From: a virus
Lineage: Duplodnaviria; Heunggongvirae; Uroviricota; Caudoviricetes
Direction: 5' to 3' (one strand)
IMG/VR virus record: IMGVR_UViG_2974696732_000001
Length of the DNA stretch: 64,000 bases
Shown here: one piece after another, positions 1 through 64,000 of the stretch
Layout: every line of letters begins with the position of its first letter
Position numbering within the stretch: position 1 is the stretch's first letter
Notes under the pieces: model-generated
The model's input: only the letters and a program-made list of their open reading frames with translations
What the model was told of the DNA's origin: nothing
Databases searched by the model: none
Made by a program: the position numbers and the translations under genes

Positions 1-2321
1 TGGAGGAAAAGGCCCGGCAGGGATTGAAGGACCGTGGCTTTGCAAACGACCCTAAGTATGTAGAGCGACTTGAAGAAGAACTCGACATCATCAAGTCAAA
101 GGACTTCTCTACGTACTTCCTCATCGTTGAGGACATGATTTCTTTCGCACGTCGAGAGGGAATCATGGTCGGTCCTGGTCGTGGCTCTGGCGCTGGCTCC
201 CTTGTGAACTATGCACTGAGAATCACTGAGATTGACCCGATTGCAGAGAATCTTCTGTTCTTCCGATTCATCAACCCTGAGCGAAACGACTTCCCTGACA
301 TTGACACTGACTTCGAGGATGCTCGTCGTGGTGAGGTCAAGGAATACCTTCGTAAGAAGTATGGTCATGTTGCATCTATTGCAACCTATGGCTACTTCAA
401 GGACAAGGCAGTAATCAAGGACGCAGCGCGTGTATTCTGTATCCCTGTGGGTGAGGTAAACCGAGCCCTCAAGTTTGTAGAAAAGTGGGAGCAGTTCCTT
501 ACTTCTCCTACGACTGAGGAATTTCGTAAGAAGTATCCAGAGGTCATCAAGCTGGCAGAGCGCCTTCGTGGTCGTATCCGTCAGTCTGGTATGCACGCGG
601 CCGGTGTGGTAATTGCGAATCAGCCTCTGGCCAACTTCGCACCCATCGAAACTGCAAAGGACCCTAACGACCCCAACGGTCCTAGGATTCCCCTTGTGGC
701 TATGGACATGGACCAGGCAGCAGACCTTGGCTTGGTAAAGCTTGACGCCCTTGGGCTTAAGGCTCTTTCCATTATCAAGGACACTCTTCGAATGATTGAG
801 CAGCGTCATGGCAAGGCCATCGACCTGAACACCATTCCTCTGACAGACAGTCGAGTGTACGCAATGCTCTCAGATGGATACACCAAGGGTGTTTTCCAGT
901 GTGAGGCGACCGCATATACAAAGCTGATTATCAAGATGGGTGGCGTCAAGAACTTCGATGAGCTTGCTGCTTCTAACGCTCTTGTCCGTCCTGGTGCCAT
1001 GAACACGATTGGTGCCGAGTACATTGCACGAAAGAACGGAAAGTCTCCTGTAAAGTACCACCACTTTGAGATGAAGCCATTCACCTCAGAGACCTATGGT
1101 GAGATTCTGTATCAGGAGCAGGTCATGCAGACGATGACTGAATTGGCCGGAATGAAGATGGCCACTGCCGATAAGGTACGTAAGATTATTGGTAAGAAGA
1201 AGGATGCCAGTGAGTTCGACGCCTATCGTGACGAATTCATGGAAGGTGCGAGTAAGAAGGTTCATCCTGCCGTTGCTGAAAAGCTCTGGCACGACTTTGA
1301 GGCTCACGCTGGCTACTCCTTCAACAAGTCTCACGCTGTGGCCTACTCACGACTCTCCTACTGGACTGCGTGGCTCAAGCGGCATTACCCACTTGAGTTC
1401 ATGTGTGCTACGCTCAGGAATGAGGGAGACAAGGACTCCCTTACGGAGTACCTGATTGAGACAAAGCGTATGGGTATCAAGATGCTTCTTCCACATGCTA
1501 ACGTCTCAGGTGTCAACTTCGAGATTGAGGGTGACGCCATTCGATTCGGCCTGTCAAACATCAAGTTCATTCGTGAGCCTGGTGCTCTGAGGCTAATCGA
1601 ATACCGTCCATTCACGTCCTACGCCGACCTTGAGTCTAAGGTCAAGGAGTCTGGTAACGGACTCAACGTGCGAGCACTTAATGCTATGAACCTCGTAGGG
1701 GCGGCAGCATTCGAGGACAATCCTCGTACAGGAAACGAACGAGAGAACTACTACGAATACCTTGGTATTCCTGCGTTTGAATTGAAGTTCATTCCACCAA
1801 AGGTCAGGGCACAGATGACTGACCTGGAAGACTACAAGGACAAGGGGGCGTTCTGCGTCCTTGCTATGGTCAAGGGAATCAAGCGTGGTGAGGGATGGGC
1901 ACGATTGGACTTGATTGATGAGACTGGCACCGCAGGTGTCTTTACGAATCCTGAGACTCCTATCGAGCCTGGCCAGATGTATGCTATCCTGGTATCTGAC
2001 AACCGTGTGGCGCGATACGCGACCATGGACGAACTGATTAACAGGATTCCTAACGGCTTCGTGGACTACCTCTACGCAAGTGAGTACGGTGACATTCCGG
2101 AAGGGATGTACAAGGTGCTTGCTTTCCAGAGGTACGTGACGAAGGCGAAGAAGACAATGGCGTACACGACTGTATGTGACTCTGAAAAGAATCTCTATCC
2201 AGTCATGGCCTTCCCAACCATGTTCCACAAGGCGTATGGCAAGTGCAAGGATGGCGCAGTAATCGATGCCATTCTCAAGCAGACACAGGAAGGTAGCTGG
2301 TTCTACGACAATATCCTGTGA
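1..2321 (+). CDS. dnaE: DNA polymerase III alpha subunit (DnaE-like), 5'-truncated at the window edge
   Basis: The frame is open from nt 3. It carries the GPGRGSGAGSLVNYAL motif and the FNKSHAVAY finger region typical of PolIIIalpha. Confidence 0.85.
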   Translation, partial: EEKARQGLKDRGFANDPKYVERLEEELDIIKSKDFSTYFLIVEDMISFARREGIMVGPGRGSGAGSLVNYALRITEIDPIAENLLFFRFINPERNDFPDIDTDFEDARRGEVKEYLRKKYGHVASIATYGYFKDKAVIKDAARVFCIPVGEVNRALKFVEKWEQFLTSPTTEEFRKKYPEVIKLAERLRGRIRQSGMHAAGVVIANQPLANFAPIETAKDPNDPNGPRIPLVAMDMDQAADLGLVKLDALGLKALSIIKDTLRMIEQRHGKAIDLNTIPLTDSRVYAMLSDGYTKGVFQCEATAYTKLIIKMGGVKNFDELAASNALVRPGAMNTIGAEYIARKNGKSPVKYHHFEMKPFTSETYGEILYQEQVMQTMTELAGMKMATADKVRKIIGKKKDASEFDAYRDEFMEGASKKVHPAVAEKLWHDFEAHAGYSFNKSHAVAYSRLSYWTAWLKRHYPLEFMCATLRNEGDKDSLTEYLIETKRMGIKMLLPHANVSGVNFEIEGDAIRFGLSNIKFIREPGALRLIEYRPFTSYADLESKVKESGNGLNVRALNAMNLVGAAAFEDNPRTGNERENYYEYLGIPAFELKFIPPKVRAQMTDLEDYKDKGAFCVLAMVKGIKRGEGWARLDLIDETGTAGVFTNPETPIEPGQMYAILVSDNRVARYATMDELINRIPNGFVDYLYASEYGDIPEGMYKVLAFQRYVTKAKKTMAYTTVCDSEKNLYPVMAFPTMFHKAYGKCKDGAVIDAILKQTQEGSWFYDNIL

Positions 2322-2509
2322 GGAGGATAATGGAAGAGGCAATCAGGCCAGAAGATATTCTGCGCCTGTTGCTTATCGCTAACGGCCCTGTCAAAATCTC
2401 TGCTGAGGAGATGGACAGGGCCCTTGGTGATGCAACACAGTATCAAGTAGCTGTAAGCTACGAACCATTCAAAGAAGAATTCACAATACACTTGGAGAGC
2501 AATGATTAG
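2318..2509 (+). CDS. hypothetical protein
   Basis: 63-aa ORF with an ATGA start/stop overlap onto dnaE, same orientation. Confidence 0.45.
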   Translation: MRRIMEEAIRPEDILRLLLIANGPVKISAEEMDRALGDATQYQVAVSYEPFKEEFTIHLESND

Positions 2510-2876
2510 CGGATTTGAAAACCTGGGCAATGACCTGAGCATCAACGACTACCAGCTCACGGCAAACGAGACTGCAATCTATCCTGACAATGGCGAGGCC
2601 AGTACAGCAGCAATCAATTACTGCGTGCTTGGACTGGTTGGTGAATCTGGTGAAATCGCAAACAGCTTCAAGAAGGCCATCCGTGACGAAAATGGCATCG
2701 TGACAGGAGAGAAGGCAAAGGCCCTGGCCGCAGAGCTTGGTGACGTGCTCTGGTACGCTGCAAATCTTGCCAGTGAGCTGGGCTATCCGCTCGAACTGAT
2801 TGCCAAGCAGAATCTACAGAAGCTCAAGTCTCGTCAGGCACGAGGCGTCATTGCTGGCAGTGGCGACAACCGCTGA
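2502..2876 (+). CDS. mazG: MazG-like nucleotide pyrophosphohydrolase
   Basis: Has the GESGEI..ELGDVLWY..NLQKLKSR motifs of the MazG/HisE fold. Confidence 0.7.
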   Translation: MISGFENLGNDLSINDYQLTANETAIYPDNGEASTAAINYCVLGLVGESGEIANSFKKAIRDENGIVTGEKAKALAAELGDVLWYAANLASELGYPLELIAKQNLQKLKSRQARGVIAGSGDNR

Positions 2877-2895
2877 CGCCTGATATACTGGGCCT

Positions 2896-3126
2896 ATGGC
2901 AACAGAAGCATATTTCCTCCGTGGAGTCGAAGACGAACACCTACTGGTATTCCGAGGCGACGATGCGGAGGAAATTTTGTTTATCATTAAGCGGTTGGCC
3001 GCCTGCCGCGACAAACAAATAAAGGCAATGGCACAAAAACTTGAAGAGGAATGGAACCAAAGAGAATATGGAAATCGAAGAGGAGATTCTAGCGAAGCTA
3101 AGCCCAAAGGTTCTGGCAAGAGCTAA
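2896..3126 (+). CDS. hypothetical protein
   Basis: 76-aa ORF whose tail overlaps the recA-like start. Confidence 0.3.
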   Translation: MATEAYFLRGVEDEHLLVFRGDDAEEILFIIKRLAACRDKQIKAMAQKLEEEWNQREYGNRRGDSSEAKPKGSGKS

Positions 3127-4072
3127 GATGGCTTCCGAAGTGCAATTGATGAAGCAGCCCACTCCAAGCACAGGGCTGAATTCTGCATTGCGTGGAGGCA
3201 TCGGATATGGCCGACAGACCCTTATCTGGGGTAGCAAGTCAGCAGGCAAGTCAACGTTCTGTCTGGGAACTCTCGGCATTGCACAAGCGGCCGGTAAGAA
3301 GGCGGCATTCATTGATGCAGAGCAGTCCTTTGACCCTGTATGGGCAGAGCGTCTAGGTGTAGACACAAGAAAGCTAGTCTATACCGATGTCAAAACAATC
3401 GAAGACATGGTAAGTGCAGGCGTAGAGTTCATGAAGGCTGGCATTGATATTGTCACCGTGGACTCAATTTCAGCACTTCTTTCATCAGCCTACTTTGAGA
3501 AGGACAAGAAGGGTGATGAACTAAAGGAACTCTCTGGCACAAAGCAGATTGGTTCCGAAGCACGAGAGCTTGCTAATGGCGTAAAGATGTTGAACTACGC
3601 TAACAAGCAGACTGCTCTGATTCTTATTTCTCAGGTGCGTAACAAGATTACCACCTATGGAGCCATGCACCAGGCAACTGGTGGACATGCGGTTGACTTC
3701 TTTAGCTCCACTGTTGTGAAGCTTTGGAGTTCTGCACGAGACGACGACCAGATTAAGGGAGAGGTCTACAACGGTGACCTTGTACTTAAGCAGCCAATTG
3801 GTCGTAAGGTCATCTGGAATGTTGACAAGAATAAGCTAGGTCCACCTAACAGGTCTGGTGAATACAGCCTGTTCTACGATGGCGACTTCATTGGAATTGA
3901 CAATGTTGGTGAGGCTGTAGACTTGGGTGTCGCCCTTGGCCTTGTTAACAAGTCTGGAAACTGGCTGACCTATGAAGACCTCAAGGTCAACGGTAAGGAC
4001 AGCTTTGCCATCCAGCTACGTCAGCGTCCTGAATTGGCCGAAAAGCTGGTGAAGGAGGTAGAGGCATCATGA
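3041..4072 (+). CDS. recA: RecA-like recombinase
   Basis: Walker A GSKSAGKST, plus FIDAEQSFDP, VDSISAL, LILISQVRNK and TGGHAV, which are RecA/UvsX-like. An alternative start is at 3128. Confidence 0.75.
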   Translation: MKRNGTKENMEIEEEILAKLSPKVLARAKMASEVQLMKQPTPSTGLNSALRGGIGYGRQTLIWGSKSAGKSTFCLGTLGIAQAAGKKAAFIDAEQSFDPVWAERLGVDTRKLVYTDVKTIEDMVSAGVEFMKAGIDIVTVDSISALLSSAYFEKDKKGDELKELSGTKQIGSEARELANGVKMLNYANKQTALILISQVRNKITTYGAMHQATGGHAVDFFSSTVVKLWSSARDDDQIKGEVYNGDLVLKQPIGRKVIWNVDKNKLGPPNRSGEYSLFYDGDFIGIDNVGEAVDLGVALGLVNKSGNWLTYEDLKVNGKDSFAIQLRQRPELAEKLVKEVEAS

Positions 4073-4269
4073 AAAACCCATTTCTAGAGCCTCCGAAGAA
4101 GCCTGTCGATGACCTTCCTGTGGGAATGGTCATCGATGGCACTTTCGTTTGCATGACATGTGGAGAGACTTGTGATGAGGCAGAGTATTTCCCAGTTGAG
4201 AAGATTCTCATCTGGTTCTGCTCTGCTGAGCACAGGTCAGCAATTGAAGGTTTCAGCCTAGGAGTATAA
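4069..4269 (+). CDS. small Cys-containing protein
   Basis: 66 aa with CMTCGETC and CSAEH motifs, ATGA overlap. Confidence 0.45.
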   Translation: MKNPFLEPPKKPVDDLPVGMVIDGTFVCMTCGETCDEAEYFPVEKILIWFCSAEHRSAIEGFSLGV

Positions 4270-4590
4270 ATGAGCGAACAGAACGAAATTAAAAGAGATG
4301 GTGGCAAGGCTCAGAAGAATTCTGGGCGAGGTCAGTATCAAAAAGGCGACGCAACGCTAGGTCCATTCTGTTATGACATCAAGGAGTACGCCAACTCTTT
4401 CAGTGTCAGCAAGACATCCTGGGGCAAAGTTTGCACAGATGCCTTCAAGTCTGGTAGGATGATACCTGCGCTAAAGCTAGTCCTAGGGGCTGGCAATCAG
4501 AAGGTGCGTCTCTGGGTTATTGGAGACGACATGTTCAGAGAAATGCTAGAAGCATGGGAGGAAAAGTATGGCAACGCTAGTGAGGATTGA
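4270..4590 (+). CDS. hypothetical protein
   Basis: 106-aa ORF. Confidence 0.45.
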   Translation: MSEQNEIKRDGGKAQKNSGRGQYQKGDATLGPFCYDIKEYANSFSVSKTSWGKVCTDAFKSGRMIPALKLVLGAGNQKVRLWVIGDDMFREMLEAWEEKYGNASED

Positions 4591-4762
4591 GTATATCCGT
4601 CGTGACAATGGCGGATGGCTGGCATATAAGAAGTATGACGATGGCAGCGAGTACGGTGGTCCAATTAGCAGGCAGGAAGTCGAGAACATGATTATGGAAA
4701 TGTTCGAAGACTTTGGTGGAGTTCAGATGCCTACCGATTTGGTTAAGGATGGCGATGACTGA
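4568..4762 (+). CDS. hypothetical protein
   Basis: 64-aa ORF. Confidence 0.4.
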   Translation: MATLVRIEYIRRDNGGWLAYKKYDDGSEYGGPISRQEVENMIMEMFEDFGGVQMPTDLVKDGDD

Positions 4763-5090
4763 CCAGACTCCTCTAGAGATGATTTCAAAGATTGGTGAAT
4801 TTCAGGACCTTCATGATTTCATGGAAGACCCGGAACTGGATGAGGCCCTTGCCATTATGGTACAGGTAATGGTTAATCCTAACCTCAAGCCAGAAACCAA
4901 TCAGCGACTCATCGTTCAGCTACAGGCGTATGCAGCCAAGTTCAGTATGCTTGCCTCAATCTATAGTACAATCAAGAAGGCACCTGCTGGCAGTCCAAAC
5001 AACTTCAAAAAGAATATCTATTACACAACAGCGGAGTCCCTGGACAAGTTGGTACAGGCATTGAAGTACACTTTCAAACTGCCTTACTGA
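4755..5090 (+). CDS. hypothetical protein
   Basis: ORF 4713..5090 trimmed to an ATG at 4755 that overlaps the upstream stop (ATGACTGA). Confidence 0.45.
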   Translation: MTDQTPLEMISKIGEFQDLHDFMEDPELDEALAIMVQVMVNPNLKPETNQRLIVQLQAYAAKFSMLASIYSTIKKAPAGSPNNFKKNIYYTTAESLDKLVQALKYTFKLPY

Positions 5091-5134
5091 TGTGATACAA
5101 TTATAGTCACTAAGAGAAACGGAAACCAACAACA

Positions 5135-5908
5135 ATGTCTGATGGACTACTAAAGATTGCTCGTCTGGGAAAGAAGGCGGACTTCGATATCAAGAAGCTG
5201 GTAACAGTTCTTGAGGAAGCCTACGTAAATTCCCGGCCGAAGGAAAGATATTCCAAGAAGGTCTCATTCAGTCCGTCCTCTCTTGGCTATGGTGCCGGTA
5301 CCTGTCCTAGGTACTGGTATCTGGCTTTTGAGGGCGGAACATTTGTCGATACCTTTGATGGACTGAGTGTCGCCAATATGGCAAACGGAACAGCAGCACA
5401 TACGCGCATCGAAAAGCTATTCGGAGATGCTGGAGTGCTTGACGAAGCAGAAAAGGAAATCACATACGCTAACCCGCCAATTCGTGGGTTCGTGGACGTA
5501 ATCGTAGACTTTGAGGGACGAAAGATTGTTGGTGAATTCAAGACTACTCGCCAGGAATCATATATCCATCGTGAGGTAAATGGAACTCCCATTGACTATC
5601 ACAAGGTGCAGGTTCTCATCTACATGAGAGTGCTCGGCCTGGACGATGGATTTGTCCTTTACGAGAACAAGAATACGCAGGAGCTATTCCTTGTCCCTAT
5701 CACAATGGACGAGGCAAATGGGGAATATACCGACTACCTGTTTGAGTGGATGCGTGAAACACGAAAGCTGTGGGAAGACCAGACTCTGCCTACCCGACCA
5801 TTTACCAAGAAGAGTCGAGCGTGCAAGTCATGTGCGCTATTCAATGTGTGTTGGAACGAATCTCCAGAAGGCGACATTACTAAGGCACCATTGGAGGTGA
5901 AGAAGTAA
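5135..5908 (+). CDS. Cas4/RecB-like PD-(D/E)XK exonuclease
   Basis: N-terminal Cys in GTCPRYWY and C-terminal CKSCALFNVC give a Cas4-like 4Cys cluster. Central D/E..K nuclease core. Confidence 0.65.
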   Translation: MSDGLLKIARLGKKADFDIKKLVTVLEEAYVNSRPKERYSKKVSFSPSSLGYGAGTCPRYWYLAFEGGTFVDTFDGLSVANMANGTAAHTRIEKLFGDAGVLDEAEKEITYANPPIRGFVDVIVDFEGRKIVGEFKTTRQESYIHREVNGTPIDYHKVQVLIYMRVLGLDDGFVLYENKNTQELFLVPITMDEANGEYTDYLFEWMRETRKLWEDQTLPTRPFTKKSRACKSCALFNVCWNESPEGDITKAPLEVKK

Positions 5909-6190
5909 TTGATTTGCGCCTATGGAGAATGCGGTAACATGTTTGAGCCCAAGACTCATAATCAGAAGTTTTGCAGCTCAGCATGTTGCCGTAAGGCGAC
6001 CAACGCAAGAATCATGGAGAAGTATTACGCTCGCCGTGCACGTCAGAAGGGAATTCAGAGGACGTGCAGCGAGTGCCCCACGGTACTATCCAGATACAAC
6101 AGCTCAGACAAGTGTGAGGGCTGTAAAGCGGAGCAGCGCCGTAGGGAACGAGTGGAACTATTGGAGTTGATTGGTAGTGCCTCTGTCTGA
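5909..6190 (+). CDS. zinc-ribbon protein
   Basis: Multiple CxxC pairs (CAYGEC..CSSACC..CSEC..CEGC) and a basic C-terminus. Confidence 0.5.
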   Translation: MICAYGECGNMFEPKTHNQKFCSSACCRKATNARIMEKYYARRARQKGIQRTCSECPTVLSRYNSSDKCEGCKAEQRRRERVELLELIGSASV

Positions 6191-6743
6191 TATACACAAG
6201 ACGAAGGCTCAGAGAGTCATGGGAATCGACTGCTCTACCAAATCCATAGCATTCACTATCTTTGACGGAGAAGATTTCTTGAAGTGTGGAGAAGTCTTTT
6301 TCAATGGAGCGACAGTGTTTGAAAGGGTGCATGATGCGAACGTAAAGACCCTAGCACTCTTCGAACATTTCTCTCCTGATTTTGTTGCAATTGAAGCGGC
6401 CATTATGGTTCGGAGTACATCAGTCGCTATTAAGATGGCTTATGTGTTCGGTGCCGTGATTGCCGCTCTCTTGAAAAAGGGAGCGACAGTAATTGAAGTA
6501 CCACCTATTTCATGGCAGTCATTCATTGGCAATAAGAACCTTACGAAGGCAGAGAAGGATGCTATAAAGGCAGAATTCCCCGGCAAGTCTGCGAGCTGGT
6601 ATCAGAACAAGGGCAGACTGATGAGGAAGCAGCGTACCATTGACTTTGCCAGACGAGAGTTTGGCGTAGAGCTTGAAAGCGATAACGTGGCAGATTCACT
6701 AGGCATTGCCTGGTGGGCTGTCAAGAATAAGACTAGGAGATAA
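6171..6743 (+). CDS. ruvC: RuvC-like Holliday junction resolvase
   Basis: MGIDCSTKSIAFTIF start motif (catalytic D in GIDxS) and a later acidic residue. A GTG start with a GGAG RBS is possible, or an ATG at 6219. Confidence 0.65.
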   Translation: MVVPLSDIHKTKAQRVMGIDCSTKSIAFTIFDGEDFLKCGEVFFNGATVFERVHDANVKTLALFEHFSPDFVAIEAAIMVRSTSVAIKMAYVFGAVIAALLKKGATVIEVPPISWQSFIGNKNLTKAEKDAIKAEFPGKSASWYQNKGRLMRKQRTIDFARREFGVELESDNVADSLGIAWWAVKNKTRR

Positions 6744-6745
6744 GC

Positions 6746-7207
6746 ATGATTGTTGCGGGAACGGGTCATAGAGATTTGAGGGACCGTGACTGGATTGCTG
6801 CCCAAACTGAGAAGGCCCTCATTGATATGGGGGCCTCTTTGGTTTATGTTGGCATGGCATCTGGTTTCGACCTACTATTGGCAAAAACAGCATGGGGTCT
6901 GGGGATTCCATTCATTGCTGCAAAGCCCTGGAGGGGTCATCAGCCACGTGTAGCAGACCAATATGACTACAACAGAGCACTACAGCTAGCGCAGGAAGTG
7001 GTTAATGTATTGCCAAATGACAGTTACCCTGGTGCGTGGGCTTATCAGAAGAGAAACGAATATATGGTTGACCAGGCAGAAGGTGTCCTAGCCCTGCTTG
7101 AGGCTGGAAAGACTGGTGGAACATATAATTGTTTGAAGTACGCCTCTGGTAAAATGCCTATAAGGATTATTGACCCACTTATGAGGGAGGTAAGAGATGT
7201 CGAATAA
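6746..7207 (+). CDS. Rossmann-like protein (SLOG/DprA-YpsA-like?)
   Basis: GTGHRD..YVGMASGFD..IAAKP pattern; tentative. Confidence 0.35.
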   Translation: MIVAGTGHRDLRDRDWIAAQTEKALIDMGASLVYVGMASGFDLLLAKTAWGLGIPFIAAKPWRGHQPRVADQYDYNRALQLAQEVVNVLPNDSYPGAWAYQKRNEYMVDQAEGVLALLEAGKTGGTYNCLKYASGKMPIRIIDPLMREVRDVE

Positions 7208-7349
7208 GCTGTACAAAAGCAAGGCGTGGCTCCAGTCAAAGTATCGAACAATGAATGCTGCCCAAATTGCTGAGGAATGTGGTGTATCAGAAATGACCAT
7301 CACGAGATACCTCAAGCTTTACAGAATAAAGATAAGGAGAAGCAGGTGA
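7197..7349 (+). CDS. small HTH DNA-binding protein (50 aa)
   Basis: Not in the ORF track. ATG overlaps the upstream stop. NAAQIAEECGVSEMTITRYLK is an HTH motif. Confidence 0.45.
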   Translation: MSNKLYKSKAWLQSKYRTMNAAQIAEECGVSEMTITRYLKLYRIKIRRSR

Positions 7350-8116
7350 AGTATTTCTCACGCGATGACGTGGAGAAAATCGGTAGGGCAGGCGCGATGT
7401 TCGAAGAGGACGAGCATGGAATAAGATTCCGTATGCTTGGAAGCTTCTGGATGTACGCTGAGGACGACGATGAGGCCATGACTCCTCACTTCAAGAATGG
7501 TCTGTGCTACTGGGAGAGCTGGGTTACAAAATACATTAGCGAGAGGGTTCCGACAGGAGCTGTATTCGTTGACGTAGGCGCAAACGTAGGCTACTATTCT
7601 TTGTGGGCTGCTGCCCACGGGTGTGAAGTGGTCGCATTTGAACCGAACAAGCATCTTGTTCAGATGATTGAGAATTCGGCAAAAGCAAATGGATTCTATA
7701 TAGAGGTCATGCCATGGGCTCTGTCTGACAAGAACGGCAAGATGAACTTGTATGTTCCAGAGCATCACTCAGGAGCTGCGAGTCTTCATCACAAGCTAGG
7801 TAAGAAGACTTCTGTAAGAGTCCAGAAGCTAGATGAGTCATATGGCTTCGAGCCTGGCAGCGATGTCTATATCAAGATTGATGCCGAAGGAGCAGAGCCT
7901 TTCATTTGGGCCGGAATGCAGAAGACATGGGAAACTTGTAATGTCGTGGTATTTATGGAATGGTCCAATGCAAGGTACTCAGACACCTTTGGCCATCGAC
8001 TGCTTGACGAAGCCAAGGTCAGTCTGATAGAGTACGATGGAACAGCTAGAGAACTGACCGAGCAGGAGTTGCTTGGCATCAGCGACGTAAGAATGATTGT
8101 TTTGGAGCGCAAGTGA
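7346..8116 (+). CDS. FkbM-family methyltransferase
   Basis: VFVDVGANVGYYSLWAA SAM-binding motif. GTG start with an AAGGAG RBS; the track ORF start 7277 overlaps the HTH ORF. Confidence 0.7.
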   Translation: MKYFSRDDVEKIGRAGAMFEEDEHGIRFRMLGSFWMYAEDDDEAMTPHFKNGLCYWESWVTKYISERVPTGAVFVDVGANVGYYSLWAAAHGCEVVAFEPNKHLVQMIENSAKANGFYIEVMPWALSDKNGKMNLYVPEHHSGAASLHHKLGKKTSVRVQKLDESYGFEPGSDVYIKIDAEGAEPFIWAGMQKTWETCNVVVFMEWSNARYSDTFGHRLLDEAKVSLIEYDGTARELTEQELLGISDVRMIVLERK

Positions 8117-8733
8117 TTAAGATTGGCATGATGGGCGCTCATGGAACAGGAAAGACTTCAATGGCAGAGGCTATGGTAAATAGCCCTGCCTTTAGTCTAT
8201 TTTCCCTCGTTCCATCAACGGCCCGGCAGATAAAAGCATATGGCTATCCCATCAATAGAGAGGCCACGGAGCTTAGCCAGATTCTTGTACCACTATTGCG
8301 TATGGTTGATGAGGGCGAAGCCTTCACAAATGGTCACAATCGACTCTACAAGCAAGGAATAATCTCAGACCGTACCCTGGTCGATTCACTTGCTTACACC
8401 ATGTATCAGAACGCTCATGTGTGGGAGAGCGGTGACCTTGTTGAGCATGTGACATTTCGTTTGACGCAAATGTACATGAATACCTACGCAGTCCTTCTCT
8501 ACTTCCCAATCTATTGGGGCAATGTGGATGATGGAGTAAGAGACCCTGACGAGAAGTATCGCAGGGCGATTGATTCAAATATCAAGACGATTCTGGACCT
8601 ACTTGGAGTCGAATATCTGACGGTACCAGATATCTCCCCGGAACTCAGAGTGTTTTGGCTTGCAGGTAAGATGCAAGAGTTCGATGACGAAGCGGCACGT
8701 TACTGGATGGAAGTTTTCCAGAACATGCTATAA
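8113..8733 (+). CDS. P-loop NTPase (AAA_28/NadR-kinase-like)
   Basis: Walker A GAHGTGKTS. Confidence 0.5.
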   Translation: MIKIGMMGAHGTGKTSMAEAMVNSPAFSLFSLVPSTARQIKAYGYPINREATELSQILVPLLRMVDEGEAFTNGHNRLYKQGIISDRTLVDSLAYTMYQNAHVWESGDLVEHVTFRLTQMYMNTYAVLLYFPIYWGNVDDGVRDPDEKYRRAIDSNIKTILDLLGVEYLTVPDISPELRVFWLAGKMQEFDDEAARYWMEVFQNML

Positions 8734-8757
8734 TTATCTTGAAAGTGAGGAGATACT

Positions 8758-9078
8758 ATGGGAACACCGACTAGACGACGCTCTAAGGAAAAGAATCCAG
8801 ATAGCTGGTGGCAAGGAGCGTACGCCGGAATCCCACACATCATCGCTTCATATGAGTTTGAAATTGATGGGGATACAGTGCTTCCAAAGGCTCTCATCAA
8901 GTTCAAAAATACCCGAGGCTCTTACAAGTTCCGATGTGTGGCAACCAATACAAAGACTGGAAAGACCTGGATTGACTGCATCAATGCAGACACAGGTGAA
9001 TGGAAGTCTTTCTATGTGGAGAAGCTTAAGGGACTGGTAAAGCCAAGGCGTCCACGTAGGAGAAGAAAGGTTGCCTAA
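8758..9078 (+). CDS. hypothetical protein with basic C-terminus
   Basis: 106 aa with a KPRRPRRRRK tail. Confidence 0.45.
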   Translation: MGTPTRRRSKEKNPDSWWQGAYAGIPHIIASYEFEIDGDTVLPKALIKFKNTRGSYKFRCVATNTKTGKTWIDCINADTGEWKSFYVEKLKGLVKPRRPRRRRKVA

Positions 9079-9595
9079 AGAAATAGATACGCTCGACCGC
9101 ATAGAACAAATGAACTCGGTCGTAGCGGCTCATCTAAAGGGCGACAATCCAACTGTCATTGCCCGGAACACGGGAATGAAGCGTGCTCAAGTCATTGAGT
9201 ATATCGATGAGTGGAAGCTGATAGCTCAGAACAGTAAAACAATTCAGGGTCGTGCCCAGGAAGCCTTGACAGGCATGGATGAGCACTACTCCATGATTAT
9301 CAGAGAACTCTGGGGAGTCCTAGAGGAAGCTGATATGAACAATGACCTCAAGACAAAGAACTCAGTTCTGAAAAACCTGGCTGACGTAGAAGGTAAGCGA
9401 GTTGACCTTTTGCAAAAGGCTGGTCTGCTGGACAATCAGCAGATGGGTGATGAGGTCGTGGAGATGGAGCGCAAGCACGAAATCCTGATTGGTATTCTGC
9501 GAGAAGTCACTTCCGAGTGTCCTCACTGTAAGGTAGAGGTCGCACGAAGGCTCAGTCGAGTAACCGGCGAAACAGAAACCATTGTCGTCAATTGA
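9071..9595 (+). CDS. putative terminase small subunit / HTH protein
   Basis: HTH-like N-terminus and a position immediately upstream of terL. TTG start with an AGGAGAAG RBS. Confidence 0.45.
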   Translation: MPKEIDTLDRIEQMNSVVAAHLKGDNPTVIARNTGMKRAQVIEYIDEWKLIAQNSKTIQGRAQEALTGMDEHYSMIIRELWGVLEEADMNNDLKTKNSVLKNLADVEGKRVDLLQKAGLLDNQQMGDEVVEMERKHEILIGILREVTSECPHCKVEVARRLSRVTGETETIVVN

Positions 9596-9597
9596 TT

Positions 9598-9637
9598 AAA
9601 TCCCTTCATGATATACTTTATATCAATGAAGGGATTT
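9598..9637 (+). terminator. long inverted repeat (12-bp stem) between terS-like and terL
   Basis: AAATCCCTTCAT..ATGAAGGGATTT, followed by TTTTG. Confidence 0.5.
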
Positions 9638-9641
9638 AGTT

Positions 9642-11462
9642 TTGTCTACTGATTTCACTGAGTTCTTCAATGCATTGTCTGACGATGACTTTGAGGAAAT
9701 TCCAGTTGATATTGAAGTCTTCGTGCAGAGCGAAGACTATCTTGGTATGCCTCATTTGTCTGAGTATCAGTACCAGCTTATTCGGGCATCAAGCCAGATT
9801 TACAAGCAGAGCACTCTGTACAACCTCTATGATGCCGAACGTGCAGAAAAGCGTTGGCGAGAAACATGCAATGAGGTAATTGCCTGTCTTGGTAAGGGAA
9901 GTGGTAAGGACTTTACTTCCACCATCGCTTGTGCGTATATCGTTTATCTCTTGCTGTGTCTACGTAATCCAGCAAAGTATTTTGGAAAGCCTGCTGGAGA
10001 CTCCATTGACATTCTCAACATTGCTATCAACGCAGCACAGGCTAACAACGTCTTCTTCAAGGGCTTCAAGAGCCGTATCGAAGGCTCTCCCTGGTTTGTA
10101 GGAAAATTCACCACGAAAGCAGGCCACATCGCTTTCGACAAAAACATCAACGTCTACTCAGGCCACTCAGAGCGTGAAGCTTGGGAAGGCTATAACCTCA
10201 TCTACTGCGTGCTTGACGAGATTTCTGGTTTTGCGCTAGACTCCACATCAGGTAACGAGCAGGCCAAGACCGCTGATGCTGTCTACAAGATGTATCGAGC
10301 ATCTGTTGACTCTCGATTCCCAGCAGAAGGAAAGGTAGTTCTTCTATCATTCCCTCGCTTCAAGAATGACTTTATCTCTCAGAGATATAACGCGGTAGTT
10401 GCAGAAAAGGAAGTAGTCGAGCGCAGCCATGTATTCAAGCTTGACCCTGAACTTCCTGACGAAATTGAGGAAAACAAGTTCACAATTAAGTGGGAAGAAG
10501 ACCATATCATCTCTTACCACGTTCCTCGCGTCTTTGCACTAAAGCGTCCTACTTGGGAAGTAAACCCAACAAGAGAGATTACAGACTTCACGACTGCATT
10601 CTTTACAGACCCAATCGACGCACTGTCACGATTTGCCTGTATGCCACCTGATGCAATTGACGCCTTCTTCAAGGACAAGGAGAAGGTTGAGGCGGCATTT
10701 GTAAAGCCAAATGGTGTAGACGAAGATGGCTCTTATCGTGCAGACTTTACACCAAAGGAAGGTGTGCGCTACTATGTACACGTAGACCTTGCGCAGAAGC
10801 ACGACCACTGTGCTGTAGCACTTGCGCATGTTGAAAAGTTTGTGCAGAAAAAAATTGGTGGTCAGCTTAATGAGGTGCTTCCTTATGTAGTCGTTGATGC
10901 TGTCCGATGGTGGACACCAAAGCCCGGCAAGGATGTTGACTTTGCCGATGTAAGAGACTATATTACAGGATTGAAGCGCAGAGGTTTTGACCTCCGCCTT
11001 GTTACCTTTGACCGCTGGAACTCTAATGACCAGATGAAGTATCTGCGAGGAGTCGGTATTAATTCCGAGGTTCTTTCAGTGGCAAAGAAACACTATGAAG
11101 ACTTGAGCTGGGTAGTTTATGACCAAAGACTTATTGGTCCAGATGTCCCACTTCTCAAGAAGGAGCTGTTGGCACTACGTATCATGCCAAATGACAAGAT
11201 TGACCACCCTAGAACGGGGTCAAAGGACTTGGCTGACGCTACGTGTGGAGCAGTTCACAATGCAATCACCTATACTCCACGAGATGACTTTGCTACCATT
11301 GAGGTACAAACATACGAGTCAATCCGAAGGGCTGAAATCCAGGCCCAGAAGGAGGAGCTTGACATGGCTCGTGAACGTGATAATGTGATTGAAGCACCAC
11401 GTGAGCAACGAGTGATGCCAGATGAGCTTCACGAATATCTCACGAAACTTGAAGTAATCTGA
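9642..11462 (+). CDS. terL: terminase large subunit
   Basis: Walker A LGKGSGKD, an ATPase followed by an RNaseH-like nuclease half, 606 aa. Confidence 0.8.
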   Translation: MSTDFTEFFNALSDDDFEEIPVDIEVFVQSEDYLGMPHLSEYQYQLIRASSQIYKQSTLYNLYDAERAEKRWRETCNEVIACLGKGSGKDFTSTIACAYIVYLLLCLRNPAKYFGKPAGDSIDILNIAINAAQANNVFFKGFKSRIEGSPWFVGKFTTKAGHIAFDKNINVYSGHSEREAWEGYNLIYCVLDEISGFALDSTSGNEQAKTADAVYKMYRASVDSRFPAEGKVVLLSFPRFKNDFISQRYNAVVAEKEVVERSHVFKLDPELPDEIEENKFTIKWEEDHIISYHVPRVFALKRPTWEVNPTREITDFTTAFFTDPIDALSRFACMPPDAIDAFFKDKEKVEAAFVKPNGVDEDGSYRADFTPKEGVRYYVHVDLAQKHDHCAVALAHVEKFVQKKIGGQLNEVLPYVVVDAVRWWTPKPGKDVDFADVRDYITGLKRRGFDLRLVTFDRWNSNDQMKYLRGVGINSEVLSVAKKHYEDLSWVVYDQRLIGPDVPLLKKELLALRIMPNDKIDHPRTGSKDLADATCGAVHNAITYTPRDDFATIEVQTYESIRRAEIQAQKEELDMARERDNVIEAPREQRVMPDELHEYLTKLEVI

Positions 11463-11470
11463 CAGAAAGG

Positions 11471-12013
11471 GTGTATGCCATGCCCGGTTTAAGGAAGCCA
11501 AAGAACATCTCTCGCAAGGAAATCGGTGATTTGCTTGCTGCACGAGATGGCTTCATTTGCCAGTACCCAGGCTGTGACCTTCCGTTCACGAAGGATAACG
11601 GACCTACCATCGACCACTGGATTCCATTGAGCGGTGGAGGTACATGGGACCTTGACAACTTGAAGTTGATGCACAAGAAGTGTAACTCTGCCAAGGGTGA
11701 CAAGCTGCCGCTTGACGACGGTACGTTGCCTGTGGTACCAAAGAAGGAGAGGGTCAGCCGAGCTGTAAAGCGGAGCGAGCGTCCCGAAGTTTGTGAGCGC
11801 TGTCAGTCTGGCAGAATGCTCGGACCAGACGAGGAATGTGACCAATGTGGTAGCGGTCCTATGCCACCACGTTATCCTCAATGGGCTAAGATGAAGCCGA
11901 ACGATTGTACGCACGAAGGCATCTGGTGGTGCTGGTGCTGCATGAGCGGTGTAGTTGACAGAGTGCCCGCTTCTAGGATAGTGTTTGATGGAGGAGAGCC
12001 GGGGATAGACTAG
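11471..12013 (+). CDS. HNH endonuclease
   Basis: DHWIPLSGGGTWDLDNLKLMHKKCN. Confidence 0.75.
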   Translation: MYAMPGLRKPKNISRKEIGDLLAARDGFICQYPGCDLPFTKDNGPTIDHWIPLSGGGTWDLDNLKLMHKKCNSAKGDKLPLDDGTLPVVPKKERVSRAVKRSERPEVCERCQSGRMLGPDEECDQCGSGPMPPRYPQWAKMKPNDCTHEGIWWCWCCMSGVVDRVPASRIVFDGGEPGID

Positions 12014-12038
12014 TCCCCGGCACGATAAAGGAGTCAGA

Positions 12039-12290
12039 ATGCGTTACGAGGGCATTATTGAAGAGTATGAAAACCTTCGTGAAAAGTGTTACAGAGCCAT
12101 CAAGCGTGGCGACAGAAAGTTGCTCGGTAGTGATTATTGGCTTCGGGCAGCGATTCAGGAAACTGATATCCAGATGATTGTCCACGACAACGGTATCGAG
12201 TGCTATGGCTCTTGTTATACCATGCAGACGATGGATACTGAACACTTCAGCATTCTGATTCCTTTCTCAGAATTGGAGAGTAATGACTGA
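12039..12290 (+). CDS. hypothetical protein
   Basis: 83-aa ORF. Confidence 0.45.
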   Translation: MRYEGIIEEYENLREKCYRAIKRGDRKLLGSDYWLRAAIQETDIQMIVHDNGIECYGSCYTMQTMDTEHFSILIPFSELESND

Positions 12291-12894
12291 CGTAGATGTA
12301 GATATCGTTCTTATCGTTGACCGCTCTGGTAGCATGTCACGCATCAAGGACGAGGCAGAAGGTGCCCTCAACAGGTTCCTTGAGGACCAGAAGAATGTTG
12401 AAGGCGACGTTTTTGTCACCTACGTGCAGTTTGATGATGTATATGAGACCAAGTTCGAGAAGGTTGGTCTTGCCAATGCGGCTGGTACAGTAAGTATTGA
12501 GCCACGCGGCATGACTGCCCTTCTCGACGCAATCGGTAAGACCGTAGTAAACTATGTACCACAGACAAAGAAGACAATCTATGTCATCATGACTGATGGC
12601 CTGGAAAATGCTTCAAAGGAGTGGACTGTAGAGACGGTCAACCGACTCATTACTGAGTCAAAGCAGCACGGTGACGAGTTTGTCTATCTTGGTGCCAATC
12701 AGGATGCTATTGCGGTAGGGTCTAAGCTGGGAATCCCTGTGGCTTCCAGCCTTACCTTCGCCGCAGACAAGGCAGGACTTGACGCGGTATCAAGAAGTAT
12801 GACAAGCTATGTAACAGCTACTCGCTCTGGTCTGGCCTACGAGTTCACGGACGAAGACCGCAAGAACGCAACGGGCTTGACAGACGGCGAGTGA
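12283..12894 (+). CDS. von Willebrand factor A domain protein
   Basis: MIDAS motif VDRSGSMS, then T and D sites later. Confidence 0.7.
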   Translation: MTDVDVDIVLIVDRSGSMSRIKDEAEGALNRFLEDQKNVEGDVFVTYVQFDDVYETKFEKVGLANAAGTVSIEPRGMTALLDAIGKTVVNYVPQTKKTIYVIMTDGLENASKEWTVETVNRLITESKQHGDEFVYLGANQDAIAVGSKLGIPVASSLTFAADKAGLDAVSRSMTSYVTATRSGLAYEFTDEDRKNATGLTDGE

Positions 12895-12912
12895 GCTGAT
12901 AAAGTAGTAAAT

Positions 12913-12999
12913 GTGGGTCGAAAGAGACATCGGTTATCTTTCAATAATGGTGAATACGCTCCGATAGGGGCTCTCCGATTCTCACCAACTTATCCACAC
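12913..12999 (+). ncRNA. noncanonical tRNA-like element (family A: GTGGGTCGAAAGAG..CGGTTATC..tail CTCACCAACTTATCCACAC)
   Basis: 5'/3' long-range complementarity TGTGG-GTCGAAAGAG with CTCTCCGA..CCACA. It does not fold as a tRNA. Sits directly upstream of tRNA-Gly. Confidence 0.3.
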
Positions 13000-13002
13000 T
13001 CT

Positions 13003-13073
13003 GCATCGGTAGTTTAATGGTAGAACGTCTGACTTCCAATCAGACAGCGCGGGTTCGATTCCCGCTCGGTGCT
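13003..13073 (+). tRNA. tRNA-Gly(TCC)
   Basis: Acceptor GCATCGG/TCGGTGC, anticodon loop CTTCCAA, T-arm GCGGGTTCGATTCCCGC. Confidence 0.8.
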
Positions 13074-13080
13074 CTCTCAT

Positions 13081-13154
13081 TCCCCCGTGGTCCGTGTGGC
13101 TGGCCACTGAGACTCTGAATCTCAGGTACGTAGGTTCGACTCCTGCCGGGGGAG
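13081..13154 (+). tRNA. tRNA-Gln(CTG)
   Basis: Acceptor TCCCCCG/CGGGGGA, anticodon loop CTCTGAA, T-arm GTAGGTTCGACTCCTGC. Confidence 0.7.
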
Positions 13155-13242
13155 CTGTGAAGGTGAGCAGGTCGCAATACTAGTTAGTGTAATCGCCCCC
13201 TGCGTAAATAAATGGGGTCGTTCATAATCTCCTTCACTTCAT

Positions 13243-13315
13243 GCATCCTTAGTGTAATGGTTTAGCACACGAGCTTCCAAACCTCTTAGAGTGGGTTCGA
13301 TTCCTACAGGATGTG
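13243..13315 (+). tRNA. tRNA (anticodon CCA, Trp?)
   Basis: Acceptor, D and T arms fold. The anticodon stem is weak, loop TTCCAAA. Confidence 0.5.
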
Positions 13316-13516
13316 CTTTGACGAATCTCGCCTTAGCAGATTGAAAAATGGTGGTCAGCATAAACCATTGAGTAAATCCGAGAGAACTATCAAAAGACAA
13401 AGGCCATGCTGAGGTCTGTCGAGTAGAGAAGTAGGGGATAAGGTCCCGAATGGCGTCAAAACCAATTAAAATAGCCCCCGGCAATGTCCGGGGGCACAAT
13501 CATATCTGGAGGAAAT

Positions 13517-13969
13517 GTGGGATACTACACTGACTTTACGCTAAGTGCTGAGGGTCGTGGCCCAATCTACGATAAGATGATGAAGCAGAAGGATAAGATT
13601 GTTTTCTCACAGGGAGACTACGATTTCATCCTCGGAGAGTGGCTTGACAGAGGCTACTCCCAGAACCTAAAGTGGTATGACTGGGAGAAGGACATGAAGC
13701 AGCTTTCCCGCGAATGGCCAAACGTTCTCTTTATCCTTGAGGGTGATGGAGAAGAGACCGGTGACCTCTGGAAGGCATGGTTCCGAAATGGAGAAATGCA
13801 CAAGCTAGAGGCCAAGATTGTCTTTGAGACAATCAAGCCTGACCTAGACAAGCACCTTCCATACGACAAAGACCTTGACAAGCGTCTGGGTGAACAGTAC
13901 AAGAAGGAACTTGCAGCCGAAATCGCCAAGCTACAGGCTCAGCTTGACGAACTAAGCCAGGAGGAGTAA
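13517..13969 (+). CDS. hypothetical protein
   Basis: ORF 13484.. trimmed to GTG 13517 with a GGAGGA RBS. The ATG at 13484 lies inside a hairpin. Confidence 0.45.
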   Translation: MGYYTDFTLSAEGRGPIYDKMMKQKDKIVFSQGDYDFILGEWLDRGYSQNLKWYDWEKDMKQLSREWPNVLFILEGDGEETGDLWKAWFRNGEMHKLEAKIVFETIKPDLDKHLPYDKDLDKRLGEQYKKELAAEIAKLQAQLDELSQEE

Positions 13970-14128
13970 AGTGGCTCTTACAGGCAACAAAGGACAGTGT
14001 TGGTTCCAAAGATGTTCTCGTAAGGCGACGACGACAATCAGGTACTACAACAAGTCAGTCGTTGTCTGTGATGGACACAAGAACCTTGATGGTGTAGGCT
14101 GTCCATCAAGTAGGCGGAGACCAAAGAG

Positions 14129-14157
14129 TTGACACTACTCAGAGGGTCTGCTAAGAT
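14129..14157 (+). promoter_or_regulatory. sigma70-like promoter TTGACA-N17-TAAGAT
   Basis: Upstream of the tRNA block at 14185. Confidence 0.5.
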
Positions 14158-14184
14158 TAAGTACAACGGCAGGGAAACCTGCTA

Positions 14185-14257
14185 TCAGGCACGGGGAAGA
14201 TGGTAATCCGTTGGCTTTGGAAGCCTAAGAAACTCGGTTCGATTCCGAGGTGCCTGA
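14185..14257 (+). tRNA. tRNA-like (TGG loop, imperfect stems; possible degenerate Pro copy)
   Basis: Acceptor TCAGGCA/TGCCTGA perfect, T-arm CTCGGTTCGATTCCGAG. The D and anticodon stems are imperfect. Confidence 0.45.
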
Positions 14258-14261
14258 CTTC

Positions 14262-14336
14262 CGGGATATAGCTCAGCTTGGTCAGAGCGCTGCATTTGGG
14301 ATGCAGAAGTCGCTGGTTCGAATCCAGTTATCCCGA
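14262..14336 (+). tRNA. tRNA-Pro(TGG)
   Basis: Acceptor CGGGATA/TATCCCG, anticodon stem CTGCA/TGCAG with loop TTTGGGA, T-loop TTCGAAT. Confidence 0.8.
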
Positions 14337-14338
14337 CT

Positions 14339-14416
14339 AGCCCCATAGGATAATGACTAATCCGCCTGTACGTGGAGTACAGGTAATACCGGTTAAATTC
14401 CGGACTAGGGGCTCCA
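14339..14416 (+). ncRNA. tRNA-like element with atypical T-loop (TTAAATT) and encoded CCA
   Basis: Acceptor-like AGCCCC/GGGGCT-CCA, hairpins CCTGTAC..GTACAGG and CCGG-TTAAATT-CCGG. Confidence 0.3.
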
Positions 14417-14421
14417 AACTT

Positions 14422-14485
14422 TTGGGTCGATTGAGACACGGTTATCTTACACAATGGATACTAGGTTCGATTCCTAGGGGTGCCG
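14422..14485 (+). ncRNA. noncanonical tRNA-like element (family member B)
   Basis: GGGTCGATTGAGACACGGTTATCTT plus a perfect T-arm CTAGGTTCGATTCCTAG, with no matching acceptor. A tail motif lies at 14546-14570. Confidence 0.3.
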
Positions 14486-14584
14486 TAAAAAGCGCTCTGT
14501 AAAGTCATCTCAGATGTGTGTGGTAGGATGACATAAGGTACTACACTCTCTCCGTTCTCGCCACTTACCTAAAGGAACTTTCTT

Positions 14585-15106
14585 ATGACGGTACTTCTAC
14601 GGACAATCCACGGAAGCCATCTGTATGGCCTTGCGCACGCAGGTTCAGACCGAGACATTTACGAAGTAATTGCCACGAAGCGAACCAAGCGAAAGCGCAA
14701 CATTAAGCAGACCATCGTGAATGGAGTTGACAAGACGGTCGTTGACCTCTCAACATTCATGCATATGGTTAATGAATGCGTACCTCAAGCACTTGAAGCG
14801 CTATGGACGCCGGTAGCGGAAGTTGATAAACTTCACGAATTCCGGACACAATATCGAGTGAATCGCGCCAAGATGAAGGAAGTATACATTCGAACCGCTC
14901 TGAACTTCGCCAAGAACGATGGAGTAAAGCAAAAGCGTCACGCTATTCGCCTGCTTCTCAATCTCGGTGCAGCTCTGGAGTATGGTAAATTCAATCCCCA
15001 GCTTTCCAATATGGACAAGTTCATCATAAACTCTTCCATGGGTGAAACTGGAGCATACGAGGATGTCTTCCTAGGCGTCCTTGATGAAGTACAAAAGTGG
15101 GTCTGA
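14585..15106 (+). CDS. putative minimal nucleotidyltransferase (Pol-beta superfamily-like)
   Basis: HGSHLYGLAHAGSDRDIY resembles the GS-x9-13-D-x-D NTase motif. Confidence 0.4.
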   Translation: MTVLLRTIHGSHLYGLAHAGSDRDIYEVIATKRTKRKRNIKQTIVNGVDKTVVDLSTFMHMVNECVPQALEALWTPVAEVDKLHEFRTQYRVNRAKMKEVYIRTALNFAKNDGVKQKRHAIRLLLNLGAALEYGKFNPQLSNMDKFIINSSMGETGAYEDVFLGVLDEVQKWV

Positions 15107-15200
15107 TGGCTCACGCCAATGGGGCGTATACCCTCACTCTGATAAAGTGTAGAAAGGTTAATCGGTTACATGTGGGTTCAATTCCCACCGTCCCAACTGG
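15097..15200 (+). ncRNA. noncanonical tRNA-like element (family member)
   Basis: GTGGGTCTGA..AATCGGTTACA..T-arm GTGGGTTCAATTCCCAC. Overlaps the stop of the upstream gene. Confidence 0.3.
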
Positions 15201-15235
15201 CTCTCATTGGAGGGCAATCCTAGAAACCTAAAACA

Positions 15236-17053
15236 ATGGTAGATTTCGACAAGAGACATTCCAAAGAACTTGTGAAACGCCCTGACACAGACCTGGATAC
15301 TTCCAGGTCTTTTCGGTCTTCCGGTCAGGGTGTATTTTCGCATGTCCGGAAGGGTGTCAAAATAACGAGTAAAGCCATTCTGGATTGGGTCTACCTGAAT
15401 GACTATAAGGAAGAGATTGCAAAGGCGCGAAGCGAAGGCAATCTAGAAAAGGCCCGGAAGTTGAAGATAGAGCAGGAAAAGCGTAGCGAACCAAGGCGCA
15501 AGCGCTTCTACTCTGTCCTTGCTGTACTGATTGCAATAACGGGATGGGCCTATGTCACCTGGCAGATTGTTCCAATAGCTGTCATCCTAGGCACGGTCCT
15601 TGTGGCCATGTGGTTCGTAGGCAGCGGCTTTAAGCCGAAGGACGCCTTCTCTGCCATTACTGGAAATGGTGATGAGCAGGATGACCCCATGGAACCTTTT
15701 CCTATTGCTGACGCTCGCAACAGAGACGAGGCTCAGGAGTGCTTGAGACGAGCACTACTGGCTGAGGGAATCACTCCCAGGGTTATCTTGGAACCAACTC
15801 GTTACAATTGGGGTTGGGAAATCCCAGTAGTATTGAGAAAGGGTACTCCTGATGATGTAATGGCTAAGGCCAAGAAGATGGAAACACTACTAAGACTTCC
15901 TACAGATGGAATGCTAGTAGCTGCTACCAGATTCCGGGCCGAAGTTGTTATCAGACTTATGCAGACTGACCCATTTGCTGATATGGCTCCAGAGCCAAGA
16001 GCAGAACCTTTGTCTCGTTCTATCAAGAACAAGTACAAGATTGCTCAGCGAATGGATGGTTCCCCTCTCGAAATCAGTTTGCTAAGAAATCACGCAGTTG
16101 TTATTGCTGCACCTGGTGGTGGAAAGTCTATGTTCATGCGTAAGCTTGCAGACATCACTACTAGCTGTAGAGACTGTGTAACTTGGGACATTGACCCTGG
16201 TGGCAATGGACTCGAAGTCTTCGGAAGGGCCATCGCAAGACGTGGTAGGACCGAAGAGGAAATTGAAGAAATGCTAACCGAGGCTCTGGAGTACACGAAA
16301 ATTCGTGCAAAGAAGCTGACGAAGCTAGGAATGGGTGACAATTGGCAGCCAACCAAGGACCACCCTGCCCTTATCATCTTCATTGACGAGTTCATTCAGC
16401 TCAACAAGAAGTGCAAGGATTTGGCAATCCAGATTATCCGCAATGGACGTAAGTCTGCTATTACTGTCGTGCTAGCTGCACAGCAGGCCACAAAGGACAC
16501 TCTTGGTGCCGCCATTGCAGATGCAGTCAGCATCAAGGTAATGTTTGCTTCTCGTCACGCTGACGTTCCTCTCGTGTTCGGAGAGGGCATGTTGTCACAG
16601 GGCTGGAGACCTGATAAGCTACATCCAGCATCAGGTGAGGACGTGGAAGACGCTGGTAAGTGCTACATTTTGGGCGGTGGCTCAAGAGAGCCTTACTTGT
16701 ACAAGGTCTTCCCAATCGAACCAGATGAGGCAATCGAGATGGGTGATGAGCGTGAAGCAGAGGGTATGCCCGAGCTTGACACAGACACCTACCTAGATGT
16801 TACAGTGACAGACACAACCGACAAGCGACTGCTTGAGGACGTGCTTGACATCTTTGAGAACTTTGACGAGCATGACTGGCTACCAGCCAGCATCTTGGTC
16901 AAGGAACTCAAGGGCTACGGCCACACCTTGACAGCTCGTCAGTTGCATGAGATTCTAGGGGATACCGGCCGAGAGAGCCGTATTTGGGAAGGGTCCAAGT
17001 ACAAGGTGGCTGGTTACTTCCGAAAGAACATCGAGAAGCAATTGGAGAAGTGA
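15236..17053 (+). CDS. FtsK/SpoIIIE-like membrane P-loop ATPase
   Basis: Two N-terminal TM helices, Walker A AAPGGGKSM and Walker B IIFIDEF. Confidence 0.6.
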   Translation: MVDFDKRHSKELVKRPDTDLDTSRSFRSSGQGVFSHVRKGVKITSKAILDWVYLNDYKEEIAKARSEGNLEKARKLKIEQEKRSEPRRKRFYSVLAVLIAITGWAYVTWQIVPIAVILGTVLVAMWFVGSGFKPKDAFSAITGNGDEQDDPMEPFPIADARNRDEAQECLRRALLAEGITPRVILEPTRYNWGWEIPVVLRKGTPDDVMAKAKKMETLLRLPTDGMLVAATRFRAEVVIRLMQTDPFADMAPEPRAEPLSRSIKNKYKIAQRMDGSPLEISLLRNHAVVIAAPGGGKSMFMRKLADITTSCRDCVTWDIDPGGNGLEVFGRAIARRGRTEEEIEEMLTEALEYTKIRAKKLTKLGMGDNWQPTKDHPALIIFIDEFIQLNKKCKDLAIQIIRNGRKSAITVVLAAQQATKDTLGAAIADAVSIKVMFASRHADVPLVFGEGMLSQGWRPDKLHPASGEDVEDAGKCYILGGGSREPYLYKVFPIEPDEAIEMGDEREAEGMPELDTDTYLDVTVTDTTDKRLLEDVLDIFENFDEHDWLPASILVKELKGYGHTLTARQLHEILGDTGRESRIWEGSKYKVAGYFRKNIEKQLEK

Positions 17054-17054
17054 C

Positions 17055-17273
17055 ATGTGGACAGCGGGTGTAATCTTTTACCTCGCAGTCTGTGCGTACC
17101 TTTGCAAGAAGAAGGGGTGGCAGATTCACTACCTTCTTTGGGGAGCAGTTGGCGGGCTTATGCTTGCTACGCTGGTTCCTAGCTTGCCAGCGCAGACGAA
17201 GCAGACAATGGAAAACATGGGTAACGCTGTGGTCTCCATTGTTCAGAGTGCAGACATCGGTGGGCAGGGTTGA
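17055..17273 (+). CDS. small membrane protein (two TM helices)
   Basis: 72-aa hydrophobic ORF. Confidence 0.45.
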   Translation: MWTAGVIFYLAVCAYLCKKKGWQIHYLLWGAVGGLMLATLVPSLPAQTKQTMENMGNAVVSIVQSADIGGQG

Positions 17274-17298
17274 CAGTAACCCTGCTCCGCTGTAAGAT
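17270..17298 (+). promoter_or_regulatory. sigma70-like promoter TTGACA-N17-TAAGAT
   Basis: Upstream of tRNA-Ile(TAT). Confidence 0.5.
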
Positions 17299-17330
17299 AG
17301 ACTTAAACCTACTCCTTCCGGGGTAGATGA

Positions 17331-17404
17331 GCGCCAGTAGCATAACGGTTCAATGCAGTAGGCTTATATCCTACCGAGAGAAGGTTCAATTCCTTCCTGG
17401 CGTA
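17331..17404 (+). tRNA. tRNA-Ile(TAT)
   Basis: Acceptor GCGCCAG/CTGGCGT, anticodon stem GTAGG/CCTAC with loop CTTATAT, T-arm GAAGGTTCAATTCCTTC. Confidence 0.75.
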
Positions 17405-17407
17405 CTT

Positions 17408-17471
17408 GTGGGTCGAAGATGATTGTTTATCTTCAAATCAGCGTGTTGGGGGTTCGAATCCTCCCTGGGGA
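17408..17471 (+). ncRNA. noncanonical tRNA-like element (family member C; tail to about 17553)
   Basis: GTGGGTCGAAGAT, a 6-bp hairpin GAAGAT/ATCTTC and T-arm GGGGGTTCGAATCCTCC. No acceptor partner. Confidence 0.3.
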
Positions 17472-17579
17472 CTTTATTGTCCTCGGTAACTCAATGGCAG
17501 AGTAGCTGACATTGCCCGAATGGGCTAAACGATTGTCACGCCATATCCACATCATATAACTACTACTTAAGGACAAATA

Positions 17580-17756
17580 GTGGCTGCGCTATCACACGCG
17601 GTTGGTACGAGGGTAAGGGTTACAAACGGTAGCTACCGTAACAAGACCGGCACTGTTGGAGTTCAGGATGGCCACAAGGTTATCTACATCGACAACAACA
17701 GTGGACAGAAGCCGGTTCTGTATGGAGCTAGCGATTCCATGGTTGAAAGGCTGTAA
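17580..17756 (+). CDS. small protein (58 aa), KOW/SH3-like
   Basis: Not in the track. GTG start. GTRVRVTNG..GTVGV pattern, one of several paralogous small ORFs. Confidence 0.35.
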   Translation: MAALSHAVGTRVRVTNGSYRNKTGTVGVQDGHKVIYIDNNSGQKPVLYGASDSMVERL

Positions 17757-17915
17757 ATGGCATACTTTGAGGGCCAGAAGGTTTGGGTAAACGGAGAGCC
17801 TGGTATCTATGTCAGGGATTCTGACAATCCAACCTTGGCAAAGGTAGAAGTACCAGAGGGCTCCGGAAACGTGATGCTCTGTGTAAAGAAGCAAATCAGC
17901 GTTCGGAATGACTGA
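17757..17915 (+). CDS. small protein (52 aa)
   Basis: Not in the track. Ends inside the terminator hairpin. Confidence 0.3.
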   Translation: MAYFEGQKVWVNGEPGIYVRDSDNPTLAKVEVPEGSGNVMLCVKKQISVRND

Positions 17916-17924
17916 ACGCTTTTT
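17898..17924 (+). terminator. rho-independent terminator
   Basis: AGCGTTC-loop-GAACGCT + TTTT. Confidence 0.6.
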
Positions 17925-18009
17925 GGAAAGTAAGCGATTGGCTAGCAGGTATCTTGGAACGGTACCAAGGGTGTTACAGCCCGGCTGGGTTCGATTCCCA
18001 GGCTTTCCG
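17925..18009 (+). tRNA. tRNA-Ser(GGA), type II
   Basis: Anticodon stem GTATC/GGTAC with loop TTGGAAC, long variable arm, T-arm CTGGGTTCGATTCCCAG. Confidence 0.6.
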
Positions 18010-18022
18010 CAGGAGGTGCAAT

Positions 18023-18241
18023 ATGATAATCTGTGGAGACACAGTTGAAGTAAAGCACGACCGTCCAAATGTTGACCCCGCCTATTACGGCAAGCGTGGT
18101 AGGATTCACAAGAGGACTCGTATTCTCGGAAAGCTCGGTGCTGGAGACTACGAAATTATGTTCTTCGAAAGAGAACTCAATCACCCTATCATGGGTGTAA
18201 TGGGTGGCTTCAACGAAGACGACCTGGAAGTTGTACGCTAA
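18023..18241 (+). CDS. small protein (72 aa), KOW-like
   Basis: Track ORF 17954.. overlaps the tRNA-Ser; trimmed to ATG 18023. Confidence 0.45.
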   Translation: MIICGDTVEVKHDRPNVDPAYYGKRGRIHKRTRILGKLGAGDYEIMFFERELNHPIMGVMGGFNEDDLEVVR

Positions 18242-18250
18242 CTTCCCCAT

Positions 18251-18336
18251 GGAGGCACGCATTGGTGGGCTTATCGGTCTTGAAAACCGTGATGGCGTAG
18301 TGATATGCCGTGGGAGTTCGAATCTCTCTGTCTCCG
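18251..18336 (+). tRNA. tRNA-Ser(TGA), type II
   Basis: Acceptor GGAGGCA/TGTCTCC, anticodon loop CTTGAAA, long variable arm, T-loop TTCGAAT. Confidence 0.65.
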
Positions 18337-18344
18337 CTCAAAGA

Positions 18345-18371
18345 CCCGGTACAAAAGTACCGGGCATTTTT
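18345..18371 (+). terminator. rho-independent terminator after tRNA-Ser
   Basis: CCCGGTAC-AAAA-GTACCGGG + CATTTTT. Confidence 0.65.
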
Positions 18372-18385
18372 GTATAGGAGGAAAA

Positions 18386-18598
18386 GTGAATCCAGAAGAG
18401 GAGCTTCGTTTCTACGAGAACTTGAAGCGTGACCTTCCAGACAAGGAGAGGCAGCTCAAGGAAATGGAGAAAAGTATGCGCGGCAAGAAGGGCGACGAAC
18501 TTCTTGCAATTAAGCGCAGGGCAGCTACTCTAGCGATGGAAATTGGTGGCATGAAAAACACCATTAAGGCCATCAAGGGCAAGCGTGGTCTTAAGTGA
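18386..18598 (+). CDS. hypothetical coiled-coil protein
   Basis: Track ORF 18305.. overlaps a tRNA; GTG 18386 with an AGGAGG RBS. Confidence 0.45.
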   Translation: MNPEEELRFYENLKRDLPDKERQLKEMEKSMRGKKGDELLAIKRRAATLAMEIGGMKNTIKAIKGKRGLK

Positions 18599-18987
18599 GC
18601 GCTGTTCTTCTCGGTGTGCTTATGCACTTCATCGGTGACTATCTGATTCAGACGGATTGGATGGCACAGTTGAAGACAAAGAAATGGCTGCCAGCCATCG
18701 TCCACGGTGTCACCTATGGTGTCCCGTTTGTCTTTGTCACCACGTCACTACCGGCTTTGTTTGTCATCATCGTGACACACATTGTCATTGACCATTACCG
18801 CCTAGCACGACATGTCGTCTGGGCAAAGAATCAACTGGCACCAAGGGAATGGCGCTATTCATGGTCTGAGGGAAACCTCACTGGATATCGCAATGACGCC
18901 CCACCTTGGTTGACAACTTGGTTGATGATTATTGCGGACAACACAATCCACATCATCATCAACACTCTGGCCATCCTCTATCTATGA
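18595..18987 (+). CDS. membrane protein
   Basis: 130 aa with several hydrophobic helices and conserved H/D residues. Confidence 0.45.
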   Translation: MSAVLLGVLMHFIGDYLIQTDWMAQLKTKKWLPAIVHGVTYGVPFVFVTTSLPALFVIIVTHIVIDHYRLARHVVWAKNQLAPREWRYSWSEGNLTGYRNDAPPWLTTWLMIIADNTIHIIINTLAILYL

Positions 18988-19024
18988 GGATGGCTTTTTG
19001 TGTTTTCAGTGATAAAATGAATGC

Positions 19025-20977
19025 ATGGCTAATTCAACACCCTTGCTAGGAGCAGGAAATGTCACCACAGCAAGCAATTCAAATGCGACGTCTGTAACCG
19101 TCAACAAGCCAGCTAATCTGGCAGACGGTCATTACATGTTTGCAGCTATCCTTCAAAGGAATGCAGCCGGTACGTGGACTGTTCCTTCCGGCTGGACAGA
19201 AGTTGGCGTAACTCAGCAAGATTACGTTGACTGCAAGGTGTACTACAAGGCAGTCCCATCAGCGGCAGCAGAGTCCGCTTCAAACTATACCTGGACGACC
19301 AACAAGACGGCTGAGAGAATTGTAGCAATCCTATGGCTACAAACTAGCGTCAACGCTTCTCCAATTGACGCGCTGGGCTCTGGAACGGCCACAGCACCTA
19401 ATCGTACAAGCATGAACTTTGCATCCGTGACGGCAGTAAGCTCTCACGCTACCCTGATGACTATTGGATACAGCACTATTGCAGGTGGCTCTACTGCACC
19501 AGTCGGCTCCACTCCAAGTGGAATGACGGAGATTGCCAACGTCAATATTGCCAACTCTGTTCCAAATGCATTGAATCTCAAGGTAAGTTATCAGGTTCTC
19601 AATGTAACAGGAGCTACTGGCACAAGGGCGACCACTTTCTCCCCGGCCGCTTCTGGTTCTGGTGGATTCACGTTCACTATCAATCCAGCAGGAGACCCAC
19701 CACCAACTGTCATTGCATTGAGACAAGGGCTATGTGACAGGGACAAGGTACGTGTCCTCAGCAGGACAAGCTTTGCGACATCTGTCCGCCTGGCTGTCTC
19801 ATTGTCCAGTGACATGTCTTCACCTGTGTATTCATCCCCAGTGACACCAGACAGTGATGGTTATTCTAAACTAACTGTCACTGGTTTGTCACCAGACACC
19901 AAGTATTACTTCGCCCTGGAGATGAATGGTGTCATCGACATGTCACTGACAGGACAGACAAGGACATTCCCTGTGACGGGCTCTTTCAGCTTTCTTGCTG
20001 CGTCATGTTCATTCACTGCATCCAATCATGCAGTATTCGACGCAATGCGAACTCGCGTTGGTCCAGATGGATTGCCTGCAAGATTCTTTGCTCATCTTGG
20101 AGACGTTCATTATGAACACGCTAGCTATCAGCCTCAGCCAATCGCTCCAAATGACCCGGCAGAGCATCGTACAAATTATGAAAATAGTTTGATGACGGCC
20201 AGACAGTCTGCTCTTTGGCGCAATATTCCTGTGAGCCATACGTACTCAGACAATGATTTCTGTGGTAGTAACTCTGATAGCACATATGCTGCTCGTCCAG
20301 CTATCATTGCTGTTAGGCATCAGGTCATGATTGACCCGCCTCTTCCTGACTCTCAGGGAAATGGTCTTTGGCGAAGTTGGGTGGTTGGTCGAGTTCGTTT
20401 TATACAAACGGACAGCCGAACCTACATGAGCGCAAAGGGGTCTACAGACAATAGCTCTAAGACTATGCTGGGGGCAGAACAGAAAGCATGGCTCAAGAGT
20501 CAGCTTCTACAACCAGAGATTCTTAAGGTGTGGCTACATGACCAAGCGTGGGGAGGAATAGCAACAAATCCCGGCACAAATGATACTTGGCAGGCATTCA
20601 ATACTGAAAGAGTAGAGATAGGAAACTTCATTTCTACTAACAAGGTGAAGGTGGTTTACATTCATGGCGACAGCCATCGCCTTTCTGCTGATAACGGAAT
20701 TCTTAACACAAGAGGGGGATTCCCAACAATCTCTTGTGCTCCTATGGACCAATCAGCTCAAGGAGGAGATTCGTCAGGAGAAGCAAATTCAGCAGGAGTT
20801 TATCCTGCCTATGGAATAACACAACAAGGTAATCACTACGGATGGTTTGATGTTAATGACAATGGGTATCAGCTCTCTTTGACATTCAAGGGATACGATT
20901 CTGGAGGAACGCAAAGAGTCACCATGACAGTTACTGTCAGTCCTGAAACATCTACAGGCTGGGGCTACCCTCTCTAA
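19025..20977 (+). CDS. PhoD-like metallophosphatase with N-terminal Ig/FN3-like region
   Basis: GDVHYE, SDNDF and HGDSHR metallophosphatase motifs, with an N-terminal beta-rich region of about 230 aa. Confidence 0.55.
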   Translation: MANSTPLLGAGNVTTASNSNATSVTVNKPANLADGHYMFAAILQRNAAGTWTVPSGWTEVGVTQQDYVDCKVYYKAVPSAAAESASNYTWTTNKTAERIVAILWLQTSVNASPIDALGSGTATAPNRTSMNFASVTAVSSHATLMTIGYSTIAGGSTAPVGSTPSGMTEIANVNIANSVPNALNLKVSYQVLNVTGATGTRATTFSPAASGSGGFTFTINPAGDPPPTVIALRQGLCDRDKVRVLSRTSFATSVRLAVSLSSDMSSPVYSSPVTPDSDGYSKLTVTGLSPDTKYYFALEMNGVIDMSLTGQTRTFPVTGSFSFLAASCSFTASNHAVFDAMRTRVGPDGLPARFFAHLGDVHYEHASYQPQPIAPNDPAEHRTNYENSLMTARQSALWRNIPVSHTYSDNDFCGSNSDSTYAARPAIIAVRHQVMIDPPLPDSQGNGLWRSWVVGRVRFIQTDSRTYMSAKGSTDNSSKTMLGAEQKAWLKSQLLQPEILKVWLHDQAWGGIATNPGTNDTWQAFNTERVEIGNFISTNKVKVVYIHGDSHRLSADNGILNTRGGFPTISCAPMDQSAQGGDSSGEANSAGVYPAYGITQQGNHYGWFDVNDNGYQLSLTFKGYDSGGTQRVTMTVTVSPETSTGWGYPL

Positions 20978-21095
20978 GTTGACAGGTCTCCTTGAAGCTG
21001 CTACCGTAGAATTACACTAGAAAATATAAAGAAAAAGATGTTGAAAAACATCTAGAATTGGTTAGAAACCGGATAGTAATTAATTAGAAGGAAGT

Positions 21096-21383
21096 ATGAG
21101 ACTCTTTGAACTCCATAGAGACATCGATGAATCTGGTGTCTCTGGAACAGGAAAGGTCACTCAGGGAGTACAGTTTGACGATGGTCAGGTCTGTATGCTA
21201 TGGTTGACCGCATTGAAGGGGTATCCTCAAGTCTATCCACACATCGAACGAGTCCTTGAGATTCATGGACATGATGGTAAGACTCGTGTAGTATGGCTTG
21301 ATGAGAAGCCCGGCAGGACTGTGAAGGTTGCTGGTAAGGAAGTTCCAGTCCACACAGTTGACAGGTTCTCTGAGAACCGCTAA
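21096..21383 (+). CDS. hypothetical protein
   Basis: 95-aa ORF. Confidence 0.45.
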   Translation: MRLFELHRDIDESGVSGTGKVTQGVQFDDGQVCMLWLTALKGYPQVYPHIERVLEIHGHDGKTRVVWLDEKPGRTVKVAGKEVPVHTVDRFSENR

Positions 21384-21464
21384 AGTAGAACGTAGAGCAG
21401 GTCGGCAAGCAGGTAAGTGAGGAACACAGGAGCTTGAGCCACAACCCCTCCGCCTAGCTCTCTT

Positions 21465-21540
21465 GCGTCTGTAGTATAGTCTGGTCCAATGCACCTGATT
21501 GTCAATCAGGAAATCGCGGGTTCAAATCCCGTCAGGCGCG
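21465..21540 (+). tRNA. tRNA-Asp(GTC)
   Basis: Anticodon stem CCTGA/TCAGG with loop TTGTCAA, T-arm GCGGGTTCAAATCCCGT. Confidence 0.75.
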
Positions 21541-21570
21541 CTCCCAACAATCTCTTAGGAGAACAAGTAA

Positions 21571-21801
21571 ATGAAGTGGTACCGAGTTGTCCTCCAGTCT
21601 TGGCGTGGAAACTACAGGTCTGCCTACCATGGTGACCAGCATGGAACGTCTCTTGCTGATGCCAAGCGTCGGGTAGAACTTTCTTTTCAGCGAAATGGCT
21701 GGCTGGACGATGAAGTCACGAAGTTCAGCATTGAGCTGGAATTCGATGAGAAGCGTACGAAGCACTTTGACGACAATGACCTTTGGGGGCCTTATATCTG
21801 A
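21571..21801 (+). CDS. hypothetical protein
   Basis: 76-aa ORF. Confidence 0.45.
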   Translation: MKWYRVVLQSWRGNYRSAYHGDQHGTSLADAKRRVELSFQRNGWLDDEVTKFSIELEFDEKRTKHFDDNDLWGPYI

Positions 21802-21965
21802 TGACCATCAGATTTTGTCCATCATGTATGCAAAACGTAGTTACTCTGGTGCAGAAGGCAAACTGTAAGCACTGTGGTACAGTAACTAAGCCAGTAGATG
21901 AGAAACTTCCTTTGCCTGATGAGGGTGAGAGGAACGACCTTACTGGCAAGCACAAAAAGAAGTAA
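21801..21965 (+). CDS. zinc-ribbon protein
   Basis: CPSC..CKHC; ATGA overlap. Confidence 0.45.
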   Translation: MTIRFCPSCMQNVVTLVQKANCKHCGTVTKPVDEKLPLPDEGERNDLTGKHKKK

Positions 21966-21980
21966 GCCCTTCGGGGTTAT

Positions 21981-22051
21981 CCCGGCGTGGTGTAATGGTA
22001 ACATACTGCGTTGTCAGCGCAATGTCGAGGGTTCGATTCCCTTCGTCGGGA
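21981..22051 (+). tRNA. tRNA-Asp(GTC), second copy
   Basis: Acceptor CCCGGCG/CGTCGGG, anticodon loop TTGTCAG, T-arm GAGGGTTCGATTCCCTT. Confidence 0.65.
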
Positions 22052-22055
22052 CAAA

Positions 22056-22167
22056 GTGGGTCGAAAGAGCAAGTCGGTTATCATCCCTTGAAATGAATGA
22101 ATAGTAGGTTCGACTCCTACATTGGCCAGGGCTAGGCCACCTCCGACTCTCACCAACATATCCACCA
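22056..22167 (+). ncRNA. noncanonical tRNA-like element (family member D with tail CTCTCACCAACATATCCACCA)
   Basis: GTGGGTCGAAAGAGCAAGTCGGTTATC and T-arm GTAGGTTCGACTCCTAC. The 3' ATTGGCC finds no 5' partner. Confidence 0.3.
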
Positions 22168-22170
22168 ATT

Positions 22171-22500
22171 ATGAACACAGAAGAAAGAATTGAGAAGCTA
22201 AAGGAACTCTGGAAAGACGGCTGGTATCTTGAGGATGCCATCGGAGAAATCGAAGACCATCTTTCTGAGGATGAGTTCAAGCCAAAGCTGGTAGACTCCG
22301 TAGAGGAGCATGAGTCACGATGGATGATTCACACTCTTGACATCGCTGAGATTGACGAAGGTGTATACGTTGGTGTACGCTGGGAGCGAGGTAAGACAGA
22401 GATGCAAGAGCACATCTTCGATGACAAGAACGTTTATCTTCTCGAAAGAGTCGAGAAGGTTGTCACTACAGTCGATTGGAATGACAAGAAAAAGCTATGA
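22171..22500 (+). CDS. hypothetical protein
   Basis: 109-aa acidic ORF. Confidence 0.45.
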   Translation: MNTEERIEKLKELWKDGWYLEDAIGEIEDHLSEDEFKPKLVDSVEEHESRWMIHTLDIAEIDEGVYVGVRWERGKTEMQEHIFDDKNVYLLERVEKVVTTVDWNDKKKL

Positions 22501-22919
22501 GAAACTGGCTCGGTCATGAAATCGAGGTTGGCGCAGTAGTCTTTCGCGGCGGAAAGCAGGGCACATCGTCCTCTTTCCGCGTCGGCGTTGTAGACGACAT
22601 TGACGAACAGAAGCAGAATGCCCGTGTTGTCTGGCATTGGGTTCCAAGTAATAGAACTATTTGGGATAAGGACCAGTATCAGTATTCACACATGGACGAC
22701 AATCGCTACTACGTCTCTGGACCTGCAAAGGCCAGCACTCAACGAACTCGCTACCCTATCAATGACCTTGCGAGGCTTGATGACGGTATGCTAGAGTACC
22801 TACAGAAGCGATACCAGCTCATCGAGGCTGCTATCCACTACAAGATTCGTGAAGAAGACTTTGCTCAATTCGAGCGAGACTTTGATATGGGACTAGTTCC
22901 CGAAATTCCTATGCCTTAG
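22497..22919 (+). CDS. hypothetical protein
   Basis: 140-aa ORF. Confidence 0.45.
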   Translation: MRNWLGHEIEVGAVVFRGGKQGTSSSFRVGVVDDIDEQKQNARVVWHWVPSNRTIWDKDQYQYSHMDDNRYYVSGPAKASTQRTRYPINDLARLDDGMLEYLQKRYQLIEAAIHYKIREEDFAQFERDFDMGLVPEIPMP

Positions 22920-22936
22920 AAAGGGCCGGTAGTAAA

Positions 22937-24580
22937 ATGTCTAATGCACTTAACAACGCAGCTAAGGGTCTCAACAAGACTCCTCAGTCTGTCAAGGCCA
23001 AGGCAGGACAGGTCAAGAACAACGCTGGTGGATTCGTCTTCCAGGTTTCTGACCAGGCTCGCCTTGAGCGATTCCTTATCCTTGGTGTTGATGGTGGAAC
23101 CTATTACGTAAAGGAAGCCGACCACGCGCGTTCCAACGTACAGTTCCTCAATGACATGATTGAGCGAGACGAAGCCTCTGTACTGAACACAATCGTTGAT
23201 GTATCTGTCAATGGTCGTGCGTACAAGCAGTCTCCAGTCCTGTTCGCACTAGCCTCTGTCATTGTCCACGGACGTGACAAGCAGTCCGTCAAGGCTGTAT
23301 TTAATCGTGTTGTTCGTACTGGTACACACCTCTACGAGGTTGTGAACTACCTGAACACCATGGGTGGATGGGGTCGAGCAAAGCGTGAAATCGTTGCTAG
23401 TTGGTTCGAGCGCGATGCCGATAAGCTTGCTTACCAGATGGTCAAGTACCGTTCTCGTGAGTTTGCTGGCAACCGTTGGACCATGCGTGACGTAATGCGC
23501 AAGGCTCACCCACAGAACATGAACACTTCCGCTGCTGACTTTGCCCTCGGCAAGGAGCACGATGCTGTTGATGACCTTCGGGTTATTGAGGGTTTCAAGC
23601 TCATGCAGAAAGCTCAGTCTGTTGAAGACGTGCACAATGTTCTTCGGGCGTACGAGATGCTTCCTTGGGAGACTATCCCAACTCAGTTCCTCAAGGATTT
23701 GAGTGTCTGGAAGCGAATCTTCGCCAACGGTCAGCTTCGTGGTCAGGCTCTTGTCCGAAACATCACCCGTCTCGCACGGCTTGGTGCTTTCCAGGACATG
23801 CGTTTTGCTGCTGCTTATGCAGGACAGCTCACGAATCAGGAGATGATTGCGCAGACTCGTCTGCACCCAATCAACTTCCTGAACGCGACTGTTGTGTATA
23901 ACGATGGTCAGCTAAAGCGTGCCAAGGACCGCTGGGGCTACGAGAGTGAGCAGCGCGTAAAGGATTGGACGACTGAAAGTGTCATTGTCGATGCTCTCGA
24001 TGAGGGTTTCCACAAGGCATTCAAGACCGTCCAGCCTGCCGGTAAGCGAACGATGCTTGCTATTGATGTGTCAGGTTCCATGAGTGCAAAGGCTAACGGT
24101 CTCGACCTTAGCTGTGCTCAGGTTTCTGCTGCAATGGCAATGACCATCGCTCGTACCGAGCCAGCTCACATCATCCGTGGATTCACGTCTGATGGCTATG
24201 GTTGGAGGAACAGTGGTCTGACTGACCTCGGCATCTCCGCTCGTACAAACCTTGCTACGGCAATGCGTAATGTACAGCGAAGCAACTGGGGCGGCACAGA
24301 TTGTTCCCTCCCAATGCGTTGGGCTCTTGAGAACAAGGTAGAGGTTGACACCTTCGTGGTTATCACTGATAACGACACGTGGGCTGGCGACGTTCACCCA
24401 TTCCAGGCGCTCAAGGAGTACCGTAAGAAGACCGGAATCGACGCTCGCATGGCAGTTCTGGGAGTTCAGGCAACTGAATTCACCATCGCTGACCCAAGCG
24501 ACCGTGGAATGATGGACTTCGTAGGGTTTGACAGCAATGCACCTCGTGTGCTCGCTGACTTCTCCGCAGGTCGCATCTGA
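22937..24580 (+). CDS. rsr: Ro60/Rsr-like ribonucleoprotein (TROVE domain + vWA)
   Basis: 547 aa with an N-terminal TROVE-like region and a C-terminal vWA MIDAS motif AIDVSGSMS, matching the Ro60 architecture. Confidence 0.65.
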   Translation: MSNALNNAAKGLNKTPQSVKAKAGQVKNNAGGFVFQVSDQARLERFLILGVDGGTYYVKEADHARSNVQFLNDMIERDEASVLNTIVDVSVNGRAYKQSPVLFALASVIVHGRDKQSVKAVFNRVVRTGTHLYEVVNYLNTMGGWGRAKREIVASWFERDADKLAYQMVKYRSREFAGNRWTMRDVMRKAHPQNMNTSAADFALGKEHDAVDDLRVIEGFKLMQKAQSVEDVHNVLRAYEMLPWETIPTQFLKDLSVWKRIFANGQLRGQALVRNITRLARLGAFQDMRFAAAYAGQLTNQEMIAQTRLHPINFLNATVVYNDGQLKRAKDRWGYESEQRVKDWTTESVIVDALDEGFHKAFKTVQPAGKRTMLAIDVSGSMSAKANGLDLSCAQVSAAMAMTIARTEPAHIIRGFTSDGYGWRNSGLTDLGISARTNLATAMRNVQRSNWGGTDCSLPMRWALENKVEVDTFVVITDNDTWAGDVHPFQALKEYRKKTGIDARMAVLGVQATEFTIADPSDRGMMDFVGFDSNAPRVLADFSAGRI

Positions 24581-24614
24581 CAACAACCCCTCTTCGGAGG
24601 GGTTTTGTTGTTTA
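24581..24614 (+). terminator. rho-independent terminator after the Ro60-like gene
   Basis: CAACAACCCCTC-TTCG-GAGGGGTTTTGTTG + TTTAT. Confidence 0.65.
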
Positions 24615-24766
24615 TGATACGATTAATAGATGATATCTAAAGAAGAAAGAAAACAACTAAAGCTAGCAAGGTCAAAAGCAGAACTAGTAAGAACCGTGGC
24701 AGCACTATTTCAAATGGTGATGGCTACCGCAACTCTCTGCATCCTAGTCTACGTAAACTTCATGCG

Positions 24767-24795
24767 TTGACAGGACGCTCGGCAGGGTGTAGAGT
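24767..24795 (+). promoter_or_regulatory. promoter TTGACA-N17-TAGAGT
   Basis: Consensus family member. The HNH gene ATG follows 8 nt after the -10, so the mRNA is near-leaderless. Confidence 0.55.
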
Positions 24796-24802
24796 CTTAC
24801 TC

Positions 24803-25183
24803 ATGGGAACGAAGATTTCTATCGAAGAACTGTACGAACGTGACAAGGGTATGTGCGGCATCTGTGGAAATCGCGTGACTCGCAAGCAGCTCATCAAGGG
24901 CCTTGCAAATCGTGACCACATCGTTCCAGCCTCTCTAGGCGGAACGAATCACCGCAGCAATCTACGTCTTGCTCACTATTGGTGCAATATTCGACGTGGC
25001 AATGACCTTCCTAATAATGGACAGCCTTCTCATGATGAAAAGATGCTGACGGCATTTGAGAATCAAGAGGGTTTGTGTCCTCTGTGTGACGAAGCCCTTG
25101 CTCTTGATAGGAAGGCAGAGGGTTTTATTCGCCAGAAGGATTTGGCTCATCGAGTCTGCATCCGTCGTGATAGAGGGATGTAA
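24803..25183 (+). CDS. HNH endonuclease
   Basis: DHIVPASLGGTNHRSNLRLAHYWCN. ATG 24803 lies just downstream of the promoter -10 at 24790. Confidence 0.7.
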   Translation: MGTKISIEELYERDKGMCGICGNRVTRKQLIKGLANRDHIVPASLGGTNHRSNLRLAHYWCNIRRGNDLPNNGQPSHDEKMLTAFENQEGLCPLCDEALALDRKAEGFIRQKDLAHRVCIRRDRGM

Positions 25184-25368
25184 TGAATAATGATGAGCCA
25201 GGCGTAACGATTCTCAGTTTGCTGAGAATGCTGAAACGTAAACGCAAAAATCGGCCGGTAGTCGAGATGTCTACTTGTGGCCATTGTAAGACCAAGTACG
25301 ATATCCACAAAGGACATATGTGTCCTTACATCAAGAAACTCTACGAGGGGTTGAAAGATAATGGCTGA
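25183..25368 (+). CDS. small Cys/His-rich protein
   Basis: CGHC..HKGHMCP. Confidence 0.4.
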   Translation: MNNDEPGVTILSLLRMLKRKRKNRPVVEMSTCGHCKTKYDIHKGHMCPYIKKLYEGLKDNG

Positions 25369-25576
25369 CTACGTAACTCGTCACTACACTTTCAAGGGCA
25401 GCAACAAGTTGGCTGATGAGATTGCCTATCTTGCTGTGAAGAATCACTGTCGAGTCTCCAACCGAACCACTACAGGCGTGTTCACAAAGGAGCACCGCTT
25501 TGAGGTTTTTGGTGACGTGACTGGCATGGACCGTTTCGAAACTGAAATGGCTGATGCCAAGCGGAGGCTTTCGTGA
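25361..25576 (+). CDS. hypothetical protein
   Basis: 71-aa ORF. Confidence 0.4.
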   Translation: MADYVTRHYTFKGSNKLADEIAYLAVKNHCRVSNRTTTGVFTKEHRFEVFGDVTGMDRFETEMADAKRRLS

Positions 25577-25965
25577 GCAATAGTTTTTACCATGCTCAAA
25601 GTTCAGCCCGGAAATGGGGAGGTGTGCCAGAGGACTACATTGCCATTCATGAATGGATTGATGGGTCCAAGGCACACTTTGGCGATGCTCGACACAGAGC
25701 CCTACGTCATCACACAGAGGGTTGTTGGGAGGCAGAGCGAGTTTTCGGTCTGACCATCACAGTAAAAAAGAAAAACGGCATGGGTGAAGTACGTGTTCCA
25801 GTTCGTGAAATTGCTGAACAGCACGTATTTGAAGACCTTGGGCACATTCCCAGTCTTGCTGATTGGCTTGAGAACATGACCCTCAAGACATGGATGGGCG
25901 GTAAGGTAAAGAAATTCGTAGGACGCGAGGACGTTCTTAACACTGTCAAGAAAGAAGCAAAGTGA
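25573..25965 (+). CDS. hypothetical protein
   Basis: 130-aa ORF. Confidence 0.45.
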   Translation: MSNSFYHAQSSARKWGGVPEDYIAIHEWIDGSKAHFGDARHRALRHHTEGCWEAERVFGLTITVKKKNGMGEVRVPVREIAEQHVFEDLGHIPSLADWLENMTLKTWMGGKVKKFVGREDVLNTVKKEAK

Positions 25966-26492
25966 CTAACGAAGTATTTGGTCGTCCAATCAAGGGTGAC
26001 ATCAATCACTATACTGGCGCTCTCCCTGAGCAAGAAGACCCTGCTAAGTTCATCGAAGCTCTGGATAAGCTACTTGACCACCCACAGGTTGCCAAGGTAC
26101 GCTGGACACAGTACACTCCATACTTCAATGATGGCGAAGCATGTGAATTCGAAACTCATGGGGCTGAGGTTTCTCTAGTCAATCTTACAACGGCCGACAC
26201 TGGCCTTGAAGTTGGTGAGGACCGGTGGTACGATGAGGGCGAAGAGGTATTTCTTGGTGAATACGACATGTACACCTACGAGTATGGTGATGATGGCCGT
26301 ATTGACTGGGACAAGGGTAAGCGCTATGTTGTAGGTGGAGTTGATACCGAAGACGTGGCTGTAGCCCTTGCTCAATTTGAGATGGCTCTCAATTCAAAGC
26401 ATTACGTATGGCTCAATGAGACATTTGGTGACCCGGCAGAAGTGACGGCAACCAAGGAGGGTTTCATGGTCGAGCACTACGAGCACGATTAA
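25962..26492 (+). CDS. hypothetical protein
   Basis: 176-aa acidic ORF. Confidence 0.45.
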   Translation: MTNEVFGRPIKGDINHYTGALPEQEDPAKFIEALDKLLDHPQVAKVRWTQYTPYFNDGEACEFETHGAEVSLVNLTTADTGLEVGEDRWYDEGEEVFLGEYDMYTYEYGDDGRIDWDKGKRYVVGGVDTEDVAVALAQFEMALNSKHYVWLNETFGDPAEVTATKEGFMVEHYEHD

Positions 26493-26500
26493 GGAGATAA

Positions 26501-26686
26501 ATGTCTTTGGAGCACATTGATGCCGAACGTATCCTTGACCTCATCTCTGGCACCATTGATGGTGGCTGGAATGATGGGATTGAGGCTTTCGTAGGTGCGT
26601 CTAATGATGGAGAAATTCTTCAAGTGGAAGTCGAAGATGACGATGGCCACAAGAAGAAGTTCTATCTGAGCATAGAGGAAGTATAG
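26501..26686 (+). CDS. hypothetical protein
   Basis: 61-aa ORF. Confidence 0.4.
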   Translation: MSLEHIDAERILDLISGTIDGGWNDGIEAFVGASNDGEILQVEVEDDDGHKKKFYLSIEEV

Positions 26687-26741
26687 GCCAAAGCCTTCAT
26701 AATCATTCGTCAGATATAATGATTGTGAAGGGAGGATAAAA

Positions 26742-27023
26742 ATGGCCTATTACCCAATCAACCAGTTCTTCTACGACTCAGAAACCAACAACATCATCGT
26801 TCAGTTCGCTGTATATACTGAAAAGACTTATGAAACAGCCGAAATGGACGACCCATATGATGTCATTGAGGCAGAACTCTTCCTGGATGCAGGTAAGTTC
26901 AAGATTGGTGAATACCGTCCAGCAGCGCTAGATGGTAGTGTAACTCAGGAGTTCATCGGTCGTGACCTTGGTCAGGCACCTAGCGTAACTCCACCAAACC
27001 CAGTCCCAGAAGAACCAGCTTGA
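26742..27023 (+). CDS. hypothetical protein
   Basis: 93-aa ORF. Confidence 0.45.
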   Translation: MAYYPINQFFYDSETNNIIVQFAVYTEKTYETAEMDDPYDVIEAELFLDAGKFKIGEYRPAALDGSVTQEFIGRDLGQAPSVTPPNPVPEEPA

Positions 27024-27048
27024 CAGACAAGTCTAGCCACGCTAGACT
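27020..27048 (+). promoter_or_regulatory. promoter TTGACA-N17-TAGACT
   Basis: Upstream of tRNA-Glu(CTC). Confidence 0.45.
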
Positions 27049-27089
27049 AGCACTACAGCGCAGGACGGAGCGCTAACAAATCCGTTCAA

Positions 27090-27160
27090 GCTCCTATAGT
27101 CTAAGGGTAGGATACAAGATTCTCAATCTTGTGGTCGGAGTTCAATTCTCCGTAGGAGTA
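27090..27160 (+). tRNA. tRNA-Glu(CTC)
   Basis: Anticodon stem CAAGA/TCTTG with loop TTCTCAA, T-arm CGGAGTTCAATTCTCCG. Confidence 0.75.
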
Positions 27161-27161
27161 C

Positions 27162-27410
27162 GTGCCACCAAAAATACCAACTCAAATCGAAGCTAGAATT
27201 GTTGTAGGTATCCTCTGTGGAATCATTGGATGCCTCTTCGCCAGCTTCATTATGGTAGGGTGTATCTCAGAAAGCAACGAGACAAGCAAGATGAAAGCCT
27301 GCGTCTCTAAGCAGATGGAATGGGTAAACGCGCCCGGTGGTCCAGAGTGCAGGAAGCCGCTTGACAGACTTCCTCAGCCAAGCTACAGTAGTAGTACAGA
27401 GAAACAGTAA
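27162..27410 (+). CDS. small membrane/lipoprotein-like protein
   Basis: GTG start. Hydrophobic N-terminus with an MVGC lipobox-like motif. Confidence 0.4.
   Translation: MPPKIPTQIEARIVVGILCGIIGCLFASFIMVGCISESNETSKMKACVSKQMEWVNAPGGPECRKPLDRLPQPSYSSSTEKQ
27361..27389 (+). promoter_or_regulatory. promoter TTGACA-N17-TACAGT
   Basis: Upstream of tRNA-Glu(TTC). Confidence 0.45.
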
Positions 27411-27414
27411 ACAT

Positions 27415-27488
27415 GCCCCGTTGGTCTAGCGGTTAGGATACCGGACTTTCAATCCGTGTGAACGTCGGTTCGAATCCGACACGGGGTA
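27415..27488 (+). tRNA. tRNA-Glu(TTC)
   Basis: Acceptor GCCCCGT/ACGGGGT, anticodon loop CTTTCAA, T-arm GTCGGTTCGAATCCGAC. Confidence 0.7.
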
Positions 27489-27520
27489 CTCCAAAAACAA
27501 CAAGCCGAAGGGCACAAGAA

Positions 27521-27727
27521 ATGTCTGCTCGTATTACTGTTCTCGTTCGTAACCATCCGAATGGTGGGATTCCGGTCGTCGCTCCTGGCGACCGAGATGA
27601 ATACCAGTCTCAGTTCACTAACGCCATCATGTCCAAGATGCCACTGGTCAGCGTTGTTGACGAGGATGGTGACCACTTCAACTTCGTGGTTGACGACATC
27701 CAGGGATTCATGGTAGAGTCTCTGTAA
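27521..27727 (+). CDS. hypothetical protein
   Basis: Track ORF 27458.. overlaps tRNA-Glu; trimmed to ATG 27521. Confidence 0.45.
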   Translation: MSARITVLVRNHPNGGIPVVAPGDRDEYQSQFTNAIMSKMPLVSVVDEDGDHFNFVVDDIQGFMVESL

Positions 27728-27747
27728 GAAGAGGCCGAAAGGCCCAA

Positions 27748-27818
27748 GCCCGGTTAGCTCAATGGGAGAGCGGCGGTTTTACACACCGTATACGGGGGTT
27801 CGATTCCCTCACTGGGTA
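27748..27818 (+). tRNA. tRNA-Val(TAC)
   Basis: Anticodon stem GCGGT/ACCGT with loop TTTACAC, T-loop TTCGATT. Confidence 0.75.
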
Positions 27819-27931
27819 CGTTGGAAGGTGTTAAGGTGAGAGAAAAGTTGGTCACTCAGTATCTCTGCTTATTGTGTAAGGTCTAACCAACCATCACACC
27901 GGGCACGAATCCGGCCCTTCCTCAGACTTAT

Positions 27932-27998
27932 GGGTTTGATTGGTATAAGGTCAGTGAAAGCCGACAATGGACCGCTGACTGTAGAGGGTTCGAATCCC
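27932..27998 (+). ncRNA. tRNA-like element (acceptor and T-arm present, no anticodon arm found)
   Basis: GGGTTTG/CAAATCC acceptor pairing and T-arm GAGGGTTCGAATCCCTC. The interior holds a GTCAG..CTGAC stem with a 20-nt loop. Confidence 0.3.
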
Positions 27999-28080
27999 TC
28001 CAAATCCACTTGGTGATAAAGCTCCCCAAGCTGATATTCCATATCAGCCGGACACTTGGCGGTGACGCCCTTCACCTTAT

Positions 28081-28154
28081 GCGCCGTTGACGGGAACTGG
28101 CATACCTAGTTGACTTAGAATCAACTGCTTGGGAGTTCGACTCTCCCACGGCGT
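28081..28154 (+). tRNA. tRNA with anticodon TAG (Leu-type anticodon, short variable arm)
   Basis: Acceptor GCGCCGT/ACGGCGT, anticodon stem GTTGA/TCAAC with loop CTTAGAA, T-arm GGGAGTTCGACTCTCCC. Confidence 0.6.
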
Positions 28155-28294
28155 ACTCCACAACTACAAACAAAGGATACACTTGAGCGTCTGTCCAAAG
28201 GGCGGTAAGCACGACTGGAAGATATGGTCTGGTAAGTATCGTTGTCGCAAGTGTGGTGAAACAAGTAAGATTCAGCCTACGTAGTAGGTGTTAT

Positions 28295-28368
28295 GCGTCG
28301 GTAGCCCAATGGCAGGAGGCACCAGTCTTAGGAACTGGACAGTGTGAGTTCGAGTCTCACCCGGCGTA
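28295..28368 (+). tRNA. tRNA with anticodon TAG (second, distinct sequence; type I)
   Basis: Anticodon stem CCAGT/ACTGG with loop CTTAGGA, T-arm GTGAGTTCGAGTCTCAC. Confidence 0.6.
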
Positions 28369-28421
28369 CTTTGACTAGCATCCGGAGTTAGTCAAATGCA
28401 TATCAGGTCGCTCCTGGTATG

Positions 28422-28549
28422 AGGAGTATAGTTTAATTGGCAAAACCGTGAAATGCGCTGTCGAACGAGAGATGCTGCCGAGCTAAAGGCGGGTTCTCTA
28501 CTAGTAGATATCAGAGTAACAGTTGTCGGTTCGAATCCGGCTGCTCCGC
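28422..28549 (+). ncRNA. tRNA-like element with an insertion of about 50 nt (about 128 nt)
   Basis: 5' AGGAGTA pairs 6/7 with 3' TGCTCCG. D-arm-like GTTT/AAAC. T-arm GTCGGTTCGAATCCGGC. Far too long for a tRNA. Confidence 0.3.
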
Positions 28550-28692
28550 TAGCCTGCGCTAGATGCAGGAATGTAAGTCGGCAAGGGAGTGTACAATCCC
28601 AAACCGCATTTCTCAACGGCCTTGCAAGGGGCATCGAAGCTACAAGGTGAGAGCGTCTTGGCTGTTCCGGCTCATAACAGGAACCTCCACAA

Positions 28693-28763
28693 TCCGTAGT
28701 GGTGTAGTGGTAACATACCTCCTTGCCAAGGAGGCGTTGCGAGTTCGATTCTCGTCTACGGGA
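28693..28763 (+). tRNA. tRNA-Gly(GCC)
   Basis: Anticodon stem CCTCC/GGAGG with loop TTGCCAA, T-arm GCGAGTTCGATTCTCGT. Confidence 0.8.
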
Positions 28764-28765
28764 CT

Positions 28766-28899
28766 GGTGAATAAACTGGGTGGTATGCTGGTTCGACTCC
28801 AGCCTAGGTGATGGTCACGTGCGGTTCGAGTCCGCGTAATAAAATATTGGGTCAAATAGGGTAGCTCCCGCCGCAAGGTTCGATTCCTTGATATTCACC
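28766..28899 (+). ncRNA. compound tRNA-like element: terminal 8-bp stem enclosing three T-arm-like hairpins
   Basis: GGTGAATA..TATTCACC closing stem. Internal hairpins GCTGGTTCGACTCCAGC, TGCGGTTCGAGTCCGCG and CAAGGTTCGATTCCTTG. Confidence 0.35.
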
Positions 28900-28904
28900 T
28901 TCAT

Positions 28905-28977
28905 GCCCTGGTAGCGTAGTGGATAACGCGGCTGTCTTCTAAACAGTTACAGGCAGGTTCGATTCCTGTCCAGGGTA
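28905..28977 (+). tRNA. tRNA-Arg(TCT)
   Basis: Acceptor GCCCTGG/CCAGGGT, anticodon loop CTTCTAA, T-loop TTCGATT. Confidence 0.75.
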
Positions 28978-29060
28978 CGTTATGAAAATGCTCGGTAGAA
29001 AAGTCTGGAGAGGCCAGACGTTCGAAGACTCTCCAGTCAAAAACAAAATTTGGAGGCGTC

Positions 29061-29252
29061 GTGAACGAAGAGAATGGCACCGAGAATGGGATAATGACAG
29101 AGCTGATTCTGCAAGGAATCCTACAGATTCAGGAAGTTGATGAGAATGGGGATGTTCTTCTCTCGCTAGACTGGGATGCTCTGTACGAATACAATCCAGA
29201 TGTTTACCTGTATCTCAAGACTGCTGAACTGAACGGTCAGATGATACAATAA
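29061..29252 (+). CDS. hypothetical protein
   Basis: 63-aa ORF. Confidence 0.4.
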   Translation: MNEENGTENGIMTELILQGILQIQEVDENGDVLLSLDWDALYEYNPDVYLYLKTAELNGQMIQ

Positions 29253-29256
29253 GGGC

Positions 29257-29412
29257 ATGAAGACATATACAATCGCAGTCAGCCTTCTGCTGTCGGTAGA
29301 AGCTCCCGACCAATCCGACGCTCTTGAAGCAGTCAAGGACACTTTCGGTGAAGGCGAAATCTGCGGAATAGATATCAAAGATGTCGAGGTTGAAGTAATC
29401 GATGAACTTTGA
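29257..29412 (+). CDS. small protein (51 aa)
   Basis: Not in the track. Confidence 0.3.
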   Translation: MKTYTIAVSLLLSVEAPDQSDALEAVKDTFGEGEICGIDIKDVEVEVIDEL

Positions 29413-29590
29413 TATGCTGTCTAATGTTCCTGGAGTTGAGTTCTTCCTCAAGTGCACATTTTGCCCGGAAGAAGCAGACGGAGACTTGACAGTAGAGCTT
29501 GAGCCTGGTATGTTTGTACCAATGCCGATATGTGAATCATGTCTGGCAGAGCAGGCTAAAAACTTCAATATGATTGAAGGCCCGGAATAA
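29402..29590 (+). CDS. hypothetical Cys-containing protein
   Basis: 62-aa ORF with CTFCPEE..CESC. Confidence 0.4.
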   Translation: MNFDMLSNVPGVEFFLKCTFCPEEADGDLTVELEPGMFVPMPICESCLAEQAKNFNMIEGPE

Positions 29591-29599
29591 ACGGGCTAT

Positions 29600-29671
29600 G
29601 GGCGATTAGTGTTAATGGTAGCACGTCAGTTTTGCACACTGATAGAGGGGGTTCGAGTCCCCCATTGTCCA
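29600..29671 (+). tRNA. tRNA-Ala(TGC)
   Basis: Anticodon stem TCAGT/ACTGA with loop TTTGCAC, T-arm GGGGGTTCGAGTCCCCC. Confidence 0.8.
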
Positions 29672-29697
29672 CAACTCCTGCGCAGGGAGGTGTTAAA

Positions 29698-29772
29698 ATG
29701 AGAGGCGATAGTGTAATTTGGACTATCGTGGGAATCCTGCTCATCGTGGCGCTAGTTCTATGGATTCTCTAA
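29698..29772 (+). CDS. tiny hydrophobic peptide (24 aa)
   Basis: MRGDSVIWTIVGILLIVALVLWIL, lying between tRNA-Ala and tRNA-Lys. Confidence 0.25.
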   Translation: MRGDSVIWTIVGILLIVALVLWIL

Positions 29773-29837
29773 GAAGTATTGGCTGGCCGATACGAACCCC
29801 ATCGTATCCTTTGCCCGAGGGTTAGGGACCAGCACTT

Positions 29838-29911
29838 GATTCAGTCGCAGAATTGGTACTGCAAAAGACTCTTAATCTTTGAGGATGTGGGTTCGAGTCC
29901 CACCTGAATCA
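29838..29911 (+). tRNA. tRNA-Lys(CTT)
   Basis: Acceptor GATTCAG/CTGAATC, anticodon stem AAAGA/TCTTT with loop CTCTTAA, T-arm GTGGGTTCGAGTCCCAC. Confidence 0.75.
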
Positions 29912-29968
29912 CGTTGGGTTAGGGGACGCACACCTGGCGAGGTGCCCGCCCAGCTCTACGCATAAACC

Positions 29969-29995
29969 ACCCCAGTCCTTGTGGCTGGGGTTTTT
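29969..29995 (+). terminator. rho-independent terminator
   Basis: CCCCAG..CTGGGG + TTTTTT. Confidence 0.65.
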
Positions 29996-30015
29996 TATAT
30001 GCTACAATTATTGAT

Positions 30016-30567
30016 ATGACTACACCAAAGAAGTACACCCCAAGACCAGGCGACATCGGACTAACCAGAATCGGGGGCCTCACAGGCGTCCTGGTGGGTC
30101 TAGGTCAATTCATCTTGAGGGATGCGAGCAGATACACTCACGTCTTTGTTGTTTTGGACAACGAGGAAGCCATAGAAGCTATGCCAGGTGGAGCAATCAT
30201 CAGCCCACTGGACAAGTATGCTGGAACTACCAAGTATGGAAGTCCACTGGCAGCTTATCTAGACATCAAGTTGACACAAGAGCAGCGAGACGCTATCGTA
30301 AGAGAAGCCCGGCAGCTAGAGGGAGTCCCATACAGCTTCCTTGACTACGTTGCCTTGGCACTAGAACGAGTAGGCTTGCATTGGAAGTGGATTGAGAATA
30401 GAGTCACTTCTAGCAAGCACATGATATGCTCTCAGCTAGCTGATGAGGCTTACAAGAGAGCTGGCGTCCATCTCTTTGAAGATGGTAGACTGTCCCAGAA
30501 GGTGACCCCAGGAGATTTGACTTATGTCGGGTTTGACCAGCGGTACGATGAAGTGTCTGGGCTGTAA
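30016..30567 (+). CDS. papain-like (permuted NlpC/P60-type) hydrolase
   Basis: His precedes Cys (HVFVV..CSQL), the circularly permuted papain-fold arrangement. Confidence 0.4.
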   Translation: MTTPKKYTPRPGDIGLTRIGGLTGVLVGLGQFILRDASRYTHVFVVLDNEEAIEAMPGGAIISPLDKYAGTTKYGSPLAAYLDIKLTQEQRDAIVREARQLEGVPYSFLDYVALALERVGLHWKWIENRVTSSKHMICSQLADEAYKRAGVHLFEDGRLSQKVTPGDLTYVGFDQRYDEVSGL

Positions 30568-30748
30568 CAAAGATAAGCCCAAGAGTGACTTCGGAACGAC
30601 AGGCAACGCGAGGGCCTTGTGCTCACGCTGTAGGTCTGGTAGAGTAATAAACACAAGCCGAGGAAGCGCCCGGAAGTCAAGTAGTGGCAACTGGGTTGGA
30701 GACCTCTTCGAAGGTATTGCTGACGCAATCGGAAGTATCTTCGACTAA
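30524..30748 (+). CDS. zinc-ribbon protein
   Basis: CLGC..CSRC. Confidence 0.4.
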   Translation: MSGLTSGTMKCLGCNKDKPKSDFGTTGNARALCSRCRSGRVINTSRGSARKSSSGNWVGDLFEGIADAIGSIFD

Positions 30749-30770
30749 GCAAGACGCCCGAAAGGGCTAT

Positions 30771-30846
30771 TCCGGTGGGGCTACTATTGGCAGTAGCGAC
30801 GAGCTGTTAACTCGTTTCCCTGTAGGTTCGATTCCTGCCTCCGGAG
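30771..30846 (+). tRNA. tRNA-Asn(GTT)
   Basis: Anticodon stem ACGAG/CTCGT with loop CTGTTAA, T-loop TTCGATT. One acceptor mismatch. Confidence 0.65.
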
Positions 30847-30893
30847 CCTAAGCGACAACTTGACACTCCAACAACATCTGCTAGGATGAACAC

Positions 30894-31064
30894 ATGACAG
30901 AGAACGAAGCGTGGTTGGTTACAGGAACAACTCTTCTCCACGGCAAGTACAGGGATGAAGTTGTGGTTCGAAATGGCCGACTGTGGGTATGGTTCAAGAG
31001 TGATTCTGGAAATGAATGGACTCTACAGTGTCCTAGCCAGATTGTAGTTGACGAGGAGCAGTAA
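30894..31064 (+). CDS. small protein (56 aa)
   Basis: Not in the track. Confidence 0.3.
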   Translation: MTENEAWLVTGTTLLHGKYRDEVVVRNGRLWVWFKSDSGNEWTLQCPSQIVVDEEQ

Positions 31065-31286
31065 ATGCCCTACGATGAAGAACTCGGATGCGTTCAAGAG
31101 ACAAAGAAGTTCAAAGTAACGCTTAAGGAAGCTGCTTGGGACAACAAGGAACACACTGGTCCTCAGCCTGGCCTTAAGGGTGAATGCTTCGAACAGAGGC
31201 TTATCGATGGAGACTGGTTCTACTACATCAAGTTTCCAGGATGGCCAGGTTTTCATATCGCATACGCTCATCAGGTGAGCAAATAA
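31065..31286 (+). CDS. hypothetical protein
   Basis: 73-aa ORF. Confidence 0.4.
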   Translation: MPYDEELGCVQETKKFKVTLKEAAWDNKEHTGPQPGLKGECFEQRLIDGDWFYYIKFPGWPGFHIAYAHQVSK

Positions 31287-31492
31287 GCTTTACTCACGAC
31301 ACGTAGATTCACTAGCTTGATGGGGTTTTACGTCTTTCCCAGCCCCGGCGGCGGTGATGAAGAAGGGTTTAGCGGCCCTACTTGTACAAGAGGAAGACGT
31401 TGAGTACAATCGTGTTAGAGTAAATAAGCGGATGTTGGGACCGCTTCAAGCAAGAGACACCGCTCAAAGGTGGAGTGCTGCATCCCTTCCTA

Positions 31493-31564
31493 TGGCCTAT
31501 AGCTTAACGGCAGAGCGATTGACTGTTAATCAATTAGGTGCTGGTTCGAATCCAGCTAGGTCAG
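31493..31564 (+). tRNA. tRNA-Asn(GTT), second copy
   Basis: Anticodon stem ATTGA/TCAAT with loop CTGTTAA, T-arm GCTGGTTCGAATCCAGC. Confidence 0.7.
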
Positions 31565-31597
31565 CTCCAAAGCACAACCCAACAACAAAGGAAAACA

Positions 31598-32467
31598 ATG
31601 ACATATCTTGTTATTGCAGGTCTCCTCCTGCTCGTTCTGCTCGTCGCAGTCGCTTTCAGCGTCGTAACTAAGCAGAAGGGTGGATACCTCGTTGCTGTTG
31701 GTGTCGGTCTGCTGCTTGCCGTGTTCACTCTCTTCAACTCAGTAACCTCTGTTGGAGCGCGTAACGTCGGTATTCAGACGGCCTTCGGTCGATACCAGGG
31801 AAACCTTGACAATGGCCTCCAGGTCATTGCTCCTTGGTCAGAGCATGAGGACTTCTCAACTCAGGTTCAGTACCTTGACCTTGATGGTGAGAAGTGGGAT
31901 GAAGGCGCAACGGTTACCTTCGATGGTGGCGGTCGTGGTGTGGTTTACGCTACTCCTCGCTGGCGCATCAATGAGGGTATGGCTGGTGAACTGTGGAAGA
32001 AGTACAAGAACTTCGACAATGTTCGTGACCAGCTCGTTAAGTCTTCTGCCAAGGATTCATTCCGTGCAGTTCTGACGGAGTACACTCCTAACGACGCTCG
32101 TACCAAGGTCCGTGAGGTGGCTGCTAAGGTTCAGAGTGACCTGGCCTCCAGCCTCAAGGATGATGGAATCATCATCGATTCCATCAGCATCAAGGACATC
32201 AAGCTGGACGACCGTACCCAGTCTTCACTTGACAAGATTGTTCAGGCCAACAACGACATCGAGCGTTCAAAGGCTGAGCAGGAGCGAGCGAAGATTGACG
32301 CCGAGACTGCCAAGATTCGTGAGAAGACTGGTGCTCTCAAGCCCGAGGCTCTACAGCGTTACTGCCTTGAGGTTGTCAACAACTGGGATGTGAAGAAGAA
32401 CGGTAGCCTGCCTGCTGGCTTCAACTGCAATGGGACTAACGTACCCTTCACGGTCACCAACAAGTAA
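31598..32467 (+). CDS. SPFH/band-7 (prohibitin-like) membrane protein
   Basis: N-terminal TM helix, an SPFH-like core and a C-terminal coiled coil. Start trimmed from 31538 to clear the tRNA-Asn. Confidence 0.55.
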   Translation: MTYLVIAGLLLLVLLVAVAFSVVTKQKGGYLVAVGVGLLLAVFTLFNSVTSVGARNVGIQTAFGRYQGNLDNGLQVIAPWSEHEDFSTQVQYLDLDGEKWDEGATVTFDGGGRGVVYATPRWRINEGMAGELWKKYKNFDNVRDQLVKSSAKDSFRAVLTEYTPNDARTKVREVAAKVQSDLASSLKDDGIIIDSISIKDIKLDDRTQSSLDKIVQANNDIERSKAEQERAKIDAETAKIREKTGALKPEALQRYCLEVVNNWDVKKNGSLPAGFNCNGTNVPFTVTNK

Positions 32468-32510
32468 TAAACACTTTGCAGTGAGATGACTTCAATCTGC
32501 TCTCGCCGTG

Positions 32511-32535
32511 CCCCCGACTTCGGTTGGGGGTTTTC
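32511..32535 (+). terminator. rho-independent terminator after the SPFH gene
   Basis: CCCCCGAC-TTCG-GTTGGGGG + TTTTC. Confidence 0.6.
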
Positions 32536-32562
32536 GGCGTTGAAGGGCCCGGTAGTGAGGGG

Positions 32563-32591
32563 TTGACACCACTCCTTGCTTCCAGTAGAGT
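32563..32591 (+). promoter_or_regulatory. promoter TTGACA-N17-TAGAGT
   Basis: GGTTGACACC..TAGAGTAGTAAC, nearly identical to the 35340 and 45093 copies. Confidence 0.6.
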
Positions 32592-32650
32592 AGTAACAAG
32601 CGAACAGCACAAAAGTATGCTATCCTATTGAAACAAATAGGAGGCAAACA

Positions 32651-32815
32651 ATGAGGTTCGCTTTTGGACTAAGACCAGGACATGTGACCAAGCATGGTAG
32701 GGTTGTAGCAGTGCAGAAGACCTTTGATGGTAAGCACATGCAGTTGACACTAGCTGGTCGGTCAGATAATGTAGTCATAAGCAAGTACACACTTCTACGA
32801 ACGCGGAGAAAATAA
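32651..32815 (+). CDS. small protein (54 aa), KOW-like
   Basis: Not in the track. GHVTKHGRVVAV pattern. Confidence 0.3.
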   Translation: MRFAFGLRPGHVTKHGRVVAVQKTFDGKHMQLTLAGRSDNVVISKYTLLRTRRK

Positions 32816-33211
32816 GTGTCTGAAAACGTTGGCGACAGCGAAGAGACTAAGGCTGAGGCTGAGGTAACCCAGGATGACCGTCCTATTAAGGAAATCATCA
32901 AGGACTCCGCCAAGGCATACGCTCGTGCCAAGGGCCGTCAGGCTTTCTTCTGGGCAGTGAAGAACATGAAGGCTCAGGCGAAGGACAAGGGCAAGGACCC
33001 TAAGTCTGTCAAGGTTCCTACGAAGAAGGCTTCTGCCCTTCGTATCGGTGACCTGACCGCAAAGGGTGAACTTAAGAACAGTCAGGTATCTCCTATCGAC
33101 CGAAAGAAGATGGAGCTGACATTCATCGGTGACTCTGGTGTTGTCTTCGAGACTGTTGACAAGAACACCTCCTACAAGGTAGTATCCCGTAGGGAAGTCA
33201 AGGAACGCTAA
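32816..33211 (+). CDS. hypothetical protein
   Basis: 131-aa lysine-rich ORF. Confidence 0.45.
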   Translation: MSENVGDSEETKAEAEVTQDDRPIKEIIKDSAKAYARAKGRQAFFWAVKNMKAQAKDKGKDPKSVKVPTKKASALRIGDLTAKGELKNSQVSPIDRKKMELTFIGDSGVVFETVDKNTSYKVVSRREVKER

Positions 33212-33230
33212 GCAAGGGCCTTCGGGCCAA

Positions 33231-33302
33231 GTCTCCATAGTTCAAGGGACAGAACAAGACTCTCCTAAAGTCTAGATGCAGGTTCGAATCCTGCTGGGGA
33301 TA
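33231..33302 (+). tRNA. tRNA-Arg(CCT)
   Basis: Anticodon stem AGACT/AGTCT with loop CTCCTAA, T-arm GCAGGTTCGAATCCTGC. Confidence 0.75.
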
Positions 33303-33305
33303 CGG

Positions 33306-33334
33306 TTGACGCGAAGCCCGGTAGGGTATAGAGT
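33306..33334 (+). promoter_or_regulatory. promoter TTGACG-N17-TAGAGT
   Basis: Upstream of tRNA-Ile(GAT). Confidence 0.5.
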
Positions 33335-33348
33335 AGTCAACAGAACGA

Positions 33349-33423
33349 GGGAGCGTAGCTCAGTCTGGTCGGAGCAATGCACTGATAATGCATCGGTCGC
33401 TGGTTCAAATCCAGCCGTTCCTA
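33349..33423 (+). tRNA. tRNA-Ile(GAT)
   Basis: GGGAGCGTAGCTCAGTCTGGTCGGAGC, anticodon stem ATGCA/TGCAT with loop CTGATAA, T-loop TTCAAAT. Confidence 0.8.
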
Positions 33424-33496
33424 CGTAGCAAGGAGTCCATCGCTGTAACCGATGGAATTAAATGCCCGCAATTCAGGAAGGGGCGTCCTAGCTTAT

Positions 33497-33568
33497 GGGG
33501 TCGTAGCATAACGGTAATGCACTTGTATGGCATACAAGCGATTGTGGGTTCAAATCCCATCGACTCCA
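33497..33568 (+). tRNA. tRNA-Ala(GGC)
   Basis: Acceptor GGGGTCG/CGACTCC, anticodon stem CTTGT/ACAAG with loop ATGGCAT. Confidence 0.65.
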
Positions 33569-33792
33569 CGCAGTTTTATCAGTTTCTGGCACAACATGAA
33601 ACTGAACGAGGCAGGTTCTAGCAGACCTTATTCGGATGCAAGGTATAGCCCGTATACCCCTTGCAGCGTACAGACCACATGTGCTAGCATGGTACGTAAT
33701 TGAGGGAGTGCGAGGCTGGTCACCAAACACTCCTATATCATATAAATGAAGAACAAATAATAAATAATGTCCCAGGATATCTTGGGACTCAT

Positions 33793-33865
33793 GCTCCGGT
33801 AGCTCAGTTGGCAGAGCAGGGGACTCTTAATCCTCGTGTCGCTGGTTCAAGTCCAGTTCGGAGTA
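33793..33865 (+). tRNA. tRNA-Lys(CTT), second copy
   Basis: GCTCCGGTAGCTCAGTTGGCAGAGC, anticodon loop CTCTTAA, T-loop TTCAAGT. Confidence 0.7.
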
Positions 33866-33921
33866 CAAAGCGTCATTGCAAGGGCGCTCAATCACATTGG
33901 GGTTCGATTCCCTCTGGTGAA
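33866..33921 (+). ncRNA. tRNA minihelix-like element (acceptor-like stem + T-arm only)
   Basis: TCAC..GTGA stem flanking TGGGGTTCGATTCCCTC, preceded by hairpin AGCG..CGCT. Confidence 0.3.
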
Positions 33922-33992
33922 ACAATGTGGTGTAATTGAGAGGAAAAGGCGGAGGCACATAACAAAGCCTTGCTGTCTAGCCGCTCTCTTAT

Positions 33993-34067
33993 GGTCCAGT
34001 CGCACAGTCTGGTAGTGCAATTGACTTTTAATCTTTGTGGACGTGGGTTCGAATCCCACCTGGACCA
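33993..34067 (+). tRNA. tRNA (anticodon unclear; TTT/Lys or TTA-like loop CTTTTAATC)
   Basis: Acceptor GGTCCAG/CTGGACC perfect, D-arm GCAC/GTGC, T-arm GTGGGTTCGAATCCCAC. The anticodon stem pairs poorly. Confidence 0.5.
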
Positions 34068-34068
34068 C

Positions 34069-34221
34069 ATGAAGCAATGGAATAAGGGCGAGCGAGTGAT
34101 TCGTAACAACAACACCGAGCCCGGAACTGTTGAAAAGCAAGAAGGCAAGAATGTCACTGTCAATCTAGACAGTGGTGGACAGAAGGTATTCGGAGCAAAC
34201 GACCTCAAGCGAAGGCGTTGA
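34069..34221 (+). CDS. small protein (50 aa)
   Basis: Track ORF 33970.. overlaps a tRNA; trimmed to ATG 34069. Confidence 0.35.
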   Translation: MKQWNKGERVIRNNNTEPGTVEKQEGKNVTVNLDSGGQKVFGANDLKRRR

Positions 34222-34391
34222 TGACAACCTACAAAACACATGATAGGGTAGTCGTAACGGCTGGCGTTCACAAGGACAAGCACGGTTCCATAGTCTTTGT
34301 GTCTGGTCAGACTGCCTCAGTAAAATTTGATGACAAGTACCATGGTGGTACCTACTACATTGGTCTTGACATCATACAGCCAGAGAAGTAA
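34221..34391 (+). CDS. small protein (56 aa), KOW-like
   Basis: Not in the track. HDRVVVTAGVHKDKHGSIVFV pattern. Confidence 0.3.
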   Translation: MTTYKTHDRVVVTAGVHKDKHGSIVFVSGQTASVKFDDKYHGGTYYIGLDIIQPEK

Positions 34392-34402
34392 GCTGGCTAC
34401 AT

Positions 34403-34475
34403 GCCCTTTTAGCTCACTGGATAGAGCGATGGTCTTCGAAGCCATGCGTAGGGAGTTCGATTCTCTCAAGGGGCA
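34403..34475 (+). tRNA. tRNA-Arg(TCG)
   Basis: Anticodon stem ATGGT/GCCAT with loop CTTCGAA, T-arm GGGAGTTCGATTCTCTC. Confidence 0.75.
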
Positions 34476-34677
34476 CTTGACATAGCCAAGATGGCATGTC
34501 ATTGTTAAGGACACAGCGGACAAGGCTTAGGCGGATGAAACAAGCCGGTGGGATGCGAGTGGCTGACCAGTCCTTGACACAAGCGGGGAACGTTGAGTAT
34601 GCTAACCTCATAGAGGAACGACGACTAACAAGTTCCCCGCTTTTTAATAAACAACTATAGTAACTAGGAGTTACACA

Positions 34678-35343
34678 ATGGGTCTTTTCGGTAAGAAGGA
34701 CAACAAGGGCACTACGTCTGACGGAGCATCTGCGACTCAGGCTGCGCCTGCGGTCTCTACCGGTAAGCTCAATCTGAGTAAGGGTGGCAGCTCTGCTTTC
34801 AGCCTGGAAAAGGGCACGCGAGTCACTGCTACTCTTGAGTGGGATGGCGGAAGTTCAGCCCGTCGTGCTCGTGGTGCAGACCTTGAGCTTTATGCCCTGT
34901 ATGTTACTAAGGGCAAGGCAAACAAGATGCGCAAGGATGCTGGTGGCGCAGTCTATTGGAACAACCTGGCAGCAGATGGCATCCGTCATCTTGGTGACTC
35001 CCTTGTTCCTGGCAAGGAGACTGTTGTCATTGAGCGTACTGACAACATTGCGTACGTTCTCATCGTTGCCTACTCTGCTGTAAGCAATGGTCCTGGTTCC
35101 TTCAAGTCTTTCGGGGCTAAGGCTGTTGTCACTGATGGCAAGGGTCAGACTGTGACGGCTCCTCTGTATAACGACAATCACGGCAGCTACTGGGTAGCCA
35201 TCGCGCTTGTTGATTTCACTGTAGAGGGACAGGTTGCCATCAAGCACGTTGAAGATTACTCTCGTGGTGGTGAGCGTCGTCCGGTTCTGTATTCTGACGG
35301 TTCTCACAAGATGGATGTTGGCCCGGTCGAGTTCAAGAGTTGA
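34678..35343 (+). CDS. TerD-like stress-response domain protein
   Basis: Diverged TerD-type pattern (ELYALYV..HLGDSL..ETVVIER); tentative. Confidence 0.4.
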   Translation: MGLFGKKDNKGTTSDGASATQAAPAVSTGKLNLSKGGSSAFSLEKGTRVTATLEWDGGSSARRARGADLELYALYVTKGKANKMRKDAGGAVYWNNLAADGIRHLGDSLVPGKETVVIERTDNIAYVLIVAYSAVSNGPGSFKSFGAKAVVTDGKGQTVTAPLYNDNHGSYWVAIALVDFTVEGQVAIKHVEDYSRGGERRPVLYSDGSHKMDVGPVEFKS

Positions 35344-35368
35344 CACACTCGACAGGATGATGTAGAGT
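35340..35368 (+). promoter_or_regulatory. promoter TTGACA-N17-TAGAGT
   Basis: GTTGACAC..TAGAGTAGTAAAC, upstream of the tRNA-Met pair. Confidence 0.6.
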
Positions 35369-35576
35369 AGTAAACATCAGGGAAACCCGCTCAAACTTGG
35401 CCTAAAAAGCCCGGTGGCGTTCAGGGAAGCGGGGATGTGTGGTAGAGTGAACGTACCCACACAACAGCAAAGACTAAAATCCCAGTCCGAGGCTGATTAT
35501 GATAGGGTAGTGCTACAGGTAAAGAGGTGGAGGCGAAAGCCAGAGAAGCTGATGACTTACCCTAAAGCACTATAAT

Positions 35577-35648
35577 GGCAGTGTGGTGAAACGGCTATCA
35601 CGTTCCCCTCATAAGGGAAAATCGAAGGTTCGATTCCTTCCATTGCTA
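35577..35648 (+). tRNA. tRNA-Met(CAT)
   Basis: Anticodon stem TTCCC/GGGAA with loop CTCATAA, T-arm GAAGGTTCGATTCCTTC. Confidence 0.75.
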
Positions 35649-35649
35649 C

Positions 35650-35719
35650 TTGCAGGTTAGTGAAACGGTATCACGTAGGGCTCATAATCCTAAATTCCTG
35701 TTCGAATCAGGGCCTGCCC
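35650..35719 (+). tRNA. tRNA with anticodon CAT (second; fMet, Met or Ile2)
   Basis: Anticodon stem TAGGG/TCCTA with loop CTCATAA, T-loop TTCGAAT. The acceptor is only partly paired. Confidence 0.55.
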
Positions 35720-35770
35720 CCACGTAACACAAACAAACAATCAAGCAGTACACAACAAGGAGAAAATAAC

Positions 35771-35902
35771 ATGCCTGGTCCTCTTTCTACCCCTGGTGCC
35801 GTCAAGCGTCCTACGGTTGCGGAGCAGATGAAGCGAGTTGCTGACCTCATGAAGGGTAAGACTCCTCGCACGGGTAAGACTGCGAAGAAGCGCGGTCACT
35901 GA
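35771..35902 (+). CDS. small basic protein (43 aa)
   Basis: Trimmed from track ORF 35660.., which overlaps two tRNAs. Confidence 0.3.
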   Translation: MPGPLSTPGAVKRPTVAEQMKRVADLMKGKTPRTGKTAKKRGH

Positions 35903-35917
35903 CCTCTCGGAGGTTAA

Positions 35918-36092
35918 ATGGCAAAGCGAGAACTTGTTGGAACGGCATTCACGACTGCTGAACGGGATAGAGTAAAGAAAAGTCTAGAAGGACTGCTAGA
36001 GGCTCGGAAAGCAAAGGGAAAGCTGGAAGTCAAGCACTTCACCAAAGGCAAGAACAGTCATCGGTGGGAATTCTGGTATGTGGAGGACTGAT
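35918..36092 (+). CDS. small protein (58 aa)
   Basis: Not in the track. Confidence 0.3.
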
Positions 36093-36330
36093 GGAATTCA
36101 CAATGGAAGAAGTTCTGGAAGCTATCGAAACTCTCGATGGTCTCCAGCCGAGCTACTACCGAGACATCCTGGAACTTGGTCCTGATGGAACCGAGGAATA
36201 CACAATCCATGGCGATGACCTTGGGAGCATGATTCATGCAATCCATGTTCTCAAGACTCACTTCGGCATTGTGGGGAACACTCCCCGAACTGGTCCGCTT
36301 GCTTCGCCCAATCGGACCGTGATAGACTAA
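36091..36330 (+). CDS. hypothetical protein
   Basis: ORF 36064.. trimmed to ATG 36091. Confidence 0.4.
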   Translation: MEFTMEEVLEAIETLDGLQPSYYRDILELGPDGTEEYTIHGDDLGSMIHAIHVLKTHFGIVGNTPRTGPLASPNRTVID

Positions 36331-36350
36331 GGCGAGCCCTTCGGGGCAAT

Positions 36351-36432
36351 GCATGAGCGGCGAAGTTGGAGAGTCGCGGCGGTCTGTAAAACCGTTCTCT
36401 AGGGTGAGTCAGTTCGAATCTGACCTCATGCA
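36351..36432 (+). tRNA. tRNA-Tyr(GTA), type II
   Basis: Acceptor GCATGAG/CTCATGC perfect, anticodon loop CTGTAAA, long variable arm, T-arm GTCAGTTCGAATCTGAC. Confidence 0.75.
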
Positions 36433-36488
36433 CGTACAGTATAATAGAAAGAAGAGGTTGTAGCAGCTCCTCTGGAAAAGCTGCCTAT

Positions 36489-36560
36489 GCATGTAAGCCA
36501 GGGATAAGCTAGGCGGGCCTGTAAAGCCCTACCTCGATGGTTCGAATCCGTCTACATGCA
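36489..36560 (+). tRNA. tRNA with anticodon GTA, type I (second Tyr-type)
   Basis: Acceptor GCATGTA/TACATGC perfect, anticodon loop CTGTAAA, short variable arm. Confidence 0.6.
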
Positions 36561-36592
36561 CTCGGGTTATATCCTACCTGAAAGCCTACAGC

Positions 36593-36621
36593 TTGACTTC
36601 TTGGCTATGGACGCATAGACT
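36593..36621 (+). promoter_or_regulatory. promoter TTGACT-N17-TAGACT
   Basis: Upstream of tRNA-His. Confidence 0.45.
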
Positions 36622-36758
36622 GAACAAGAAGCCCAGCCGAGGGGCAAAGGATATCCTATGGTGGCTGTATCATAAAAGTAATGTACTAGGCTGTGAACCT
36701 AGGTAAGAGGGGGCGGTACCCTCCAGTCACCCCAAGTAGGTCAAAACCTACATCGATG

Positions 36759-36833
36759 GGGTTGGTAGCTCAATTGGATTAGAGCGCTGCGTTGTGGTCG
36801 CAGTGGTTGAGGGTTCGAGTCCCTTCCTTCCCA
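36759..36833 (+). tRNA. tRNA-His(GTG)
   Basis: TAGCTCAATTGGATTAGAGC D-arm, anticodon stem CTGCG/CGCAG with loop TTGTGGT. Two acceptor mismatches. Confidence 0.55.
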
Positions 36834-37015
36834 CTTGTTAGTCACCTGTGCTGCTAGGGATAATGGGCAGCCTCGCATAGGGTGCAAGGATTGCAGGAAA
36901 CTCGGCGCGCAGAGACCAGCAATCTCGTAAAAAGCTATCCCGGAAACTTGGGTGGCTGTACGGCAAAAGGTCCGTATGGTGATATCTCTCCAAACTCCCT
37001 AAAGGTTTGGCGCAA

Positions 37016-37087
37016 GGGCATGTAGCTCAGTTGGTAGAGCTTCGGTGTGAAGTACCGAGTGCGAGGGTTCGATTCCCTACTTGCCCA
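37016..37087 (+). tRNA. tRNA-Phe(GAA)
   Basis: GCTCAGTTGGTAGAGC D-arm, anticodon stem TCGGT/ACCGA with loop GTGAAGT. Confidence 0.75.
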
Positions 37088-37088
37088 C

Positions 37089-37421
37089 ATGAATAGAATG
37101 AGAAAGGTGGCCAGTGTTGCTAGCCTTCTTCTCGTTCTTGTTGGTTGCGGTTCTAGTGAAGACGAAAACAAGCTTACAACAAAGGACAAGGCTTATATCA
37201 AAGTCGTACGAGAAGAGATTACTGGCGTTCAAGACATGAGTGACGAAAAGTTGGTAGCGCTAGCAATCACAGCTTGTGAAGTCTCCAGTAGCGGGGAAAA
37301 CTTCTTTGAAACTGTCAGGAAGATTAGTAATTACAACCTGACTGAAAGCGATGCCTCTTATCTGACAGGAGCCGCATTCGCAGCTTACTGTCCAGAAAAT
37401 CTAGAGAAACTTGACCAGTGA
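37089..37421 (+). CDS. lipoprotein
   Basis: Signal peptide with an LVGC lipobox. Trimmed from 37047 to clear tRNA-Phe. Confidence 0.5.
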   Translation: MNRMRKVASVASLLLVLVGCGSSEDENKLTTKDKAYIKVVREEITGVQDMSDEKLVALAITACEVSSSGENFFETVRKISNYNLTESDASYLTGAAFAAYCPENLEKLDQ

Positions 37422-37662
37422 CATGATGCAGATAGAGATACACTACTCCTTCGGAGAAGGTCCCTTCATAGTAGGAGGGGAGATTGACGAAATTCCCTTC
37501 GAACTTAAATACTACAATGGAGAGGCTGAACTCGTCGTTCTCACAAGCAGTTTTGTTCTCTACACTGGTGCAACGTACAATCCGTTGCTTGGCAAGCTTG
37601 ACCATCTTATGACTGGTCAGTTGATTTTCAATCTAGCCCGGCAACTTGACAGCGAGTTCTGA
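37411..37662 (+). CDS. hypothetical protein
   Basis: 83-aa ORF. Confidence 0.4.
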   Translation: MTSDMMQIEIHYSFGEGPFIVGGEIDEIPFELKYYNGEAELVVLTSSFVLYTGATYNPLLGKLDHLMTGQLIFNLARQLDSEF

Positions 37663-37674
37663 TTGCTGTAATGT
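37646..37674 (+). promoter_or_regulatory. promoter TTGACA-N17-TAATGT
   Basis: Upstream of tRNA-Cys/Thr; overlaps the end of an ORF. Confidence 0.4.
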
Positions 37675-37681
37675 AGTCATT

Positions 37682-37756
37682 GGGGTAGATGTAGCGGGTG
37701 CTGCCGACAGTCTGCAAAACTGTTCGTATATTGGAGTTCGACTCTCCTCTATCCCT
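37682..37756 (+). tRNA. tRNA-Cys(GCA)
   Basis: Acceptor GGGGTAG/CTATCCC, anticodon stem ACAGT/ACTGT with loop CTGCAAA. Confidence 0.75.
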
Positions 37757-37772
37757 CTGGTATAATAACAAT

Positions 37773-37847
37773 GCCACCTTAGCTCATTTGGTGTAGAGCG
37801 ACGCTCTTGTAAAGCGTAGGCGAAGAGTTCGAAACTCTTAGGTGGCT
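37773..37847 (+). tRNA. tRNA-Thr(TGT)
   Basis: Acceptor GCCACCT/AGGTGGC, anticodon stem ACGCT/AGCGT with loop CTTGTAA, T-loop TTCGAAA. Confidence 0.8.
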
Positions 37848-37888
37848 CTTGATTTGCATTGTAATACGAATGACTTTACAATACAGGT

Positions 37889-38332
37889 ATGAAGATATGC
37901 ACTGGTTGTAAAGAATCCAAGCCTCTCAATGAGTTTGGTAATTGGAAGCGTAGCAAGGACGGAAAGTATCCAAGATGCATTCTGTGTAAACGAGACTACG
38001 ACAAAGAGTATTACAAGACAAATAGCAATCGTGCTGGATATTTGAAGGTCGCTGCGAAAGCCTTGACTGACAGAAATCAGCAATGGGTATGGGATTATCT
38101 ACTCAGCCATCCATGTGTTGACTGTGGAGAGCCTGACCCAATCGTTCTAGAGTTTGACCATGTTCGAGGAGAAAAGCATAGCAATATCTCCAAGATGATT
38201 AGAGTCAACAGTCTAGAAATGATTCAGACGGAGATTGCGAAGTGTGAAGTAAGATGTGCCAACTGTCATCGTCGTGTAACGTATAAACGTGCGGGATGGT
38301 TCGTAGGCACAGCCACTAATATTGGAATGTAA
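37889..38332 (+). CDS. HNH endonuclease
   Basis: EFDHVRGEKHSN..CANCHRR, with an N-terminal zinc ribbon. Confidence 0.65.
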   Translation: MKICTGCKESKPLNEFGNWKRSKDGKYPRCILCKRDYDKEYYKTNSNRAGYLKVAAKALTDRNQQWVWDYLLSHPCVDCGEPDPIVLEFDHVRGEKHSNISKMIRVNSLEMIQTEIAKCEVRCANCHRRVTYKRAGWFVGTATNIGM

Positions 38333-38450
38333 AGCGGTTCGAAACCGACAGGTGGCTCAATGGAAAGATATGGTGGGGAGAATGCAACCGAACCATCCTC
38401 TATCAATTCAGGACGGTCTAGTAGCTAGTTGCAGGTGAACGGCCTTTAAT

Positions 38451-38522
38451 GCCCCCATAGTGCTAGTGGTAACACATATCCTTGGTACGGATATATCGTC
38501 AGTTCGATTCTGACTGGGGGAT
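38451..38522 (+). tRNA. tRNA-Thr(GGT)
   Basis: Anticodon stem TATCC/GGATA with loop TTGGTAC, T-arm GTCAGTTCGATTCTGAC. Confidence 0.7.
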
Positions 38523-38652
38523 TCGAAAGGATGTGTTGTTGTGAGTGCACTAACACTTAGGCTAAAGGCCCTGTTTCTAAAGGCTAAGCCATATATTCCA
38601 CTGGCCCTAGCTTGGTGGAAGTCACGCAAGAACAAGGCTCGTTAAGAGCTAT

Positions 38653-38725
38653 CTCTCCATAGGCTAATTGGACAAACCAGAGTGCTACGAACGCTCAATT
38701 GTGGGTTCGAGTCCCGCTGGAGAGA
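38653..38725 (+). tRNA. tRNA-Arg(ACG)
   Basis: Acceptor CTCTCCA/TGGAGAG, anticodon stem GAGTG/CGCTC with loop CTACGAA, T-arm GTGGGTTCGAGTCCCGC. Confidence 0.7.
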
Positions 38726-38727
38726 CT

Positions 38728-38756
38728 GGCCCAAGTCAATAAGACTTGGGCCTTAA
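38728..38756 (+). terminator. hairpin terminator after tRNA-Arg(ACG)
   Basis: GGCCCAAGTC-AATAA-GACTTGGGCC + TT. Confidence 0.5.
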
Positions 38757-38778
38757 TTCATGTTGAAGGTGATTTAAC

Positions 38779-39012
38779 ATGCACGAAATCGACCGGTGGG
38801 AAGGAGAGGGAGGCCACTTGCATTACGACCTAACTCATAGAGAGAGAATAATGAAAATTCTCAAAGAGGCCGGTATTCGTTTTGAAGAAGATACATTTGG
38901 AGAGGAAGGAACAGACCAAGATATCACTGTCTATCCCAACAACGATGAGAGAGTCTACTTCTCCTTTCATCCAGATGGGTTTCTAGACAATATCAACGTC
39001 TTTTATTCATGA
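38779..39012 (+). CDS. hypothetical protein
   Basis: 77-aa ORF. Confidence 0.4.
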   Translation: MHEIDRWEGEGGHLHYDLTHRERIMKILKEAGIRFEEDTFGEEGTDQDITVYPNNDERVYFSFHPDGFLDNINVFYS

Positions 39013-39566
39013 AGATTTTTTACGACACAGAGTTCTTTGAGTGTGGACCCAAGCACCCAATCAGATTCATCAGTCTTGGGGCAGTACGTGACGACGGCAA
39101 CGAGCTGTATCTCATCACGAACAACCTCTACACGCTCAACAGAGCAAACCAGAATCCATGGCTGGCCGAGAACGTCATCAAGCATTTGCCGGTAAAGCAG
39201 AACAAGGATGGAAGGCTTGCATGGGACATCCAGCATCCTGACTATGCTCGCGTTCTGCCGAACGAGGTGATTGCTGGACTATGGAGAGATTTCGTTCTGG
39301 ACTACGATGCCGAGTACGAGTTTGACAAGCCTGAGCTATGGGGCTACTATCCTTCATATGACCACGTAGTCATCAGCCAGCTCTTTGGCAGGATGATTGA
39401 CTTGCCAGAAGGCCATCCTATGTATACAATGGACATCAAGCAGCGCTGGCACAATGAAGGTCGGCCTGGCCTGCCTGTGCAAGAAGCCAATGCTCACAGA
39501 GCACTTGACGACGCACGATGGAACAAGGTAGCATATGAGTACCTTGATGAGTACGCCAATAAGTGA
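39009..39566 (+). CDS. DEDDh 3'-5' exonuclease (DnaQ/RNase T-like)
   Basis: Exo I IFYDTEF, Exo II YDHVVI, Exo III HRALDDA. Sits immediately upstream of the tmRNA. Confidence 0.65.
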   Translation: MKIFYDTEFFECGPKHPIRFISLGAVRDDGNELYLITNNLYTLNRANQNPWLAENVIKHLPVKQNKDGRLAWDIQHPDYARVLPNEVIAGLWRDFVLDYDAEYEFDKPELWGYYPSYDHVVISQLFGRMIDLPEGHPMYTMDIKQRWHNEGRPGLPVQEANAHRALDDARWNKVAYEYLDEYANK

Positions 39567-39576
39567 CTCATCGCCT

Positions 39577-39842
39577 GGGGATGCCTTGGTTTCGACTGGG
39601 GTGGATGACATTAGTTTGCAGCCCGACATTGAGGAGATGTCGTTAAAGAGCCTCAAACCCATAAATGCCAACTCTAAGTTCGCATTCGCTCTTGCTGCCT
39701 GACGGTAGCTGAGCGGGGCTAGTGGGCGGCCTGGCAACAGAATAGCCCACCACAAACTTTCTTGTAACACCCCTTGACACATGGCTGTGTATAGACTACT
39801 GTTTGAAGCATCAGGACGCGGGTTCGACTCCCGCCATCTCCA
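39577..39842 (+). ncRNA. ssrA: tmRNA (SsrA), tag peptide ANSKFAFALAA
   Basis: 5' end GGGGATGCCTTGGTTTCGACTGGGG resembles the bacterial tmRNA 5' end. Tag ORF GCC AAC TCT AAG TTC GCA TTC GCT CTT GCT GCC TGA at 39667-39702. 3' T-arm GACGCGGGTTCGACTCCCGCC. Acceptor pairing GGGGATG/CATCTCC. Confidence 0.8.
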
Positions 39843-39914
39843 CGTGGATTACGAAACACTAATGAACAAGTGGATGAAAGTAATCAGAGATAAGAAAGGT
39901 TCTGTTACAGAATC

Positions 39915-39943
39915 TTGACACAGAACACTCGATACAGTACAGT
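39915..39943 (+). promoter_or_regulatory. promoter TTGACA-N17-TACAGT
   Basis: Upstream of the NlpC/P60 gene. Confidence 0.45.
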
Positions 39944-40083
39944 TGAATGCACGTGAGCCTACCGACCTATTAGGAGGAATCTATTCCTCCAACAGAAAGA
40001 AAGCTCAAGCACAACTCAATAGGACAAAATTAGGATTCCCGATGAATACCTAGTTGCGTAGGCTCCACTAACATTGGAGTTAT

Positions 40084-40542
40084 ATGTATAAGTCAGCGAT
40101 AGCTGCGATACTGGTCGCCTCTGCTATTGTGGTGGCAACGCCCGGTCAGTCAGAGGCAGCAACATTGAAGTCAAAGGCCCTTGCTGTTGCTAAGGCGCAG
40201 AAGGGAGATAGATATCAATACGGTGCTGAGGGACCAAATGCTTTCGATTGTTCCGGACTCTCTTGGTATTCATACAAGAAGGCTGGCAAGACAGTCAAGC
40301 GCGTAGCTAATGACCAGTACAACGCTTCTAAGCACATCAGTGCAAGCGCTGCACAGCCAGGAGACCTTGTATTTTTCAAGTACAAGTCTGGTGGTAAGGT
40401 CTTTCACATGGGCATTGTGTCCAAGAAGGGGTACATGGTCCATGCAAATGCTGGTGGATACTATGGCAAAAAGGTAATTGAGGAGAAGATTGCTCCATAT
40501 TGGGGTAAGAATTACAGAGTCTACTACGGCTCTGTCAAGTAG
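40084..40542 (+). CDS. NlpC/P60 peptidoglycan endopeptidase (endolysin-like)
   Basis: Signal peptide, catalytic Cys in DCSGLSWY and downstream His residues. Confidence 0.7.
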   Translation: MYKSAIAAILVASAIVVATPGQSEAATLKSKALAVAKAQKGDRYQYGAEGPNAFDCSGLSWYSYKKAGKTVKRVANDQYNASKHISASAAQPGDLVFFKYKSGGKVFHMGIVSKKGYMVHANAGGYYGKKVIEEKIAPYWGKNYRVYYGSVK

Positions 40543-40544
40543 GA

Positions 40545-40874
40545 GTGAAAATGGCTCGTGAGTACAAGATTTGGGTTGACGATGAGCGACCCAAGCCTGA
40601 CGACAGTTGGACACCAATGAAGAACAGCACAGTTGCGATTCTTCTGTTGAAAGCCCTCAAGCGTCGTGGTATTGTACCACGGGCCATTTCGCTTGACCAT
40701 GACCTTGGATTGTCCAGGGTTACAGGGCTTGAGGACACGACTCGTTCCGTGGTACTGTGGATGTGCGAGAACGACTTCTGGCCGACAGAGGTCTACGTTC
40801 ACACTGCCAATCCTGTTGGTCGTGAGTGGCTTGAAGGCATGGTTGACAGATACGGACCTGGAGTGTCACGATGA
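40545..40874 (+). CDS. hypothetical protein
   Basis: 109-aa ORF. Confidence 0.45.
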   Translation: MKMAREYKIWVDDERPKPDDSWTPMKNSTVAILLLKALKRRGIVPRAISLDHDLGLSRVTGLEDTTRSVVLWMCENDFWPTEVYVHTANPVGREWLEGMVDRYGPGVSR

Positions 40875-41041
40875 GAGAGTACGAAGCGGACGAATGGACG
40901 CTTGAGATGGCTCTTGGACGGGCCATGGATAATGATGGCTTGACCTTCGGCGAAGTCTGTGCCATGATTCTTATCACAGAGGGACAAGTTCCCTGGAACA
41001 ACAACCCCGGTGTATTTGAGGGGTTTCAGCCCAAGGAGTAG
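40871..41041 (+). CDS. small protein (56 aa)
   Basis: Not in the track; ATGA overlap. Confidence 0.3.
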   Translation: MREYEADEWTLEMALGRAMDNDGLTFGEVCAMILITEGQVPWNNNPGVFEGFQPKE

Positions 41042-41042
41042 G

Positions 41043-41450
41043 ATGCGTACCAAAACAGTTATCAAACTGGTGCGTAATCTCACCCCGGCAGAATATCGCA
41101 AATGCTATAGCCTTAACCTAAGATGGGGTGGCTATATGCAGGAGGAGCTGATGTTCGCCCGGCGCGGTGAGAGAGGCGATGCAAAGGCCGTGTTGATTAT
41201 GGAGTCTGAGACTGATAGACTCATCGCATGGTCGCTGCTTCTTCCCAAGGATGAGCAAATGATTGCTCATTACTACACCAGGGCCTCTTGCAGACGGCAG
41301 GGCTTCGGTGATAGACTGATGAAGTCAGTGCAGAAGATTGCGCCAAAGCCAATCGTTGTACCTGGCGAAGATATTCAGAGTCAGCGTTTCTTTGGAAAGC
41401 ACAAGGAAAACCTGACCATCACAAACGTTTACTCACTCTACGAAAGTTGA
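41043..41450 (+). CDS. GNAT N-acetyltransferase
   Basis: RRQGFGDRLM motif A. Trimmed to ATG 41043 with an AAGGAG RBS. Confidence 0.55.
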   Translation: MRTKTVIKLVRNLTPAEYRKCYSLNLRWGGYMQEELMFARRGERGDAKAVLIMESETDRLIAWSLLLPKDEQMIAHYYTRASCRRQGFGDRLMKSVQKIAPKPIVVPGEDIQSQRFFGKHKENLTITNVYSLYES

Positions 41451-41677
41451 TAAAAACAATGGCTACTAAGACCAAGGCGTTCGAGCTTCGTTCCACCGAC
41501 AAGGCTGACACTTTCAACCTGTTCATCAAGGGCAAGTGGGTCGGTCTGGTCGAGACGAGCAAGGCTCCCAACCGTAAGACCAACTTCCGTCTGCACGGTG
41601 GACGTGGTAACTGGGAGGATGTTGTCGGCACGAAGAAGGACTTCGAGACCTTCGCTAAGGACAAGTTCTCCAAGTAA
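41447..41677 (+). CDS. hypothetical protein
   Basis: 76-aa ORF. Confidence 0.45.
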   Translation: MIKTMATKTKAFELRSTDKADTFNLFIKGKWVGLVETSKAPNRKTNFRLHGGRGNWEDVVGTKKDFETFAKDKFSK

Positions 41678-41699
41678 AAGCCCGGCCCGAAAGGGTCAT

Positions 41700-41773
41700 T
41701 GTCACGTAATTCAATTGGCAGAATCAATGCCCTTGGCCAGGGTAGGTTAGAGGTTCGAGTCCTCTCGTGACAG
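41700..41773 (+). tRNA. tRNA (anticodon undetermined; loop region CCTTGGCCA)
   Basis: Acceptor TGTCACG/CGTGACA perfect, D-stem ATTC/GAAT, T-arm AGAGGTTCGAGTCCTCT. Confidence 0.5.
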
Positions 41774-41851
41774 CAAGTCAATTAGACTTCATAACCTTCC
41801 TCCTGCTATACTAAGACTGCCTAATCCATCAGAGGCAGGAGGATTGAAAAT

Positions 41852-42310
41852 ATGGATTTTGTAGAACATTTGGGCTACCAATACCTAACTGACCTTCTGA
41901 CGGAAATCCGCGTAGGCCAGCAGGGATTGGAGGAACAAATGGCAGACCTAACAACCGAGGTTGCAAACCTCCGTGAGGCAGTAAGCGGTGTCAGTGCACG
42001 TGTTGACGCACTTGTTGGACCACTTACGGATGCCGTTAGAGAGGCACAGGATGCCCTTGCAGCAGAGCGTGAAGCAGCAGCTAATCTAGCAGCCGCAGAA
42101 GACGCTGAGGACGTTGAGCAGAACCGTCAGCTAGATGAGGCTAAGGCCGCTACTGACGCAGCTCTGGCAAATGCTCAGAGCGCAGCAGACGAAATCAGCA
42201 ATGAGACAGCACGTCTTAACTCTATTGCAAAGCCAGCCGAGGAGCCTACTCCAGAGCAGCCAACAGAGCCAACGCCAGATGAGCCATCTGGCCCATCAGT
42301 ACAGCTCTGA
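41852..42310 (+). CDS. Ala/Glu-rich coiled-coil protein
   Basis: 152-aa low-complexity coiled coil. Confidence 0.45.
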   Translation: MDFVEHLGYQYLTDLLTEIRVGQQGLEEQMADLTTEVANLREAVSGVSARVDALVGPLTDAVREAQDALAAEREAAANLAAAEDAEDVEQNRQLDEAKAATDAALANAQSAADEISNETARLNSIAKPAEEPTPEQPTEPTPDEPSGPSVQL

Positions 42311-42426
42311 GTTTGACCCCCCTTGACAACCAGCTTAGCCAAGTGTTAGGCTGGTTGTCTCATGCCGGGGAAGTTCTTTGGTAAGAACAGTCTCTCTATA
42401 GTGTTCATTTGATTGTGCACGGTCTC

Positions 42427-42455
42427 TTGACACCTCCTAGTAGCGCTGCTAGGAT
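42427..42455 (+). promoter_or_regulatory. promoter TTGACA-N17-TAGGAT
   Basis: Followed immediately by the minihelix at 42458. Confidence 0.45.
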
Positions 42456-42457
42456 GA

Positions 42458-42494
42458 CAGAGTAGAAAGGTTGGAGGTTCGATTCCTCCCTCTG
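42458..42494 (+). ncRNA. tRNA minihelix-like element directly downstream of a promoter
   Basis: CAGAG..CTCTG stem enclosing GGAGGTTCGATTCCTCC. Begins about 3 nt after the -10 at 42450-42455. Confidence 0.3.
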
Positions 42495-42590
42495 GCACTT
42501 AATGAAAACTATCAATTCGAAGAGTGGAAGGAGCGTAATGATTTACGACCCTGGTTAGTGTAGTCACTAACTTTGAAGGAGTGAATTATT

Positions 42591-42878
42591 ATGGCAACTG
42601 GCAAGGAGCGCGGCTACAAGGACTGGAAGCTTTCCAAGAACTTCAAGCGCAGCGCTCGAAACTACACTGAGTCCGACACCATTACTCGTGGTCGCAAGAA
42701 GAAAAACACGCGCAAGTGGTGCAAGGGCGTTGAGGGAAGGAAGCACACTCTCGCGCTTTACAACAAGTATTCCTGGAGCCACAGCCACAAGTGTGTTAAG
42801 TGTGGCAAGGAAATCTGGGGACCTGTTAATCGTGATGAGTTTGAGTTCGTTCCCATGCGTTGGGAAGACTTCCACTGA
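42591..42878 (+). CDS. small basic zinc-binding protein
   Basis: HKCVKCGKEIWG. Confidence 0.4.
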   Translation: MATGKERGYKDWKLSKNFKRSARNYTESDTITRGRKKKNTRKWCKGVEGRKHTLALYNKYSWSHSHKCVKCGKEIWGPVNRDEFEFVPMRWEDFH

Positions 42879-43063
42879 TGCAACTCAAGATGTACGCAAT
42901 TGCCTGTGACCAAGCAGAAGCTATCAAAAACTGCTACACAGGCAAGTACACAAATCAACCATTTTGGCCAGAGCACAAAACTCTGGTTCCATATCTAGAA
43001 AAGGCCAGGGAGGAAAACCCTGACCTTCCACTAAAAATCTTTGTCATTAAGGTGAGTGGATAA
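42860..43063 (+). CDS. hypothetical protein
   Basis: 67-aa ORF. Confidence 0.35.
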   Translation: MGRLPLMQLKMYAIACDQAEAIKNCYTGKYTNQPFWPEHKTLVPYLEKAREENPDLPLKIFVIKVSG

Positions 43064-43328
43064 ATTGGCCGGAAACAAGAACAGCCGTAAGAAGTGGCTT
43101 TGCCTTGACTGTGGTGTTGACACTGGCAAGATTGGCGAACACTTCTTTCTCGACATGAAGGTCTGGTCCTTGACAGGGCTTGGGCACGAAGGTATGCTTT
43201 GTGTAGAGCACGTTGAGGAGCGAATCGGCAGGCGTCTTGTTCCGGCCGATTTTACTTCTGCCTACATCAACCGCTTGAACTTCGGGTTCAAGTCTGATAG
43301 GCTCATCTCACGAATCAAGAACAACTAG
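43056..43328 (+). CDS. hypothetical zinc-ribbon protein
   Basis: CLDCGVDTGK..CVEH. Confidence 0.4.
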   Translation: MDKLAGNKNSRKKWLCLDCGVDTGKIGEHFFLDMKVWSLTGLGHEGMLCVEHVEERIGRRLVPADFTSAYINRLNFGFKSDRLISRIKNN

Positions 43329-43336
43329 GAGGACCG

Positions 43337-44434
43337 ATGAAGTTCACCAAGATTTTCTCTCAGGACTTGCTTGACCAGATGGTCAACGAGGGTTTTGTTC
43401 GGGTGCAGACTCATCCGGTTCTCCCTCTGCGAATTCTGAACTACTCTGAGAAGGCTCAGTTTGCGGGTCGATGGAACGCCTGCACGCTTGCGTGCCGTGG
43501 TCTCATCATCGACCAGGACGACAATGTAATTGCTCGTCCTTTCGAGAAGTTCTTCAACATGGGGGACTCTCACGCTGCTGACATCGACTGGGATGCTCCG
43601 GTTGAGGTGACGGACAAGAAGGATGGCTCCATGGGCATCCTTTACTCGATTCGTCCTTACAACCCTGACATGCCGCCTTACGGTCACGAGTACAGCTTTG
43701 CTACCCGTGGTAGTTTTGCTTCTGACCAGGCAATTCACGCTACTAAGCTTTGGCTTGAGCGTTACAAGAACACTGCCGTGCCTCATGACTGGACGTTCAT
43801 TTTCGAGATTGTCTACCCTGACAACCGAATCGTCCTGGATTACGGAGACATGGACGACCTTATCCTTCTGGGTGCGGTCAACAAGGAGCACGGTTACGTG
43901 TACGGTCCTCGTGAGGCTGCGGCTTTGCTGGATTGGCAGGGGCCGGTAACCGAGGTGTTCGATTACAAGAACATTCACGAGGCTGTTGGTGCACCTTACC
44001 GCAGCAACGCTGAGGGTCTTGTTATTCGTTCTGGTGGCAAGATGGTCAAGCTCAAGCAGGCTGATTACATTGAGCTTCATCGACTCATTTCAATGCTTTC
44101 AGAGCGCTCTGTATGGAGTCAGCTCACTGAGGGCAAGACGATTCTGGAGATTTGTGAGGCTCTGCCTGACGAGTTTCACCAGTTCGTCAAGGATGTCGGT
44201 GGCAAGTTGCTCAGTGACTTCGAGCGCATTGAGATTGAGGTGCGTGGAATCTTCCACAACCTTCTTTCTTCAATGGACGAGGGGTTCACTCGACGCGATT
44301 TCGCAATGAAGGCCAACGGAGTTGACCACTACCGCAGCCACATGTTCAACCTGCTTGACGGGAAGGACATCAGTGAGCTAATCTGGAAGCAGTTGAAGCC
44401 CGCAGCCAAGAGTGAGGATGGATACCCGCAGTGA
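43337..44434 (+). CDS. RNA ligase, T4 Rnl1-like
   Basis: ACRGLII and EKFFNMGD match the Rnl1 N-terminal region. Motif I is KKDGSMG (the KxDG lysine adenylylation site). Confidence 0.75.
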   Translation: MKFTKIFSQDLLDQMVNEGFVRVQTHPVLPLRILNYSEKAQFAGRWNACTLACRGLIIDQDDNVIARPFEKFFNMGDSHAADIDWDAPVEVTDKKDGSMGILYSIRPYNPDMPPYGHEYSFATRGSFASDQAIHATKLWLERYKNTAVPHDWTFIFEIVYPDNRIVLDYGDMDDLILLGAVNKEHGYVYGPREAAALLDWQGPVTEVFDYKNIHEAVGAPYRSNAEGLVIRSGGKMVKLKQADYIELHRLISMLSERSVWSQLTEGKTILEICEALPDEFHQFVKDVGGKLLSDFERIEIEVRGIFHNLLSSMDEGFTRRDFAMKANGVDHYRSHMFNLLDGKDISELIWKQLKPAAKSEDGYPQ

Positions 44435-44631
44435 AGCTTTACTTCGTAAGCATCGTTCTGGTAGACGAGCAGAGGCGGGAATACTCTTTCTCGATGACCA
44501 TTCCGGCTACCAGCCGTGAAGCAGCCAAGGCTGCCGTTATCGGAATCGGAATGGAAATCAACGAAGCTACTGGCCACAAGTTGAAGGTCAGTAATGAATC
44601 TCACGCGACAGACACAGGTCGCACAATCTAA
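44431..44631 (+). CDS. hypothetical protein
   Basis: 66-aa ORF. Confidence 0.4.
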   Translation: MKLYFVSIVLVDEQRREYSFSMTIPATSREAAKAAVIGIGMEINEATGHKLKVSNESHATDTGRTI

Positions 44632-44640
44632 GGTGGAAAA

Positions 44641-44778
44641 TTGTCTGACACTACTCGTACTGCCGATGAGGCCGTTTCCAACGCGAAGGTCATTGCGGTT
44701 GCTGTGTGGAGCTGGCTTGCCAGTCATCCTGCGGTGCTTGCCGTTGTGTTCTTCCTGCTTGGCTTCCTCATTGGCTAA
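44641..44778 (+). CDS. small membrane protein (45 aa)
   Basis: Not in the track. TTG start with an AAGGTGGA RBS. Confidence 0.3.
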   Translation: MSDTTRTADEAVSNAKVIAVAVWSWLASHPAVLAVVFFLLGFLIG

Positions 44779-44781
44779 GTC

Positions 44782-44973
44782 ATGAGGAATGTATTTCGGG
44801 CGGCAGCTCAAAAGGCTGTACGTGAAGGTATATGCACACCTGGTATAGGGTGTGGACAACCCATAAGAGAGGAAGACTTCACAGATGATGTTTCTCGTAG
44901 AGAGTCAAAAATCTCAGGTCTCTGCCAGTCCTGTCAAGATAGGGTCTACGCAGACGACCCCGAAGATGGGTGA
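44782..44973 (+). CDS. hypothetical protein
   Basis: 63-aa ORF. Confidence 0.35.
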   Translation: MRNVFRAAAQKAVREGICTPGIGCGQPIREEDFTDDVSRRESKISGLCQSCQDRVYADDPEDG

Positions 44974-45059
44974 AGAAGCATTCAGGTGTTCTGAGTGCCA
45001 GTACCAGTTTCCGTATCATGCGGACAACTGTTCGTACAATATGAACAACAAGTGACACT

Positions 45060-45080
45060 GGGCCCTCCGGGGCCCTTTGT
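45060..45080 (+). terminator. terminator hairpin
   Basis: GGGCCC-TCCG-GGGCCC + TTTGTTG. Confidence 0.5.
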
Positions 45081-45092
45081 TGCGTCTAGGGG

Positions 45093-45121
45093 TTGACACC
45101 ATCCTGGGCATCGACTAGAGT
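45093..45121 (+). promoter_or_regulatory. promoter TTGACA-N17-TAGAGT (pnk)
   Basis: GGGGTTGACACC..TAGAGTAGAGC, consensus family. Confidence 0.6.
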
Positions 45122-45149
45122 AGAGCTAACAACAACGAAGGGAAACAAG

Positions 45150-46055
45150 ATGGCTCAGCTTCTCATCCTCCGGGGCGTTCCTGGATGTGGAAAGTCCACT
45201 TTCGCTCACCAGTGGCTCAAGGAAGGTGAGCGGCGTGCTCGTGTAAACCGTGACGACATCCGTATGCAGTTCTTCGGTAAGGAGACTGGTGTGGATGAAG
45301 ACATGGTTACCAAGATTGAGCACCAGCAGGTAGACATGCTTCTCAAGTCTGGATACTCTGTGGTTGTCGATGACACCAACATCAGGTTCCAGTACATCAC
45401 AGCTTTCGTTAAGATTGCTGCGAAGCATGGCGTGCCTGTTGCAGTAAAGCAGTTCGATGTGGACCTCAAGACTGCCATTGAGCGCAATGCACACCGTGCT
45501 TCTCAGGGTGGTCGTGATGTCCCTACGCACGTCATCGAGAGGATGCACAAGTCTCTCAAGTCTTCTGGTCAGTACACTCGGAAGCACATCGAAGATGCTT
45601 GGGGAACTTCTCAGTCTGTGCAGCCTTACGTTCGGCCAGTAGGCAAGCGAAAGGTTTACCTCTTTGACATTGATGGCACTCTTGCCCAGATGTCTGACAG
45701 GTCTCCTTTTGAGTGGAACAAGGTTGGCAATGACGACCCCCGTCGTCAGGTTGTTCTGACTGCTCAGGCGCTTGCTGAGGCGGGCTACGAGATTGTTGTA
45801 ATGAGCGGTCGAGACTCTGTCTGCCGTGATGAGACAATTGCGTGGCTGGAGTTCTATGACATCCCCTTTGTTGACCTCTTCATGAGGGCAGAGGGTGACA
45901 TGCGTAAGGACAACATCGTTAAGCAGGAGCTGTTTGACAAGCACATTCGTGACTTCTACGATGTTGTGGCCGTCTTTGACGACCGGCAGCAAGTGGTTGA
46001 CATGTGGCGTGCGATGGGCGTAGACTGCTTCCAGGTCGCGCCTGGAGATTTCTGA
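45150..46055 (+). CDS. pnk: polynucleotide 5'-kinase/3'-phosphatase (T4 Pnk-like)
   Basis: P-loop GVPGCGKST kinase plus a HAD phosphatase DIDGTLA..SGR. Start trimmed to ATG 45150, downstream of the promoter at 45093-45121. Confidence 0.8.
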   Translation: MAQLLILRGVPGCGKSTFAHQWLKEGERRARVNRDDIRMQFFGKETGVDEDMVTKIEHQQVDMLLKSGYSVVVDDTNIRFQYITAFVKIAAKHGVPVAVKQFDVDLKTAIERNAHRASQGGRDVPTHVIERMHKSLKSSGQYTRKHIEDAWGTSQSVQPYVRPVGKRKVYLFDIDGTLAQMSDRSPFEWNKVGNDDPRRQVVLTAQALAEAGYEIVVMSGRDSVCRDETIAWLEFYDIPFVDLFMRAEGDMRKDNIVKQELFDKHIRDFYDVVAVFDDRQQVVDMWRAMGVDCFQVAPGDF

Positions 46056-46059
46056 GACT

Positions 46060-46086
46060 GGCGGACCTTCGGGTCCGCCCTTCTTG
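46060..46086 (+). terminator. terminator after pnk
   Basis: GCGGACC-TTCG-GGTCCGC + CCTTCTTG. Confidence 0.5.
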
Positions 46087-46097
46087 GGTAGAAGGGC

Positions 46098-46126
46098 TTG
46101 ACAGCACAGACTGAGCCCGATAGAGT
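46098..46126 (+). promoter_or_regulatory. promoter TTGACA-N17-TAGAGT
   Basis: Upstream of the lipoprotein gene at 46163. Confidence 0.6.
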
Positions 46127-46162
46127 AGTACCAACAACAACGACGAAGGGTCGAAACAAATA

Positions 46163-46639
46163 ATGCGTTCCAACATCCTGGTTCCGGTCGTCCTCGCTGG
46201 TTCAGTGGTTGGTGCTCTGGCACTGACTGGCTGTGCCAATGAGCCGAGTGACGGCTTCAAGGACCGATGCAAGAAGGCTGGCGGTACCATCGAGCGTGAG
46301 AACGACAATACGCTCGGAATGGCTCCTATGGCTTTCTCAAAGCCCGGTGTGCCTGCTCCGCCTAAGCCTGCGGCTCCTGCTGCTAAGGCTCCGACTGCGC
46401 CGAAGGCACCGAAGGTCGAGATTCCCAAGACTCCGAAGCTTCCGAAGAACGACGCTCCGAAGTCTGTGAAGACTCCTTCTGCTCCTCGCACGCCTTCAAA
46501 GGTGAACCCTACCTCTGGAAACGGCCTGGCGCTGGGAAGTGTCACAAAGGGAAAGACCAAGAAGAAGAAGTCAAAGCACGATGACAATGACTTCCTCTGC
46601 GTCAAGGACGGCGAGCTGCTGTTCGAAGAGGATGAGTGA
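46163..46639 (+). CDS. Pro/Ala/Lys-rich lipoprotein
   Basis: Signal peptide with an LTGC lipobox, then low-complexity PKxP repeats. Confidence 0.5.
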   Translation: MRSNILVPVVLAGSVVGALALTGCANEPSDGFKDRCKKAGGTIERENDNTLGMAPMAFSKPGVPAPPKPAAPAAKAPTAPKAPKVEIPKTPKLPKNDAPKSVKTPSAPRTPSKVNPTSGNGLALGSVTKGKTKKKKSKHDDNDFLCVKDGELLFEEDE

Positions 46640-46679
46640 TTGACAGAGTGCGTGCCTTAGTGATAAACTAAGTGCACAA

Positions 46680-46761
46680 GCGCCCATGGTGGAATGGTAG
46701 ACACACTGGACTGAGACTCCAGGCTCGAATGAGCGTCCGGGTTCGACTCCCGGTGGGCGTA
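46680..46761 (+). tRNA. tRNA-Leu(GAG), type II
   Basis: Anticodon stem CTGGA/TCCAG with loop CTGAGAC, variable-arm hairpin GCTCGAATGAGC, T-arm CCGGGTTCGACTCCCGG. Confidence 0.75.
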
Positions 46762-46768
46762 CGTGAAG

Positions 46769-46960
46769 ATGGGAAGCAGAATTCAGGTCAAATATTTCGT
46801 TGACACGAAGACCATGACCGACTATTCTGGCAAGAAAGGTCAGGCGCTCACAAGAGAGCGCGGTGGTAAGTGGGGAGTAAGGATTGATGGTCGAGAAGGG
46901 CCCAATCTAATCATCCCTGAAAGTCAGCTCAAGGAAGTTTCCTGGGAAGAAGGAGAATAA
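46769..46960 (+). CDS. hypothetical protein
   Basis: ORF 46763..; KOW-like. Confidence 0.4.
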   Translation: MGSRIQVKYFVDTKTMTDYSGKKGQALTRERGGKWGVRIDGREGPNLIIPESQLKEVSWEEGE

Positions 46961-46961
46961 A

Positions 46962-47192
46962 TTGCCTGACATGCCTTACATGGAACGAGTCGGACGACAG
47001 TTCGTCTCTGACATGACCGAGGTTCTGACTGGTATCGAACGAATAAATACTCTTCGAGCGGTGGCAAAGCCTACCAATCGAGAGAAGGCTGATAAGTATC
47101 TCAAGCTGTACACTGAGCAGAATCTTCCGCCAAAGACCATGGCGGAGTGGCGAGTGCTCCGTGACGGAATGATTAAAAGGCTTCGAGGCTGA
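46962..47192 (+). CDS. hypothetical protein
   Basis: 76-aa ORF. Confidence 0.4.
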   Translation: MPDMPYMERVGRQFVSDMTEVLTGIERINTLRAVAKPTNREKADKYLKLYTEQNLPPKTMAEWRVLRDGMIKRLRG

Positions 47193-47199
47193 GGCCCCA

Positions 47200-47270
47200 A
47201 CCCGCTTAGCTCAATGGTAGAGCGCTTGCTCGACACGCAAGAGACGTGAGTTCAATTCTCTCAGTGGGTA
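47200..47270 (+). tRNA. tRNA-Val(GAC)
   Basis: GCTCAATGGTAGAGC D-arm, anticodon stem CTTGC/GCAAG with loop TCGACAC. Confidence 0.7.
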
Positions 47271-47290
47271 CTCCCAAGGTAAGGAATGAA

Positions 47291-47491
47291 ATGGCTCTAG
47301 GTGATGCGGTGCAAATTGCGATGGCGAGCTACCAGCTTGTCTATCCTGATGCACCATATGAGTGGCTTGAGAAGGCTGCTAAGGAAACGCTCTATTGGAG
47401 CGCTCGGGTAACCAACCCGACTCTTGAGCAAATGGAAGCTCACGAGGCTCGTGTCCGTCACATGTGTACGACTGGAGAGTGGAATGTTTGA
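47291..47491 (+). CDS. hypothetical protein
   Basis: Trimmed from 47246 to clear tRNA-Val. Confidence 0.4.
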   Translation: MALGDAVQIAMASYQLVYPDAPYEWLEKAAKETLYWSARVTNPTLEQMEAHEARVRHMCTTGEWNV

Positions 47492-47687
47492 CAGTGATAG
47501 CGTCAAGGTTGGGATTCTGGTTCTGCTAGGATTCCTTGGCTTCGTCTTCGCCATCTCTGGCGGAATCGTTGCCAACACTTACCTTGAGAATCAGAAGGTA
47601 AGTAAGTGTATCTCTGCAAACAAGATTTGGGCAGAGGGTGCATGTGTGAACAACATCAACGAACTTCGGTACGTTGACAACGACTGA
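47484..47687 (+). CDS. small membrane protein
   Basis: Trimmed to the internal ATG; one TM helix. Confidence 0.35.
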   Translation: MFDSDSVKVGILVLLGFLGFVFAISGGIVANTYLENQKVSKCISANKIWAEGACVNNINELRYVDND

Positions 47688-47700
47688 CTTGTCAGTCCCT

Positions 47701-47776
47701 GGCTCTGTAGCAGAATTTGGTATATGCGCTGGTCTCAAAAACCGGGTCAATGCGGGTTCGAGTCCCGTCAGGGCTA
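47701..47776 (+). tRNA. tRNA with anticodon CAA (Leu-type anticodon, short variable arm)
   Basis: Acceptor GGCTCTG/CAGGGCT, anticodon stem CTGGT/ACCGG with loop CTCAAAA, T-arm GCGGGTTCGAGTCCCGT. Confidence 0.55.
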
Positions 47777-47777
47777 C

Positions 47778-48002
47778 ATGGAATATCAACTATCAGAGGC
47801 TCCAGAAGGTTATACCTGGGAGCTACAGACGACAGATGGTCCGTTCATGGGCACAGAAGGCGTGAACTACGAGCTGAACCTTTCAAAGAATGGAAGGGTC
47901 GTAGATACACGAGGAGTGTTTGTTCCAAAGGCGAAAGAGGCAGATACAGTCTCTTTCATCAAGGCTATGGAGCAGAGCATTCGAATGAGCCTCGATAACT
48001 GA
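47778..48002 (+). CDS. hypothetical protein
   Basis: Trimmed from 47724 to clear a tRNA. Confidence 0.4.
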   Translation: MEYQLSEAPEGYTWELQTTDGPFMGTEGVNYELNLSKNGRVVDTRGVFVPKAKEADTVSFIKAMEQSIRMSLDN

Positions 48003-48010
48003 GGCTTTAT

Positions 48011-48093
48011 GGAAGGTGAGCGAGAGGTCTCGCAGGTAGTTTGCTAAACTGCTGGGCTGTAAAAGGTTCGGGGTTCGAATCCTCCTCCTTCCG
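48011..48093 (+). tRNA. tRNA-Ser(GCT), type II
   Basis: D-stem GCG/CGC, anticodon stem GTAGT/ACTGC with loop TTGCTAA, long variable arm, T-loop TTCGAAT. Confidence 0.7.
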
Positions 48094-48110
48094 CATAGTA
48101 TAATAACCAT

Positions 48111-48419
48111 ATGGAAATCAATAAGCACAGAAAAGAGGGGAGCTTCGTCAGGCGTCACAGCTTGTCGCTAGCTCTCCTCTTTGTTTTTCTGGTTCAATGT
48201 GTCATTGTATGGTTCACTGGTTATTCAGACTGGAGAGCCGACCAACTGATACAGCACGCATCTGTTGCCATCTGGCCAGACTACCTGATACACTGGGTCT
48301 ACGAGATGGCAGTAAGCTTGGTTGCAGACACCTATGGTGCATTGCTTCTAGTGCTGTTTGCCAAATGGTTTTATGAAAAGGGTAGCCCAGAGAGCGGAGA
48401 TGAAAATGACTCTGATTAA
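48111..48419 (+). CDS. membrane protein
   Basis: 102 aa, hydrophobic. Confidence 0.45.
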   Translation: MEINKHRKEGSFVRRHSLSLALLFVFLVQCVIVWFTGYSDWRADQLIQHASVAIWPDYLIHWVYEMAVSLVADTYGALLLVLFAKWFYEKGSPESGDENDSD

Positions 48420-48606
48420 TTGTTCTCAGTGTGGCGCTCGAATGGCAGAGGACGACTACATGGAAGATGGTGTATGCGGCCTCTGCCTTCTTGTTGCTAT
48501 TACTGAGGAGCTGGGACTTTATGACGACCGAGGAGGTGTAAATGAAGAAGAAGTGGATTTCGCCCGGAACCAGACTGATGGACCGAGCGTACATGAGGGA
48601 CCGTAG
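48406..48606 (+). CDS. zinc-ribbon protein
   Basis: CSQCG..CGLC. Confidence 0.35.
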   Translation: MTLINCSQCGARMAEDDYMEDGVCGLCLLVAITEELGLYDDRGGVNEEEVDFARNQTDGPSVHEGP

Positions 48607-48740
48607 TGGAAATGTACATACGGGAGAAGCCCTCCTGCTAGCCCTGCTACTACATGCAAAGGGCAAGACGAAGCGTAGTCAGGATGAACTGACTGACGTT
48701 AGCAAGATTATGAAGGACAGAAACCTACCAAAGGAGAAGC

Positions 48741-49100
48741 GTGGCAACGGGCGAAGGGCCAGTCGAGGTAACCAGGCTTGAGTGGCATTACCTTGAACTG
48801 CAAGAGTTTGTAAAGAATCTCTGGGGCGTAGAATGGGAGGGTGGAGCTGCAATGGGCTTCCCTGCTCAAGATACGTATTACGATGTCGAAGTAGACTATG
48901 GCGTCCAAGAAGGTGACGAACTCAAACTATGGATTGATGACTACACCTTCGAAGAAGCCAAGGCAGCTATTGAAAAGTTCAAGGCTGAGGGTATGCCTCG
49001 TGAAGAGTATGCCGAGCCTGGCGCTCAACTTCTGCTTAATTGGCTAAGCTACGAGGGGCACATTCCTGCTGGCAATTACCGCATTTTGGTGTGGTGGTAA
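48741..49100 (+). CDS. hypothetical protein
   Basis: 119-aa ORF. Confidence 0.45.
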   Translation: MATGEGPVEVTRLEWHYLELQEFVKNLWGVEWEGGAAMGFPAQDTYYDVEVDYGVQEGDELKLWIDDYTFEEAKAAIEKFKAEGMPREEYAEPGAQLLLNWLSYEGHIPAGNYRILVWW

Positions 49101-49357
49101 TGGGCTGGGCAGGAGGAACAAGCTACTTTGACGGACCTCTAGACCTCATGCTAGAGTATGTCCCAGAAGACAAGCGCAAGGAAGTCATTGAGAAGCTGTA
49201 CCGCACCATCAGAGATGGTGACTGGGATACAGTGGATGAGTCTTCCTACTTCAACTTGCTTGTGAAGTATGATATTGATGGGTATGGTGAATACAAAACC
49301 GACCCTGACTATCTTGCTGAACTCACAGAAGAAGAATTGGCAGAGCTAAATGACTAA
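49100..49357 (+). CDS. hypothetical protein
   Basis: Trimmed from 49040. Confidence 0.4.
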   Translation: MGWAGGTSYFDGPLDLMLEYVPEDKRKEVIEKLYRTIRDGDWDTVDESSYFNLLVKYDIDGYGEYKTDPDYLAELTEEELAELND

Positions 49358-49661
49358 CTATGTACAGCAGATTAAGGACGCTCTCAAAGAGTTGCATCCA
49401 CGGATGGACTCAGAGCTGCTTGACGTGTATGCTTTGCTTGTGCTGGTAAAAGGAGAGGACGTTACTCTTAAGGACGTTCACGATGCGTGGTCAGTCTGGA
49501 AGAATAACACCCGTCCAGACCACCGTTCATTGATTGAATTCGATGAATTGACTCCAGAAGTACAGGCTCTTGACCAGAAGTATGCTGACAGCATCAGACT
49601 GGTTGCAAAAATCAAGGAGGCTGTGAGTGCGTACAAGGCAAAGGAATCTGGCACGCTGTAG
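49350..49661 (+). CDS. hypothetical protein
   Basis: 103-aa ORF. Confidence 0.45.
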   Translation: MTNYVQQIKDALKELHPRMDSELLDVYALLVLVKGEDVTLKDVHDAWSVWKNNTRPDHRSLIEFDELTPEVQALDQKYADSIRLVAKIKEAVSAYKAKESGTL

Positions 49662-50029
49662 ATGTGGGAGGCCAATTCTTATTGGCCACCTGCGCAAGTA
49701 CAACGGCAATGACATCAAACTTTGCCCGGCATGTAATGCTGAGGCCATGATTGAGGAGATTAGGAATCGTGACAGGTCCGAGGGCCTTGACAGCACTGAT
49801 TCTGACGGGTACGATTCTTAACATAGTGTTCCTCGCACTCGCTGCACAGGCAATTAATAGCACGATAGAAGAAATCGGCAATGACATACAGCGAAATGCG
49901 TGTAGACATGCGAATCCGGAACTTGAAGACTGGTCTCAAAGCGACTATTGCAACCCTTGAAAAGGGTAAGTTTCGGATTGTAGATGAGAACGGTCATGTA
50001 GAAGATTTCGACCGGTACGATGCCGGAGA

Positions 50030-50437
50030 ATGGGAAAAGATACAGTAATGGGATTCTGGTCAGCAGTCAAGGATATCAAGACCATCGTGGCTCTTGAGGA
50101 GGCTGCCAAGAAGAATGACAGTGCTGCTCGCTACCTGGTGAATGTTCAGGAGTGGGACTGTTTCGAAGACCTCGTTCAGGAGTGGAAGCGTTATTTCGAG
50201 CAGTATGCTCGTAAGAACAAGGTGAAGCCTGCCGACCTCCAATTCGGAGGAAGTGTATTCGATTCAGCAATGAATCTGGATGGCTCTACTCCACCTGCCA
50301 AGCGAAGTGGTGGAAACGCAACCGCTCGTGCAAAGTATCTTTGTGATAAGTACGGTCGTGGTGATGGGCCTTCCTTCGGTGCCGCAATGGCTGAGGGCCT
50401 GCACCTTGCCAAGGGTGGCCGTAGCAACTACAGGTGA
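50030..50437 (+). CDS. hypothetical protein
   Basis: 135-aa ORF. Confidence 0.45.
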   Translation: MGKDTVMGFWSAVKDIKTIVALEEAAKKNDSAARYLVNVQEWDCFEDLVQEWKRYFEQYARKNKVKPADLQFGGSVFDSAMNLDGSTPPAKRSGGNATARAKYLCDKYGRGDGPSFGAAMAEGLHLAKGGRSNYR

Positions 50438-50443
50438 GTTGAC

Positions 50444-50683
50444 ATGACTGACATGAAGCGATACGATGTGATGGTTCGGGTTGAGTTCACCTGGGAAAAT
50501 GAATACGGTGATGAACGAACAACCTGGGCCACAAACATCGGTCAGTATACGTCAAACAATCCTGACTCACTGCCTGAGTACGTGGCAGCACACCACATAA
50601 AGTTTGAACCTCCTGGAGGGGAAAACGTAAGGCGAGTGCTGTTCTCAGAAATCACACAATATACTCTCAACGAGGTGGACTAA
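50444..50683 (+). CDS. hypothetical protein
   Basis: 79-aa ORF. Confidence 0.45.
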   Translation: MTDMKRYDVMVRVEFTWENEYGDERTTWATNIGQYTSNNPDSLPEYVAAHHIKFEPPGGENVRRVLFSEITQYTLNEVD

Positions 50684-50702
50684 TGTTCAAAGGAGAAGCT
50701 TA

Positions 50703-50733
50703 CCGGTCTTTCTAACAAAGACCGGGCTTTTCT
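50703..50733 (+). terminator. rho-independent terminator
   Basis: CCGGTCTTT-CTAAC-AAAGACCGG + GCTTTTCTG. Confidence 0.6.
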
Positions 50734-50743
50734 GTCTCTAGCC

Positions 50744-51058
50744 ATGGAACTTAGTTTGAAGAGTAACATGAAGCAGAGGCATGGAGCTGTCGTAGTAAAG
50801 GGAGGTCGAGTCCTCTCACGTGGCTGGAACATATTGAAGAATGACCCGAACAACGTGAGCCACGAACACATTACCCGTTTTTGCTCGGTACATGCTGAGC
50901 GCATGGCGCTGGCACGCTGCAAGAACGCTGTTGGTGCTACTGTTTACGTGGCACGAAACAAGTCCGGCAGAGCATGTCACTCCAAGCCTTGTGATGCATG
51001 TCATGCTGCTCTCGAAGCGGCCGGTGTTGCAAGGGTTGTGTACACGACTGGGCTCTGA
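50744..51058 (+). CDS. cytidine/deoxycytidylate deaminase-like zinc enzyme
   Basis: HAERMAL and PCDACHAAL form the CDA-fold zinc ligand pattern H(A/C)E...PCxxC. Confidence 0.6.
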   Translation: MELSLKSNMKQRHGAVVVKGGRVLSRGWNILKNDPNNVSHEHITRFCSVHAERMALARCKNAVGATVYVARNKSGRACHSKPCDACHAALEAAGVARVVYTTGL

Positions 51059-51104
51059 TAGACTCAACTACGTAAGCGGCTCACAACTACCAAGGAGATG
51101 AATC

Positions 51105-53015
51105 ATGGAGCCTACTGCTATTTACGCCGAGCGCAAGGGTAACCTTGCTGGTGAGACCGTCGCAATGAGCGTTGATGCTGCAAGCATGGCGCACGTCATG
51201 AGCATCCTGACCGACCTCTATTCAGACCCTGTTCTGGCTGTCATTCGGGAATACAGCACCAATGCCTTTGACTCTCACGTTGAGGCTGGTGTCAGTAAGC
51301 CCATCGAGGTCTCTCTTCCCAATGCAATGTCTCCCTTCTTCAAGGTTCGAGACTACGGTGTTGGACTGTCTGTTGAAGACATTCGCAATGTCTATTCCAA
51401 GTACGGTGCTTCCACCAAGCGTTCCACCAATGAGCAGGTTGGTATGCTTGGCCTGGGATGCAAGTCTGCATTGACCTACACTCAGCAGTTCACTGTTCGT
51501 TCTGTCAAGGATGGGCAGATGGCTCACGTTGCCATTTCTCGTACTGAGGATGGCTCTGGTGTCATGCAGGTTGTTCACACTCAGGAGGTGGACGAGCCGA
51601 ATGGTGTGGAGATTTCTGTTCCTGTCCACCGTCAGAACGATTTCGAATGGAAGGCCAAGGAATTCTTCAAGTTCTGGGAGCCTGGCACCGTTCTGATTGA
51701 TGGTGTTGAGCCTGCCCGATTTGATGGTCTCAAGCTGAGCGAGAACATCACCCTTGTTGAAGGCAGCAATACGGATTACATTGTCATGGGCAATGTTGGC
51801 TATCGAGTCAGCAATGAACATACTCTGTATCGACCCCAGAATGGCTATTACTACAGCCGTAACTTTGGCATCATTGCCAAGGTTGCCATTGGTTCTGTGA
51901 ACTTCACGCCTTCTCGTGAAGACCTTCACTACACCGAGCACACTTTGAAGACGCTTGAGGGTGTTCGTGAGGAAATCAAGAATGCTTTCGTTGACACCAT
52001 TCAGGCTGCCGTTGATGCAAAGCCTGACCACCCTTCTGCTCGTGCTGAGTGGGAGAAGTGGCGTCAGCTTTCTGGCCTCAATCAGGATGCCATCACCTAC
52101 AAGGGTGAGCGCATTCCGACTGAAATTTCTCAGCCTCACATTCGGTACCGACAGGACTACGGCCGGAATTCTGTGAATTTTCATCACAGCATTCGTTTCA
52201 ATGAGGTCAGTCGATACGTCCTTATTAGCGGATATGAAGGAGAGCCCTCTACTGCTCACCGTGCCAAGATGCGTCTGTGGGCAGAGCAGAACAATGTAAG
52301 GCTTGGTGGCTTCATCATTACCAAGTCTGTCATTGAGCAGAAGTGGTTTAAGGCCGAGCACTCTGTCACGTGGGAAGAGGTTTTTGCTACAAAGAAGCCT
52401 CGTGTTCCTCGTACAGAGTCTGTTGAAACTTTCTCTGTCCTGTCTTCTGGTCAGCGCTATGCGCAGATGCAGCGAATCGCTGACCTTGACAAGACGAAGA
52501 CCATCATCGTATGGTCTAATGGTGACGACAGGTACGAGGACGTGATTGGCCAGATTGTCAGGCTTCACGGCAATGCACATGCTGTTCGTCTTCCCAAGAA
52601 TCGCTGGGACAAGTTCCTGCGTGAGAACGCAAATGCGGTAAAGGTTGATGACGCAGTTTCCTCCATGGTTAAGAAGGCTTTTGACAAGCTCTCTGACGAT
52701 GAAAAGCTGAGCATGAGCATCGACTACTACGACCGTGGTACGCTGATGCGACTCGATGCCAAGCGCATTGACGACCCTGAGCTTGCGCGGTACACTAGGG
52801 TGGTACAGAGCATCCGCAAGTCAGACGCTATCGACAACTTCAACGAGATTGTCGGCGTCTGCTCTCGACTGCACATCGACCGTCCTACGGTTGACAAGGT
52901 GGAGAGTCCCAAGGTAAAGTATCCTCTACTGGCTGCGGTTGACAGCGCGCTTGGTCTTGCGGCCGAGCATTTCTACCTCTACGCAAACACTCTCTACTCC
53001 AAGGAGAACAACTAA
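51105..53015 (+). CDS. rIIA: rIIA-like protein (N-terminal GHKL ATPase)
   Basis: Bergerat-fold N box EYSTNAFDS and G1 box DYGVGL. 636 aa, immediately followed by a gene of about 320 aa, as in T4 rIIA-rIIB. Confidence 0.5.
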   Translation: MEPTAIYAERKGNLAGETVAMSVDAASMAHVMSILTDLYSDPVLAVIREYSTNAFDSHVEAGVSKPIEVSLPNAMSPFFKVRDYGVGLSVEDIRNVYSKYGASTKRSTNEQVGMLGLGCKSALTYTQQFTVRSVKDGQMAHVAISRTEDGSGVMQVVHTQEVDEPNGVEISVPVHRQNDFEWKAKEFFKFWEPGTVLIDGVEPARFDGLKLSENITLVEGSNTDYIVMGNVGYRVSNEHTLYRPQNGYYYSRNFGIIAKVAIGSVNFTPSREDLHYTEHTLKTLEGVREEIKNAFVDTIQAAVDAKPDHPSARAEWEKWRQLSGLNQDAITYKGERIPTEISQPHIRYRQDYGRNSVNFHHSIRFNEVSRYVLISGYEGEPSTAHRAKMRLWAEQNNVRLGGFIITKSVIEQKWFKAEHSVTWEEVFATKKPRVPRTESVETFSVLSSGQRYAQMQRIADLDKTKTIIVWSNGDDRYEDVIGQIVRLHGNAHAVRLPKNRWDKFLRENANAVKVDDAVSSMVKKAFDKLSDDEKLSMSIDYYDRGTLMRLDAKRIDDPELARYTRVVQSIRKSDAIDNFNEIVGVCSRLHIDRPTVDKVESPKVKYPLLAAVDSALGLAAEHFYLYANTLYSKENN

Positions 53016-53981
53016 ATGTCCAACCTCCAGTACAGCCTGATTCGCAACTCTGGTGGAGAGGTCATCACCGTTTTCGCAAACGGCGAGATGTACTCTGCAC
53101 TGGATACTCACCCGAACTGGGCTGGCATCAAGGCTGGTGCCGAGGCTGATGACCCTACGGTCATTGACCTTTTCGACATCGGCCGTACTGCTCAGATTCG
53201 CTTCGAGCGTCTTTCTGAGCGAGTCACTGTTCGAAATGGCAAGGTTCACTGGGACAACGTTCCTGTGCATTCTGCCCTGACCGAGCAGGTTGTCCGATTC
53301 ATCGAGAATGGCCAGGAAGACTTCGGTCCTCTCGTCGCCTTCTTCGAGAAGATTCAGACGAACGAGAACGAGCATAGCCGTGAGCAGCTTTTCGACTGGC
53401 TCAAGATTCATGACTTCACGATTCTTCCCAACGGTAACTTCATTGGTTACAAGGGTGTTCGTGTAGTTGGTGACTCTTACGAGAGCATCAGCCACGGTAC
53501 TGCAATCAGCAATGATGTGGAGTACACTGGTGCCATTCCTAACCCGATTGGTGCTGTCGTGGAGATGCCTCGTGACCAGGTTCAGCATGACCCTGCCGTG
53601 GGGTGCCACGCTGGTCTGCATGTTGGTACCTGGGAGTACGCCTCTGGGTTCGCTCAGGGTGCTGTGCTCAAGGTCGAGGTGAATCCTCGTGACGTTGTTT
53701 CTGTTCCTACCGATTGCGGTTGGCAGAAGCTTCGTACCTGCCGATACACTGTTCTTGAGGTCATTGACGCTCCTGTTGATGGTCCTCTGGACATGGACCC
53801 TGCGATTGCCGATGATGGCGGTCAGGCTCTTTGGGCGGAAGCTGAGGAGCACTACGCTGACATGGCTGCGCAGAGCACCAATCCCATCGTGAAGACGATG
53901 GCTGGAGTGGTCGATACCCGTTTCAACCACCTTCGTCAGAAGCGTGATGCAAACGGCCGATTCATTCCTAAGAGCAAGTGA
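53016..53981 (+). CDS. rIIB: rIIB-like protein
   Basis: Called from size and position after the rIIA-like gene; no motif. Confidence 0.4.
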   Translation: MSNLQYSLIRNSGGEVITVFANGEMYSALDTHPNWAGIKAGAEADDPTVIDLFDIGRTAQIRFERLSERVTVRNGKVHWDNVPVHSALTEQVVRFIENGQEDFGPLVAFFEKIQTNENEHSREQLFDWLKIHDFTILPNGNFIGYKGVRVVGDSYESISHGTAISNDVEYTGAIPNPIGAVVEMPRDQVQHDPAVGCHAGLHVGTWEYASGFAQGAVLKVEVNPRDVVSVPTDCGWQKLRTCRYTVLEVIDAPVDGPLDMDPAIADDGGQALWAEAEEHYADMAAQSTNPIVKTMAGVVDTRFNHLRQKRDANGRFIPKSK

Positions 53982-53985
53982 TGTT

Positions 53986-54005
53986 GGGCCCCTTCGGGGG
54001 CCTTT
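53986..54005 (+). terminator. terminator after the rIIB-like gene
   Basis: GGGCCCC-TTCG-GGGGCC + TTTCG. Confidence 0.5.
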
Positions 54006-54014
54006 CGTCGTCTC

Positions 54015-54044
54015 TTGACATGGTGCTCTACAAGATGTTAGAGT
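54015..54044 (+). promoter_or_regulatory. promoter TTGACA-N18-TAGAGT
   Basis: Upstream of the metallophosphoesterase gene. Confidence 0.5.
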
Positions 54045-54075
54045 TAGTACAACGACGAACGAAAGGAAGGGCGTC

Positions 54076-54843
54076 ATGAAGATTGTCATCGCAGGTGACT
54101 GGCATGGTGACACGAATCACGCTCGAAAGGTTGTCCGTCTCGCTGCTGAAAATGGCGTAAAGGTCATCATGCAGGTTGGTGACTTTGGCTACTGGGAGCA
54201 CGAAGTTGACGGATTCAACTATCTTGACGCTCTGAATGATGAGTGTCGTAAGCATGGTGTCAAGGTCTACTTCGTGGCCGGAAACCATGAGAACTGGGAC
54301 CGTCTAGACTGGATGGAGAAGAATAACCCAAAGACCTATGCAGGACTGACGGTTATCCGTTCCCACATTCGCTACACAGGGCGTGTGAAGCGCTGGAGCG
54401 TAGACGGAAAGTGGTTCCAGGCTGTTGGTGGTGCAGTCAGCATTGACAAGGCACATCGAAAGCTTGGTAAGTCTTGGTGGGCTCAGGAGGCTGTTCCTGA
54501 GCGTGTGGTAAAGGGTCTGGAGAATGCAGGTCGTCAGTCTGACTACCTTCTGACTCATGATGCTCCCACATGTGCGCCGTTTCGATTCCGGCTCAAGAAT
54601 GACCCTGACTCTCAGATGCATCGAGAATTGATGAATCGAATCGGCCGAGTCGTGAAGCCAAAGATTTGGTTCCACGGACACTACCACACATGGATGGAGA
54701 ACTACTCTTTCATGCACCAGACAGGCTACAGCAGCGTGTACGGTCTTGAAATGAATGGTGACTTCTACCACTGTGTTGTCCTTGACACCGAGAACGATTC
54801 GGTGCAGACTAGGACTGGTAAGGTCATCGAGCTTGAGCAGTAA
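54076..54843 (+). CDS. calcineurin-like metallophosphoesterase
   Basis: GDWHGD, GDFGYW, GNHEN and GHYH motifs. Confidence 0.75.
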   Translation: MKIVIAGDWHGDTNHARKVVRLAAENGVKVIMQVGDFGYWEHEVDGFNYLDALNDECRKHGVKVYFVAGNHENWDRLDWMEKNNPKTYAGLTVIRSHIRYTGRVKRWSVDGKWFQAVGGAVSIDKAHRKLGKSWWAQEAVPERVVKGLENAGRQSDYLLTHDAPTCAPFRFRLKNDPDSQMHRELMNRIGRVVKPKIWFHGHYHTWMENYSFMHQTGYSSVYGLEMNGDFYHCVVLDTENDSVQTRTGKVIELEQ

Positions 54844-54931
54844 CCTCCGCTTCATAATCAAGTCTGTGTTACTCTTTTAGAGAATTCTTCAAGAATGCGC
54901 AGACTTGAGGAGAAGGAGGTGAAATCAAAAA

Positions 54932-55288
54932 ATGGCAGAATACAAGTACGAGCCAAAGACTTCTCAGGACGTTGTTGCTCCACACCTTGACCCACTAGCG
55001 GACGAGGATGCAAAGCGTGCTGAGGATGCAGGCGTAAAGGACTCAGCTTTTGTTGACTATGAGGCTGCTCTAGAGAATTACCAGAGCCGTTCAGACGTAG
55101 AGACTCTAGCTGCCCGTCGTGCCCGTGAGGGTGGATGGAAGTTCGAAGACGCTGCATTCCGTCGTTCTGCAAAGGACGATGAGCTAACCGGTGGTGGTGT
55201 TGTCACCTCTGACCAGGCAACCGATAAGGCACCTGAACAGCAGAAGGAAGTAAAGGACACCGCAACCGCACGCAAGTCAAGCAAGTAA
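54932..55288 (+). CDS. hypothetical acidic protein
   Basis: 118-aa ORF. Confidence 0.45.
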   Translation: MAEYKYEPKTSQDVVAPHLDPLADEDAKRAEDAGVKDSAFVDYEAALENYQSRSDVETLAARRAREGGWKFEDAAFRRSAKDDELTGGGVVTSDQATDKAPEQQKEVKDTATARKSSK

Positions 55289-55307
55289 GCATAGACTTAA
55301 TAATTGA

Positions 55308-55337
55308 ACAGGGAGGTTAATAGCCTCCCTGTTCTGT
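55308..55337 (+). terminator. rho-independent terminator
   Basis: ACAGGGAGG-TTAATAG-CCTCCCTGT + TCTG. Confidence 0.6.
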
Positions 55338-55368
55338 CATCAGCAAAACAAGAAAAGAGAAAGCGATT

Positions 55369-55608
55369 ATGTCTGTTGTTCTAGACTACAACTCAGTGGA
55401 CCAGTTCGTTGAATCTCAGCAGAAGGCTGGGAATGATGTACGCTGGGAGGGCTGGGACCTGGTGTTTTTCCGTAAGAGCAAGAATCAGTCCGGTTGGTCA
55501 AAGCGTGACGGTGCTTACCGTAACGCCAACTGGGGATTCCAGACTCGCATTGCGGTTGGCAACGATGGAAAGTGGAGGGTTCCTAACCGTAATGTCAAGC
55601 ATTCTTGA
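55369..55608 (+). CDS. hypothetical protein
   Basis: 79-aa ORF. Confidence 0.4.
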   Translation: MSVVLDYNSVDQFVESQQKAGNDVRWEGWDLVFFRKSKNQSGWSKRDGAYRNANWGFQTRIAVGNDGKWRVPNRNVKHS

Positions 55609-55900
55609 GCAAAGGGGCATAAGTCCAGAGGAAGTGGAGTGGGAAGACCTGGCTTTGTGTCGTGGTCTTCCCACTTCTTTCTTCTTTGAGACTTACGAGC
55701 AGGACAAAATTTCTGCTCGGTATGTAGATGAGATGTGCCTTCGCTGTCCTGTCATGAAGCAGTGTGCAATGGCAGCCAAGGATAACAATGGCTTTGGAGT
55801 ATGGGGCGGCGTTTATTGGAATGGCGCTAAGGTAGATACCTACCGCAATGCTCATAAAACTCCAGAGGTATGGAAGAGAATCAAGGAGAGATTGTCGTGA
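55592..55900 (+). CDS. whiB: WhiB-like (Wbl) Fe-S transcription factor
   Basis: Cys pattern LALCRG..CLRCPVMKQC plus GVWGG, the actinobacterial WhiB signature. Trimmed from track ORF 55409... Confidence 0.7.
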   Translation: MSSILEQRGISPEEVEWEDLALCRGLPTSFFFETYEQDKISARYVDEMCLRCPVMKQCAMAAKDNNGFGVWGGVYWNGAKVDTYRNAHKTPEVWKRIKERLS

Positions 55901-56205
55901 GTGTAGAGAACGCATACGCTCTCTTGCAGGTAGAGAACGTCAGGAAGGCGTTCAGGGAATTCAAGTTTGAACCTGGTACAGGATTCACCTGCGACCTTGT
56001 ACAATACCCTGCAACGCAGCACGACGTTCCCAACTTCGCACTATGGGCATACAAGAACACCTTCGACAATCTTACTGAGCACCAAAAGCTGCTCATCACT
56101 GAACAGATAAGTCGTCTGATTCAATTGATTCGTTCCCTTGGTGTAAACTGTATATTGGAGGTCCATGATGCACCGGGAAAGTCAGGTAGTACGAGTAGAA
56201 ACTGA
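55897..56205 (+). CDS. hypothetical protein
   Basis: GTG start overlapping the whiB stop. Confidence 0.4.
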   Translation: MSVENAYALLQVENVRKAFREFKFEPGTGFTCDLVQYPATQHDVPNFALWAYKNTFDNLTEHQKLLITEQISRLIQLIRSLGVNCILEVHDAPGKSGSTSRN

Positions 56206-56350
56206 CGAAGGTCTTGCCTTTGGAATAATCAAAGAAGTCCTGGCGTTCCATTGTAAGGTTGATTACTTCATCAATGGAAGCTGGGACAGTGATTATTTCG
56301 AGCATGATGATGTCGAAGTCATTGGCGAAATAGGATATGAGGTAGAGTGA
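56165..56350 (+). CDS. hypothetical protein
   Basis: 61-aa ORF. Confidence 0.35.
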   Translation: MMHRESQVVRVETDEGLAFGIIKEVLAFHCKVDYFINGSWDSDYFEHDDVEVIGEIGYEVE

Positions 56351-56577
56351 GAGAACTAGTTTGTGATAGCTGTGGGGGTCAGAGGTTCAGCCTAACCTCT
56401 GTGCAGTCAAAACTACTCGAAACCATGACCTTCAATCTATGTAATGATTGTAAGGATGATGGCAAGGAGCCGCGTTGGCTCATCGTTTTGGCGGCTCGGA
56501 ACGGTCAGGATGTGAATCACTGGCTTTCAAACCAGCTATACGAGGGAACAGAAATCAAGCAGGAGGATTTGAATTAA
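56347..56577 (+). CDS. zinc-ribbon protein
   Basis: CDSCGG..CNDC. Confidence 0.4.
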   Translation: MRELVCDSCGGQRFSLTSVQSKLLETMTFNLCNDCKDDGKEPRWLIVLAARNGQDVNHWLSNQLYEGTEIKQEDLN

Positions 56578-56583
56578 GCCTCC

Positions 56584-56651
56584 AGGCCGGGTATACTAGG
56601 CACATCTAGGGAACTATGGGGTTCGAATCCCTACCGGCCGCAATAAATCCC
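56584..56651 (+). ncRNA. armless tRNA-like element (acceptor + one hairpin + T-arm)
   Basis: GGCCGG/CCGGCC stem, CTAG..CTAG hairpin and T-arm TGGGGTTCGAATCCCTA. 32 nt precede the T-stem, too few for a tRNA. Confidence 0.3.
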
Positions 56652-56668
56652 CTTGAGGGGAGGATAGG

Positions 56669-56917
56669 TTGTACGTTGAGAACGACACAGAAGTATCGCA
56701 CTGCATCAAAGAATTGACGAGAGAGATATGGGTGACCATTAAAATGGTCTTGAGGTCCGAGGCTACAGTAGAGCAAATTTACGATGCAGCTTCTAGGGCC
56801 AAGTTTCTGCGTCTCTATATTGATAGATACCGTGTCAAGGAATTCACTTCCCTCACAGAAACCGAGCTATGGCTAGCTCAGGAAGTAGCAGATGCAGTAG
56901 AAGACTTGATTGATTGA
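56669..56917 (+). CDS. hypothetical protein
   Basis: 82-aa ORF with a TTG start. Confidence 0.35.
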   Translation: MYVENDTEVSHCIKELTREIWVTIKMVLRSEATVEQIYDAASRAKFLRLYIDRYRVKEFTSLTETELWLAQEVADAVEDLID

Positions 56918-56948
56918 CTTTTAACTCATCTGTGATTACAATTCAGGT

Positions 56949-57350
56949 ATGTCCAGGATATCAACAGCTCTAGTCAAATTGTTCAAGCACCCTCTAGTGG
57001 TTGTAGAGGTGATTATTGCTGTCGGTTTGCTGGTCTCAGGATTGTACACAGTAGGCCCATGGTATGTTACTAACGCAACGACTCCTATCGGTCAGGCGAT
57101 TGACTCCACACTCGTCAGAATGGCAATAGGAGCTTTTTATACACTCAGCGCTTTGACTTCACTATGGGGAGGATTTAAGGATTGGGACGAAAGCAGGTCA
57201 ATTGGTCTGTTCATGATGTTCCTCTCCTACTCATTCATCACTATTCTTAGATGGATGGCGATTGGCTTTGTTCCTCTGACTTGGGTATTCAGCCTTACCT
57301 TGGCCCTTATTGTGGCATTCCTATACTTTAGGATAAGGTTGCTGAAATAA
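56949..57350 (+). CDS. membrane protein (4 TM helices)
   Basis: 133-aa hydrophobic ORF. Confidence 0.45.
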   Translation: MSRISTALVKLFKHPLVVVEVIIAVGLLVSGLYTVGPWYVTNATTPIGQAIDSTLVRMAIGAFYTLSALTSLWGGFKDWDESRSIGLFMMFLSYSFITILRWMAIGFVPLTWVFSLTLALIVAFLYFRIRLLK

Positions 57351-57656
57351 ATGCCCGAGATTACTACGGCTTGGATAGCCTTGATTGGTACAGTGCTGGG
57401 TGGGGTTGGACTAAAGTTTGTCGAACACTGGCTCAGCCGTAGCAAGGTTCGGGATGACACAGCCGCTCAGCTCAGAAATGAATTGAGAACTGAAATTCAG
57501 GGACTCAAGCAAGAGCTGAACAATGTTGAAACCGACCTAGACAAGTGGCGTGGAAAGTATTACGAATTGATGGACAACTTTATCAAAGTCAAGAGTGAGC
57601 TTGAGACGGCCATGCGGCAGCTACAAAATCAACAGAACAACAACACAAACCCCTAG
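57351..57656 (+). CDS. membrane-anchored coiled-coil protein
   Basis: N-terminal TM helix plus a coiled coil. Confidence 0.45.
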   Translation: MPEITTAWIALIGTVLGGVGLKFVEHWLSRSKVRDDTAAQLRNELRTEIQGLKQELNNVETDLDKWRGKYYELMDNFIKVKSELETAMRQLQNQQNNNTNP

Positions 57657-57673
57657 CCGATGCTAGGGGTTCT
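57650..57673 (+). terminator. terminator
   Basis: CCCCTAGC-CGAT-GCTAGGGG + TTCT. Confidence 0.55.
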
Positions 57674-57690
57674 GTGCTAGAGTAAGGAGC

Positions 57691-57888
57691 ATGACGATGG
57701 AAGCAGTGATGGAACGTCCTCTTCGTAAGACTGAGGACAGATGTGACAGATGCAACGCTCAGGCGTTTGTGATTGCAGAGAAGGGTGACATGGCCCTGCT
57801 ATTCTGTGGACATCATGGCAAGCAGTACAAGCAAGCACTTGAGATGCAGGGCTGGGGACTGCTTGACTTCACCGACGAGATTGGCTAG
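57691..57888 (+). CDS. small zinc-binding protein
   Basis: CDRC..CGHH. Confidence 0.4.
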   Translation: MTMEAVMERPLRKTEDRCDRCNAQAFVIAEKGDMALLFCGHHGKQYKQALEMQGWGLLDFTDEIG

Positions 57889-57897
57889 AGTAGAGAC

Positions 57898-58131
57898 ATG
57901 GACACAGAGAAGCGGTTCTTCGTAGGAGACGTTGTTCGTATCACTGCCTCTGAAAGTGGGCGTAGTGAATGGATTGACTTCCTTGCCATGGTTGAACCGT
58001 GGCCGGAAGGTGAGGAGCAGTGGGTGGATGGGATGCTGCACAACTGGCTTCTTCCTCTTTATCGGCGTCCTGACGGGTTTGAGTACAGCCCGTTCATGTG
58101 GCCCACTCGCAATCTCGAAAAGGTCAGCTAG
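57898..58131 (+). CDS. hypothetical protein
   Basis: 77-aa ORF. Confidence 0.4.
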   Translation: MDTEKRFFVGDVVRITASESGRSEWIDFLAMVEPWPEGEEQWVDGMLHNWLLPLYRRPDGFEYSPFMWPTRNLEKVS

Positions 58132-58141
58132 TCTGACCCAT

Positions 58142-58221
58142 TCCCCAGTTGCTCTGTTTGGTAGGGGCCGCCTGACTTTGAATCAGGACTAGCGACGTAG
58201 GTTCGAATCCTGCCTGGGGAG
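58142..58221 (+). tRNA. tRNA-Gln(TTG)
   Basis: Acceptor TCCCCAG/CTGGGGA perfect, anticodon stem CCTGA/TCAGG with loop CTTTGAA, 9-nt variable loop. Confidence 0.6.
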
Positions 58222-58222
58222 C

Positions 58223-58459
58223 ATGTTTAATGAAGAGAACAACATCGAGTACGACAACGTAGACGTTTCGGCTGAGAACGGTATGCTTGTTCTCATCTAC
58301 AAGAAGGGCAGTAAAGCTGTCTTTCGTACTCGTATCGACGGGCCCAATCGAGGTAAGCTCATCTGGGCAATGTGGAAGAAGCACAGGGAGGCCAAGAAGT
58401 GGCGGATTATTCCTTCACTGACCACCGAGGGCGACGGGTCAACAAAGGAGACCGAGTAA
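58223..58459 (+). CDS. hypothetical protein
   Basis: 78-aa ORF after tRNA-Gln. Confidence 0.4.
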   Translation: MFNEENNIEYDNVDVSAENGMLVLIYKKGSKAVFRTRIDGPNRGKLIWAMWKKHREAKKWRIIPSLTTEGDGSTKETE

Positions 58460-58671
58460 AGGTATTCCGAGCCCCACAGGGCAAGGAAGACTGGATTGGC
58501 TGTACAGCCACGGTAACCAGCGTTGTTCTGCCTTACAAAAGTCTGGTCCAATTGATGGACCTAAAGGACCAGCCCTCAAGCTACAAAGACCGATTCGTGT
58601 ATCATCCTCACGAATATTTGGAGAAGGCATAGCCAGGACCAGTTCCTGGCTATTGCCATGTAAGGAGACAA

Positions 58672-59271
58672 ATGAAGTTTGAAGAACTGAATAATTCTAT
58701 TCCATACGTAATTGGAGGGAAGAAGCATATTCTTTCTACCAGTCCTTACGATGGAGTGACACTGCGAATGCCTGGCAGGCATGAGAATGACACTGAAAAG
58801 CCTGGTGGAGATTTCGTAGTAGAAATCACGGATGACACCACAAGCTGGGAGTCAAAGCAGTTCACTCACCAGCACATCTTCGATGACTTCCAAGACAAGC
58901 TAGAACTTGACGAGGAAGCCACCAAGAAGCTTATGAGCCTTTACGCAAAGGTAGTGCTGGGCGAGGACCCAGACGATTTCTTCAAATATGGATACCCCAA
59001 GTCTGAGGCTTGGGAGGGCACCGTTAAGGTTGACACCCTACTTGCTGCGTTGCAGTGTCTTGCGGTTGCTGAGCACAGACGCTATGCTAGGTATGAAGCA
59101 AAGATGGGTGGACGATTCCTTCCTGCTCGCTTCACTGCTGGCATCGTCTATGGACTTTGGACCGCTGATGATGCTAAGATGGTTGTACGAAAGGGAAGGC
59201 CCGGTGTTGAGATGCTTGAGCGTCTTAATGGCAAGCCTCCCACACTACAAGAACTAGCCGACATCGAATAG
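58672..59271 (+). CDS. hypothetical protein
   Basis: 199-aa ORF. Confidence 0.45.
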   Translation: MKFEELNNSIPYVIGGKKHILSTSPYDGVTLRMPGRHENDTEKPGGDFVVEITDDTTSWESKQFTHQHIFDDFQDKLELDEEATKKLMSLYAKVVLGEDPDDFFKYGYPKSEAWEGTVKVDTLLAALQCLAVAEHRRYARYEAKMGGRFLPARFTAGIVYGLWTADDAKMVVRKGRPGVEMLERLNGKPPTLQELADIE

Positions 59272-59279
59272 GAGGAACG

Positions 59280-59468
59280 GTGGCTGAACCACGTAGGCCA
59301 CGAGTGGACTTCACTGCGAACGAGCGTCGAACAGAAATCAATCTGTTGAACGACCTCAAGACTGCAAAGAGGTTCAAGGACGTGTATCCTGCACGTCTTG
59401 CGGAAGCTGAGCAGAACCTTGCTGAACTTTACGCTCTCGTTGAAGCACGGTATCGCGCCGAAAAGTAA
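59280..59468 (+). CDS. hypothetical protein
   Basis: 62-aa ORF. Confidence 0.35.
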   Translation: MAEPRRPRVDFTANERRTEINLLNDLKTAKRFKDVYPARLAEAEQNLAELYALVEARYRAEK

Positions 59469-59710
59469 TGGAAGAAAGAGAGTCTTTTGTACTGACGACT
59501 GATTCTGCAATCATTGATTCCGTTGAGGAAGCTGTGAGAAATGTAAATATTTCAGTCTCACTTCTATCAGCGATTCTTCAAGAGGCTTTGGCTAAGGCAA
59601 AGATTCCTCTGGATGATGACACGATAGATGCTTTTGGAATCATTGAGCAGAGTACAGCGTCAGTCAATATGTACCTTGAGAGGCTAGGTCTGTGGAATTC
59701 AAAGAACTAG
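59468..59710 (+). CDS. hypothetical protein
   Basis: 80-aa ORF. Confidence 0.4.
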   Translation: MEERESFVLTTDSAIIDSVEEAVRNVNISVSLLSAILQEALAKAKIPLDDDTIDAFGIIEQSTASVNMYLERLGLWNSKN

Positions 59711-59964
59711 CCAAAGAAATCAAGGAAGTCTTTGATGCTAAGGGATACACGTGGAAGGTTGCGGAGGTCTCGACTGTCCCAACCGAACATGATATCCTTG
59801 AGACGATGCAGCAGATGGCCAAGCGACTTGACCAAGAGCCTGATGGTTCGTGGCTTGAGCTTGGTCGGCTCATCTTTATCAAGACTGGAAGTCTCATTGA
59901 TGTATACGTACTTCATGGGACGGTAAGGAACAATGAACAACCCACTCAGGAGCCTGTACTTTAG
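59692..59964 (+). CDS. hypothetical protein
   Basis: 90-aa ORF. Confidence 0.4.
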   Translation: MEFKELAKEIKEVFDAKGYTWKVAEVSTVPTEHDILETMQQMAKRLDQEPDGSWLELGRLIFIKTGSLIDVYVLHGTVRNNEQPTQEPVL

Positions 59965-60005
59965 GCTTCGCAAAGCAATTTACAATCACTTGTGAGGAAT
60001 CATCC

Positions 60006-60422
60006 ATGGACTTCATTTACAGCAATTCTATCGCCACGAATTCCAGTGCCCTACAGGGTGTATACTGGAACAAGAACTCTGAGGAACTGGTCGTTCAGTT
60101 CTGGGGCGGAAGTGTCATCAAGTACATTGGCTTCAATGAGGACGACTATCGTGCCTTTGCCAGTGCGCTGAGCAAGGGTCGCTTCTACTCTCAGTACGTG
60201 AAGGGTAACTTCCGTGGTGAGAAGATGGACAACGAAACCAACTTCGTTCACGAGCAGGACGTAGTTACTCCGTTCTCTCAGGTTCAGGAGCTTGAGGCTG
60301 AGGTCGGTCCTTCTGTCCAGGTGACCGTAAACATTTATGTAAACGGTGACCCCGAGCAGATTGCCAAGGCTGTCGAGCGTCTTGCTCCGAGCATTCGCGC
60401 GGTACAGAATTGGAGGGGATGA
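60006..60422 (+). CDS. hypothetical protein
   Basis: 138-aa ORF. Confidence 0.45.
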   Translation: MDFIYSNSIATNSSALQGVYWNKNSEELVVQFWGGSVIKYIGFNEDDYRAFASALSKGRFYSQYVKGNFRGEKMDNETNFVHEQDVVTPFSQVQELEAEVGPSVQVTVNIYVNGDPEQIAKAVERLAPSIRAVQNWRG

Positions 60423-60727
60423 GAATCCTAGTAAAGGTAGATGAACTCAAGGATTTTGAGTCATACACCGAACGTAAGGCAGTCGTTGTTTTCTCTGCAC
60501 CTGAATGGTGCGTGCCTTGTCAGAGACTACAGCCACACATCGAGAAGCTAGCTGACAAGCTAGACTATCCTGTCGTGTATGTGGATATCGATAAGGCAGA
60601 GGAAATCAAGAATACACAGCAGGTCATGTCTGTTCCACAGGTTTACGAATTTGTGGAGGGCAAGCCTGTTCGTGCTCTTGGTGGACGCACTGTCCTTGCG
60701 CTTGAACGGGAACTAGCCGCTGAGTAA
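60410..60727 (+). CDS. thioredoxin
   Basis: WCVPC active-site motif in a thioredoxin-sized protein. Confidence 0.7.
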   Translation: MEGMRILVKVDELKDFESYTERKAVVVFSAPEWCVPCQRLQPHIEKLADKLDYPVVYVDIDKAEEIKNTQQVMSVPQVYEFVEGKPVRALGGRTVLALERELAAE

Positions 60728-60739
60728 TCAGCGGCTTTT
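60716..60739 (+). terminator. rho-independent terminator after the thioredoxin gene
   Basis: GCCGCTGA-GTAA-TCAGCGGC + TTTT. Confidence 0.65.
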
Positions 60740-60857
60740 GCCGTATCACTTGACTTTGATAAGTGATGAGCGTAACATGGCACCATGGAAACGGTGCTGA
60801 TGTACGCAGTAGGATTGCTGCTAGGTCTCATAGGGATAGGTCTGGCAGAGCTGTCTT

Positions 60858-61043
60858 ATGTTTTCATCAAGCGCTACGATATCCCTGGCTTCTATTGGCC
60901 AGATACCGAAGAGGATGAGGAACGTGACGTGTGAACAGTGTGGTTCGACGTGCGATGACAGCGTAAGCTTCGATACGCTCGTAAAGAGAGTATTCTTCTG
61001 CTGCCTATCACACCGGGCAGCCTGGTTTTTCGGATGGCTGTGA
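60858..61043 (+). CDS. hypothetical Cys-containing protein
   Basis: 61-aa ORF. Confidence 0.3.
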   Translation: MFSSSATISLASIGQIPKRMRNVTCEQCGSTCDDSVSFDTLVKRVFFCCLSHRAAWFFGWL

Positions 61044-61117
61044 AATGTTGTTTTTGATTGGAGGGCTCCTGTGGGTCCTCCTCATTCTTTTTATTTGTCG
61101 ATGGTTCTACGTAATCA

Positions 61118-61612
61118 GTGAAAGGCGAGAACATGACACCAGTACAACCAATCGTAAGGTTTGATGGCGAACACAGATGGCTGTCAAACTTCTATGAGAT
61201 TCCTGTACGAGTAGGCAACCTGACGTTTGCGAATAACGAGGCGGCGTTCCAGGGTGCCAAGTACAAAGCTGCAAAGTGTGACCAGGCAGAGCAGTACAGG
61301 TACCTTGAGAAAATGGTACAGGCCGACCCACAGACTGCTAAGAACATGGGCAGACGCATCCCCATAGACCTTGACAAGTGGGAGTCCATCAAGGTAACGT
61401 GTATGAGAGAGGTAGTCAAGGCGAAGTTCGACCAACACGAAGACCTCAGAATCAAGCTTATTGAAACTGGCGCTGCCCTGCTTGTTGAGGGCAATCATTG
61501 GGGAGATAAGTTTTGGGGCCGGTGTGATGGAAAGGGACTGAACGTCCTTGGCTCTATTCTCATGGAACTTAGAGGCTATTACTTCTGGAAGGAATACCAG
61601 AGCATATGGTAA
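61118..61612 (+). CDS. NADAR (YbiA-like, DUF1768) domain protein
   Basis: FDGEHRWLSNFY and FANNEAAFQGAKY conserved NADAR motifs. Confidence 0.65.
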   Translation: MKGENMTPVQPIVRFDGEHRWLSNFYEIPVRVGNLTFANNEAAFQGAKYKAAKCDQAEQYRYLEKMVQADPQTAKNMGRRIPIDLDKWESIKVTCMREVVKAKFDQHEDLRIKLIETGAALLVEGNHWGDKFWGRCDGKGLNVLGSILMELRGYYFWKEYQSIW

Positions 61613-61770
61613 AGAAGATTCGAGTTCATTACGTTGGTGGCAGCTCTCAAGAAATCACCTTCGTAAAGCAGACTCCCATTCCTCGGAACAAGGAACTCAT
61701 TTACACCAAGCCTGACGGCAAGAAGGTGCATGTGAACCTTGACAACGTTCTGAGCGTGGAGGAGCTGTGA
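61606..61770 (+). CDS. small protein (54 aa)
   Basis: Not in the track. ATG overlaps the NADAR stop. Confidence 0.3.
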   Translation: MVKKIRVHYVGGSSQEITFVKQTPIPRNKELIYTKPDGKKVHVNLDNVLSVEEL

Positions 61771-62264
61771 CGGTAATCAGCGATATCAGGCGTATGCGTG
61801 ATTTGCCTGATGCAGAGGTGTCATCCAAGTTCAAGGGACTTGTTGATGGCTACGTAAAGGACTTGACCAAGAGCAAGTCAAAGGGCAATCCTGGTGCTGG
61901 CTCAATCCCTTCTGTGCGCGTCGGTAAGATTCGCAGAAAGAAGGGGCAGCTCATTCCCTCAGAGATTCTTTTCGCAATGCGTCAGAGCCTCTGGAAGATG
62001 GGCTGGACACAGGGCGTACTGCAAAACGCAGAAGGTCACATGTGTTTGCGTGGTGCCATGGTTTATATCAATCTCAAGGGTCACGCTCACAACGATGACT
62101 TGCAGATTGCTGCCCAATACCTACATGATGAGGTGAGGCGAAAGAATGGTGATGCTCGCCAGTACAATTTCATTTACTGGAACAACGAGCCTCGTCGCAC
62201 TCTCGCTGAAATCCTCAAGATTCTAGAGGATTGTGGTAATCGTGCCAAACTCGCAGGAGAATGA
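61767..62264 (+). CDS. hypothetical protein
   Basis: 165-aa ORF. Confidence 0.45.
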   Translation: MTVISDIRRMRDLPDAEVSSKFKGLVDGYVKDLTKSKSKGNPGAGSIPSVRVGKIRRKKGQLIPSEILFAMRQSLWKMGWTQGVLQNAEGHMCLRGAMVYINLKGHAHNDDLQIAAQYLHDEVRRKNGDARQYNFIYWNNEPRRTLAEILKILEDCGNRAKLAGE

Positions 62265-62694
62265 GTGGCAGGACGTTGGTCATACGACCGATGAAGGACT
62301 CAGTGTAAACATCCCAGAGATTGACTGGGAAGCAATGGCTGAGGCTCTTAGAGACCTTACTGAGGCATTCAGGGCAATTCGTCCACAGATGGAAGAGAAC
62401 TTCCGACGAATCGACCCGGAATTCAGTGGGGTTCATCCTCTCCATTATGAAAACCAAGTAAGGCGAATCAGAGAGACAGAAGACATGGCAGTTGATATCA
62501 GGCATGGCGAATACCCTCGTCGTGATGGTGATGGAACCTATTGGTATGACCCATCAACCTTGCACACTGATGAGCCGGGTGTTTGCTTTATGTGTAAGAC
62601 GCCAACCCACCGCCTTGACATTGACTATCATGGTCACTTCTGTGGCTCTGATGAATGCAATGAGGCAATCCGTCGAGACCTTGAGGCTCTGTGA
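62233..62694 (+). CDS. hypothetical Cys/His-rich protein
   Basis: CFMC..HFCGSDEC. Confidence 0.45.
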   Translation: MVIVPNSQENEWQDVGHTTDEGLSVNIPEIDWEAMAEALRDLTEAFRAIRPQMEENFRRIDPEFSGVHPLHYENQVRRIRETEDMAVDIRHGEYPRRDGDGTYWYDPSTLHTDEPGVCFMCKTPTHRLDIDYHGHFCGSDECNEAIRRDLEAL

Positions 62695-62915
62695 TGAAGA
62701 GATATCGAATTCACATCAGCCTCATGTCTGGCAAACTCATTTACTCCGACCCACTTGATGTGGGAAGTATGGACCATGATGAGATTGTCAGTCATCTTGA
62801 CCAGATTGTAGAAATTGTCAGCACTGGAGGTAGCCTCACTCTTTTGCTCAATGGGCAGAAGAAGACGTATCTCAATCACGCCATTGAATCTATTTGGTGG
62901 ACTGACGGTAGTTGA
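62691..62915 (+). CDS. hypothetical protein
   Basis: 74-aa ORF. Confidence 0.4.
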   Translation: MMKRYRIHISLMSGKLIYSDPLDVGSMDHDEIVSHLDQIVEIVSTGGSLTLLLNGQKKTYLNHAIESIWWTDGS

Positions 62916-62950
62916 CAATCTCGTAATCCATGCTTTAGCATGAGAGCATT

Positions 62951-63187
62951 ATGAGATATACAATCGTAAAGGAACCCCTCAAACGGGGACGGATTGTGGA
63001 GGGCTACAACTGGGCAATTACTGATACCAAAGTAAACAAGGTTGTAGTCCGCTACGGCAATGAATTCAAGGCTGAGTTCGTCAAGGACTCCTTCAATGAA
63101 GCAAACGTAAGCAGCAGATTCGAATTTGAAATCCCTGGCGACGAGACCATTGAAGACCTCGATGAGTCAGCATTCAAAGGGGAGTAA
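62951..63187 (+). CDS. hypothetical protein
   Basis: 78-aa ORF. Confidence 0.4.
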   Translation: MRYTIVKEPLKRGRIVEGYNWAITDTKVNKVVVRYGNEFKAEFVKDSFNEANVSSRFEFEIPGDETIEDLDESAFKGE

Positions 63188-63466
63188 GTGCTAGAGAAAT
63201 GGGCGTGGTGGATTCTCGCCCGGCAGATGGAGAAGCATCGTAAAGCCAAGAGACACCACTGTGCAGACCACATTAGAGCAGCGCTAGCAACAAGGCCACA
63301 AAAGCAATGTGCCCTCTGCTGTATCCTTGAGAATACAGACTGGCTAGCATGGGCGACACGGTTCGACCCAACGTCCGATATGGACAAGGATAGTGAGCTA
63401 TATGCAGGTGTTATTGAAGATGAATCCCGGTTTGGAGATGTGGTTCGGAGAACCGGTCTGGACTGA
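63188..63466 (+). CDS. hypothetical protein
   Basis: 92-aa ORF. Confidence 0.4.
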   Translation: MLEKWAWWILARQMEKHRKAKRHHCADHIRAALATRPQKQCALCCILENTDWLAWATRFDPTSDMDKDSELYAGVIEDESRFGDVVRRTGLD

Positions 63467-63549
63467 CGAAGACTGGGAAGAGTGGGAAGACGATGAGGAC
63501 TGGCCAGATGACGGCTGGTCCTTTTCGTTTTTGGTAGGTGGTATCTGGA

Positions 63550-63650
63550 GTTCGGATTTTTTAGTCGCAATTGCCTAGGCCGATTTTTTTAGTCAGCAGA
63601 TGGTTGTCTGACTTTTTAGTCGGCAGAGCCGACTGCCAGCGCAGCGAAAA
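63550..63650. repeat. three direct repeats of T5-7-AGTC(R)GCA with a period of about 28 nt, each followed by a short palindrome
   Basis: TTTTTTAGTCGCAATTGC, TTTTTTTAGTCAGCAGATGGTTGTCTGAC and TTTTTAGTCGGCAGAGCCGACTGCC. Confidence 0.5.
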
Positions 63651-63908
63651 AGGCCCGGCAGTAATAAGCCCATCATCCCCATATACATTAACCACTACTA
63701 CCATATACACCTACTACATATACCCAATAGACAGAAGGGCATGTAGCCTATGTCTTGAGCATAGCAAGCAAGGAGTATCCATTGAGGATGAGATGCAGTG
63801 AAGGTGGTGGTGCAATCCGTCTTGCATATCGTAAGACAGAGGCTTATCAGCCTGTCAGACATGTCCTTGAGTGTGCTCATGCAGGAAAGTTATTGTCTAC
63901 TGCGTAGA

Positions 63909-63939
63909 CTATCCACATGTTGATGTTGCCTGTGGATAA
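63909..63939. repeat. inverted pair of DnaA-box-like 9-mers (CTATCCACA ... TGTGGATAA) with a 13-nt spacer
   Basis: The second 9-mer is the exact reverse complement of the TTATCCACA consensus. A TTGTGCACAA palindrome lies at 63964-63973. Confidence 0.4.
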
Positions 63940-64000
63940 CTATTGTGTATAAAGCATATTAGGTTGTGCACAATATAGTAGTGCATGATAGGTGTGTAAT

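Follow-up and report, generated by a model that had tools for sequence, protein, structure and literature searches.

What is encoded in the tRNA array of Streptomyces phage Paradiddles between the genes for tRNA-Gly(GCC) and tRNA-Arg(UCU), where three T-arm hairpins lie within 134 nt? We examined this locus in a stretch of 64,000 nucleotides (the window), which was identified as belonging to Paradiddles (MF347637; family Stanwilliamsviridae, genus Samistivirus) and whose positions equal those of the record minus 58707. The window spans the tRNA region of the phage, with small ORFs interspersed among the tRNA genes. Over the whole window, ARAGORN detected 42 tRNAs and a tmRNA, each encoded on the + strand; the phage tmRNA is located at 39577-39843. 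Paradiddles has 43 or more tRNAs, and genes for Ro60, for a nucleotidyltransferase of the RlaP type, for an RNA ligase of the Rnl1 type and for PNKP lie in the same region as the tRNAs and the tmRNA.

Locus and architecture

The three-T-arm unit occupies positions 28766-28899 on the + strand, the same strand as both of its neighbours. Upstream, tRNA-Gly(GCC) (28693-28764, + strand; end at 28763 according to Rfam) leaves 2 nt between its discriminator and the closing stem P1, and downstream tRNA-Arg(UCU) (28905-28978, + strand) begins 5 nt past P1. No annotated CDS covers 28766-28899, and the mechanical ORFs that overlap it run through tRNA genes. The motif GGTTCGANTCC is present in 38 copies in the window, where chance would give 0.07; every copy is on the + strand, and three of the 38 fall inside the unit. 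HNH endonuclease genes and several orphan T-arm hairpins were also seen in the tRNA arrays.

An earlier note, made from the letters of this DNA, had described three T-arm hairpins closed by an 8-bp terminal stem, forming a single unit too dense to be three tRNAs. The letters bear this description out, and the region is indeed one discrete, RNA-sized unit in which neither ARAGORN nor Rfam calls a tRNA. The spacing of about 35 nt given there has to be corrected: all three hairpins are present, but their starts are 33 and 54 nt apart. The unit was also said to abut tRNA-Gly(GCC), which holds to within the 2 nt after the discriminator, but tRNAs adjoin it on both sides.

The unit opens with the 5' strand of P1, GGUGAAUA (DNA GGTGAATA, 28766-28773), which forms eight Watson-Crick pairs with the 3' strand UAUUCACC (DNA TATTCACC, 28892-28899). 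The J1 junction AACUGGGU (28774-28781) follows; its UGG (28777-28779) is invariant in all aligned members and may be a D-loop analogue, that is, the partner of a T-loop. RNAalifold pairs the next three nucleotides, GGU (28782-28784), with GCC (28870-28872), and this helix, P2, encloses T1, H, T2, the linker or variable hairpin, the third UGG, AAAUA and P3. T-arm hairpin 1 (T1, GCUGG UUCGACU CCAGC, 28787-28803) consists of a 5-bp stem and a 7-nt T-loop. It is followed by H (GUGA UGG UCAC, 28808-28818), a 4-bp hairpin with a UGG loop, and by T-arm hairpin 2 (T2, UGCGG UUCGAGU CCGCG, 28820-28836), again with a 5-bp stem, whose outer pair is U.G, and a 7-nt T-loop. The segment 28837-28858 comprises an A/U-rich linker (28837-28847), the third UGG (28848-28850) and then GUCAAAUA. 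Within the invariant 19-mer AAAUAGGGUAGCUCCCGCC, the P3 hairpin GGG-UAGCU-CCC (28859-28869) precedes the 3' strand of P2. T-arm hairpin 3 (T3, CAAGG UUCGAUU CCUUG, 28874-28890), with a 5-bp stem and a 7-nt T-loop, adjoins the closing stem and is separated from it by a single unpaired A (28891); most members have A at this position, and a few have G or C.

Read from 5' to 3', the order is P1, J1 UGG, GGU, T1, H, T2, linker or variable hairpin, (U)GG, AAAUA, P3, GCC, T3, unpaired nucleotide and P1'. Across the members, one to four unpaired nucleotides separate the GCC strand of P2 from T3. Each of T1, T2 and T3 agrees with the T-arm consensus, i.e. a 5-bp stem, a G-C closing pair and a 7-nt UUCRANY loop.

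Relatives and distribution

Relatives were sought by blastn against 50,697 phage records and by exact-pattern scans of IMG/VR, soil metagenome contigs and genomes. Blastn detected the element at the same Gly-Arg site in the Paradiddles group. In Loccivirinae phages (Sham, TunaTartare, Faust, Comrade, SparkleGoddess, Belfort, Karp, Stigma, Moab and Patelgo) it occupies another site, just upstream of the phage tmRNA. A shorter, two-T-arm form from which T2 is absent was found in Wofford/Elmer and in Blueeyedbeauty. Altogether, about 30 Streptomyces phage records carry the element, 26 of them as full forms and the others as short forms. The exact-pattern scans added three IMG/VR contigs (L023, L029 and L195), a dozen soil metagenome contigs (L196-L208) and one MAG contig (L209). 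Other products encoded on the soil contigs are a DNA polymerase of family A, a protein with an RF-1 domain and a NADAR protein. A scan of viral contigs with the 14-mer ATAGGGTAGCTCCC was swamped by chance matches and yielded no new member.

The members, 129-175 nt long, were thus found in Streptomyces BE-type phages and in phage-like soil contigs. All of the about 20 loci lie inside tRNA arrays, usually not more than 6 nt from a tRNA end, and the neighbours vary between tRNAs Gly, Asn, Pro, Met and Arg, or tmRNA. Among 185,579 bacterial and archaeal genomes, one per species, the exact 19-mer was matched by one tRNA-bearing MAG contig and once by chance. As the 19-mer is essentially absent from these genomes, the family appears to be phage-borne. 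As judged from the sequences searched, the three-T-arm RNA family is specific to tRNA arrays of large actinophages and related soil phages.

Conservation of secondary structure

Folding of the single sequence and comparison with relatives gave different results. The single-sequence fold of the element is not significant (z = -1.57), and its minimum free energy structure (-42.7 kcal/mol) disagrees in the inner domain with the comparative structure (-34.9 kcal/mol); for both reasons it was kept out of the evidence. Of the checks proposed in the earlier note, structure prediction on one sequence was therefore not informative by itself, but the comparison with related phages supported the structure, and covariation in them was strong, as expected of a conserved structured RNA.

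Since the length of the junctions varies, MAFFT alignments (A1-A4) shift the closing stem out of register. A covariance model, R1, was built from seven in-register sequences, and 23 sequences were realigned with it. R1 assigned 80-154 bits to the 19 full-length members, 39-52 bits to short or variant two-T-arm forms and at most 26 bits to all tRNAs. The window holds a single R1 copy (92.2 bits, E about 1e-22), which matches the whole model (positions 1-137) and displays the family order of J1 UGG, GGU:GCC, T1, H with its GG loop, T2, AAAUAGGGUAGCUCCCGCC and T3. In the 23 realigned sequences, standard pairs made up 98.8% of alignment cells (73.7% in shuffles), changes on both sides were observed in 26 of the 31 modelled pairs, and the covariation score was 0.669 (0.165 in shuffles and at most 0.11 with the partners slid), all of these figures being somewhat inflated toward R1 because the alignment was fitted to it. 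A plain, independent MAFFT alignment gave the same covariation for T1 and T3.

The individual helices contributed to a different extent. All seven modelled pairs of P1 covary in the 23 sequences, with four to five pair types each, and 99.4% of cells are paired. P1 measures 7-12 bp, and its sequence differs in nearly every member, yet the pairing is kept; its 5' strands include, besides GGUGAAUA, also GCACAAAGAG, AUACAGAG, GUACAGAGG, CACAGAGGGU, GGUGAAGU, UGGGCAG, UCGGAAGCGC, UGGAGUG, UGGGGUG and GUCAAGG. Changes on both sides affect four of the five stem pairs of T1 and three of five in T3, with 100% of cells paired in both. In H all four pairs have changed on both sides, giving at least 11 stem sequences which are all still paired, and the loop is always UGG(N) or GGU, hence always containing GG. 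The four inner pairs of T2 are conserved, with rare compensatory variants in a soil contig (L205) and the MAG contig (L209). G.U pairs in P1, H and T3 are compatible with the + strand only.

P2 and P3 rest on very little covariation, as both are almost invariant. The three pairs of P2 (GGU:GCC) are kept in 22, 23 and 22 of the 23 sequences, including the short forms of Wofford, Blueeyedbeauty and L075. P3 is invariant in full-length members, and in Wofford it reads AGU-UAGCU-ACU, i.e. two compensatory pairs. A D-arm-like pairing of GG(N)G with CUCC around AAAUAGGGUAG had also been considered and was dropped in favour of the GGG/CCC hairpin, for which Wofford has the compensatory AGU/ACU. The invariance of AAAUAGGGUAGCUCCCGCC is partly a matter of ascertainment, because this 19-mer itself was the search pattern. 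The third UGG (or GG) after the linker is conserved in all members but one. In soil members the place of the A/U linker is taken by a hairpin whose length varies between 3 and 10 bp and whose loop is GCAA or UUCG, and such a tetraloop-capped variable hairpin, as read from the aligned sequences, is a pattern typical of selection at the RNA level. One soil contig (L198) retains hairpins 1 and 2 while the T-loop consensus is lost in both, from which it can be supposed that T-loop identity may not be essential. Taken as comparative evidence, these data show that the predicted secondary structure of the three-T-arm RNA is conserved and that its members constitute a real family of structured RNA distinct from tRNA.

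Ro60 and a separate YrlA-like Y RNA

The product of gene 120 (gp120; 22937-24580, + strand) is a true Ro60 (TROVE 2.1e-31, vWA_Ro60 1.3e-60). As a Y RNA partner is expected in carriers of Ro60 (PMC4201824, PMC7824862), one is expected in Paradiddles. In Y RNAs the 5' end pairs with the 3' end and tRNA-like modules are present, bacteria often possess two or more of them, and the sequence GNCGAAN0-1G near the 5' end is the proposed Ro60 contact (PMC4201824). The three-T-arm element could be a second, YrlB-like Y RNA, whose closing stem would bind Ro60 while its T-arm modules would recruit an effector. It shares the paired ends and the tRNA-like modules, it is located 4.2 kb downstream of the genuine Ro60 gene on the same strand, and its invariant GUAGCUC matches the U8-A9-D-stem string of the YrlA consensus.

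Several observations speak against this. Neither GNCGAAN0-1G nor any other conserved motif was found in the P1/J1 5' strands of the members, and the YrlA model does not match the element at E <= 10. The same model (Rfam YrlA, RF02553) does match an unannotated RNA at 17422-17536, with 34.8 bits over its full length, comparable to the 32.5 bits of the positive control, mycobacteriophage Bxz1. Besides its T, acceptor-like and D arms, this YrlA-like RNA has GUCGAAG (the GNCGAAG motif) upstream; it lies 5.4 kb upstream of the Ro60 gene, and in the intergenic regions adjoining that gene no Y RNA was found. Conserved copies of the YrlA-like RNA occur in 49 phage records, some of them from phages that have no three-T-arm RNA, and it is the more widely shared of the two. 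Ro60 itself is present in 115 Streptomyces phage records, the element in about 30, and the two are thus not co-distributed. Because Ro60 is universal in these phages, co-occurrence does not discriminate, and among IMG/VR contigs only L023 was seen to have both. In Loccivirinae the element adjoins the tmRNA instead and is about 8 kb away from Ro60 (in TunaTartare, Ro60 at 70309-71889 and the element at 79943-80056).

The comparison with YrlA (RF02553; Chen et al. 2014, PMC4201824) can be drawn part by part. Both RNAs are closed by pairing of their 5' and 3' ends, both have a canonical T-arm and the tRNA-derived GUAGCUC, and both occur in Ro60-encoding actinophages on the strand of the tRNA genes, with which they are probably processed. 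They differ in that the three-T-arm RNA has three T-arms instead of one, contains neither GNCGAAN0-1G nor a D-arm of the GCUCA..GGUAGAGC type, and is distributed much more narrowly than Ro60. The possibility of a Ro60 ligand, raised when the locus was first read, is weakened by the missing Ro-binding motif, by the separate YrlA-like RNA at 17422-17536 and by the rarity of the element relative to Ro60. On these sequence grounds the three-T-arm RNA would be a poor candidate for the Y RNA partner of Ro60, and we regard a second Y RNA as improbable.

Modularity and dispensability

Next to this reading, and about equally improbable in our view, stands a purely cis-acting role, in which the element would be a spacer, insulator or processing platform in the polycistronic tRNA precursor and have no function in trans. 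It always lies within tRNA arrays, usually close to a tRNA, and in plant mitochondria tRNA-like elements do serve as processing signals. The Gly-Arg slot, too, is filled in other phages by unrelated closed-stem RNAs or by nothing: Lululemon, EGole and Coruscant have other closed-stem RNAs there, with one T-arm and the same ACAUGGAA junction, Jay2Jay/Targaryen, Anedea and Tomas have yet other RNAs, and in the Karimac group the slot is empty. From its sporadic presence among close relatives and the varying content of the slot, it can be concluded that the element is dispensable.

A spacer, however, would hardly call for what is conserved here. The same RNA is found beside different tRNAs and beside tmRNA, and its invariant 19-nt core and five internal helices far exceed the needs of an insulator. 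Moreover, Sham, Faust and TunaTartare share 96-97% identity with Paradiddles over the inner cassette (window 28773-28888), while P1 and T3 differ, and the Ro60 proteins of those same phages are only about 55% identical to that of Paradiddles. This points to selection on the RNA itself, or to its transfer. Wofford represents the converse: its P1 and T3 are shared with Paradiddles at the same site, and its interior is different and shorter. Together, these two situations indicate that scaffold and interior evolve as separate modules.

Relation to tRNA and tmRNA

A third possibility is that the locus encodes an unconventional tRNA, that is, one with an intron or an oversized variable region, or an aminoacylatable tRNA-like molecule. 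P1 and T3 do resemble an acceptor/T-arm minihelix, a type of structure recognised by RNase P, RNase Z and the CCA-adding enzyme. A-CCA follows P1 in one soil lineage, and the annotators of Comrade and its relatives took part of the element for a 'tRNA-Ser(tcg)'. The sole Rfam signal on the element, a tRNA-Sec pseudo-match, is compatible with an 8/5-like arm.

We consider this very unlikely. ARAGORN made no tRNA call between 28764 and 28905. No Rfam family (4227 families, gathering and E-value thresholds, whole window and isolated element) matches the element: the tRNA-Sec pseudo-match reaches 15.7 bits against a cut-off of 47, and the tRNA model RF00005 finds nothing on the isolated region even at E <= 10. 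The anticodon arm is absent, the only 7-nt loops being T-loops. With neither a tRNA call nor an anticodon arm, the intron-containing single tRNA, which had been named as the alternative that would overturn the reading of the locus as one multi-T-loop RNA, was not found. Comrade's tRNA-Ser uses T-arm 1 as its anticodon arm; when its cloverleaf was tried as a fold, the acceptor pairing UUUAUA/UAUAAA turned out not to be conserved in Paradiddles or soil members, and the call is a miscall. A-CCA is confined to the one lineage mentioned. Finally, a continuous 7-bp acceptor/T-stem is not formed. Given a P1 of 7-12 bp and one bulged nucleotide before T3, P1 and T3 are not a canonical 7/5 acceptor-T minihelix, and recognition of the unit by RNase P is uncertain.

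More generally, tRNA (RF00005), the plant mitochondrial t-elements and mascRNA have in common with the three-T-arm RNA the T-arm consensus and a minihelix like that of P1 and T3; the latter RNA departs from them in having three T-arms and a length of 129-175 nt, with no anticodon arm or D-arm. As for tmRNA, neither ARAGORN nor Rfam (RF00023) calls one on the element. Its tRNA-like domain is similar in three respects: i) the paired ends form an acceptor-like stem beside a T-arm, ii) the 5' strand is followed by a putative D-loop analogue without a D-stem, and iii) the remainder of the molecule emerges at the position of the anticodon stem. In Loccivirinae the two are also related by location, the element being situated just upstream of the tmRNA gene. 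Unlike tmRNA, the three-T-arm RNA has no tag reading frame, no pseudoknots and no conserved G3.U70, and its closing stem has 7-12 bp with a bulged nucleotide before the T-stem.

That the element is non-functional debris, i.e. T-arm fragments left by recombination or homing-endonuclease activity, as HNH endonuclease genes and orphan T-arm hairpins in the arrays and the hypervariable slot might suggest, is strongly disfavoured and the least probable of all readings, given the compensatory changes in 26 of 31 pairs, an architecture conserved across distinct phage lineages and soil contigs, the tetraloop-capped variable hairpins and a covariance model which splits members from tRNAs by more than 50 bits.

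A model of function

Our best guess remains a stable tRNA mimic excised by tRNA-processing enzymes. In the model that we propose, the three-T-arm RNA would be co-transcribed with the neighbouring tRNAs. Its ends would be set by the enzymes that cut these neighbours, i.e. RNase P downstream and 3' trimming upstream, and P1 would protect them. P1, T3 and the UGG junction would imitate the top half of a tRNA (acceptor, T-arm and D-loop) as the tRNA-like domain of tmRNA does, and the inner parts would emerge where the anticodon stem would be.

In the tRNA elbow, G18-G19 contact psi55-C56. Each T-loop of the three-T-arm RNA may dock in this manner on one free UGG, so that up to three elbows might be formed. 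The number of free UGGs equals the number of T-loops: three and three in the full forms, two and two in Wofford, Blueeyedbeauty and L075. Three free UGGs and three T-loops suggest three tRNA "elbows".

Speculatively, such a multivalent tRNA mimic could engage a protein or RNA that recognises the T-arm or elbow, for example a tRNA-modifying or tRNA-processing enzyme or a host defence factor directed against tRNA. A tRNA-recognising partner would fit the heavy investment of the phage in tRNA supply and repair. Enzymes of tRNA modification come into consideration, since a T-arm hairpin by itself suffices as a substrate for TruB- and TrmA-type enzymes. No complementary target of the invariant 19-mer AAAUAGGGUAGCUCCCGCC was found in the window.

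According to the model, the product of the locus is a discrete, structured RNA, non-coding and about 134 nt long, which would be processed from the tRNA precursor and would act as a T-arm/elbow mimic for some tRNA-recognising factor; to this general reading we give about an even chance. Its more specific version, which is possible but rather unlikely in all its parts, takes the RNA for a multivalent decoy. With three elbows, each composed of a T-loop and a GG loop, it would titrate a host factor that recognises the T-arm or elbow of tRNA and in this way protect or favour the phage tRNA pool, and the cassette would be exchanged between phages as a module. Candidates for the titrated factor would be a nuclease or nucleotidyltransferase of tRNA-directed defence, or else an enzyme that processes or modifies tRNA.

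Novelty and meaning

In the searchable full-text literature, no description of such a three-T-arm RNA was found. The closest known things are YrlA, the tRNA-like domain of tmRNA and the stable RNAs C and D of phage T4. RNAs C and D (species 1 and 2) are encoded with the T4 tRNA genes, and neither is known to carry multiple T-arms. Compared by description only, they are likewise small stable RNAs of a phage tRNA cluster, from another host range and another phage family. More than one T-loop in a single RNA is also known from the double T-loop modules of the T-box stem I, the RNase P S-domain and the L1 stalk, in which interdigitated pentanucleotide T-loops in bulges bind the tRNA elbow. The three-T-arm RNA differs from these in having complete T-arm hairpins, and by analogy would imitate elbows rather than bind them. 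The functions of T4 RNAs C and D are themselves described as open ('RNAs of yet unknown functions', PMC9697503). A triple T-arm architecture in one closed scaffold appears to be unprecedented, although tRNA-mimicking non-coding RNAs as a kind are known.

Phages with dozens of tRNA genes are usually read as suppliers of tRNA; their arrays also hold conserved non-tRNA RNAs composed of tRNA parts. For deposited genomes, the analysis corrects the recurring mis-annotation 'tRNA-Ser(tcg)' and flags a YrlA-like Y RNA missing from the annotation of about 49 Streptomyces phage records. The element is a compact, well-defined target of about 130 nt, and with a secondary structure supported by covariation it lends itself to structural work and pull-downs. 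Phages and hosts already contend over tRNAs by way of anticodon nucleases, of repair with PNKP and RNA ligase, of Ro60 with its Y RNAs, and of tmRNA. If the three-T-arm RNA is indeed a multivalent tRNA mimic, it would represent a new tactic in this conflict.

YrlA-like Y RNA and RNA-repair genes

A YrlA-like Y RNA without annotation was found at window positions 17406-17545 (+), immediately preceded by tRNA-Ile(UAU). Its segment 17422-17536 matched the Rfam YrlA model (RF02553) with 34.8 bits, covering the whole model; T, acceptor-like and D arms were all present, and a GUCGAAG motif (GNCGAAN0-1G) was located immediately 5'. The Ro60 gene lies 5.4 kb downstream on the same strand. RNAs of this type were contained in 49 Streptomyces phage records and annotated in none of them. 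The YrlA-like RNA at 17406-17545 is probably the real partner of Ro60. In mycobacteriophage Bxz1, three tandem Y-RNA-like units appear to be present upstream of the Ro60 gene (L211 4040-4420), all of them containing the motifs GGCCGA(N) and UCGGUUA; the sole match to the Rfam YrlA model was the middle unit, which is the one with a tRNA-like domain.

Ro60 itself (TROVE and vWA_Ro60 domains, 22937-24580) belongs to a complete RNA-repair gene set dispersed across the tRNA array of the window, together with an RlaP-family nucleotidyltransferase (14585-15106), an Rnl1-type RNA ligase (43337-44434) and a polynucleotide kinase-phosphatase (45150-46055).

Other tRNA-like elements in the array

An 80-nt RNA consisting of a tRNA-like domain alone was observed at 27932-28011 (+). 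It scored 34.7 bits with the tmRNA model, under the 47-bit cut-off, and is distinct from the genuine tmRNA at 39577-39843; its acceptor (GGGUUUG/CAAAUCC), G3.U70 pair and discriminator A are alanine-identity-like. Two further segments, 28422-28549 (29.1 bits) and 42364-42497 (32.8 bits), both on the + strand, attained the threshold of the Rfam tRNA model solely with insertions of about 55-60 nt. Neither is annotated in the phage record; the counterpart of 28422-28549 in phage Wofford is annotated as tRNA-Phe, and an HNH endonuclease gene is inserted close by. Outside the tRNAs called by ARAGORN or annotated, orphan T-arm hairpins were detected at 14461-14477, 15172-15188, 33898-33914 and 56617-56633 (all +), the second of which falls within a weak Rfam tRNA match (15120-15196, 30.8 bits). 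These hairpins suggest additional tRNA-like elements in the array.

The three-T-arm RNA locus in related phages

The spacer between tRNA-Gly(GCC) and tRNA-Arg(UCU), which in the window harbours the three-T-arm RNA (28766-28899, +), is hypervariable among related phages (loci L005, L006 and L008-L012). In Lululemon, EGole and Coruscant, it is occupied by a closed-stem RNA of 103-106 nt with a single T-arm and the same ACAUGGAA junction, and in Jay2Jay and Targaryen by an RNA of 76 nt that has a 10-bp stem but lacks a T-arm. Different sequences are present at this site in Anedea (123 nt) and Tomas (130 nt), and the spacer is absent from the Karimac/Quaran19 group.

In Loccivirinae, the three-T-arm RNA is immediately preceded by approximately 140 nt of conserved sequence (GCGGGGAUGGCUGGUGUAGACGCAGCCGACCAG...) without an annotated gene (L002 ~445-588, L014 ~350-490, L015 ~355-488 and L003 ~470-583); this may be another structured RNA. 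The tRNA-Ser(tcg) of phage Comrade (L001 583-664) is a miscall spanning J1-T1-H-T2 of the three-T-arm RNA, with T-loop 1 (UUCGAUU) taken for an anticodon loop. The identical miscall was deposited for SparkleGoddess, Belfort and Karp.

Soil contigs and other multi-T-arm units

In four soil metagenome contigs (L196, L197, L202 and L208), genes for tRNA-Pro and tRNA-Met, with CCA encoded, formed dense arrays. These contigs further encoded a family A DNA polymerase of 1246 aa, a NADAR protein and a protein with an RF-1 domain. They represent an unusual phage-like lineage in which the three-T-arm RNA is likewise present.

Additional multi-T-arm units were found besides this RNA. A two-T-arm unit with a GUGCUGGU/ACCAGCAC closing stem, present in identical IMG/VR contigs (L049, L055, L058, L062, L070, L073 and L074), scored just 22 bits with R1, the covariance model of the three-T-arm RNA; another locus, L035, carried three T-arms in tandem (43 bits with the same model). 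Multi-T-arm RNAs may be a broader phenomenon among phages.

Follow-up and report, generated by a model that had tools for sequence, protein, structure and literature searches.

A compact, functional-looking tmRNA with two covarying pseudoknots and a host-like degradation tag in Streptomyces phage Paradiddles

The window, meaning the whole 64,000-nucleotide stretch of DNA that was analysed (IMG/VR virus record IMGVR_UViG_2974696732_000001), is 100% identical by megablast to Streptomyces phage Paradiddles (MF347637 / NC_042010), and window position 38900 corresponds to position 97607 of the Paradiddles record. Paradiddles is a lytic phage of cluster BE1 (Samistivirus) whose host is S. griseus ATCC 10137. 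The locus under study holds a tmRNA (ssrA) gene preceded by an exonuclease gene, with the following features:

39009-39566, forward strand: gene for a predicted 185-aa 3'-5' exoribonuclease of the Rv2179c family (RNase T-like, DEDDh), assigned from PF16473 and PDB entries 4oke and 6s0m.
39577-39842, forward strand: the tmRNA (ssrA) gene from G1 to discriminator A266, called by ARAGORN and Rfam RF00023 and present in GenBank as SEA_PARADIDDLES_175.
39577-39583 paired with 39835-39841, forward strand: acceptor stem GGGGAUG / CAUCUCC, including the G3·U70 wobble (helix 1 of the pair count).
39596-39623 (5' strand) paired with 39783-39814, forward strand: connector helix H2, from RNAalifold on 25 sequences.
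39624-39656, forward strand: pseudoknot PK1, with stem S1 at 39624-39628 / 39638-39642 (CGACA/UGUCG) and stem S2 at 39629-39634 / 39651-39656 (UUGAGG/CCUCAA), from the pseudoknot search and the pair count.
39661-39666, forward strand: frame-setting AUAAAU (U at -5, A at -4) immediately before the resume codon, unchanged throughout the 25-sequence alignment.
39667-39702, forward strand: tag reading frame GCC..GCC UGA, 11 codons plus stop, encoding ANSKFAFALAA (ARAGORN).
39687-39715, forward strand: hairpin H5 with the UGA stop codon in its loop; RNAalifold pairs G112:C138, C113:G137 and U114:A136, the last of them with a UA/CG exchange.
39716-39750, forward strand: pseudoknot PK2, with S1 at 39716-39719 / 39729-39732 (GGGC/GCCU) and S2 at 39722-39727 / 39745-39750 (GUGGGC/GCCCAC), from the pseudoknot search and the pair count.
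39751-39780, forward strand: unstructured 30-nt linker replacing PK3 and PK4 (MFE -0.6 kcal/mol).
39818-39834, forward strand: T arm GCGGG / UUCGACU / CCCGC, from the Rfam alignment, RNAalifold and the pair count (helix 6).
39843, forward strand: single C after the discriminator, read from the sequence; the rest of CCA is not encoded.

ARAGORN places a tmRNA at 39577-39843 with the tag ANSKFAFALAA*, and Rfam RF00023 matches 39577-39845 over its full model (positions 1-374) with 103.8 bits and an E-value of 1.8e-39, against a gathering score of 47. The initial annotation of this DNA had proposed a phage tmRNA here on the strength of its conserved ends and tag. Both programs call the gene at full length, ARAGORN returns the same tag at the same place, and the 5' end (GGGGATGCCTTGGTTTCGACTGGGG, from 39577) and 3' end (GACGCGGGTTCGACTCCCGCCATCTCCA, to 39842, the discriminator A) lie exactly where that annotation had put them. 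A tRNA-like domain is present, consisting of a 7-bp acceptor stem formed from both ends and a T arm with a GUUCRANYC-type loop. H2 stands in place of an anticodon arm and is composed of three helical segments with GC/UA, GC/CG and AU/GC exchanges (RNAalifold, 25 sequences).

The gene itself is already annotated and published. GenBank MF347637 carries SEA_PARADIDDLES_175 at exactly 39577-39842, with a 'DnaQ-like DNA polymerase III subunit' gene upstream, and Hughes et al. 2018 (PMC5764925) reported one tmRNA and 43-48 tRNAs in all eight BE1 phages, Paradiddles included; the Paradiddles tmRNA is known because of both the annotation and this report. Homologous tmRNAs occur in about 90-93 Streptomyces phage records of two subfamilies, many of them with an annotated tag peptide. 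Phage tmRNAs as such have been known since the early 2000s from mycobacteriophages Bxz1, Catera and Wildcat (PMC1475703), and huge phages also carry them (PMC7162821). Not met in the literature searched were the two-pseudoknot structure with its covariation, the exact relation between phage and host tags, the missing encoded CCA and a precise name for the upstream exonuclease.

The structure was assessed across relatives: 17 phage copies from the subfamilies Boydwoodruffvirinae and Loccivirinae (alignment A1), which with related IMG/VR copies gave 25 distinct core-family sequences (alignment A2). Without a prior model, RNAalifold recovered the acceptor stem, the T arm, the three H2 segments, one stem for each of the two pseudoknots and the H5 hairpin, with 41 pairs of which 15 are compensatory. 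A further helix (AUGC/GCAU) drawn across the resume codon was set aside, since its columns are invariant and it cannot be trusted. In the plain MAFFT alignments A1 and A2, the 5' terminus and the downstream strand of PK2 fell out of register; anchor-based extraction and an N-padded, structure-guided mini-alignment (A3) were used instead. In A3, 99.7% of cells are paired, versus 37-57% when the partners are slid by 1-3 columns, and 22 of the 34 tested pairs show compensatory changes on both sides, counts that lean towards the model because the structure guided the placing of the pseudoknot columns (only anchors were used for the acceptor and T-arm columns). The covariation score in A3 is 0.536; the slid controls give no more than 0.082, and none of 500 shuffles reaches the A3 value. 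The acceptor stem is paired in 100% of cells with compensatory changes at 3/7 pairs; the T arm is likewise 100% paired, with two compensatory pairs. G3·U70, the alanine identity pair and the determinant for AlaRS (PMC3985003), is G·U in all 22 distinct sequences of A3.

Two pseudoknots stand out. An exhaustive search of anchor-defined regions gives PK1, which sits just 5' of the resume codon, as the best H-type knot of its region, in a constant position, in nearly every one of the 25 sequences. Its first stem occurs in five covarying variants, and the pair count in A3 finds compensatory pairs at 5/5 positions of S1 and 4/6 of S2 (9/11 together). The same search places PK2 at one position in nearly every sequence, with 11 covarying variants of S2; in the pair count all seven pairs of helix 5 are compensatory, and in helix 4 C:G is exchanged with U:A. 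Loop 3 of PK2 contains an invariant AACAGAA. The helices covary across relatives, which bears out the fold that the initial annotation had wished to see reflected in covariation of the pseudoknots. No pseudoknot above shuffles was found in the 39751-39780 linker.

PK1-PK4 is a typical but non-essential set, and only PK1 and PK2 are found in Paradiddles. The missing PK3 and PK4 do not exclude membership among tmRNAs, because genuine tmRNAs with fewer pseudoknots exist (PMC3985003): in vitro the RNA can do without PK2-PK4, and natural two-piece tmRNAs have PK1 and PK2 only. Pseudoknot losses in E. coli mutants impaired folding or processing according to Wower 2004, as cited in PMC3985003, and the loss of PK3 and PK4 could likewise impair the folding or processing of the Paradiddles RNA.

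The tag reading frame is conserved in its own right. In E. coli the frame is set mainly by U85 and A86 (PMC2481249), whose counterparts here are the U at -5 and the A at -4. Among 20 distinct tag ORFs of relatives, the last four codons occur in 13 DNA versions, all encoding ALAA and varying at third positions only; pairwise comparison gives 454 synonymous and 0 non-synonymous differences. This synonymous-only pattern shows that selection acts on the peptide as well as on the RNA; with the compensatory pairs and the invariant G3·U70, it places the tmRNA gene as a whole under selection. The N-terminal half of the tag varies freely among relatives, and ALAA is constant. The initial annotation had tied its reading to conservation of the tag in relatives, and ALAA holds in all 13 DNA versions. 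The tag of the host S. griseus is ANSKRDSSAFALAA; that of the phage is the same with F in place of RDSS, so that the first four (ANSK) and last six (AFALAA) residues match in tags of 11 and 14 residues. In S. coelicolor the tag ends in ...SSQQAFALAA (PMC2635970).

Other tags were seen in isolated relatives. The tmRNA of phage Tomas (locus L008, 2501-2773) has GAC (Asp) rather than GCN (Ala) as resume codon and the tag DNSNVAFALAA, and that of Mildred21 (locus L003, 2501-2767) has AESNSAFALAA. A 55-aa ORF at 39535-39702, in frame with the Paradiddles tag, was rejected as an artefact of the lack of upstream stop codons; its frame differs from that of the exonuclease gene.

The 3' end reads ...CAUCUCC-A-C-G-U, so that only the first C of CCA (C74) is encoded. 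The same ..CCAC end is found in 16/17 phage copies in A1 and in 31/33 family sequences; the two others are L047, which ends in ..CCA, and L059, which encodes the full CCA. The tRNA genes of the window follow the same rule, with C at +1 after the discriminator in 39/40, C at +2 in 2/40 and CCA in 0/40, and the C-only tendency extends to 56/58 tRNA genes of relatives. The pattern is not special to Paradiddles, because C at +1 is also frequent in unrelated viral contigs (129/147 tRNA genes without CCA); on the host side the comparison covers only two tRNA genes, in the loci around host tmRNA genes. Since C alone is encoded after the discriminator, both the tmRNA and the tRNAs need 3' trimming and CA addition. 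The full GenBank annotation of Paradiddles lists no SmpB, integrase or canonical CCA-adding enzyme, and the nucleotidyltransferase gene at 14585-15106 is of RlaP type. With CCA unencoded and neither a CCA-adding enzyme nor SmpB annotated, the function of the tmRNA would depend wholly on host factors.

The gene at 39009-39566, described initially as a DEDDh, RNase T-like gene immediately upstream, indeed ends 10 nt before the tmRNA. Its product matches PF16473 (Rv2179c-like) with 29.1 bits (cut-off 27) over profile positions 2-173 of 177, and matches both M. tuberculosis Rv2179c structures, PDB 4oke over its full length (E 9e-20) and 6s0m (E about 1e-19). The DEDDh motifs YDTEF, YDHV and H-x4-D align with 4oke. 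Rv2179c is regarded as a divergent RNase T orthologue, structural and functional (PMC8628891). The predicted product is accordingly named here an Rv2179c-family exoribonuclease, which is more precise than 'DnaQ-like DNA polymerase III subunit' (GenBank) or 'Rnase H' (RefSeq).

Within the window ARAGORN finds 42 tRNA genes, spread over 13003-58222. Rfam adds tRNA matches at 15120-15196, 36489-36560 and 36661-36731; two of these three appear in GenBank as second copies of tRNA-Tyr and tRNA-His, and the one at 15120-15196 (30.8 bits) is unannotated. At 42364-42497 on the forward strand lies a 134-nt tRNA-like RNA (Rfam tRNA, 32.8 bits) whose acceptor, D and T arms are intact and in which a structured insert of 72 nt takes the position of the anticodon arm; ARAGORN makes no call there, and the Mildred21 counterpart is annotated 'tRNA-OTHER'. 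It could be a YrlA-type tRNA-mimicking Y RNA, or an intron-bearing tRNA; the Y RNA reading is raised because the phage encodes a Ro60/TROVE protein. That protein belongs to an RNA-repair set within the tRNA block, made up of the RlaP-type nucleotidyltransferase (14585-15106), Ro60 (TROVE + vWA; 22937-24580), a cREC_REC cyclic-phosphate-processing receiver (40545-40874), a T4 Rnl1-type RNA ligase (43337-44434) and a PNKP kinase-phosphatase (45150-46055). The set suggests counter-defence against tRNA-cleaving host nucleases.

Downstream of the Paradiddles tmRNA is a 240-nt non-coding gap (39844-40083). At this position Samisti12, Riptide and other relatives have an ORF of 60-85 codons, annotated as a hypothetical or membrane protein. 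A promoter-like TTGACA-17-TACAGT at 39915-39943 within the gap is a consensus match and is given no weight. No terminator after the tmRNA appeared in the scan, and no Rfam family matches 39840-40090 at E ≤ 1.

Read through what is known of tmRNA biology, the locus very probably encodes a functional-looking one-piece tmRNA of Paradiddles that serves host-factor-dependent ribosome rescue with a host-like degradation tag. The RNA would be transcribed as part of the rightward, tRNA-rich gene block; host RNase P would cut its 5' end, the 3' trailer would be trimmed, and a CCA-adding enzyme would put on CA (or CCA). Host AlaRS would then charge it with alanine, and with host SmpB and EF-Tu it would enter stalled ribosomes. 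The peptide (A)ANSKFAFALAA would be appended to the nascent product, and host Clp-type proteases would degrade the tagged products; degradation by the host is expected because ANSK and AFALAA copy the host tag. The benefit is likely to be extra ribosome-rescue capacity during infection, while host mRNA decays, as a complement to the 43 phage tRNAs. The phage genome, with about 49% G+C, has to be expressed in a host that reportedly has more than 70% (PMC12509530).

Two other readings of the RNA itself have been weighed. It might be a decoy or modulator that titrates host SmpB or AlaRS, or redirects tagging, without CCA and two of the pseudoknots. The unencoded CCA, the absence of PK3 and PK4 and a tag both shorter than that of the host and missing the RDSS in its middle would all suit such a role; however, the C terminus of the tag varies strictly synonymously, and the phage's own tRNA genes also lack CCA as a rule. 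Charging and translation are implied, too, by the conserved stop codon, resume context and G3·U70, and a decoy is very unlikely. The sequence might also be a decaying host-derived fragment or an attachment-site remnant, since host tmRNA genes are integration sites for many temperate actinophages, which then carry the 3' part of the gene. Short cores matching the tmRNA gene are indeed present in phages for which it serves as attB (PMC3029335). The Paradiddles gene, however, is full length, with both ends, tag and pseudoknots; it is only 78% identical to the host gene at aligned positions and shows compensatory evolution; about 93 phages in two subfamilies have kept it, and the genome has no annotated integrase. 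A host fragment or remnant is effectively refuted by the covariation and the synonymous-substitution pattern, and its probability is close to nil.

A different question is whether the exoribonuclease and the tmRNA form a functional module, in which the 3' trailers of the CCA-less tmRNA and tRNAs are trimmed to C74 and a CCA-adding enzyme completes the end. In E. coli, RNase T helps to mature the 3' end of tmRNA and slows down at 3' cytidines. The relation of the enzyme family to RNase T speaks for a module, as does the lone C after the discriminator in the tmRNA and in nearly all tRNA genes of the window, and so does the spacing: the exonuclease gene ends 10 nt 5' of the tmRNA in Paradiddles, Samisti12, Riptide, Sushi23 and Daubenski. 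Yet shared ancestry accounts for the gene order inside a single subfamily, C at +1 is frequent in unrelated viral contigs too, and the two genes do not stay side by side. Mildred21, Tomas, Jay2Jay/Warpy and all BE2 phages have one or two small ORFs or about 215 nt between them; in Loccivirinae the tmRNA comes after tRNA-Arg, no exonuclease homologue lies within the 2.4-2.5 kb upstream flank of the tmRNA in Faust and Wakanda, and the Faust homologue is about 4.7 kb upstream. The family is also widespread: tblastn finds it in 231 phage records, including 64 of Mycobacterium and 17 of Gordonia, and also in small Arthrobacter phages, and many of the Mycobacterium and Gordonia phages that bear it have genomes of 38-58 kb. 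Phages of that size are assumed to lack a tmRNA and to have at most a few tRNAs. A role dedicated to tmRNA processing has no support, because the family occurs in many phages taken to lack a tmRNA and is not adjacent to it in Loccivirinae; the suggestion in the initial annotation that the exonuclease acts on the tmRNA 3' end found no specific backing, and a module is unlikely. Still less probable is a 3'-end pathway run by the phage itself, in which an exonuclease would trim the trailers back to C74, stall there and leave CA to be added. Candidates are the Rv2179c-family exoribonuclease and the RlaP-type nucleotidyltransferase, which share the tRNA block with Ro60, the Rnl1-type ligase and PNKP. 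If it were true, the maturation and repair of phage tRNAs and tmRNA could bypass or withstand host defences directed against tRNA 3' ends.

As a discovery the tmRNA carries little weight: the gene is in GenBank and has been in print since 2018, and the first phage tmRNAs came to light two decades ago. The question of why lytic phages carry tmRNAs is not made newly testable by the Paradiddles finding. A compact natural tmRNA with PK1 and PK2 in a culturable phage-host pair is nevertheless a convenient experimental model for that question.

Among the closest known systems are the tmRNAs of other cluster BE/BK Streptomyces phages (Stanwilliamsviridae) and related IMG/VR contigs, members of one gene family that share PK1, PK2 and tags of the form ANS..A(F/Y)ALAA. 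Within them the Paradiddles subgroup (Paradiddles, Samisti12, Mildred21, Riptide) has the shortest tmRNAs among isolated phages and has lost a third structured element; BE2 and Jay2Jay-type tmRNAs have a 48-49-nt element between PK2 and the 3' strand of H2, at about -9 to -14 kcal/mol. Related tmRNAs lie on IMG/VR contigs L036 (2648-2891, reverse strand), L024, L030, L034, L043, L059, L077 and L079. One IMG/VR group has the tag ANSRSAFALAA and lengths of 316-332 nt, and one copy is 244 nt long with the tag ANKNQFALAA. The IMG/VR copies, from uncultivated viruses, show that reduced phage tmRNAs with actinobacterial-type tags form a broader family in the environment.

Bxz1, Catera, Wildcat and the huge phages resemble Paradiddles, by description, in being large, tRNA-rich and tmRNA-bearing, but they belong to another lineage and infect other hosts, and some huge phages encode SmpB, whereas none is annotated in Paradiddles. 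Two-piece tmRNAs (PK1 + PK2), plastid tmRNAs and E. coli mutants with PK2-4 replaced show that tmRNAs with few pseudoknots can perform trans-translation (PMC3985003); unlike the two-piece molecules, the Paradiddles tmRNA is one-piece and non-permuted.

A further close system is the tmRNA of the host. Host tmRNAs from 117 actinobacterial genomes, mostly Streptomyces, measure 366-662 nt (median 386), whereas the phage family spans 267-298 nt; the 267 nt of Paradiddles against the 387-388 nt of S. griseus agree with the compactness proposed at the outset. Global alignment of these two finds 192/247 aligned positions identical (78%), with the host PK3/PK4 region absent from the phage copy. Phage and host have one and the same acceptor stem (GGGGAUG/CAUCUCC, including G3·U70) and almost the same T arm, and the GGUUUCGAC element is common to both, as is the architecture of PK1, H5 and PK2, including the CCUGGCA motif in PK2 loop 3. 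The S. griseus RNA differs in encoding CCA and PK3/PK4, where the phage copy has its 30-nt linker, and in its longer tag. The Paradiddles tmRNA thus has the features of a reduced derivative of an actinobacterial, Streptomyces-type tmRNA, and ranks among the more reduced one-piece tmRNAs.

Follow-up and report, generated by a model that had tools for sequence, protein, structure and literature searches.

A T4-type RNA ligase and polynucleotide kinase/phosphatase, probably for tRNA repair, within the tRNA array of Streptomyces phage Paradiddles

Introduction

The closest described counterpart of the locus examined here is found in bacteriophage T4, in which RnlA (gp63) and PseT repair tRNA-Lys against the PrrC anticodon nuclease. 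Pnkp enzymes of this type are homotetramers active on RNA ends with a 2',3'-cyclic phosphate, and Rnl1 ligases use ATP to seal 3'-OH/5'-PO4 breaks in the anticodon loop of tRNA. T4 carries 8 tRNAs, and both of its repair proteins have a further activity: DNA ends are also substrates of T4 Pnkp, and gp63 takes part in tail-fibre attachment through a separate, non-catalytic activity. RNA ligase families are defined by the domains appended to the catalytic core, and the C-terminal domain of T4 Rnl1 gives tRNA specificity (PMC6379707).

Comparable gene pairs occur in actinophages, with mycobacteriophages Omega and Cjw1 and the cluster E phage CrystalP (genes 87 and 90) carrying both a T4-type Pnkp and an RNA ligase in small genomes with ~2 tRNAs; their likeness to Streptomyces phage Paradiddles is one of description. 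The enzymes of Omega and Cjw1 (Zhu, Yin and Shuman 2004) are termed 'implicated in tRNA repair' where that work is cited in PMC5511906, and actinophage repair genes together with phage tRNAs possibly counter host defences (PMC5511906). Large phages possess toolkits of phage tRNAs, Rnl1/Rnl2/RtcB ligases, PNK-HAD enzymes and RlaP nucleotidyltransferases, to which some add a TROVE/Ro protein and a tRNA-like RNA as its partner, and these toolkits have been interpreted as a counter to attacks by the host on the machinery of translation (Iyer et al. 2021, PMC7824862). The interpretation usually given in the literature, for large phages and actinophages alike, is that such phages replace and repair tRNAs in the face of host defence (PMC7824862, PMC5511906). 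Among Actinobacteria, RloC anticodon nucleases have been reported in 5 of 54 genomes (PMC2610378).

Two cellular systems are also relevant. The Pnkp1-Rnl-Hen1 complex of Capnocytophaga gingivalis (PDB 4xrp/4xru; PMC4411300) resembles the Paradiddles enzyme in combining a kinase with a HAD phosphatase and in having a separate RNA ligase as partner. The ligase domain of fungal Trl1 (Rnl6 clade) shares with the Paradiddles ligase the Rnl1-type adenylyltransferase domain, including its N-terminal sub-domain, but its C-terminal domain differs, its reaction depends on a 2'-phosphate end, and Trl1 also includes fused kinase and cyclic phosphodiesterase domains (PMC6379707).

Results

The analyzed window, a stretch of 64,000 nucleotides, is identical (100%) to sequence of Streptomyces phage Paradiddles (MF347637.1), which has a genome of 133 kb. 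Both genes of the pair lie on the + strand at the positions given in the preliminary description: gp186 (43337..44434), an ORF encoding an ATP-dependent, Rnl1-like RNA ligase of 365 aa ('RNA ligase' in GenBank), and gp190 (45150..46055), encoding a T4-type 5'-kinase/3'-phosphatase (Pnkp) of 301 aa ('polynucleotide kinase' in GenBank). Both were thus already named, and the identification is right and ordinary for what is a textbook system. The kinase ORF itself holds, but the TTG start of the longest reading frame, at 45093, does not. This 320-aa version was dropped: its TTG belongs to the -35 box of a promoter-like site, and the alignment with T4 Pnkp begins at the annotated ATG (45150). With a GAAGGGA ribosome-binding site ahead of it, this ATG opens a 301-aa product that follows T4 Pnkp collinearly from the first residue onward. 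The two genes are close neighbours without being adjacent, and the 716 nt between them hold three small annotated + strand ORFs, gp187 (44431-44631), gp188 (44641-44778) and gp189 (44885-45055), with PHROG matches solely to families of unknown function.

The arrangement resembles that of T4, with the same enzyme types and domain orders and a similar gene order of ligase, small ORFs, Pnkp, small ORFs and dCMP deaminase. Unlike T4, Paradiddles infects an actinobacterium and carries ~46 tRNAs in addition to a tmRNA. We know of no Stp/PrrC-type trigger or nuclease for its host.

The ligase motifs quoted previously (LACRGLIID, EKFFNMGDS and DKKDGSM) are present in the gp186 translation, which matches PF09511 (E 3.5e-15; 56.9 bits against a cut-off of 28.3) and phrog_562 (E 5e-85). 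T4 Rnl1 is the best PDB sequence match (2c5u, E 4e-11) and also the best fold match, at 27-31% identity, and hhalign against T4 RnlA returns a probability of 99.4% (E 2.4e-21) over residues 30-268. The next-best fold match is Candida glabrata Trl1-LIG (E 1.6e-08), and the ligase of the Pnkp1-Rnl-Hen1 complex is absent from the gp186 PDB matches. The protein, with an AF2 model at pLDDT 91, is composed of an adenylyltransferase domain (~residues 1-242) and an all-helical C-terminal domain (243-358). Of twelve T4 Rnl1 residues checked, eleven are identical in gp186 and one is a conservative change (T4 K119 to R124). The identical positions R54, K71, F73, K94, D96 and G97 correspond to T4 R54, K75, F77, K99, D101 and G102, and E157, E226, G227, K238 and K240 to T4 E159, E227, G228, K240 and K242; none of them varies among 61 homologues with identities as low as 46%. 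These positions supply covalent nucleotidyltransferase motifs I (K94, in KxDG), III (E157), IV (E226-G227) and V (K238/K240), so that the motif I lysine, the AMP acceptor of the family, is kept, and R54, K71 and F73 are retained from the Rnl1-type N-terminal sub-domain. Phe77 of T4 Rnl1, the counterpart of F73, we take to contribute to ATP binding. The roles of the ligase residues follow PMC6379707, in which Arg54 and Lys75 of T4 Rnl1 (with the neighbouring Phe76) have ATP-binding roles.

The quoted kinase/phosphatase motifs, RGVPGCGKSTF and FDIDGTLAQ, are likewise found in gp190, and profile searches recovered both expected domain types, a PNK-type HAD phosphatase (PF25109 HAD_PNKP; E 2.9e-52, 177 bits against a cut-off of 27.6) and a kinase (AAA_33, PF13671; E 6e-25, 88.6 bits against a cut-off of 27). 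The N-terminal P-loop kinase and the C-terminal DxDxT HAD phosphatase are joined in one polypeptide that matches phrog_505 (E 1.3e-106), with Pnkp1 (4xrp, E 7e-46) as its best PDB sequence match and T4 Pnkp (1ltq, E 3e-44) as another; for both proteins, scores of this order lie far outside what chance would give. It is the same length as T4 PseT (301 aa each) and aligns with it end to end at 39% identity. No Hen1 methyltransferase is listed in the Paradiddles annotation (record positions 57744-133486). Each of the 17 T4 Pnkp residues examined is retained. For the kinase, K15, S16, D35 and R38 share their numbers with T4, and E50, D75 and R116 correspond to Glu57, Asp85 and Arg126. For the phosphatase, D173, D175 and S219 correspond to Asp165, Asp167 and Ser211, K258 and D278 share their numbers, and T177, R184, R221, D254 and D277 also match; the two aspartates of the DxDGT motif are therefore kept. 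The matched residues include those described for the T4 kinase (Lys15, Ser16, Asp35, Arg38, Asp85 and Arg126; PMC2831316) and phosphatase (Asp165, Asp167, Ser211, Lys258 and Asp278; PMC3592404).

Similarity to T4 is lower at the C-terminal end of the ligase, where the gp186 domain appears weakly T4-like (BLASTP E 0.013 and hhalign E 0.034 against T4 Rnl1). The whole-protein profile alignment to T4 RnlA ends at residue 268, and a Foldseek search for this domain returned no match. The sole NCBIfam family match of gp186, TIGR02308 (T4 RnlA), is collinear over residues 31-340, at 67.3 bits and below the equivalog cut-off of 242.25; therefore tRNA specificity is not simply transferable from T4. A diverged specificity domain would suit broad-spectrum repair, in which the pair, along with an RlaP-like protein (gp102) and a Ro60 homologue (gp120), would reseal RNA of any kind after cleavage by metal-independent RNases, for example HEPN toxins, CRISPR-associated RNases or toxins that cleave rRNA, mRNA or tmRNA. 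Multi-component RNA repair kits have been described in large phages (PMC7824862), which also favors this explanation, but T4 Rnl1 is still the best and sole notable structural match of the C-terminal domain, and overall we regard the broad-spectrum explanation as a credible though somewhat unlikely account.

The genomic context of the pair bears on both tRNA repair and this broader role. A ligase followed by a Pnkp is a conserved cassette: among 80 viral loci, 46-50 have the Pnkp no more than 5 kb from the ligase and 45 have it immediately downstream in the same orientation, and it is within 5 kb, usually 3-90 nt downstream, in 72 of 80 bacterial loci, which are mostly from the Actinomycetota. 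Both genes are also named in the 25 BE-type phage records listed of 92 matching records. Because the Pnkp directly follows the ligase in most other loci (gaps of 3-90 nt), gp187-gp189 look like insertions particular to this phage group. The large tRNA set noted beside the pair is evident in the window as 43 ARAGORN tRNA/tmRNA calls, with both genes inside the array, and tRNA/tmRNA genes lie within 5 kb of the ligase in 49 of the 80 viral loci. This strong association of the viral copies with tRNA arrays is supporting evidence for the replacement and repair of tRNAs and counts against broad-spectrum repair. Conversely, tRNA genes are within 5 kb of only 5 of 80 bacterial ligase-Pnkp loci, and since the bacterial cassette is common, the module has no inherent link to phage tRNA arrays. 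The occurrence of the cassette in bacterial chromosomes away from tRNA genes is in keeping with the broader role, as is one bacterial locus in which a second RNA ligase (PF09414) is directly downstream. Pfam searches of the cassette neighbours in five bacterial genomes identified a helicase-methylase, a LuxR/STAND regulator and this second ligase; no nuclease or toxin was seen beside the cassettes, with results otherwise unrelated or empty.

The same linkage addresses a further possibility, that the two proteins have separate roles unconnected to RNA, with the Pnkp processing DNA ends and the ligase attaching tail fibres. The RefSeq/PHROG product name of gp186, 'RNA ligase and tail fiber protein attachment catalyst', would agree with this, but the name was carried over from T4 via phrog_562 and holds nothing specific to this phage. 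Tail-fibre attachment was rejected as a function since the cassette also occurs in bacterial chromosomes, which have no tail fibres. The tight linkage of the genes in viral and bacterial loci argues for a joint function, and the catalytic ligase residues are all conserved. Separate promoter-like sites, identified by a consensus scan on the + strand, suggest independent expression: one (TTGACA-17-TATGCT, 43170..43198) is 139 nt upstream of the ligase start codon and the other (TTGACA-17-TAGAGT, 45093..45121) is 29 nt upstream of the pnk start codon. Sites of this form (TTGACN-N16-18-TANNNT) number 61 on the + strand of the window and 2 on the - strand. A terminator-like GC hairpin with a T-rich tail (45060..45075, + strand) follows gp189 and precedes the pnk site; its assignment relates to position and 6 G-C pairs only, as the terminator count of the region overall is not above chance. 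With this hairpin and a separate promoter-like site between the genes, their co-transcription is doubtful. Weighing these observations, separate non-RNA roles seem extremely unlikely.

Additional genes in the window may be accessory to the pair. The + strand gene for gp102 (14585..15106), a Pol-beta nucleotidyltransferase 28 kb away, is a borderline match to RlaP, the RNA ligase-associated family (PF10127; 26.1 bits against a cut-off of 23, over the N-terminal half of the profile only), members of which add nucleotides to the 3' ends of damaged RNA (PMC12776372). On the same strand, gp120 (22937..24580) is a Ro60/Rsr homologue with TROVE and vWA domains (PF05731, PF25045) that scores 451 bits against NCBIfam Rsr, under the equivalog cut-off of 900. 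The presence of both within the window would add to the case for broad-spectrum repair, from which the borderline score and distance of gp102 detract. Each component type of the large-phage toolkits is also present in Paradiddles, but its genome is under the jumbo-phage size range of that survey and its components are spread across ~30 kb of the tRNA region, not gathered in a single operon.

An unannotated tRNA-like RNA of 134 nt (42364..42497, + strand; 32.8 bits with the Rfam tRNA model) lies 0.84 kb upstream of the ligase, with 72 nt where the anticodon loop would be. Compensatory changes in 16 of 31 pairs across 11 phages, against 6.7 in shuffles, give this RNA family good support from covariation. 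The element contains a conserved promoter-like sequence (TTGACA...TAGGAT), which was rejected as the reason for its conservation because the copies of Targaryen, Naboo and Coruscant lack the -35 box, whereas the helices covary; structure and not a promoter would therefore explain the conservation. Its identification as a YrlA-type Y RNA is doubtful, since the GNCGAA(N)G Ro-binding motif is missing and the acceptor stem is open-ended, that of YrlA being described as loop-closed (PMC4201824). Rfam searches near gp120 found no Y RNA.

The presence, just upstream of the ligase region, of a tRNA-like RNA that has a promoter-like site to itself, together with the position of both genes inside the tRNA array, could suggest that the enzymes serve the biogenesis of the phage's own RNAs, joining or healing its tRNAs, its tmRNA or the 134-nt RNA, for instance after endonucleolytic processing or a splicing-like step. 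ARAGORN in intron mode does model the Anedea copy as an intron-containing tRNA, but this model fits only one of five copies, and the insert covaries as a three-way junction that has neither a 7-nt anticodon loop nor a bulge-helix-bulge motif. An intron-containing tRNA spliced by the pair is accordingly unlikely. The remaining tRNA genes are predicted to be uninterrupted, a splicing endonuclease was not seen, the element is absent from more distant ligase loci, and bacterial cassettes occur without such an RNA context. Taken together, a role in the phage's own RNA biogenesis appears very improbable.

Discussion

With the domain architecture, the catalytic residues checked and the linkage of the genes across many genomes observed, gp190 and gp186 probably constitute a T4-style RNA 'healing and sealing' pathway for tRNA cut by a host nuclease. 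In such a pathway, a ribonuclease deployed as a host defence or toxin would cut RNA, most plausibly in the tRNA anticodon loop, and the HAD phosphatase domain of gp190 would remove the cyclic or 3' phosphate, with D173 as the predicted nucleophile, D175 as the acid-base catalyst and S219, K258 and D278 binding phosphate and Mg. The P-loop kinase domain would then phosphorylate the 5'-OH by way of K15, S16, D35, R38 and R116, and gp186 would adenylylate itself on K94, transfer AMP to the 5' phosphate and seal the break. Combined with the phage tRNAs and tmRNA, the pair would keep translation going during infection.

The preliminary description had named both enzymes as T4-type, which the retained T4 catalytic residues bear out, and had argued that the phage replaces and repairs tRNAs and hence that its host uses tRNA-targeting defence; here the enzymatic activities, the choice of tRNA as substrate and the attribution of the damage to a host nuclease are inferred. 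On the other side, tRNA repair may be less necessary for a phage that carries a complete set of tRNAs. It is also conceivable, if unlikely, that the ligase, Pnkp, gp102, gp120 and the 134-nt RNA form a larger RNA repair and surveillance kit, parallel to the Salmonella rsr-yrlBA-rtcBA operon, in which the 134-nt RNA could be a Y-RNA-like scaffold partner or a decoy for tRNA-targeting nucleases.

The pair itself adds little to current understanding, because the system is a textbook one, the phage is annotated and the idea that phages replace and repair tRNAs is published. Two of the accompanying observations are worth more: the wide distribution of the ligase-Pnkp cassette in actinobacterial chromosomes and the previously undescribed 134-nt tRNA-like RNA family. 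The BE-type phages of Streptomyces combine a full complement of tRNAs and a tmRNA with an RNA ligase, a Pnkp, an RlaP-like enzyme and a Ro60 homologue, and they are a tractable place to seek tRNA- or RNA-targeting defences in Streptomyces.

Identity of the ligase and kinase/phosphatase

The region 43000–46300 matches Streptomyces phage Paradiddles (MF347637.1/NC_042010.1; Stanwilliamsviridae, Samistivirus; genome of 133,486 bp) at 100% by megablast, with window coordinates equal to Paradiddles record coordinates minus 58,707. Both genes carry names in GenBank, "RNA ligase" for gp186 (43337–44434, + strand) and "polynucleotide kinase" for gp190 (45150–46055, + strand), and the region has 92 matching Streptomyces phage records, with both names present in 25 of 25 among the matches listed. 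The open reading frames (ORFs) and every peptide motif quoted in the preliminary description were found in translations of the window. A kinase start at TTG 45093, as in the longest ORF, was rejected; this TTG belongs to the −35 hexamer of a promoter-like site. From the annotated ATG at 45150 the kinase is 301 aa and aligns with the 301-aa T4 PseT from first to last residue.

The identification of the two proteins as a ligase and a kinase/phosphatase stands, on Pfam, PHROG and PDB matches together with conserved residues. The ligase matches Pfam PF09511 (E 3.5e-15, over the cut-off), phrog_562 (E 5e-85) and, in a PDB sequence search, T4 Rnl1 structures (E 4e-11). The kinase/phosphatase combines a P-loop kinase domain (E 6e-25) with the PNKP HAD phosphatase PF25109 (E 2.9e-52), and matches phrog_505 (E 1e-106), Capnocytophaga Pnkp1 (E 7e-46) and T4 Pnkp (E 3e-44). 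The T4 rnlA and pseT products (from AF158101) were aligned to the Paradiddles proteins and compared at residues of assigned role (PMC2831316, PMC3592404, PMC6379707). T4 Rnl1 R54, K75, F77, K99, D101, G102, E159, E227, G228, K240 and K242 are identical in gp186 (R54, K71, F73, K94, D96, G97, E157, E226, G227, K238 and K240) and K119 is replaced by R124; none of the compared positions, R124 among them, varies across 61 aligned homologues with identity down to 46%. Likewise, gp190 retains all of the kinase residues K15, S16, D35, R38, E57, D85 and R126 and all of the phosphatase residues D165, D167, T169, R176, S211, R213, D254, K258, D277 and D278 of T4 Pnkp. The motif I lysine (T4 K99, gp186 K94) and the DxDGT residues (T4 D165, D167 and T169), on which the preliminary description had chosen in advance to let its assignment stand or fall, are thus conserved. 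From the catalytic residues retained in both proteins, catalytic competence is predicted. Unrelated roles, in DNA repair or in the tail fibre, can be given almost no credence.

A divergent C-terminal domain

What defines an RNA ligase family is the set of domains attached to its nucleotidyltransferase core, and in T4 Rnl1 the C-terminal domain confers specificity for breaks in the anticodon loop (PMC6379707). The gp186 AlphaFold model (pLDDT 91) is closest in fold to the three PDB entries of T4 Rnl1 (E 4e-18), with a ligase domain of fungal Trl1 next. The profile alignment to T4 RnlA is significant up to residue 268 only, and residues 243–365 were therefore modelled alone; this separate model is all helical (pLDDT 91) and Foldseek returned no PDB match for it. 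Compared by sequence alone, the C-terminal domains of gp186 and T4 Rnl1 give marginal values (E 0.013 and 0.034), on a collinear R-(K/R)-x-(F/Y)-A-M-x-A motif. The sole NCBIfam hit of gp186 is the T4 RnlA equivalog, collinear over 31–340 and scoring 67 bits against a cut-off of 242. We read gp186 as a divergent member of the Rnl1 family whose C-terminal domain is probably homologous to that of T4 Rnl1, and its substrate preference is not to be assumed from the T4 enzyme. The divergence of this domain favors the main competing explanation, that the pair performs broad RNA repair with no specificity for tRNA, which we consider rather unlikely.

A two-gene cassette in viruses and bacteria

A search of viral contigs by ligase profile yielded 80 loci, of which 46 have a Pnkp homologue within 5 kb of the ligase at E ≤1e-5 and 50 at E ≤1e-3 (39 full-length, 9 kinase-only and 2 phosphatase-only). 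Pnkp lies downstream on the same strand in 45/80, with gaps of 9–1379 nt, and tRNA or tmRNA genes occur within 5 kb of the ligase in 49/80. A bacterial scan limited to one genome per species also gave 80 loci, mostly from Actinomycetota (including Dactylosporangium, Actinoplanes, Micromonospora, Streptosporangium, Arthrobacter and one Streptomyces), with ligase homologues at 40–48% identity to the phage ligase. Pnkp is within 5 kb in 72 of these, usually 3–90 nt downstream, the neighbors of the cassette are heterogeneous, and only 5/80 have tRNA genes near the ligase. These linkage counts therefore identify the ligase-Pnkp unit as an old, mobile two-gene cassette that is widespread in actinobacterial chromosomes (e.g., L113:6915–7529), and association with tRNA arrays as a property of its phage copies. 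The bacterial distribution is a second point in favor of broad RNA repair. Several complete Dactylosporangium genomes carry the cassette at a similar chromosomal position, and in Actinoplanes utahensis a second RNA ligase (PF09414) lies directly 3' of Pnkp.

In Paradiddles the cassette is loosened, with three small ORFs of unknown function between the genes, a GC-rich hairpin with a T tail (45060–45075, + strand) and, 29 nt upstream of the pnk start codon, a promoter-like TTGACA-17-TAGAGT on the + strand found by consensus scan. Ligase and pnk probably have separate promoters. Across the whole window, TTGACN-N16–18-TANNNT has 61 occurrences on the + strand compared with two on the − strand. 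Many of the sites immediately precede tRNA genes and small ORFs, and TAGAGT followed by AGT is a frequent form of the −10 element. Together these features indicate closely spaced sigma-70-like promoters throughout the tRNA region, and the sites are very likely real promoters for the host polymerase.

Two intervening ORFs on the + strand, 44782–44973 and 44885–45055, share 89 nt in different reading frames. Each belongs to a separate PHROG family (E 2e-42 and 2e-41) and contains Cys pairs that hint at a zinc ribbon. Only the latter (gp189) is annotated in Paradiddles, and mis-called genes may underlie one of the two families. The T4 locus (132388–141317) and window positions 43337–53981 loosely share the order RNA ligase, small ORFs, Pnkp, small ORFs and dCMP deaminase (50756–51058 in Paradiddles, followed by rIIA-like and rIIB-like genes at 51105–53981), an order that may reflect chance or ancient synteny. 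ARAGORN makes no call at 36489–36560 and 36661–36734 (+ strand), where tRNA-Tyr and tRNA-His are annotated; with Rfam these score 32.0 and 40.0 bits, and so are low-scoring duplicates of neighboring tRNA genes.

Structured RNAs and other repair-type genes

Upstream of the ligase, a 134-nt RNA unannotated in Paradiddles (42364–42497, + strand) matches the Rfam tRNA model end to end, and no other Rfam family. Its acceptor stem, D arm and T arm (GGTTCGATTCC) are canonical; CCA is not encoded, and 72 nt take the place of the anticodon loop, which is absent. A promoter-like site (42323–42352, + strand) ends 12 nt upstream. Eleven distinct copies from related phages keep the three tRNA elements and two internal hairpins. 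In an alignment of these copies fitted to the model, 97% of cells are paired and compensatory (double) changes occur at 16/31 pairs, compared to 6.7 ± 1.6 in shuffled and ≤5 in slid controls. In minimum-free-energy folds the insert also forms a covarying 7-bp stem, closing a three-way junction with its two hairpins, one with a UGCA loop within an invariant GUGCAC and the other a near-invariant CUAGUAGCGCUGCUAG. In Mildred21 (L006:386–514, annotated "tRNA-OTHER") and at three loci of related phages (L012:3673–3800, L015:3810–3938 and L016:3493–3620), the place of this RNA between its flanking genes is taken by another allele of ~128 nt, unrelated to it in sequence. This allele has a 7-bp acceptor stem and a T arm and lacks the D arm. 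A role of gp186 and gp190 in processing the phage's own RNAs is very unlikely.

In some relatives the tRNA-like RNA is directly followed by an inserted gene for a HIT (histidine-triad) nucleotide-binding protein, still upstream of the ligase region (Anedea, L008:488–832; Evy, L094:38–499). The Evy coding sequence overlaps the RNA (L094:3–139), so its annotated start codon is probably wrong.

Other repair-type genes co-occur with the pair, a third point in favor of broad RNA repair. The product of gp102 (14585–15106, + strand), named "nucleotidyltransferase" in GenBank, narrowly passes the threshold of PF10127 RlaP (26.1 bits against a cut-off of 23), matching the N-terminal half of the profile alone; the name does not reflect this match to the RNA ligase-associated Pol-beta nucleotidyltransferases, which add 1–2 nucleotides at damaged RNA 3' ends (PMC12776372). 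Directly 3' is an unannotated tRNA-like element (15120–15196, + strand; 30.8 bits with the Rfam tRNA model, whose gathering score is 29), not called by ARAGORN, with an acceptor stem, an anticodon-like stem-loop, an 18-nt extra arm and a T arm, and only 4 nt in place of the D arm. A Ro60/Rsr homologue with TROVE and vWA domains is encoded by gp120 (22937–24580, + strand). Roughly 0.8 kb upstream, the annotated "tRNA-Ser(tga)" (22059–22128, + strand) has no ARAGORN call and only 13.8 bits with Rfam; it has an acceptor-like stem and a T arm and begins with GUCGAAAG. This start fits GNCGAA(N)G, the Ro-binding motif of bacterial Y RNAs (PMC4201824), so the element could be a Y-RNA-like partner instead of a tRNA.

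A probable T4-like tRNA repair system

Both the annotation and the interpretation of the Paradiddles pair are already known. RNA ligase and polynucleotide kinase of actinophages have been assigned in the literature to tRNA repair, possibly acting together with phage tRNAs against host defenses (PMC5511906, citing Zhu et al. 2004), and a survey of large phages groups tRNAs, Rnl1/Rnl2/RtcB ligases, PNK-HAD, RlaP and TROVE as an anti-defense RNA repair toolkit (PMC7824862). Phage tRNAs are an established escape from tRNA-targeting defenses (PMC10264068), and some Actinobacteria have RloC anticodon nucleases (PMC2610378). The Paradiddles pair is a system of the T4 RnlA/PseT type, and its architecture, catalytic residues and linkage are observed here. 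We infer its enzyme activity, substrate and source of damage: gp186 and gp190 would act by the T4 paradigm, a host defense that targets tRNA would lie behind the presence of the pair, and the substrate is, on balance, expected to be tRNA whose anticodon loop has been cleaved by a host defense or toxin nuclease.
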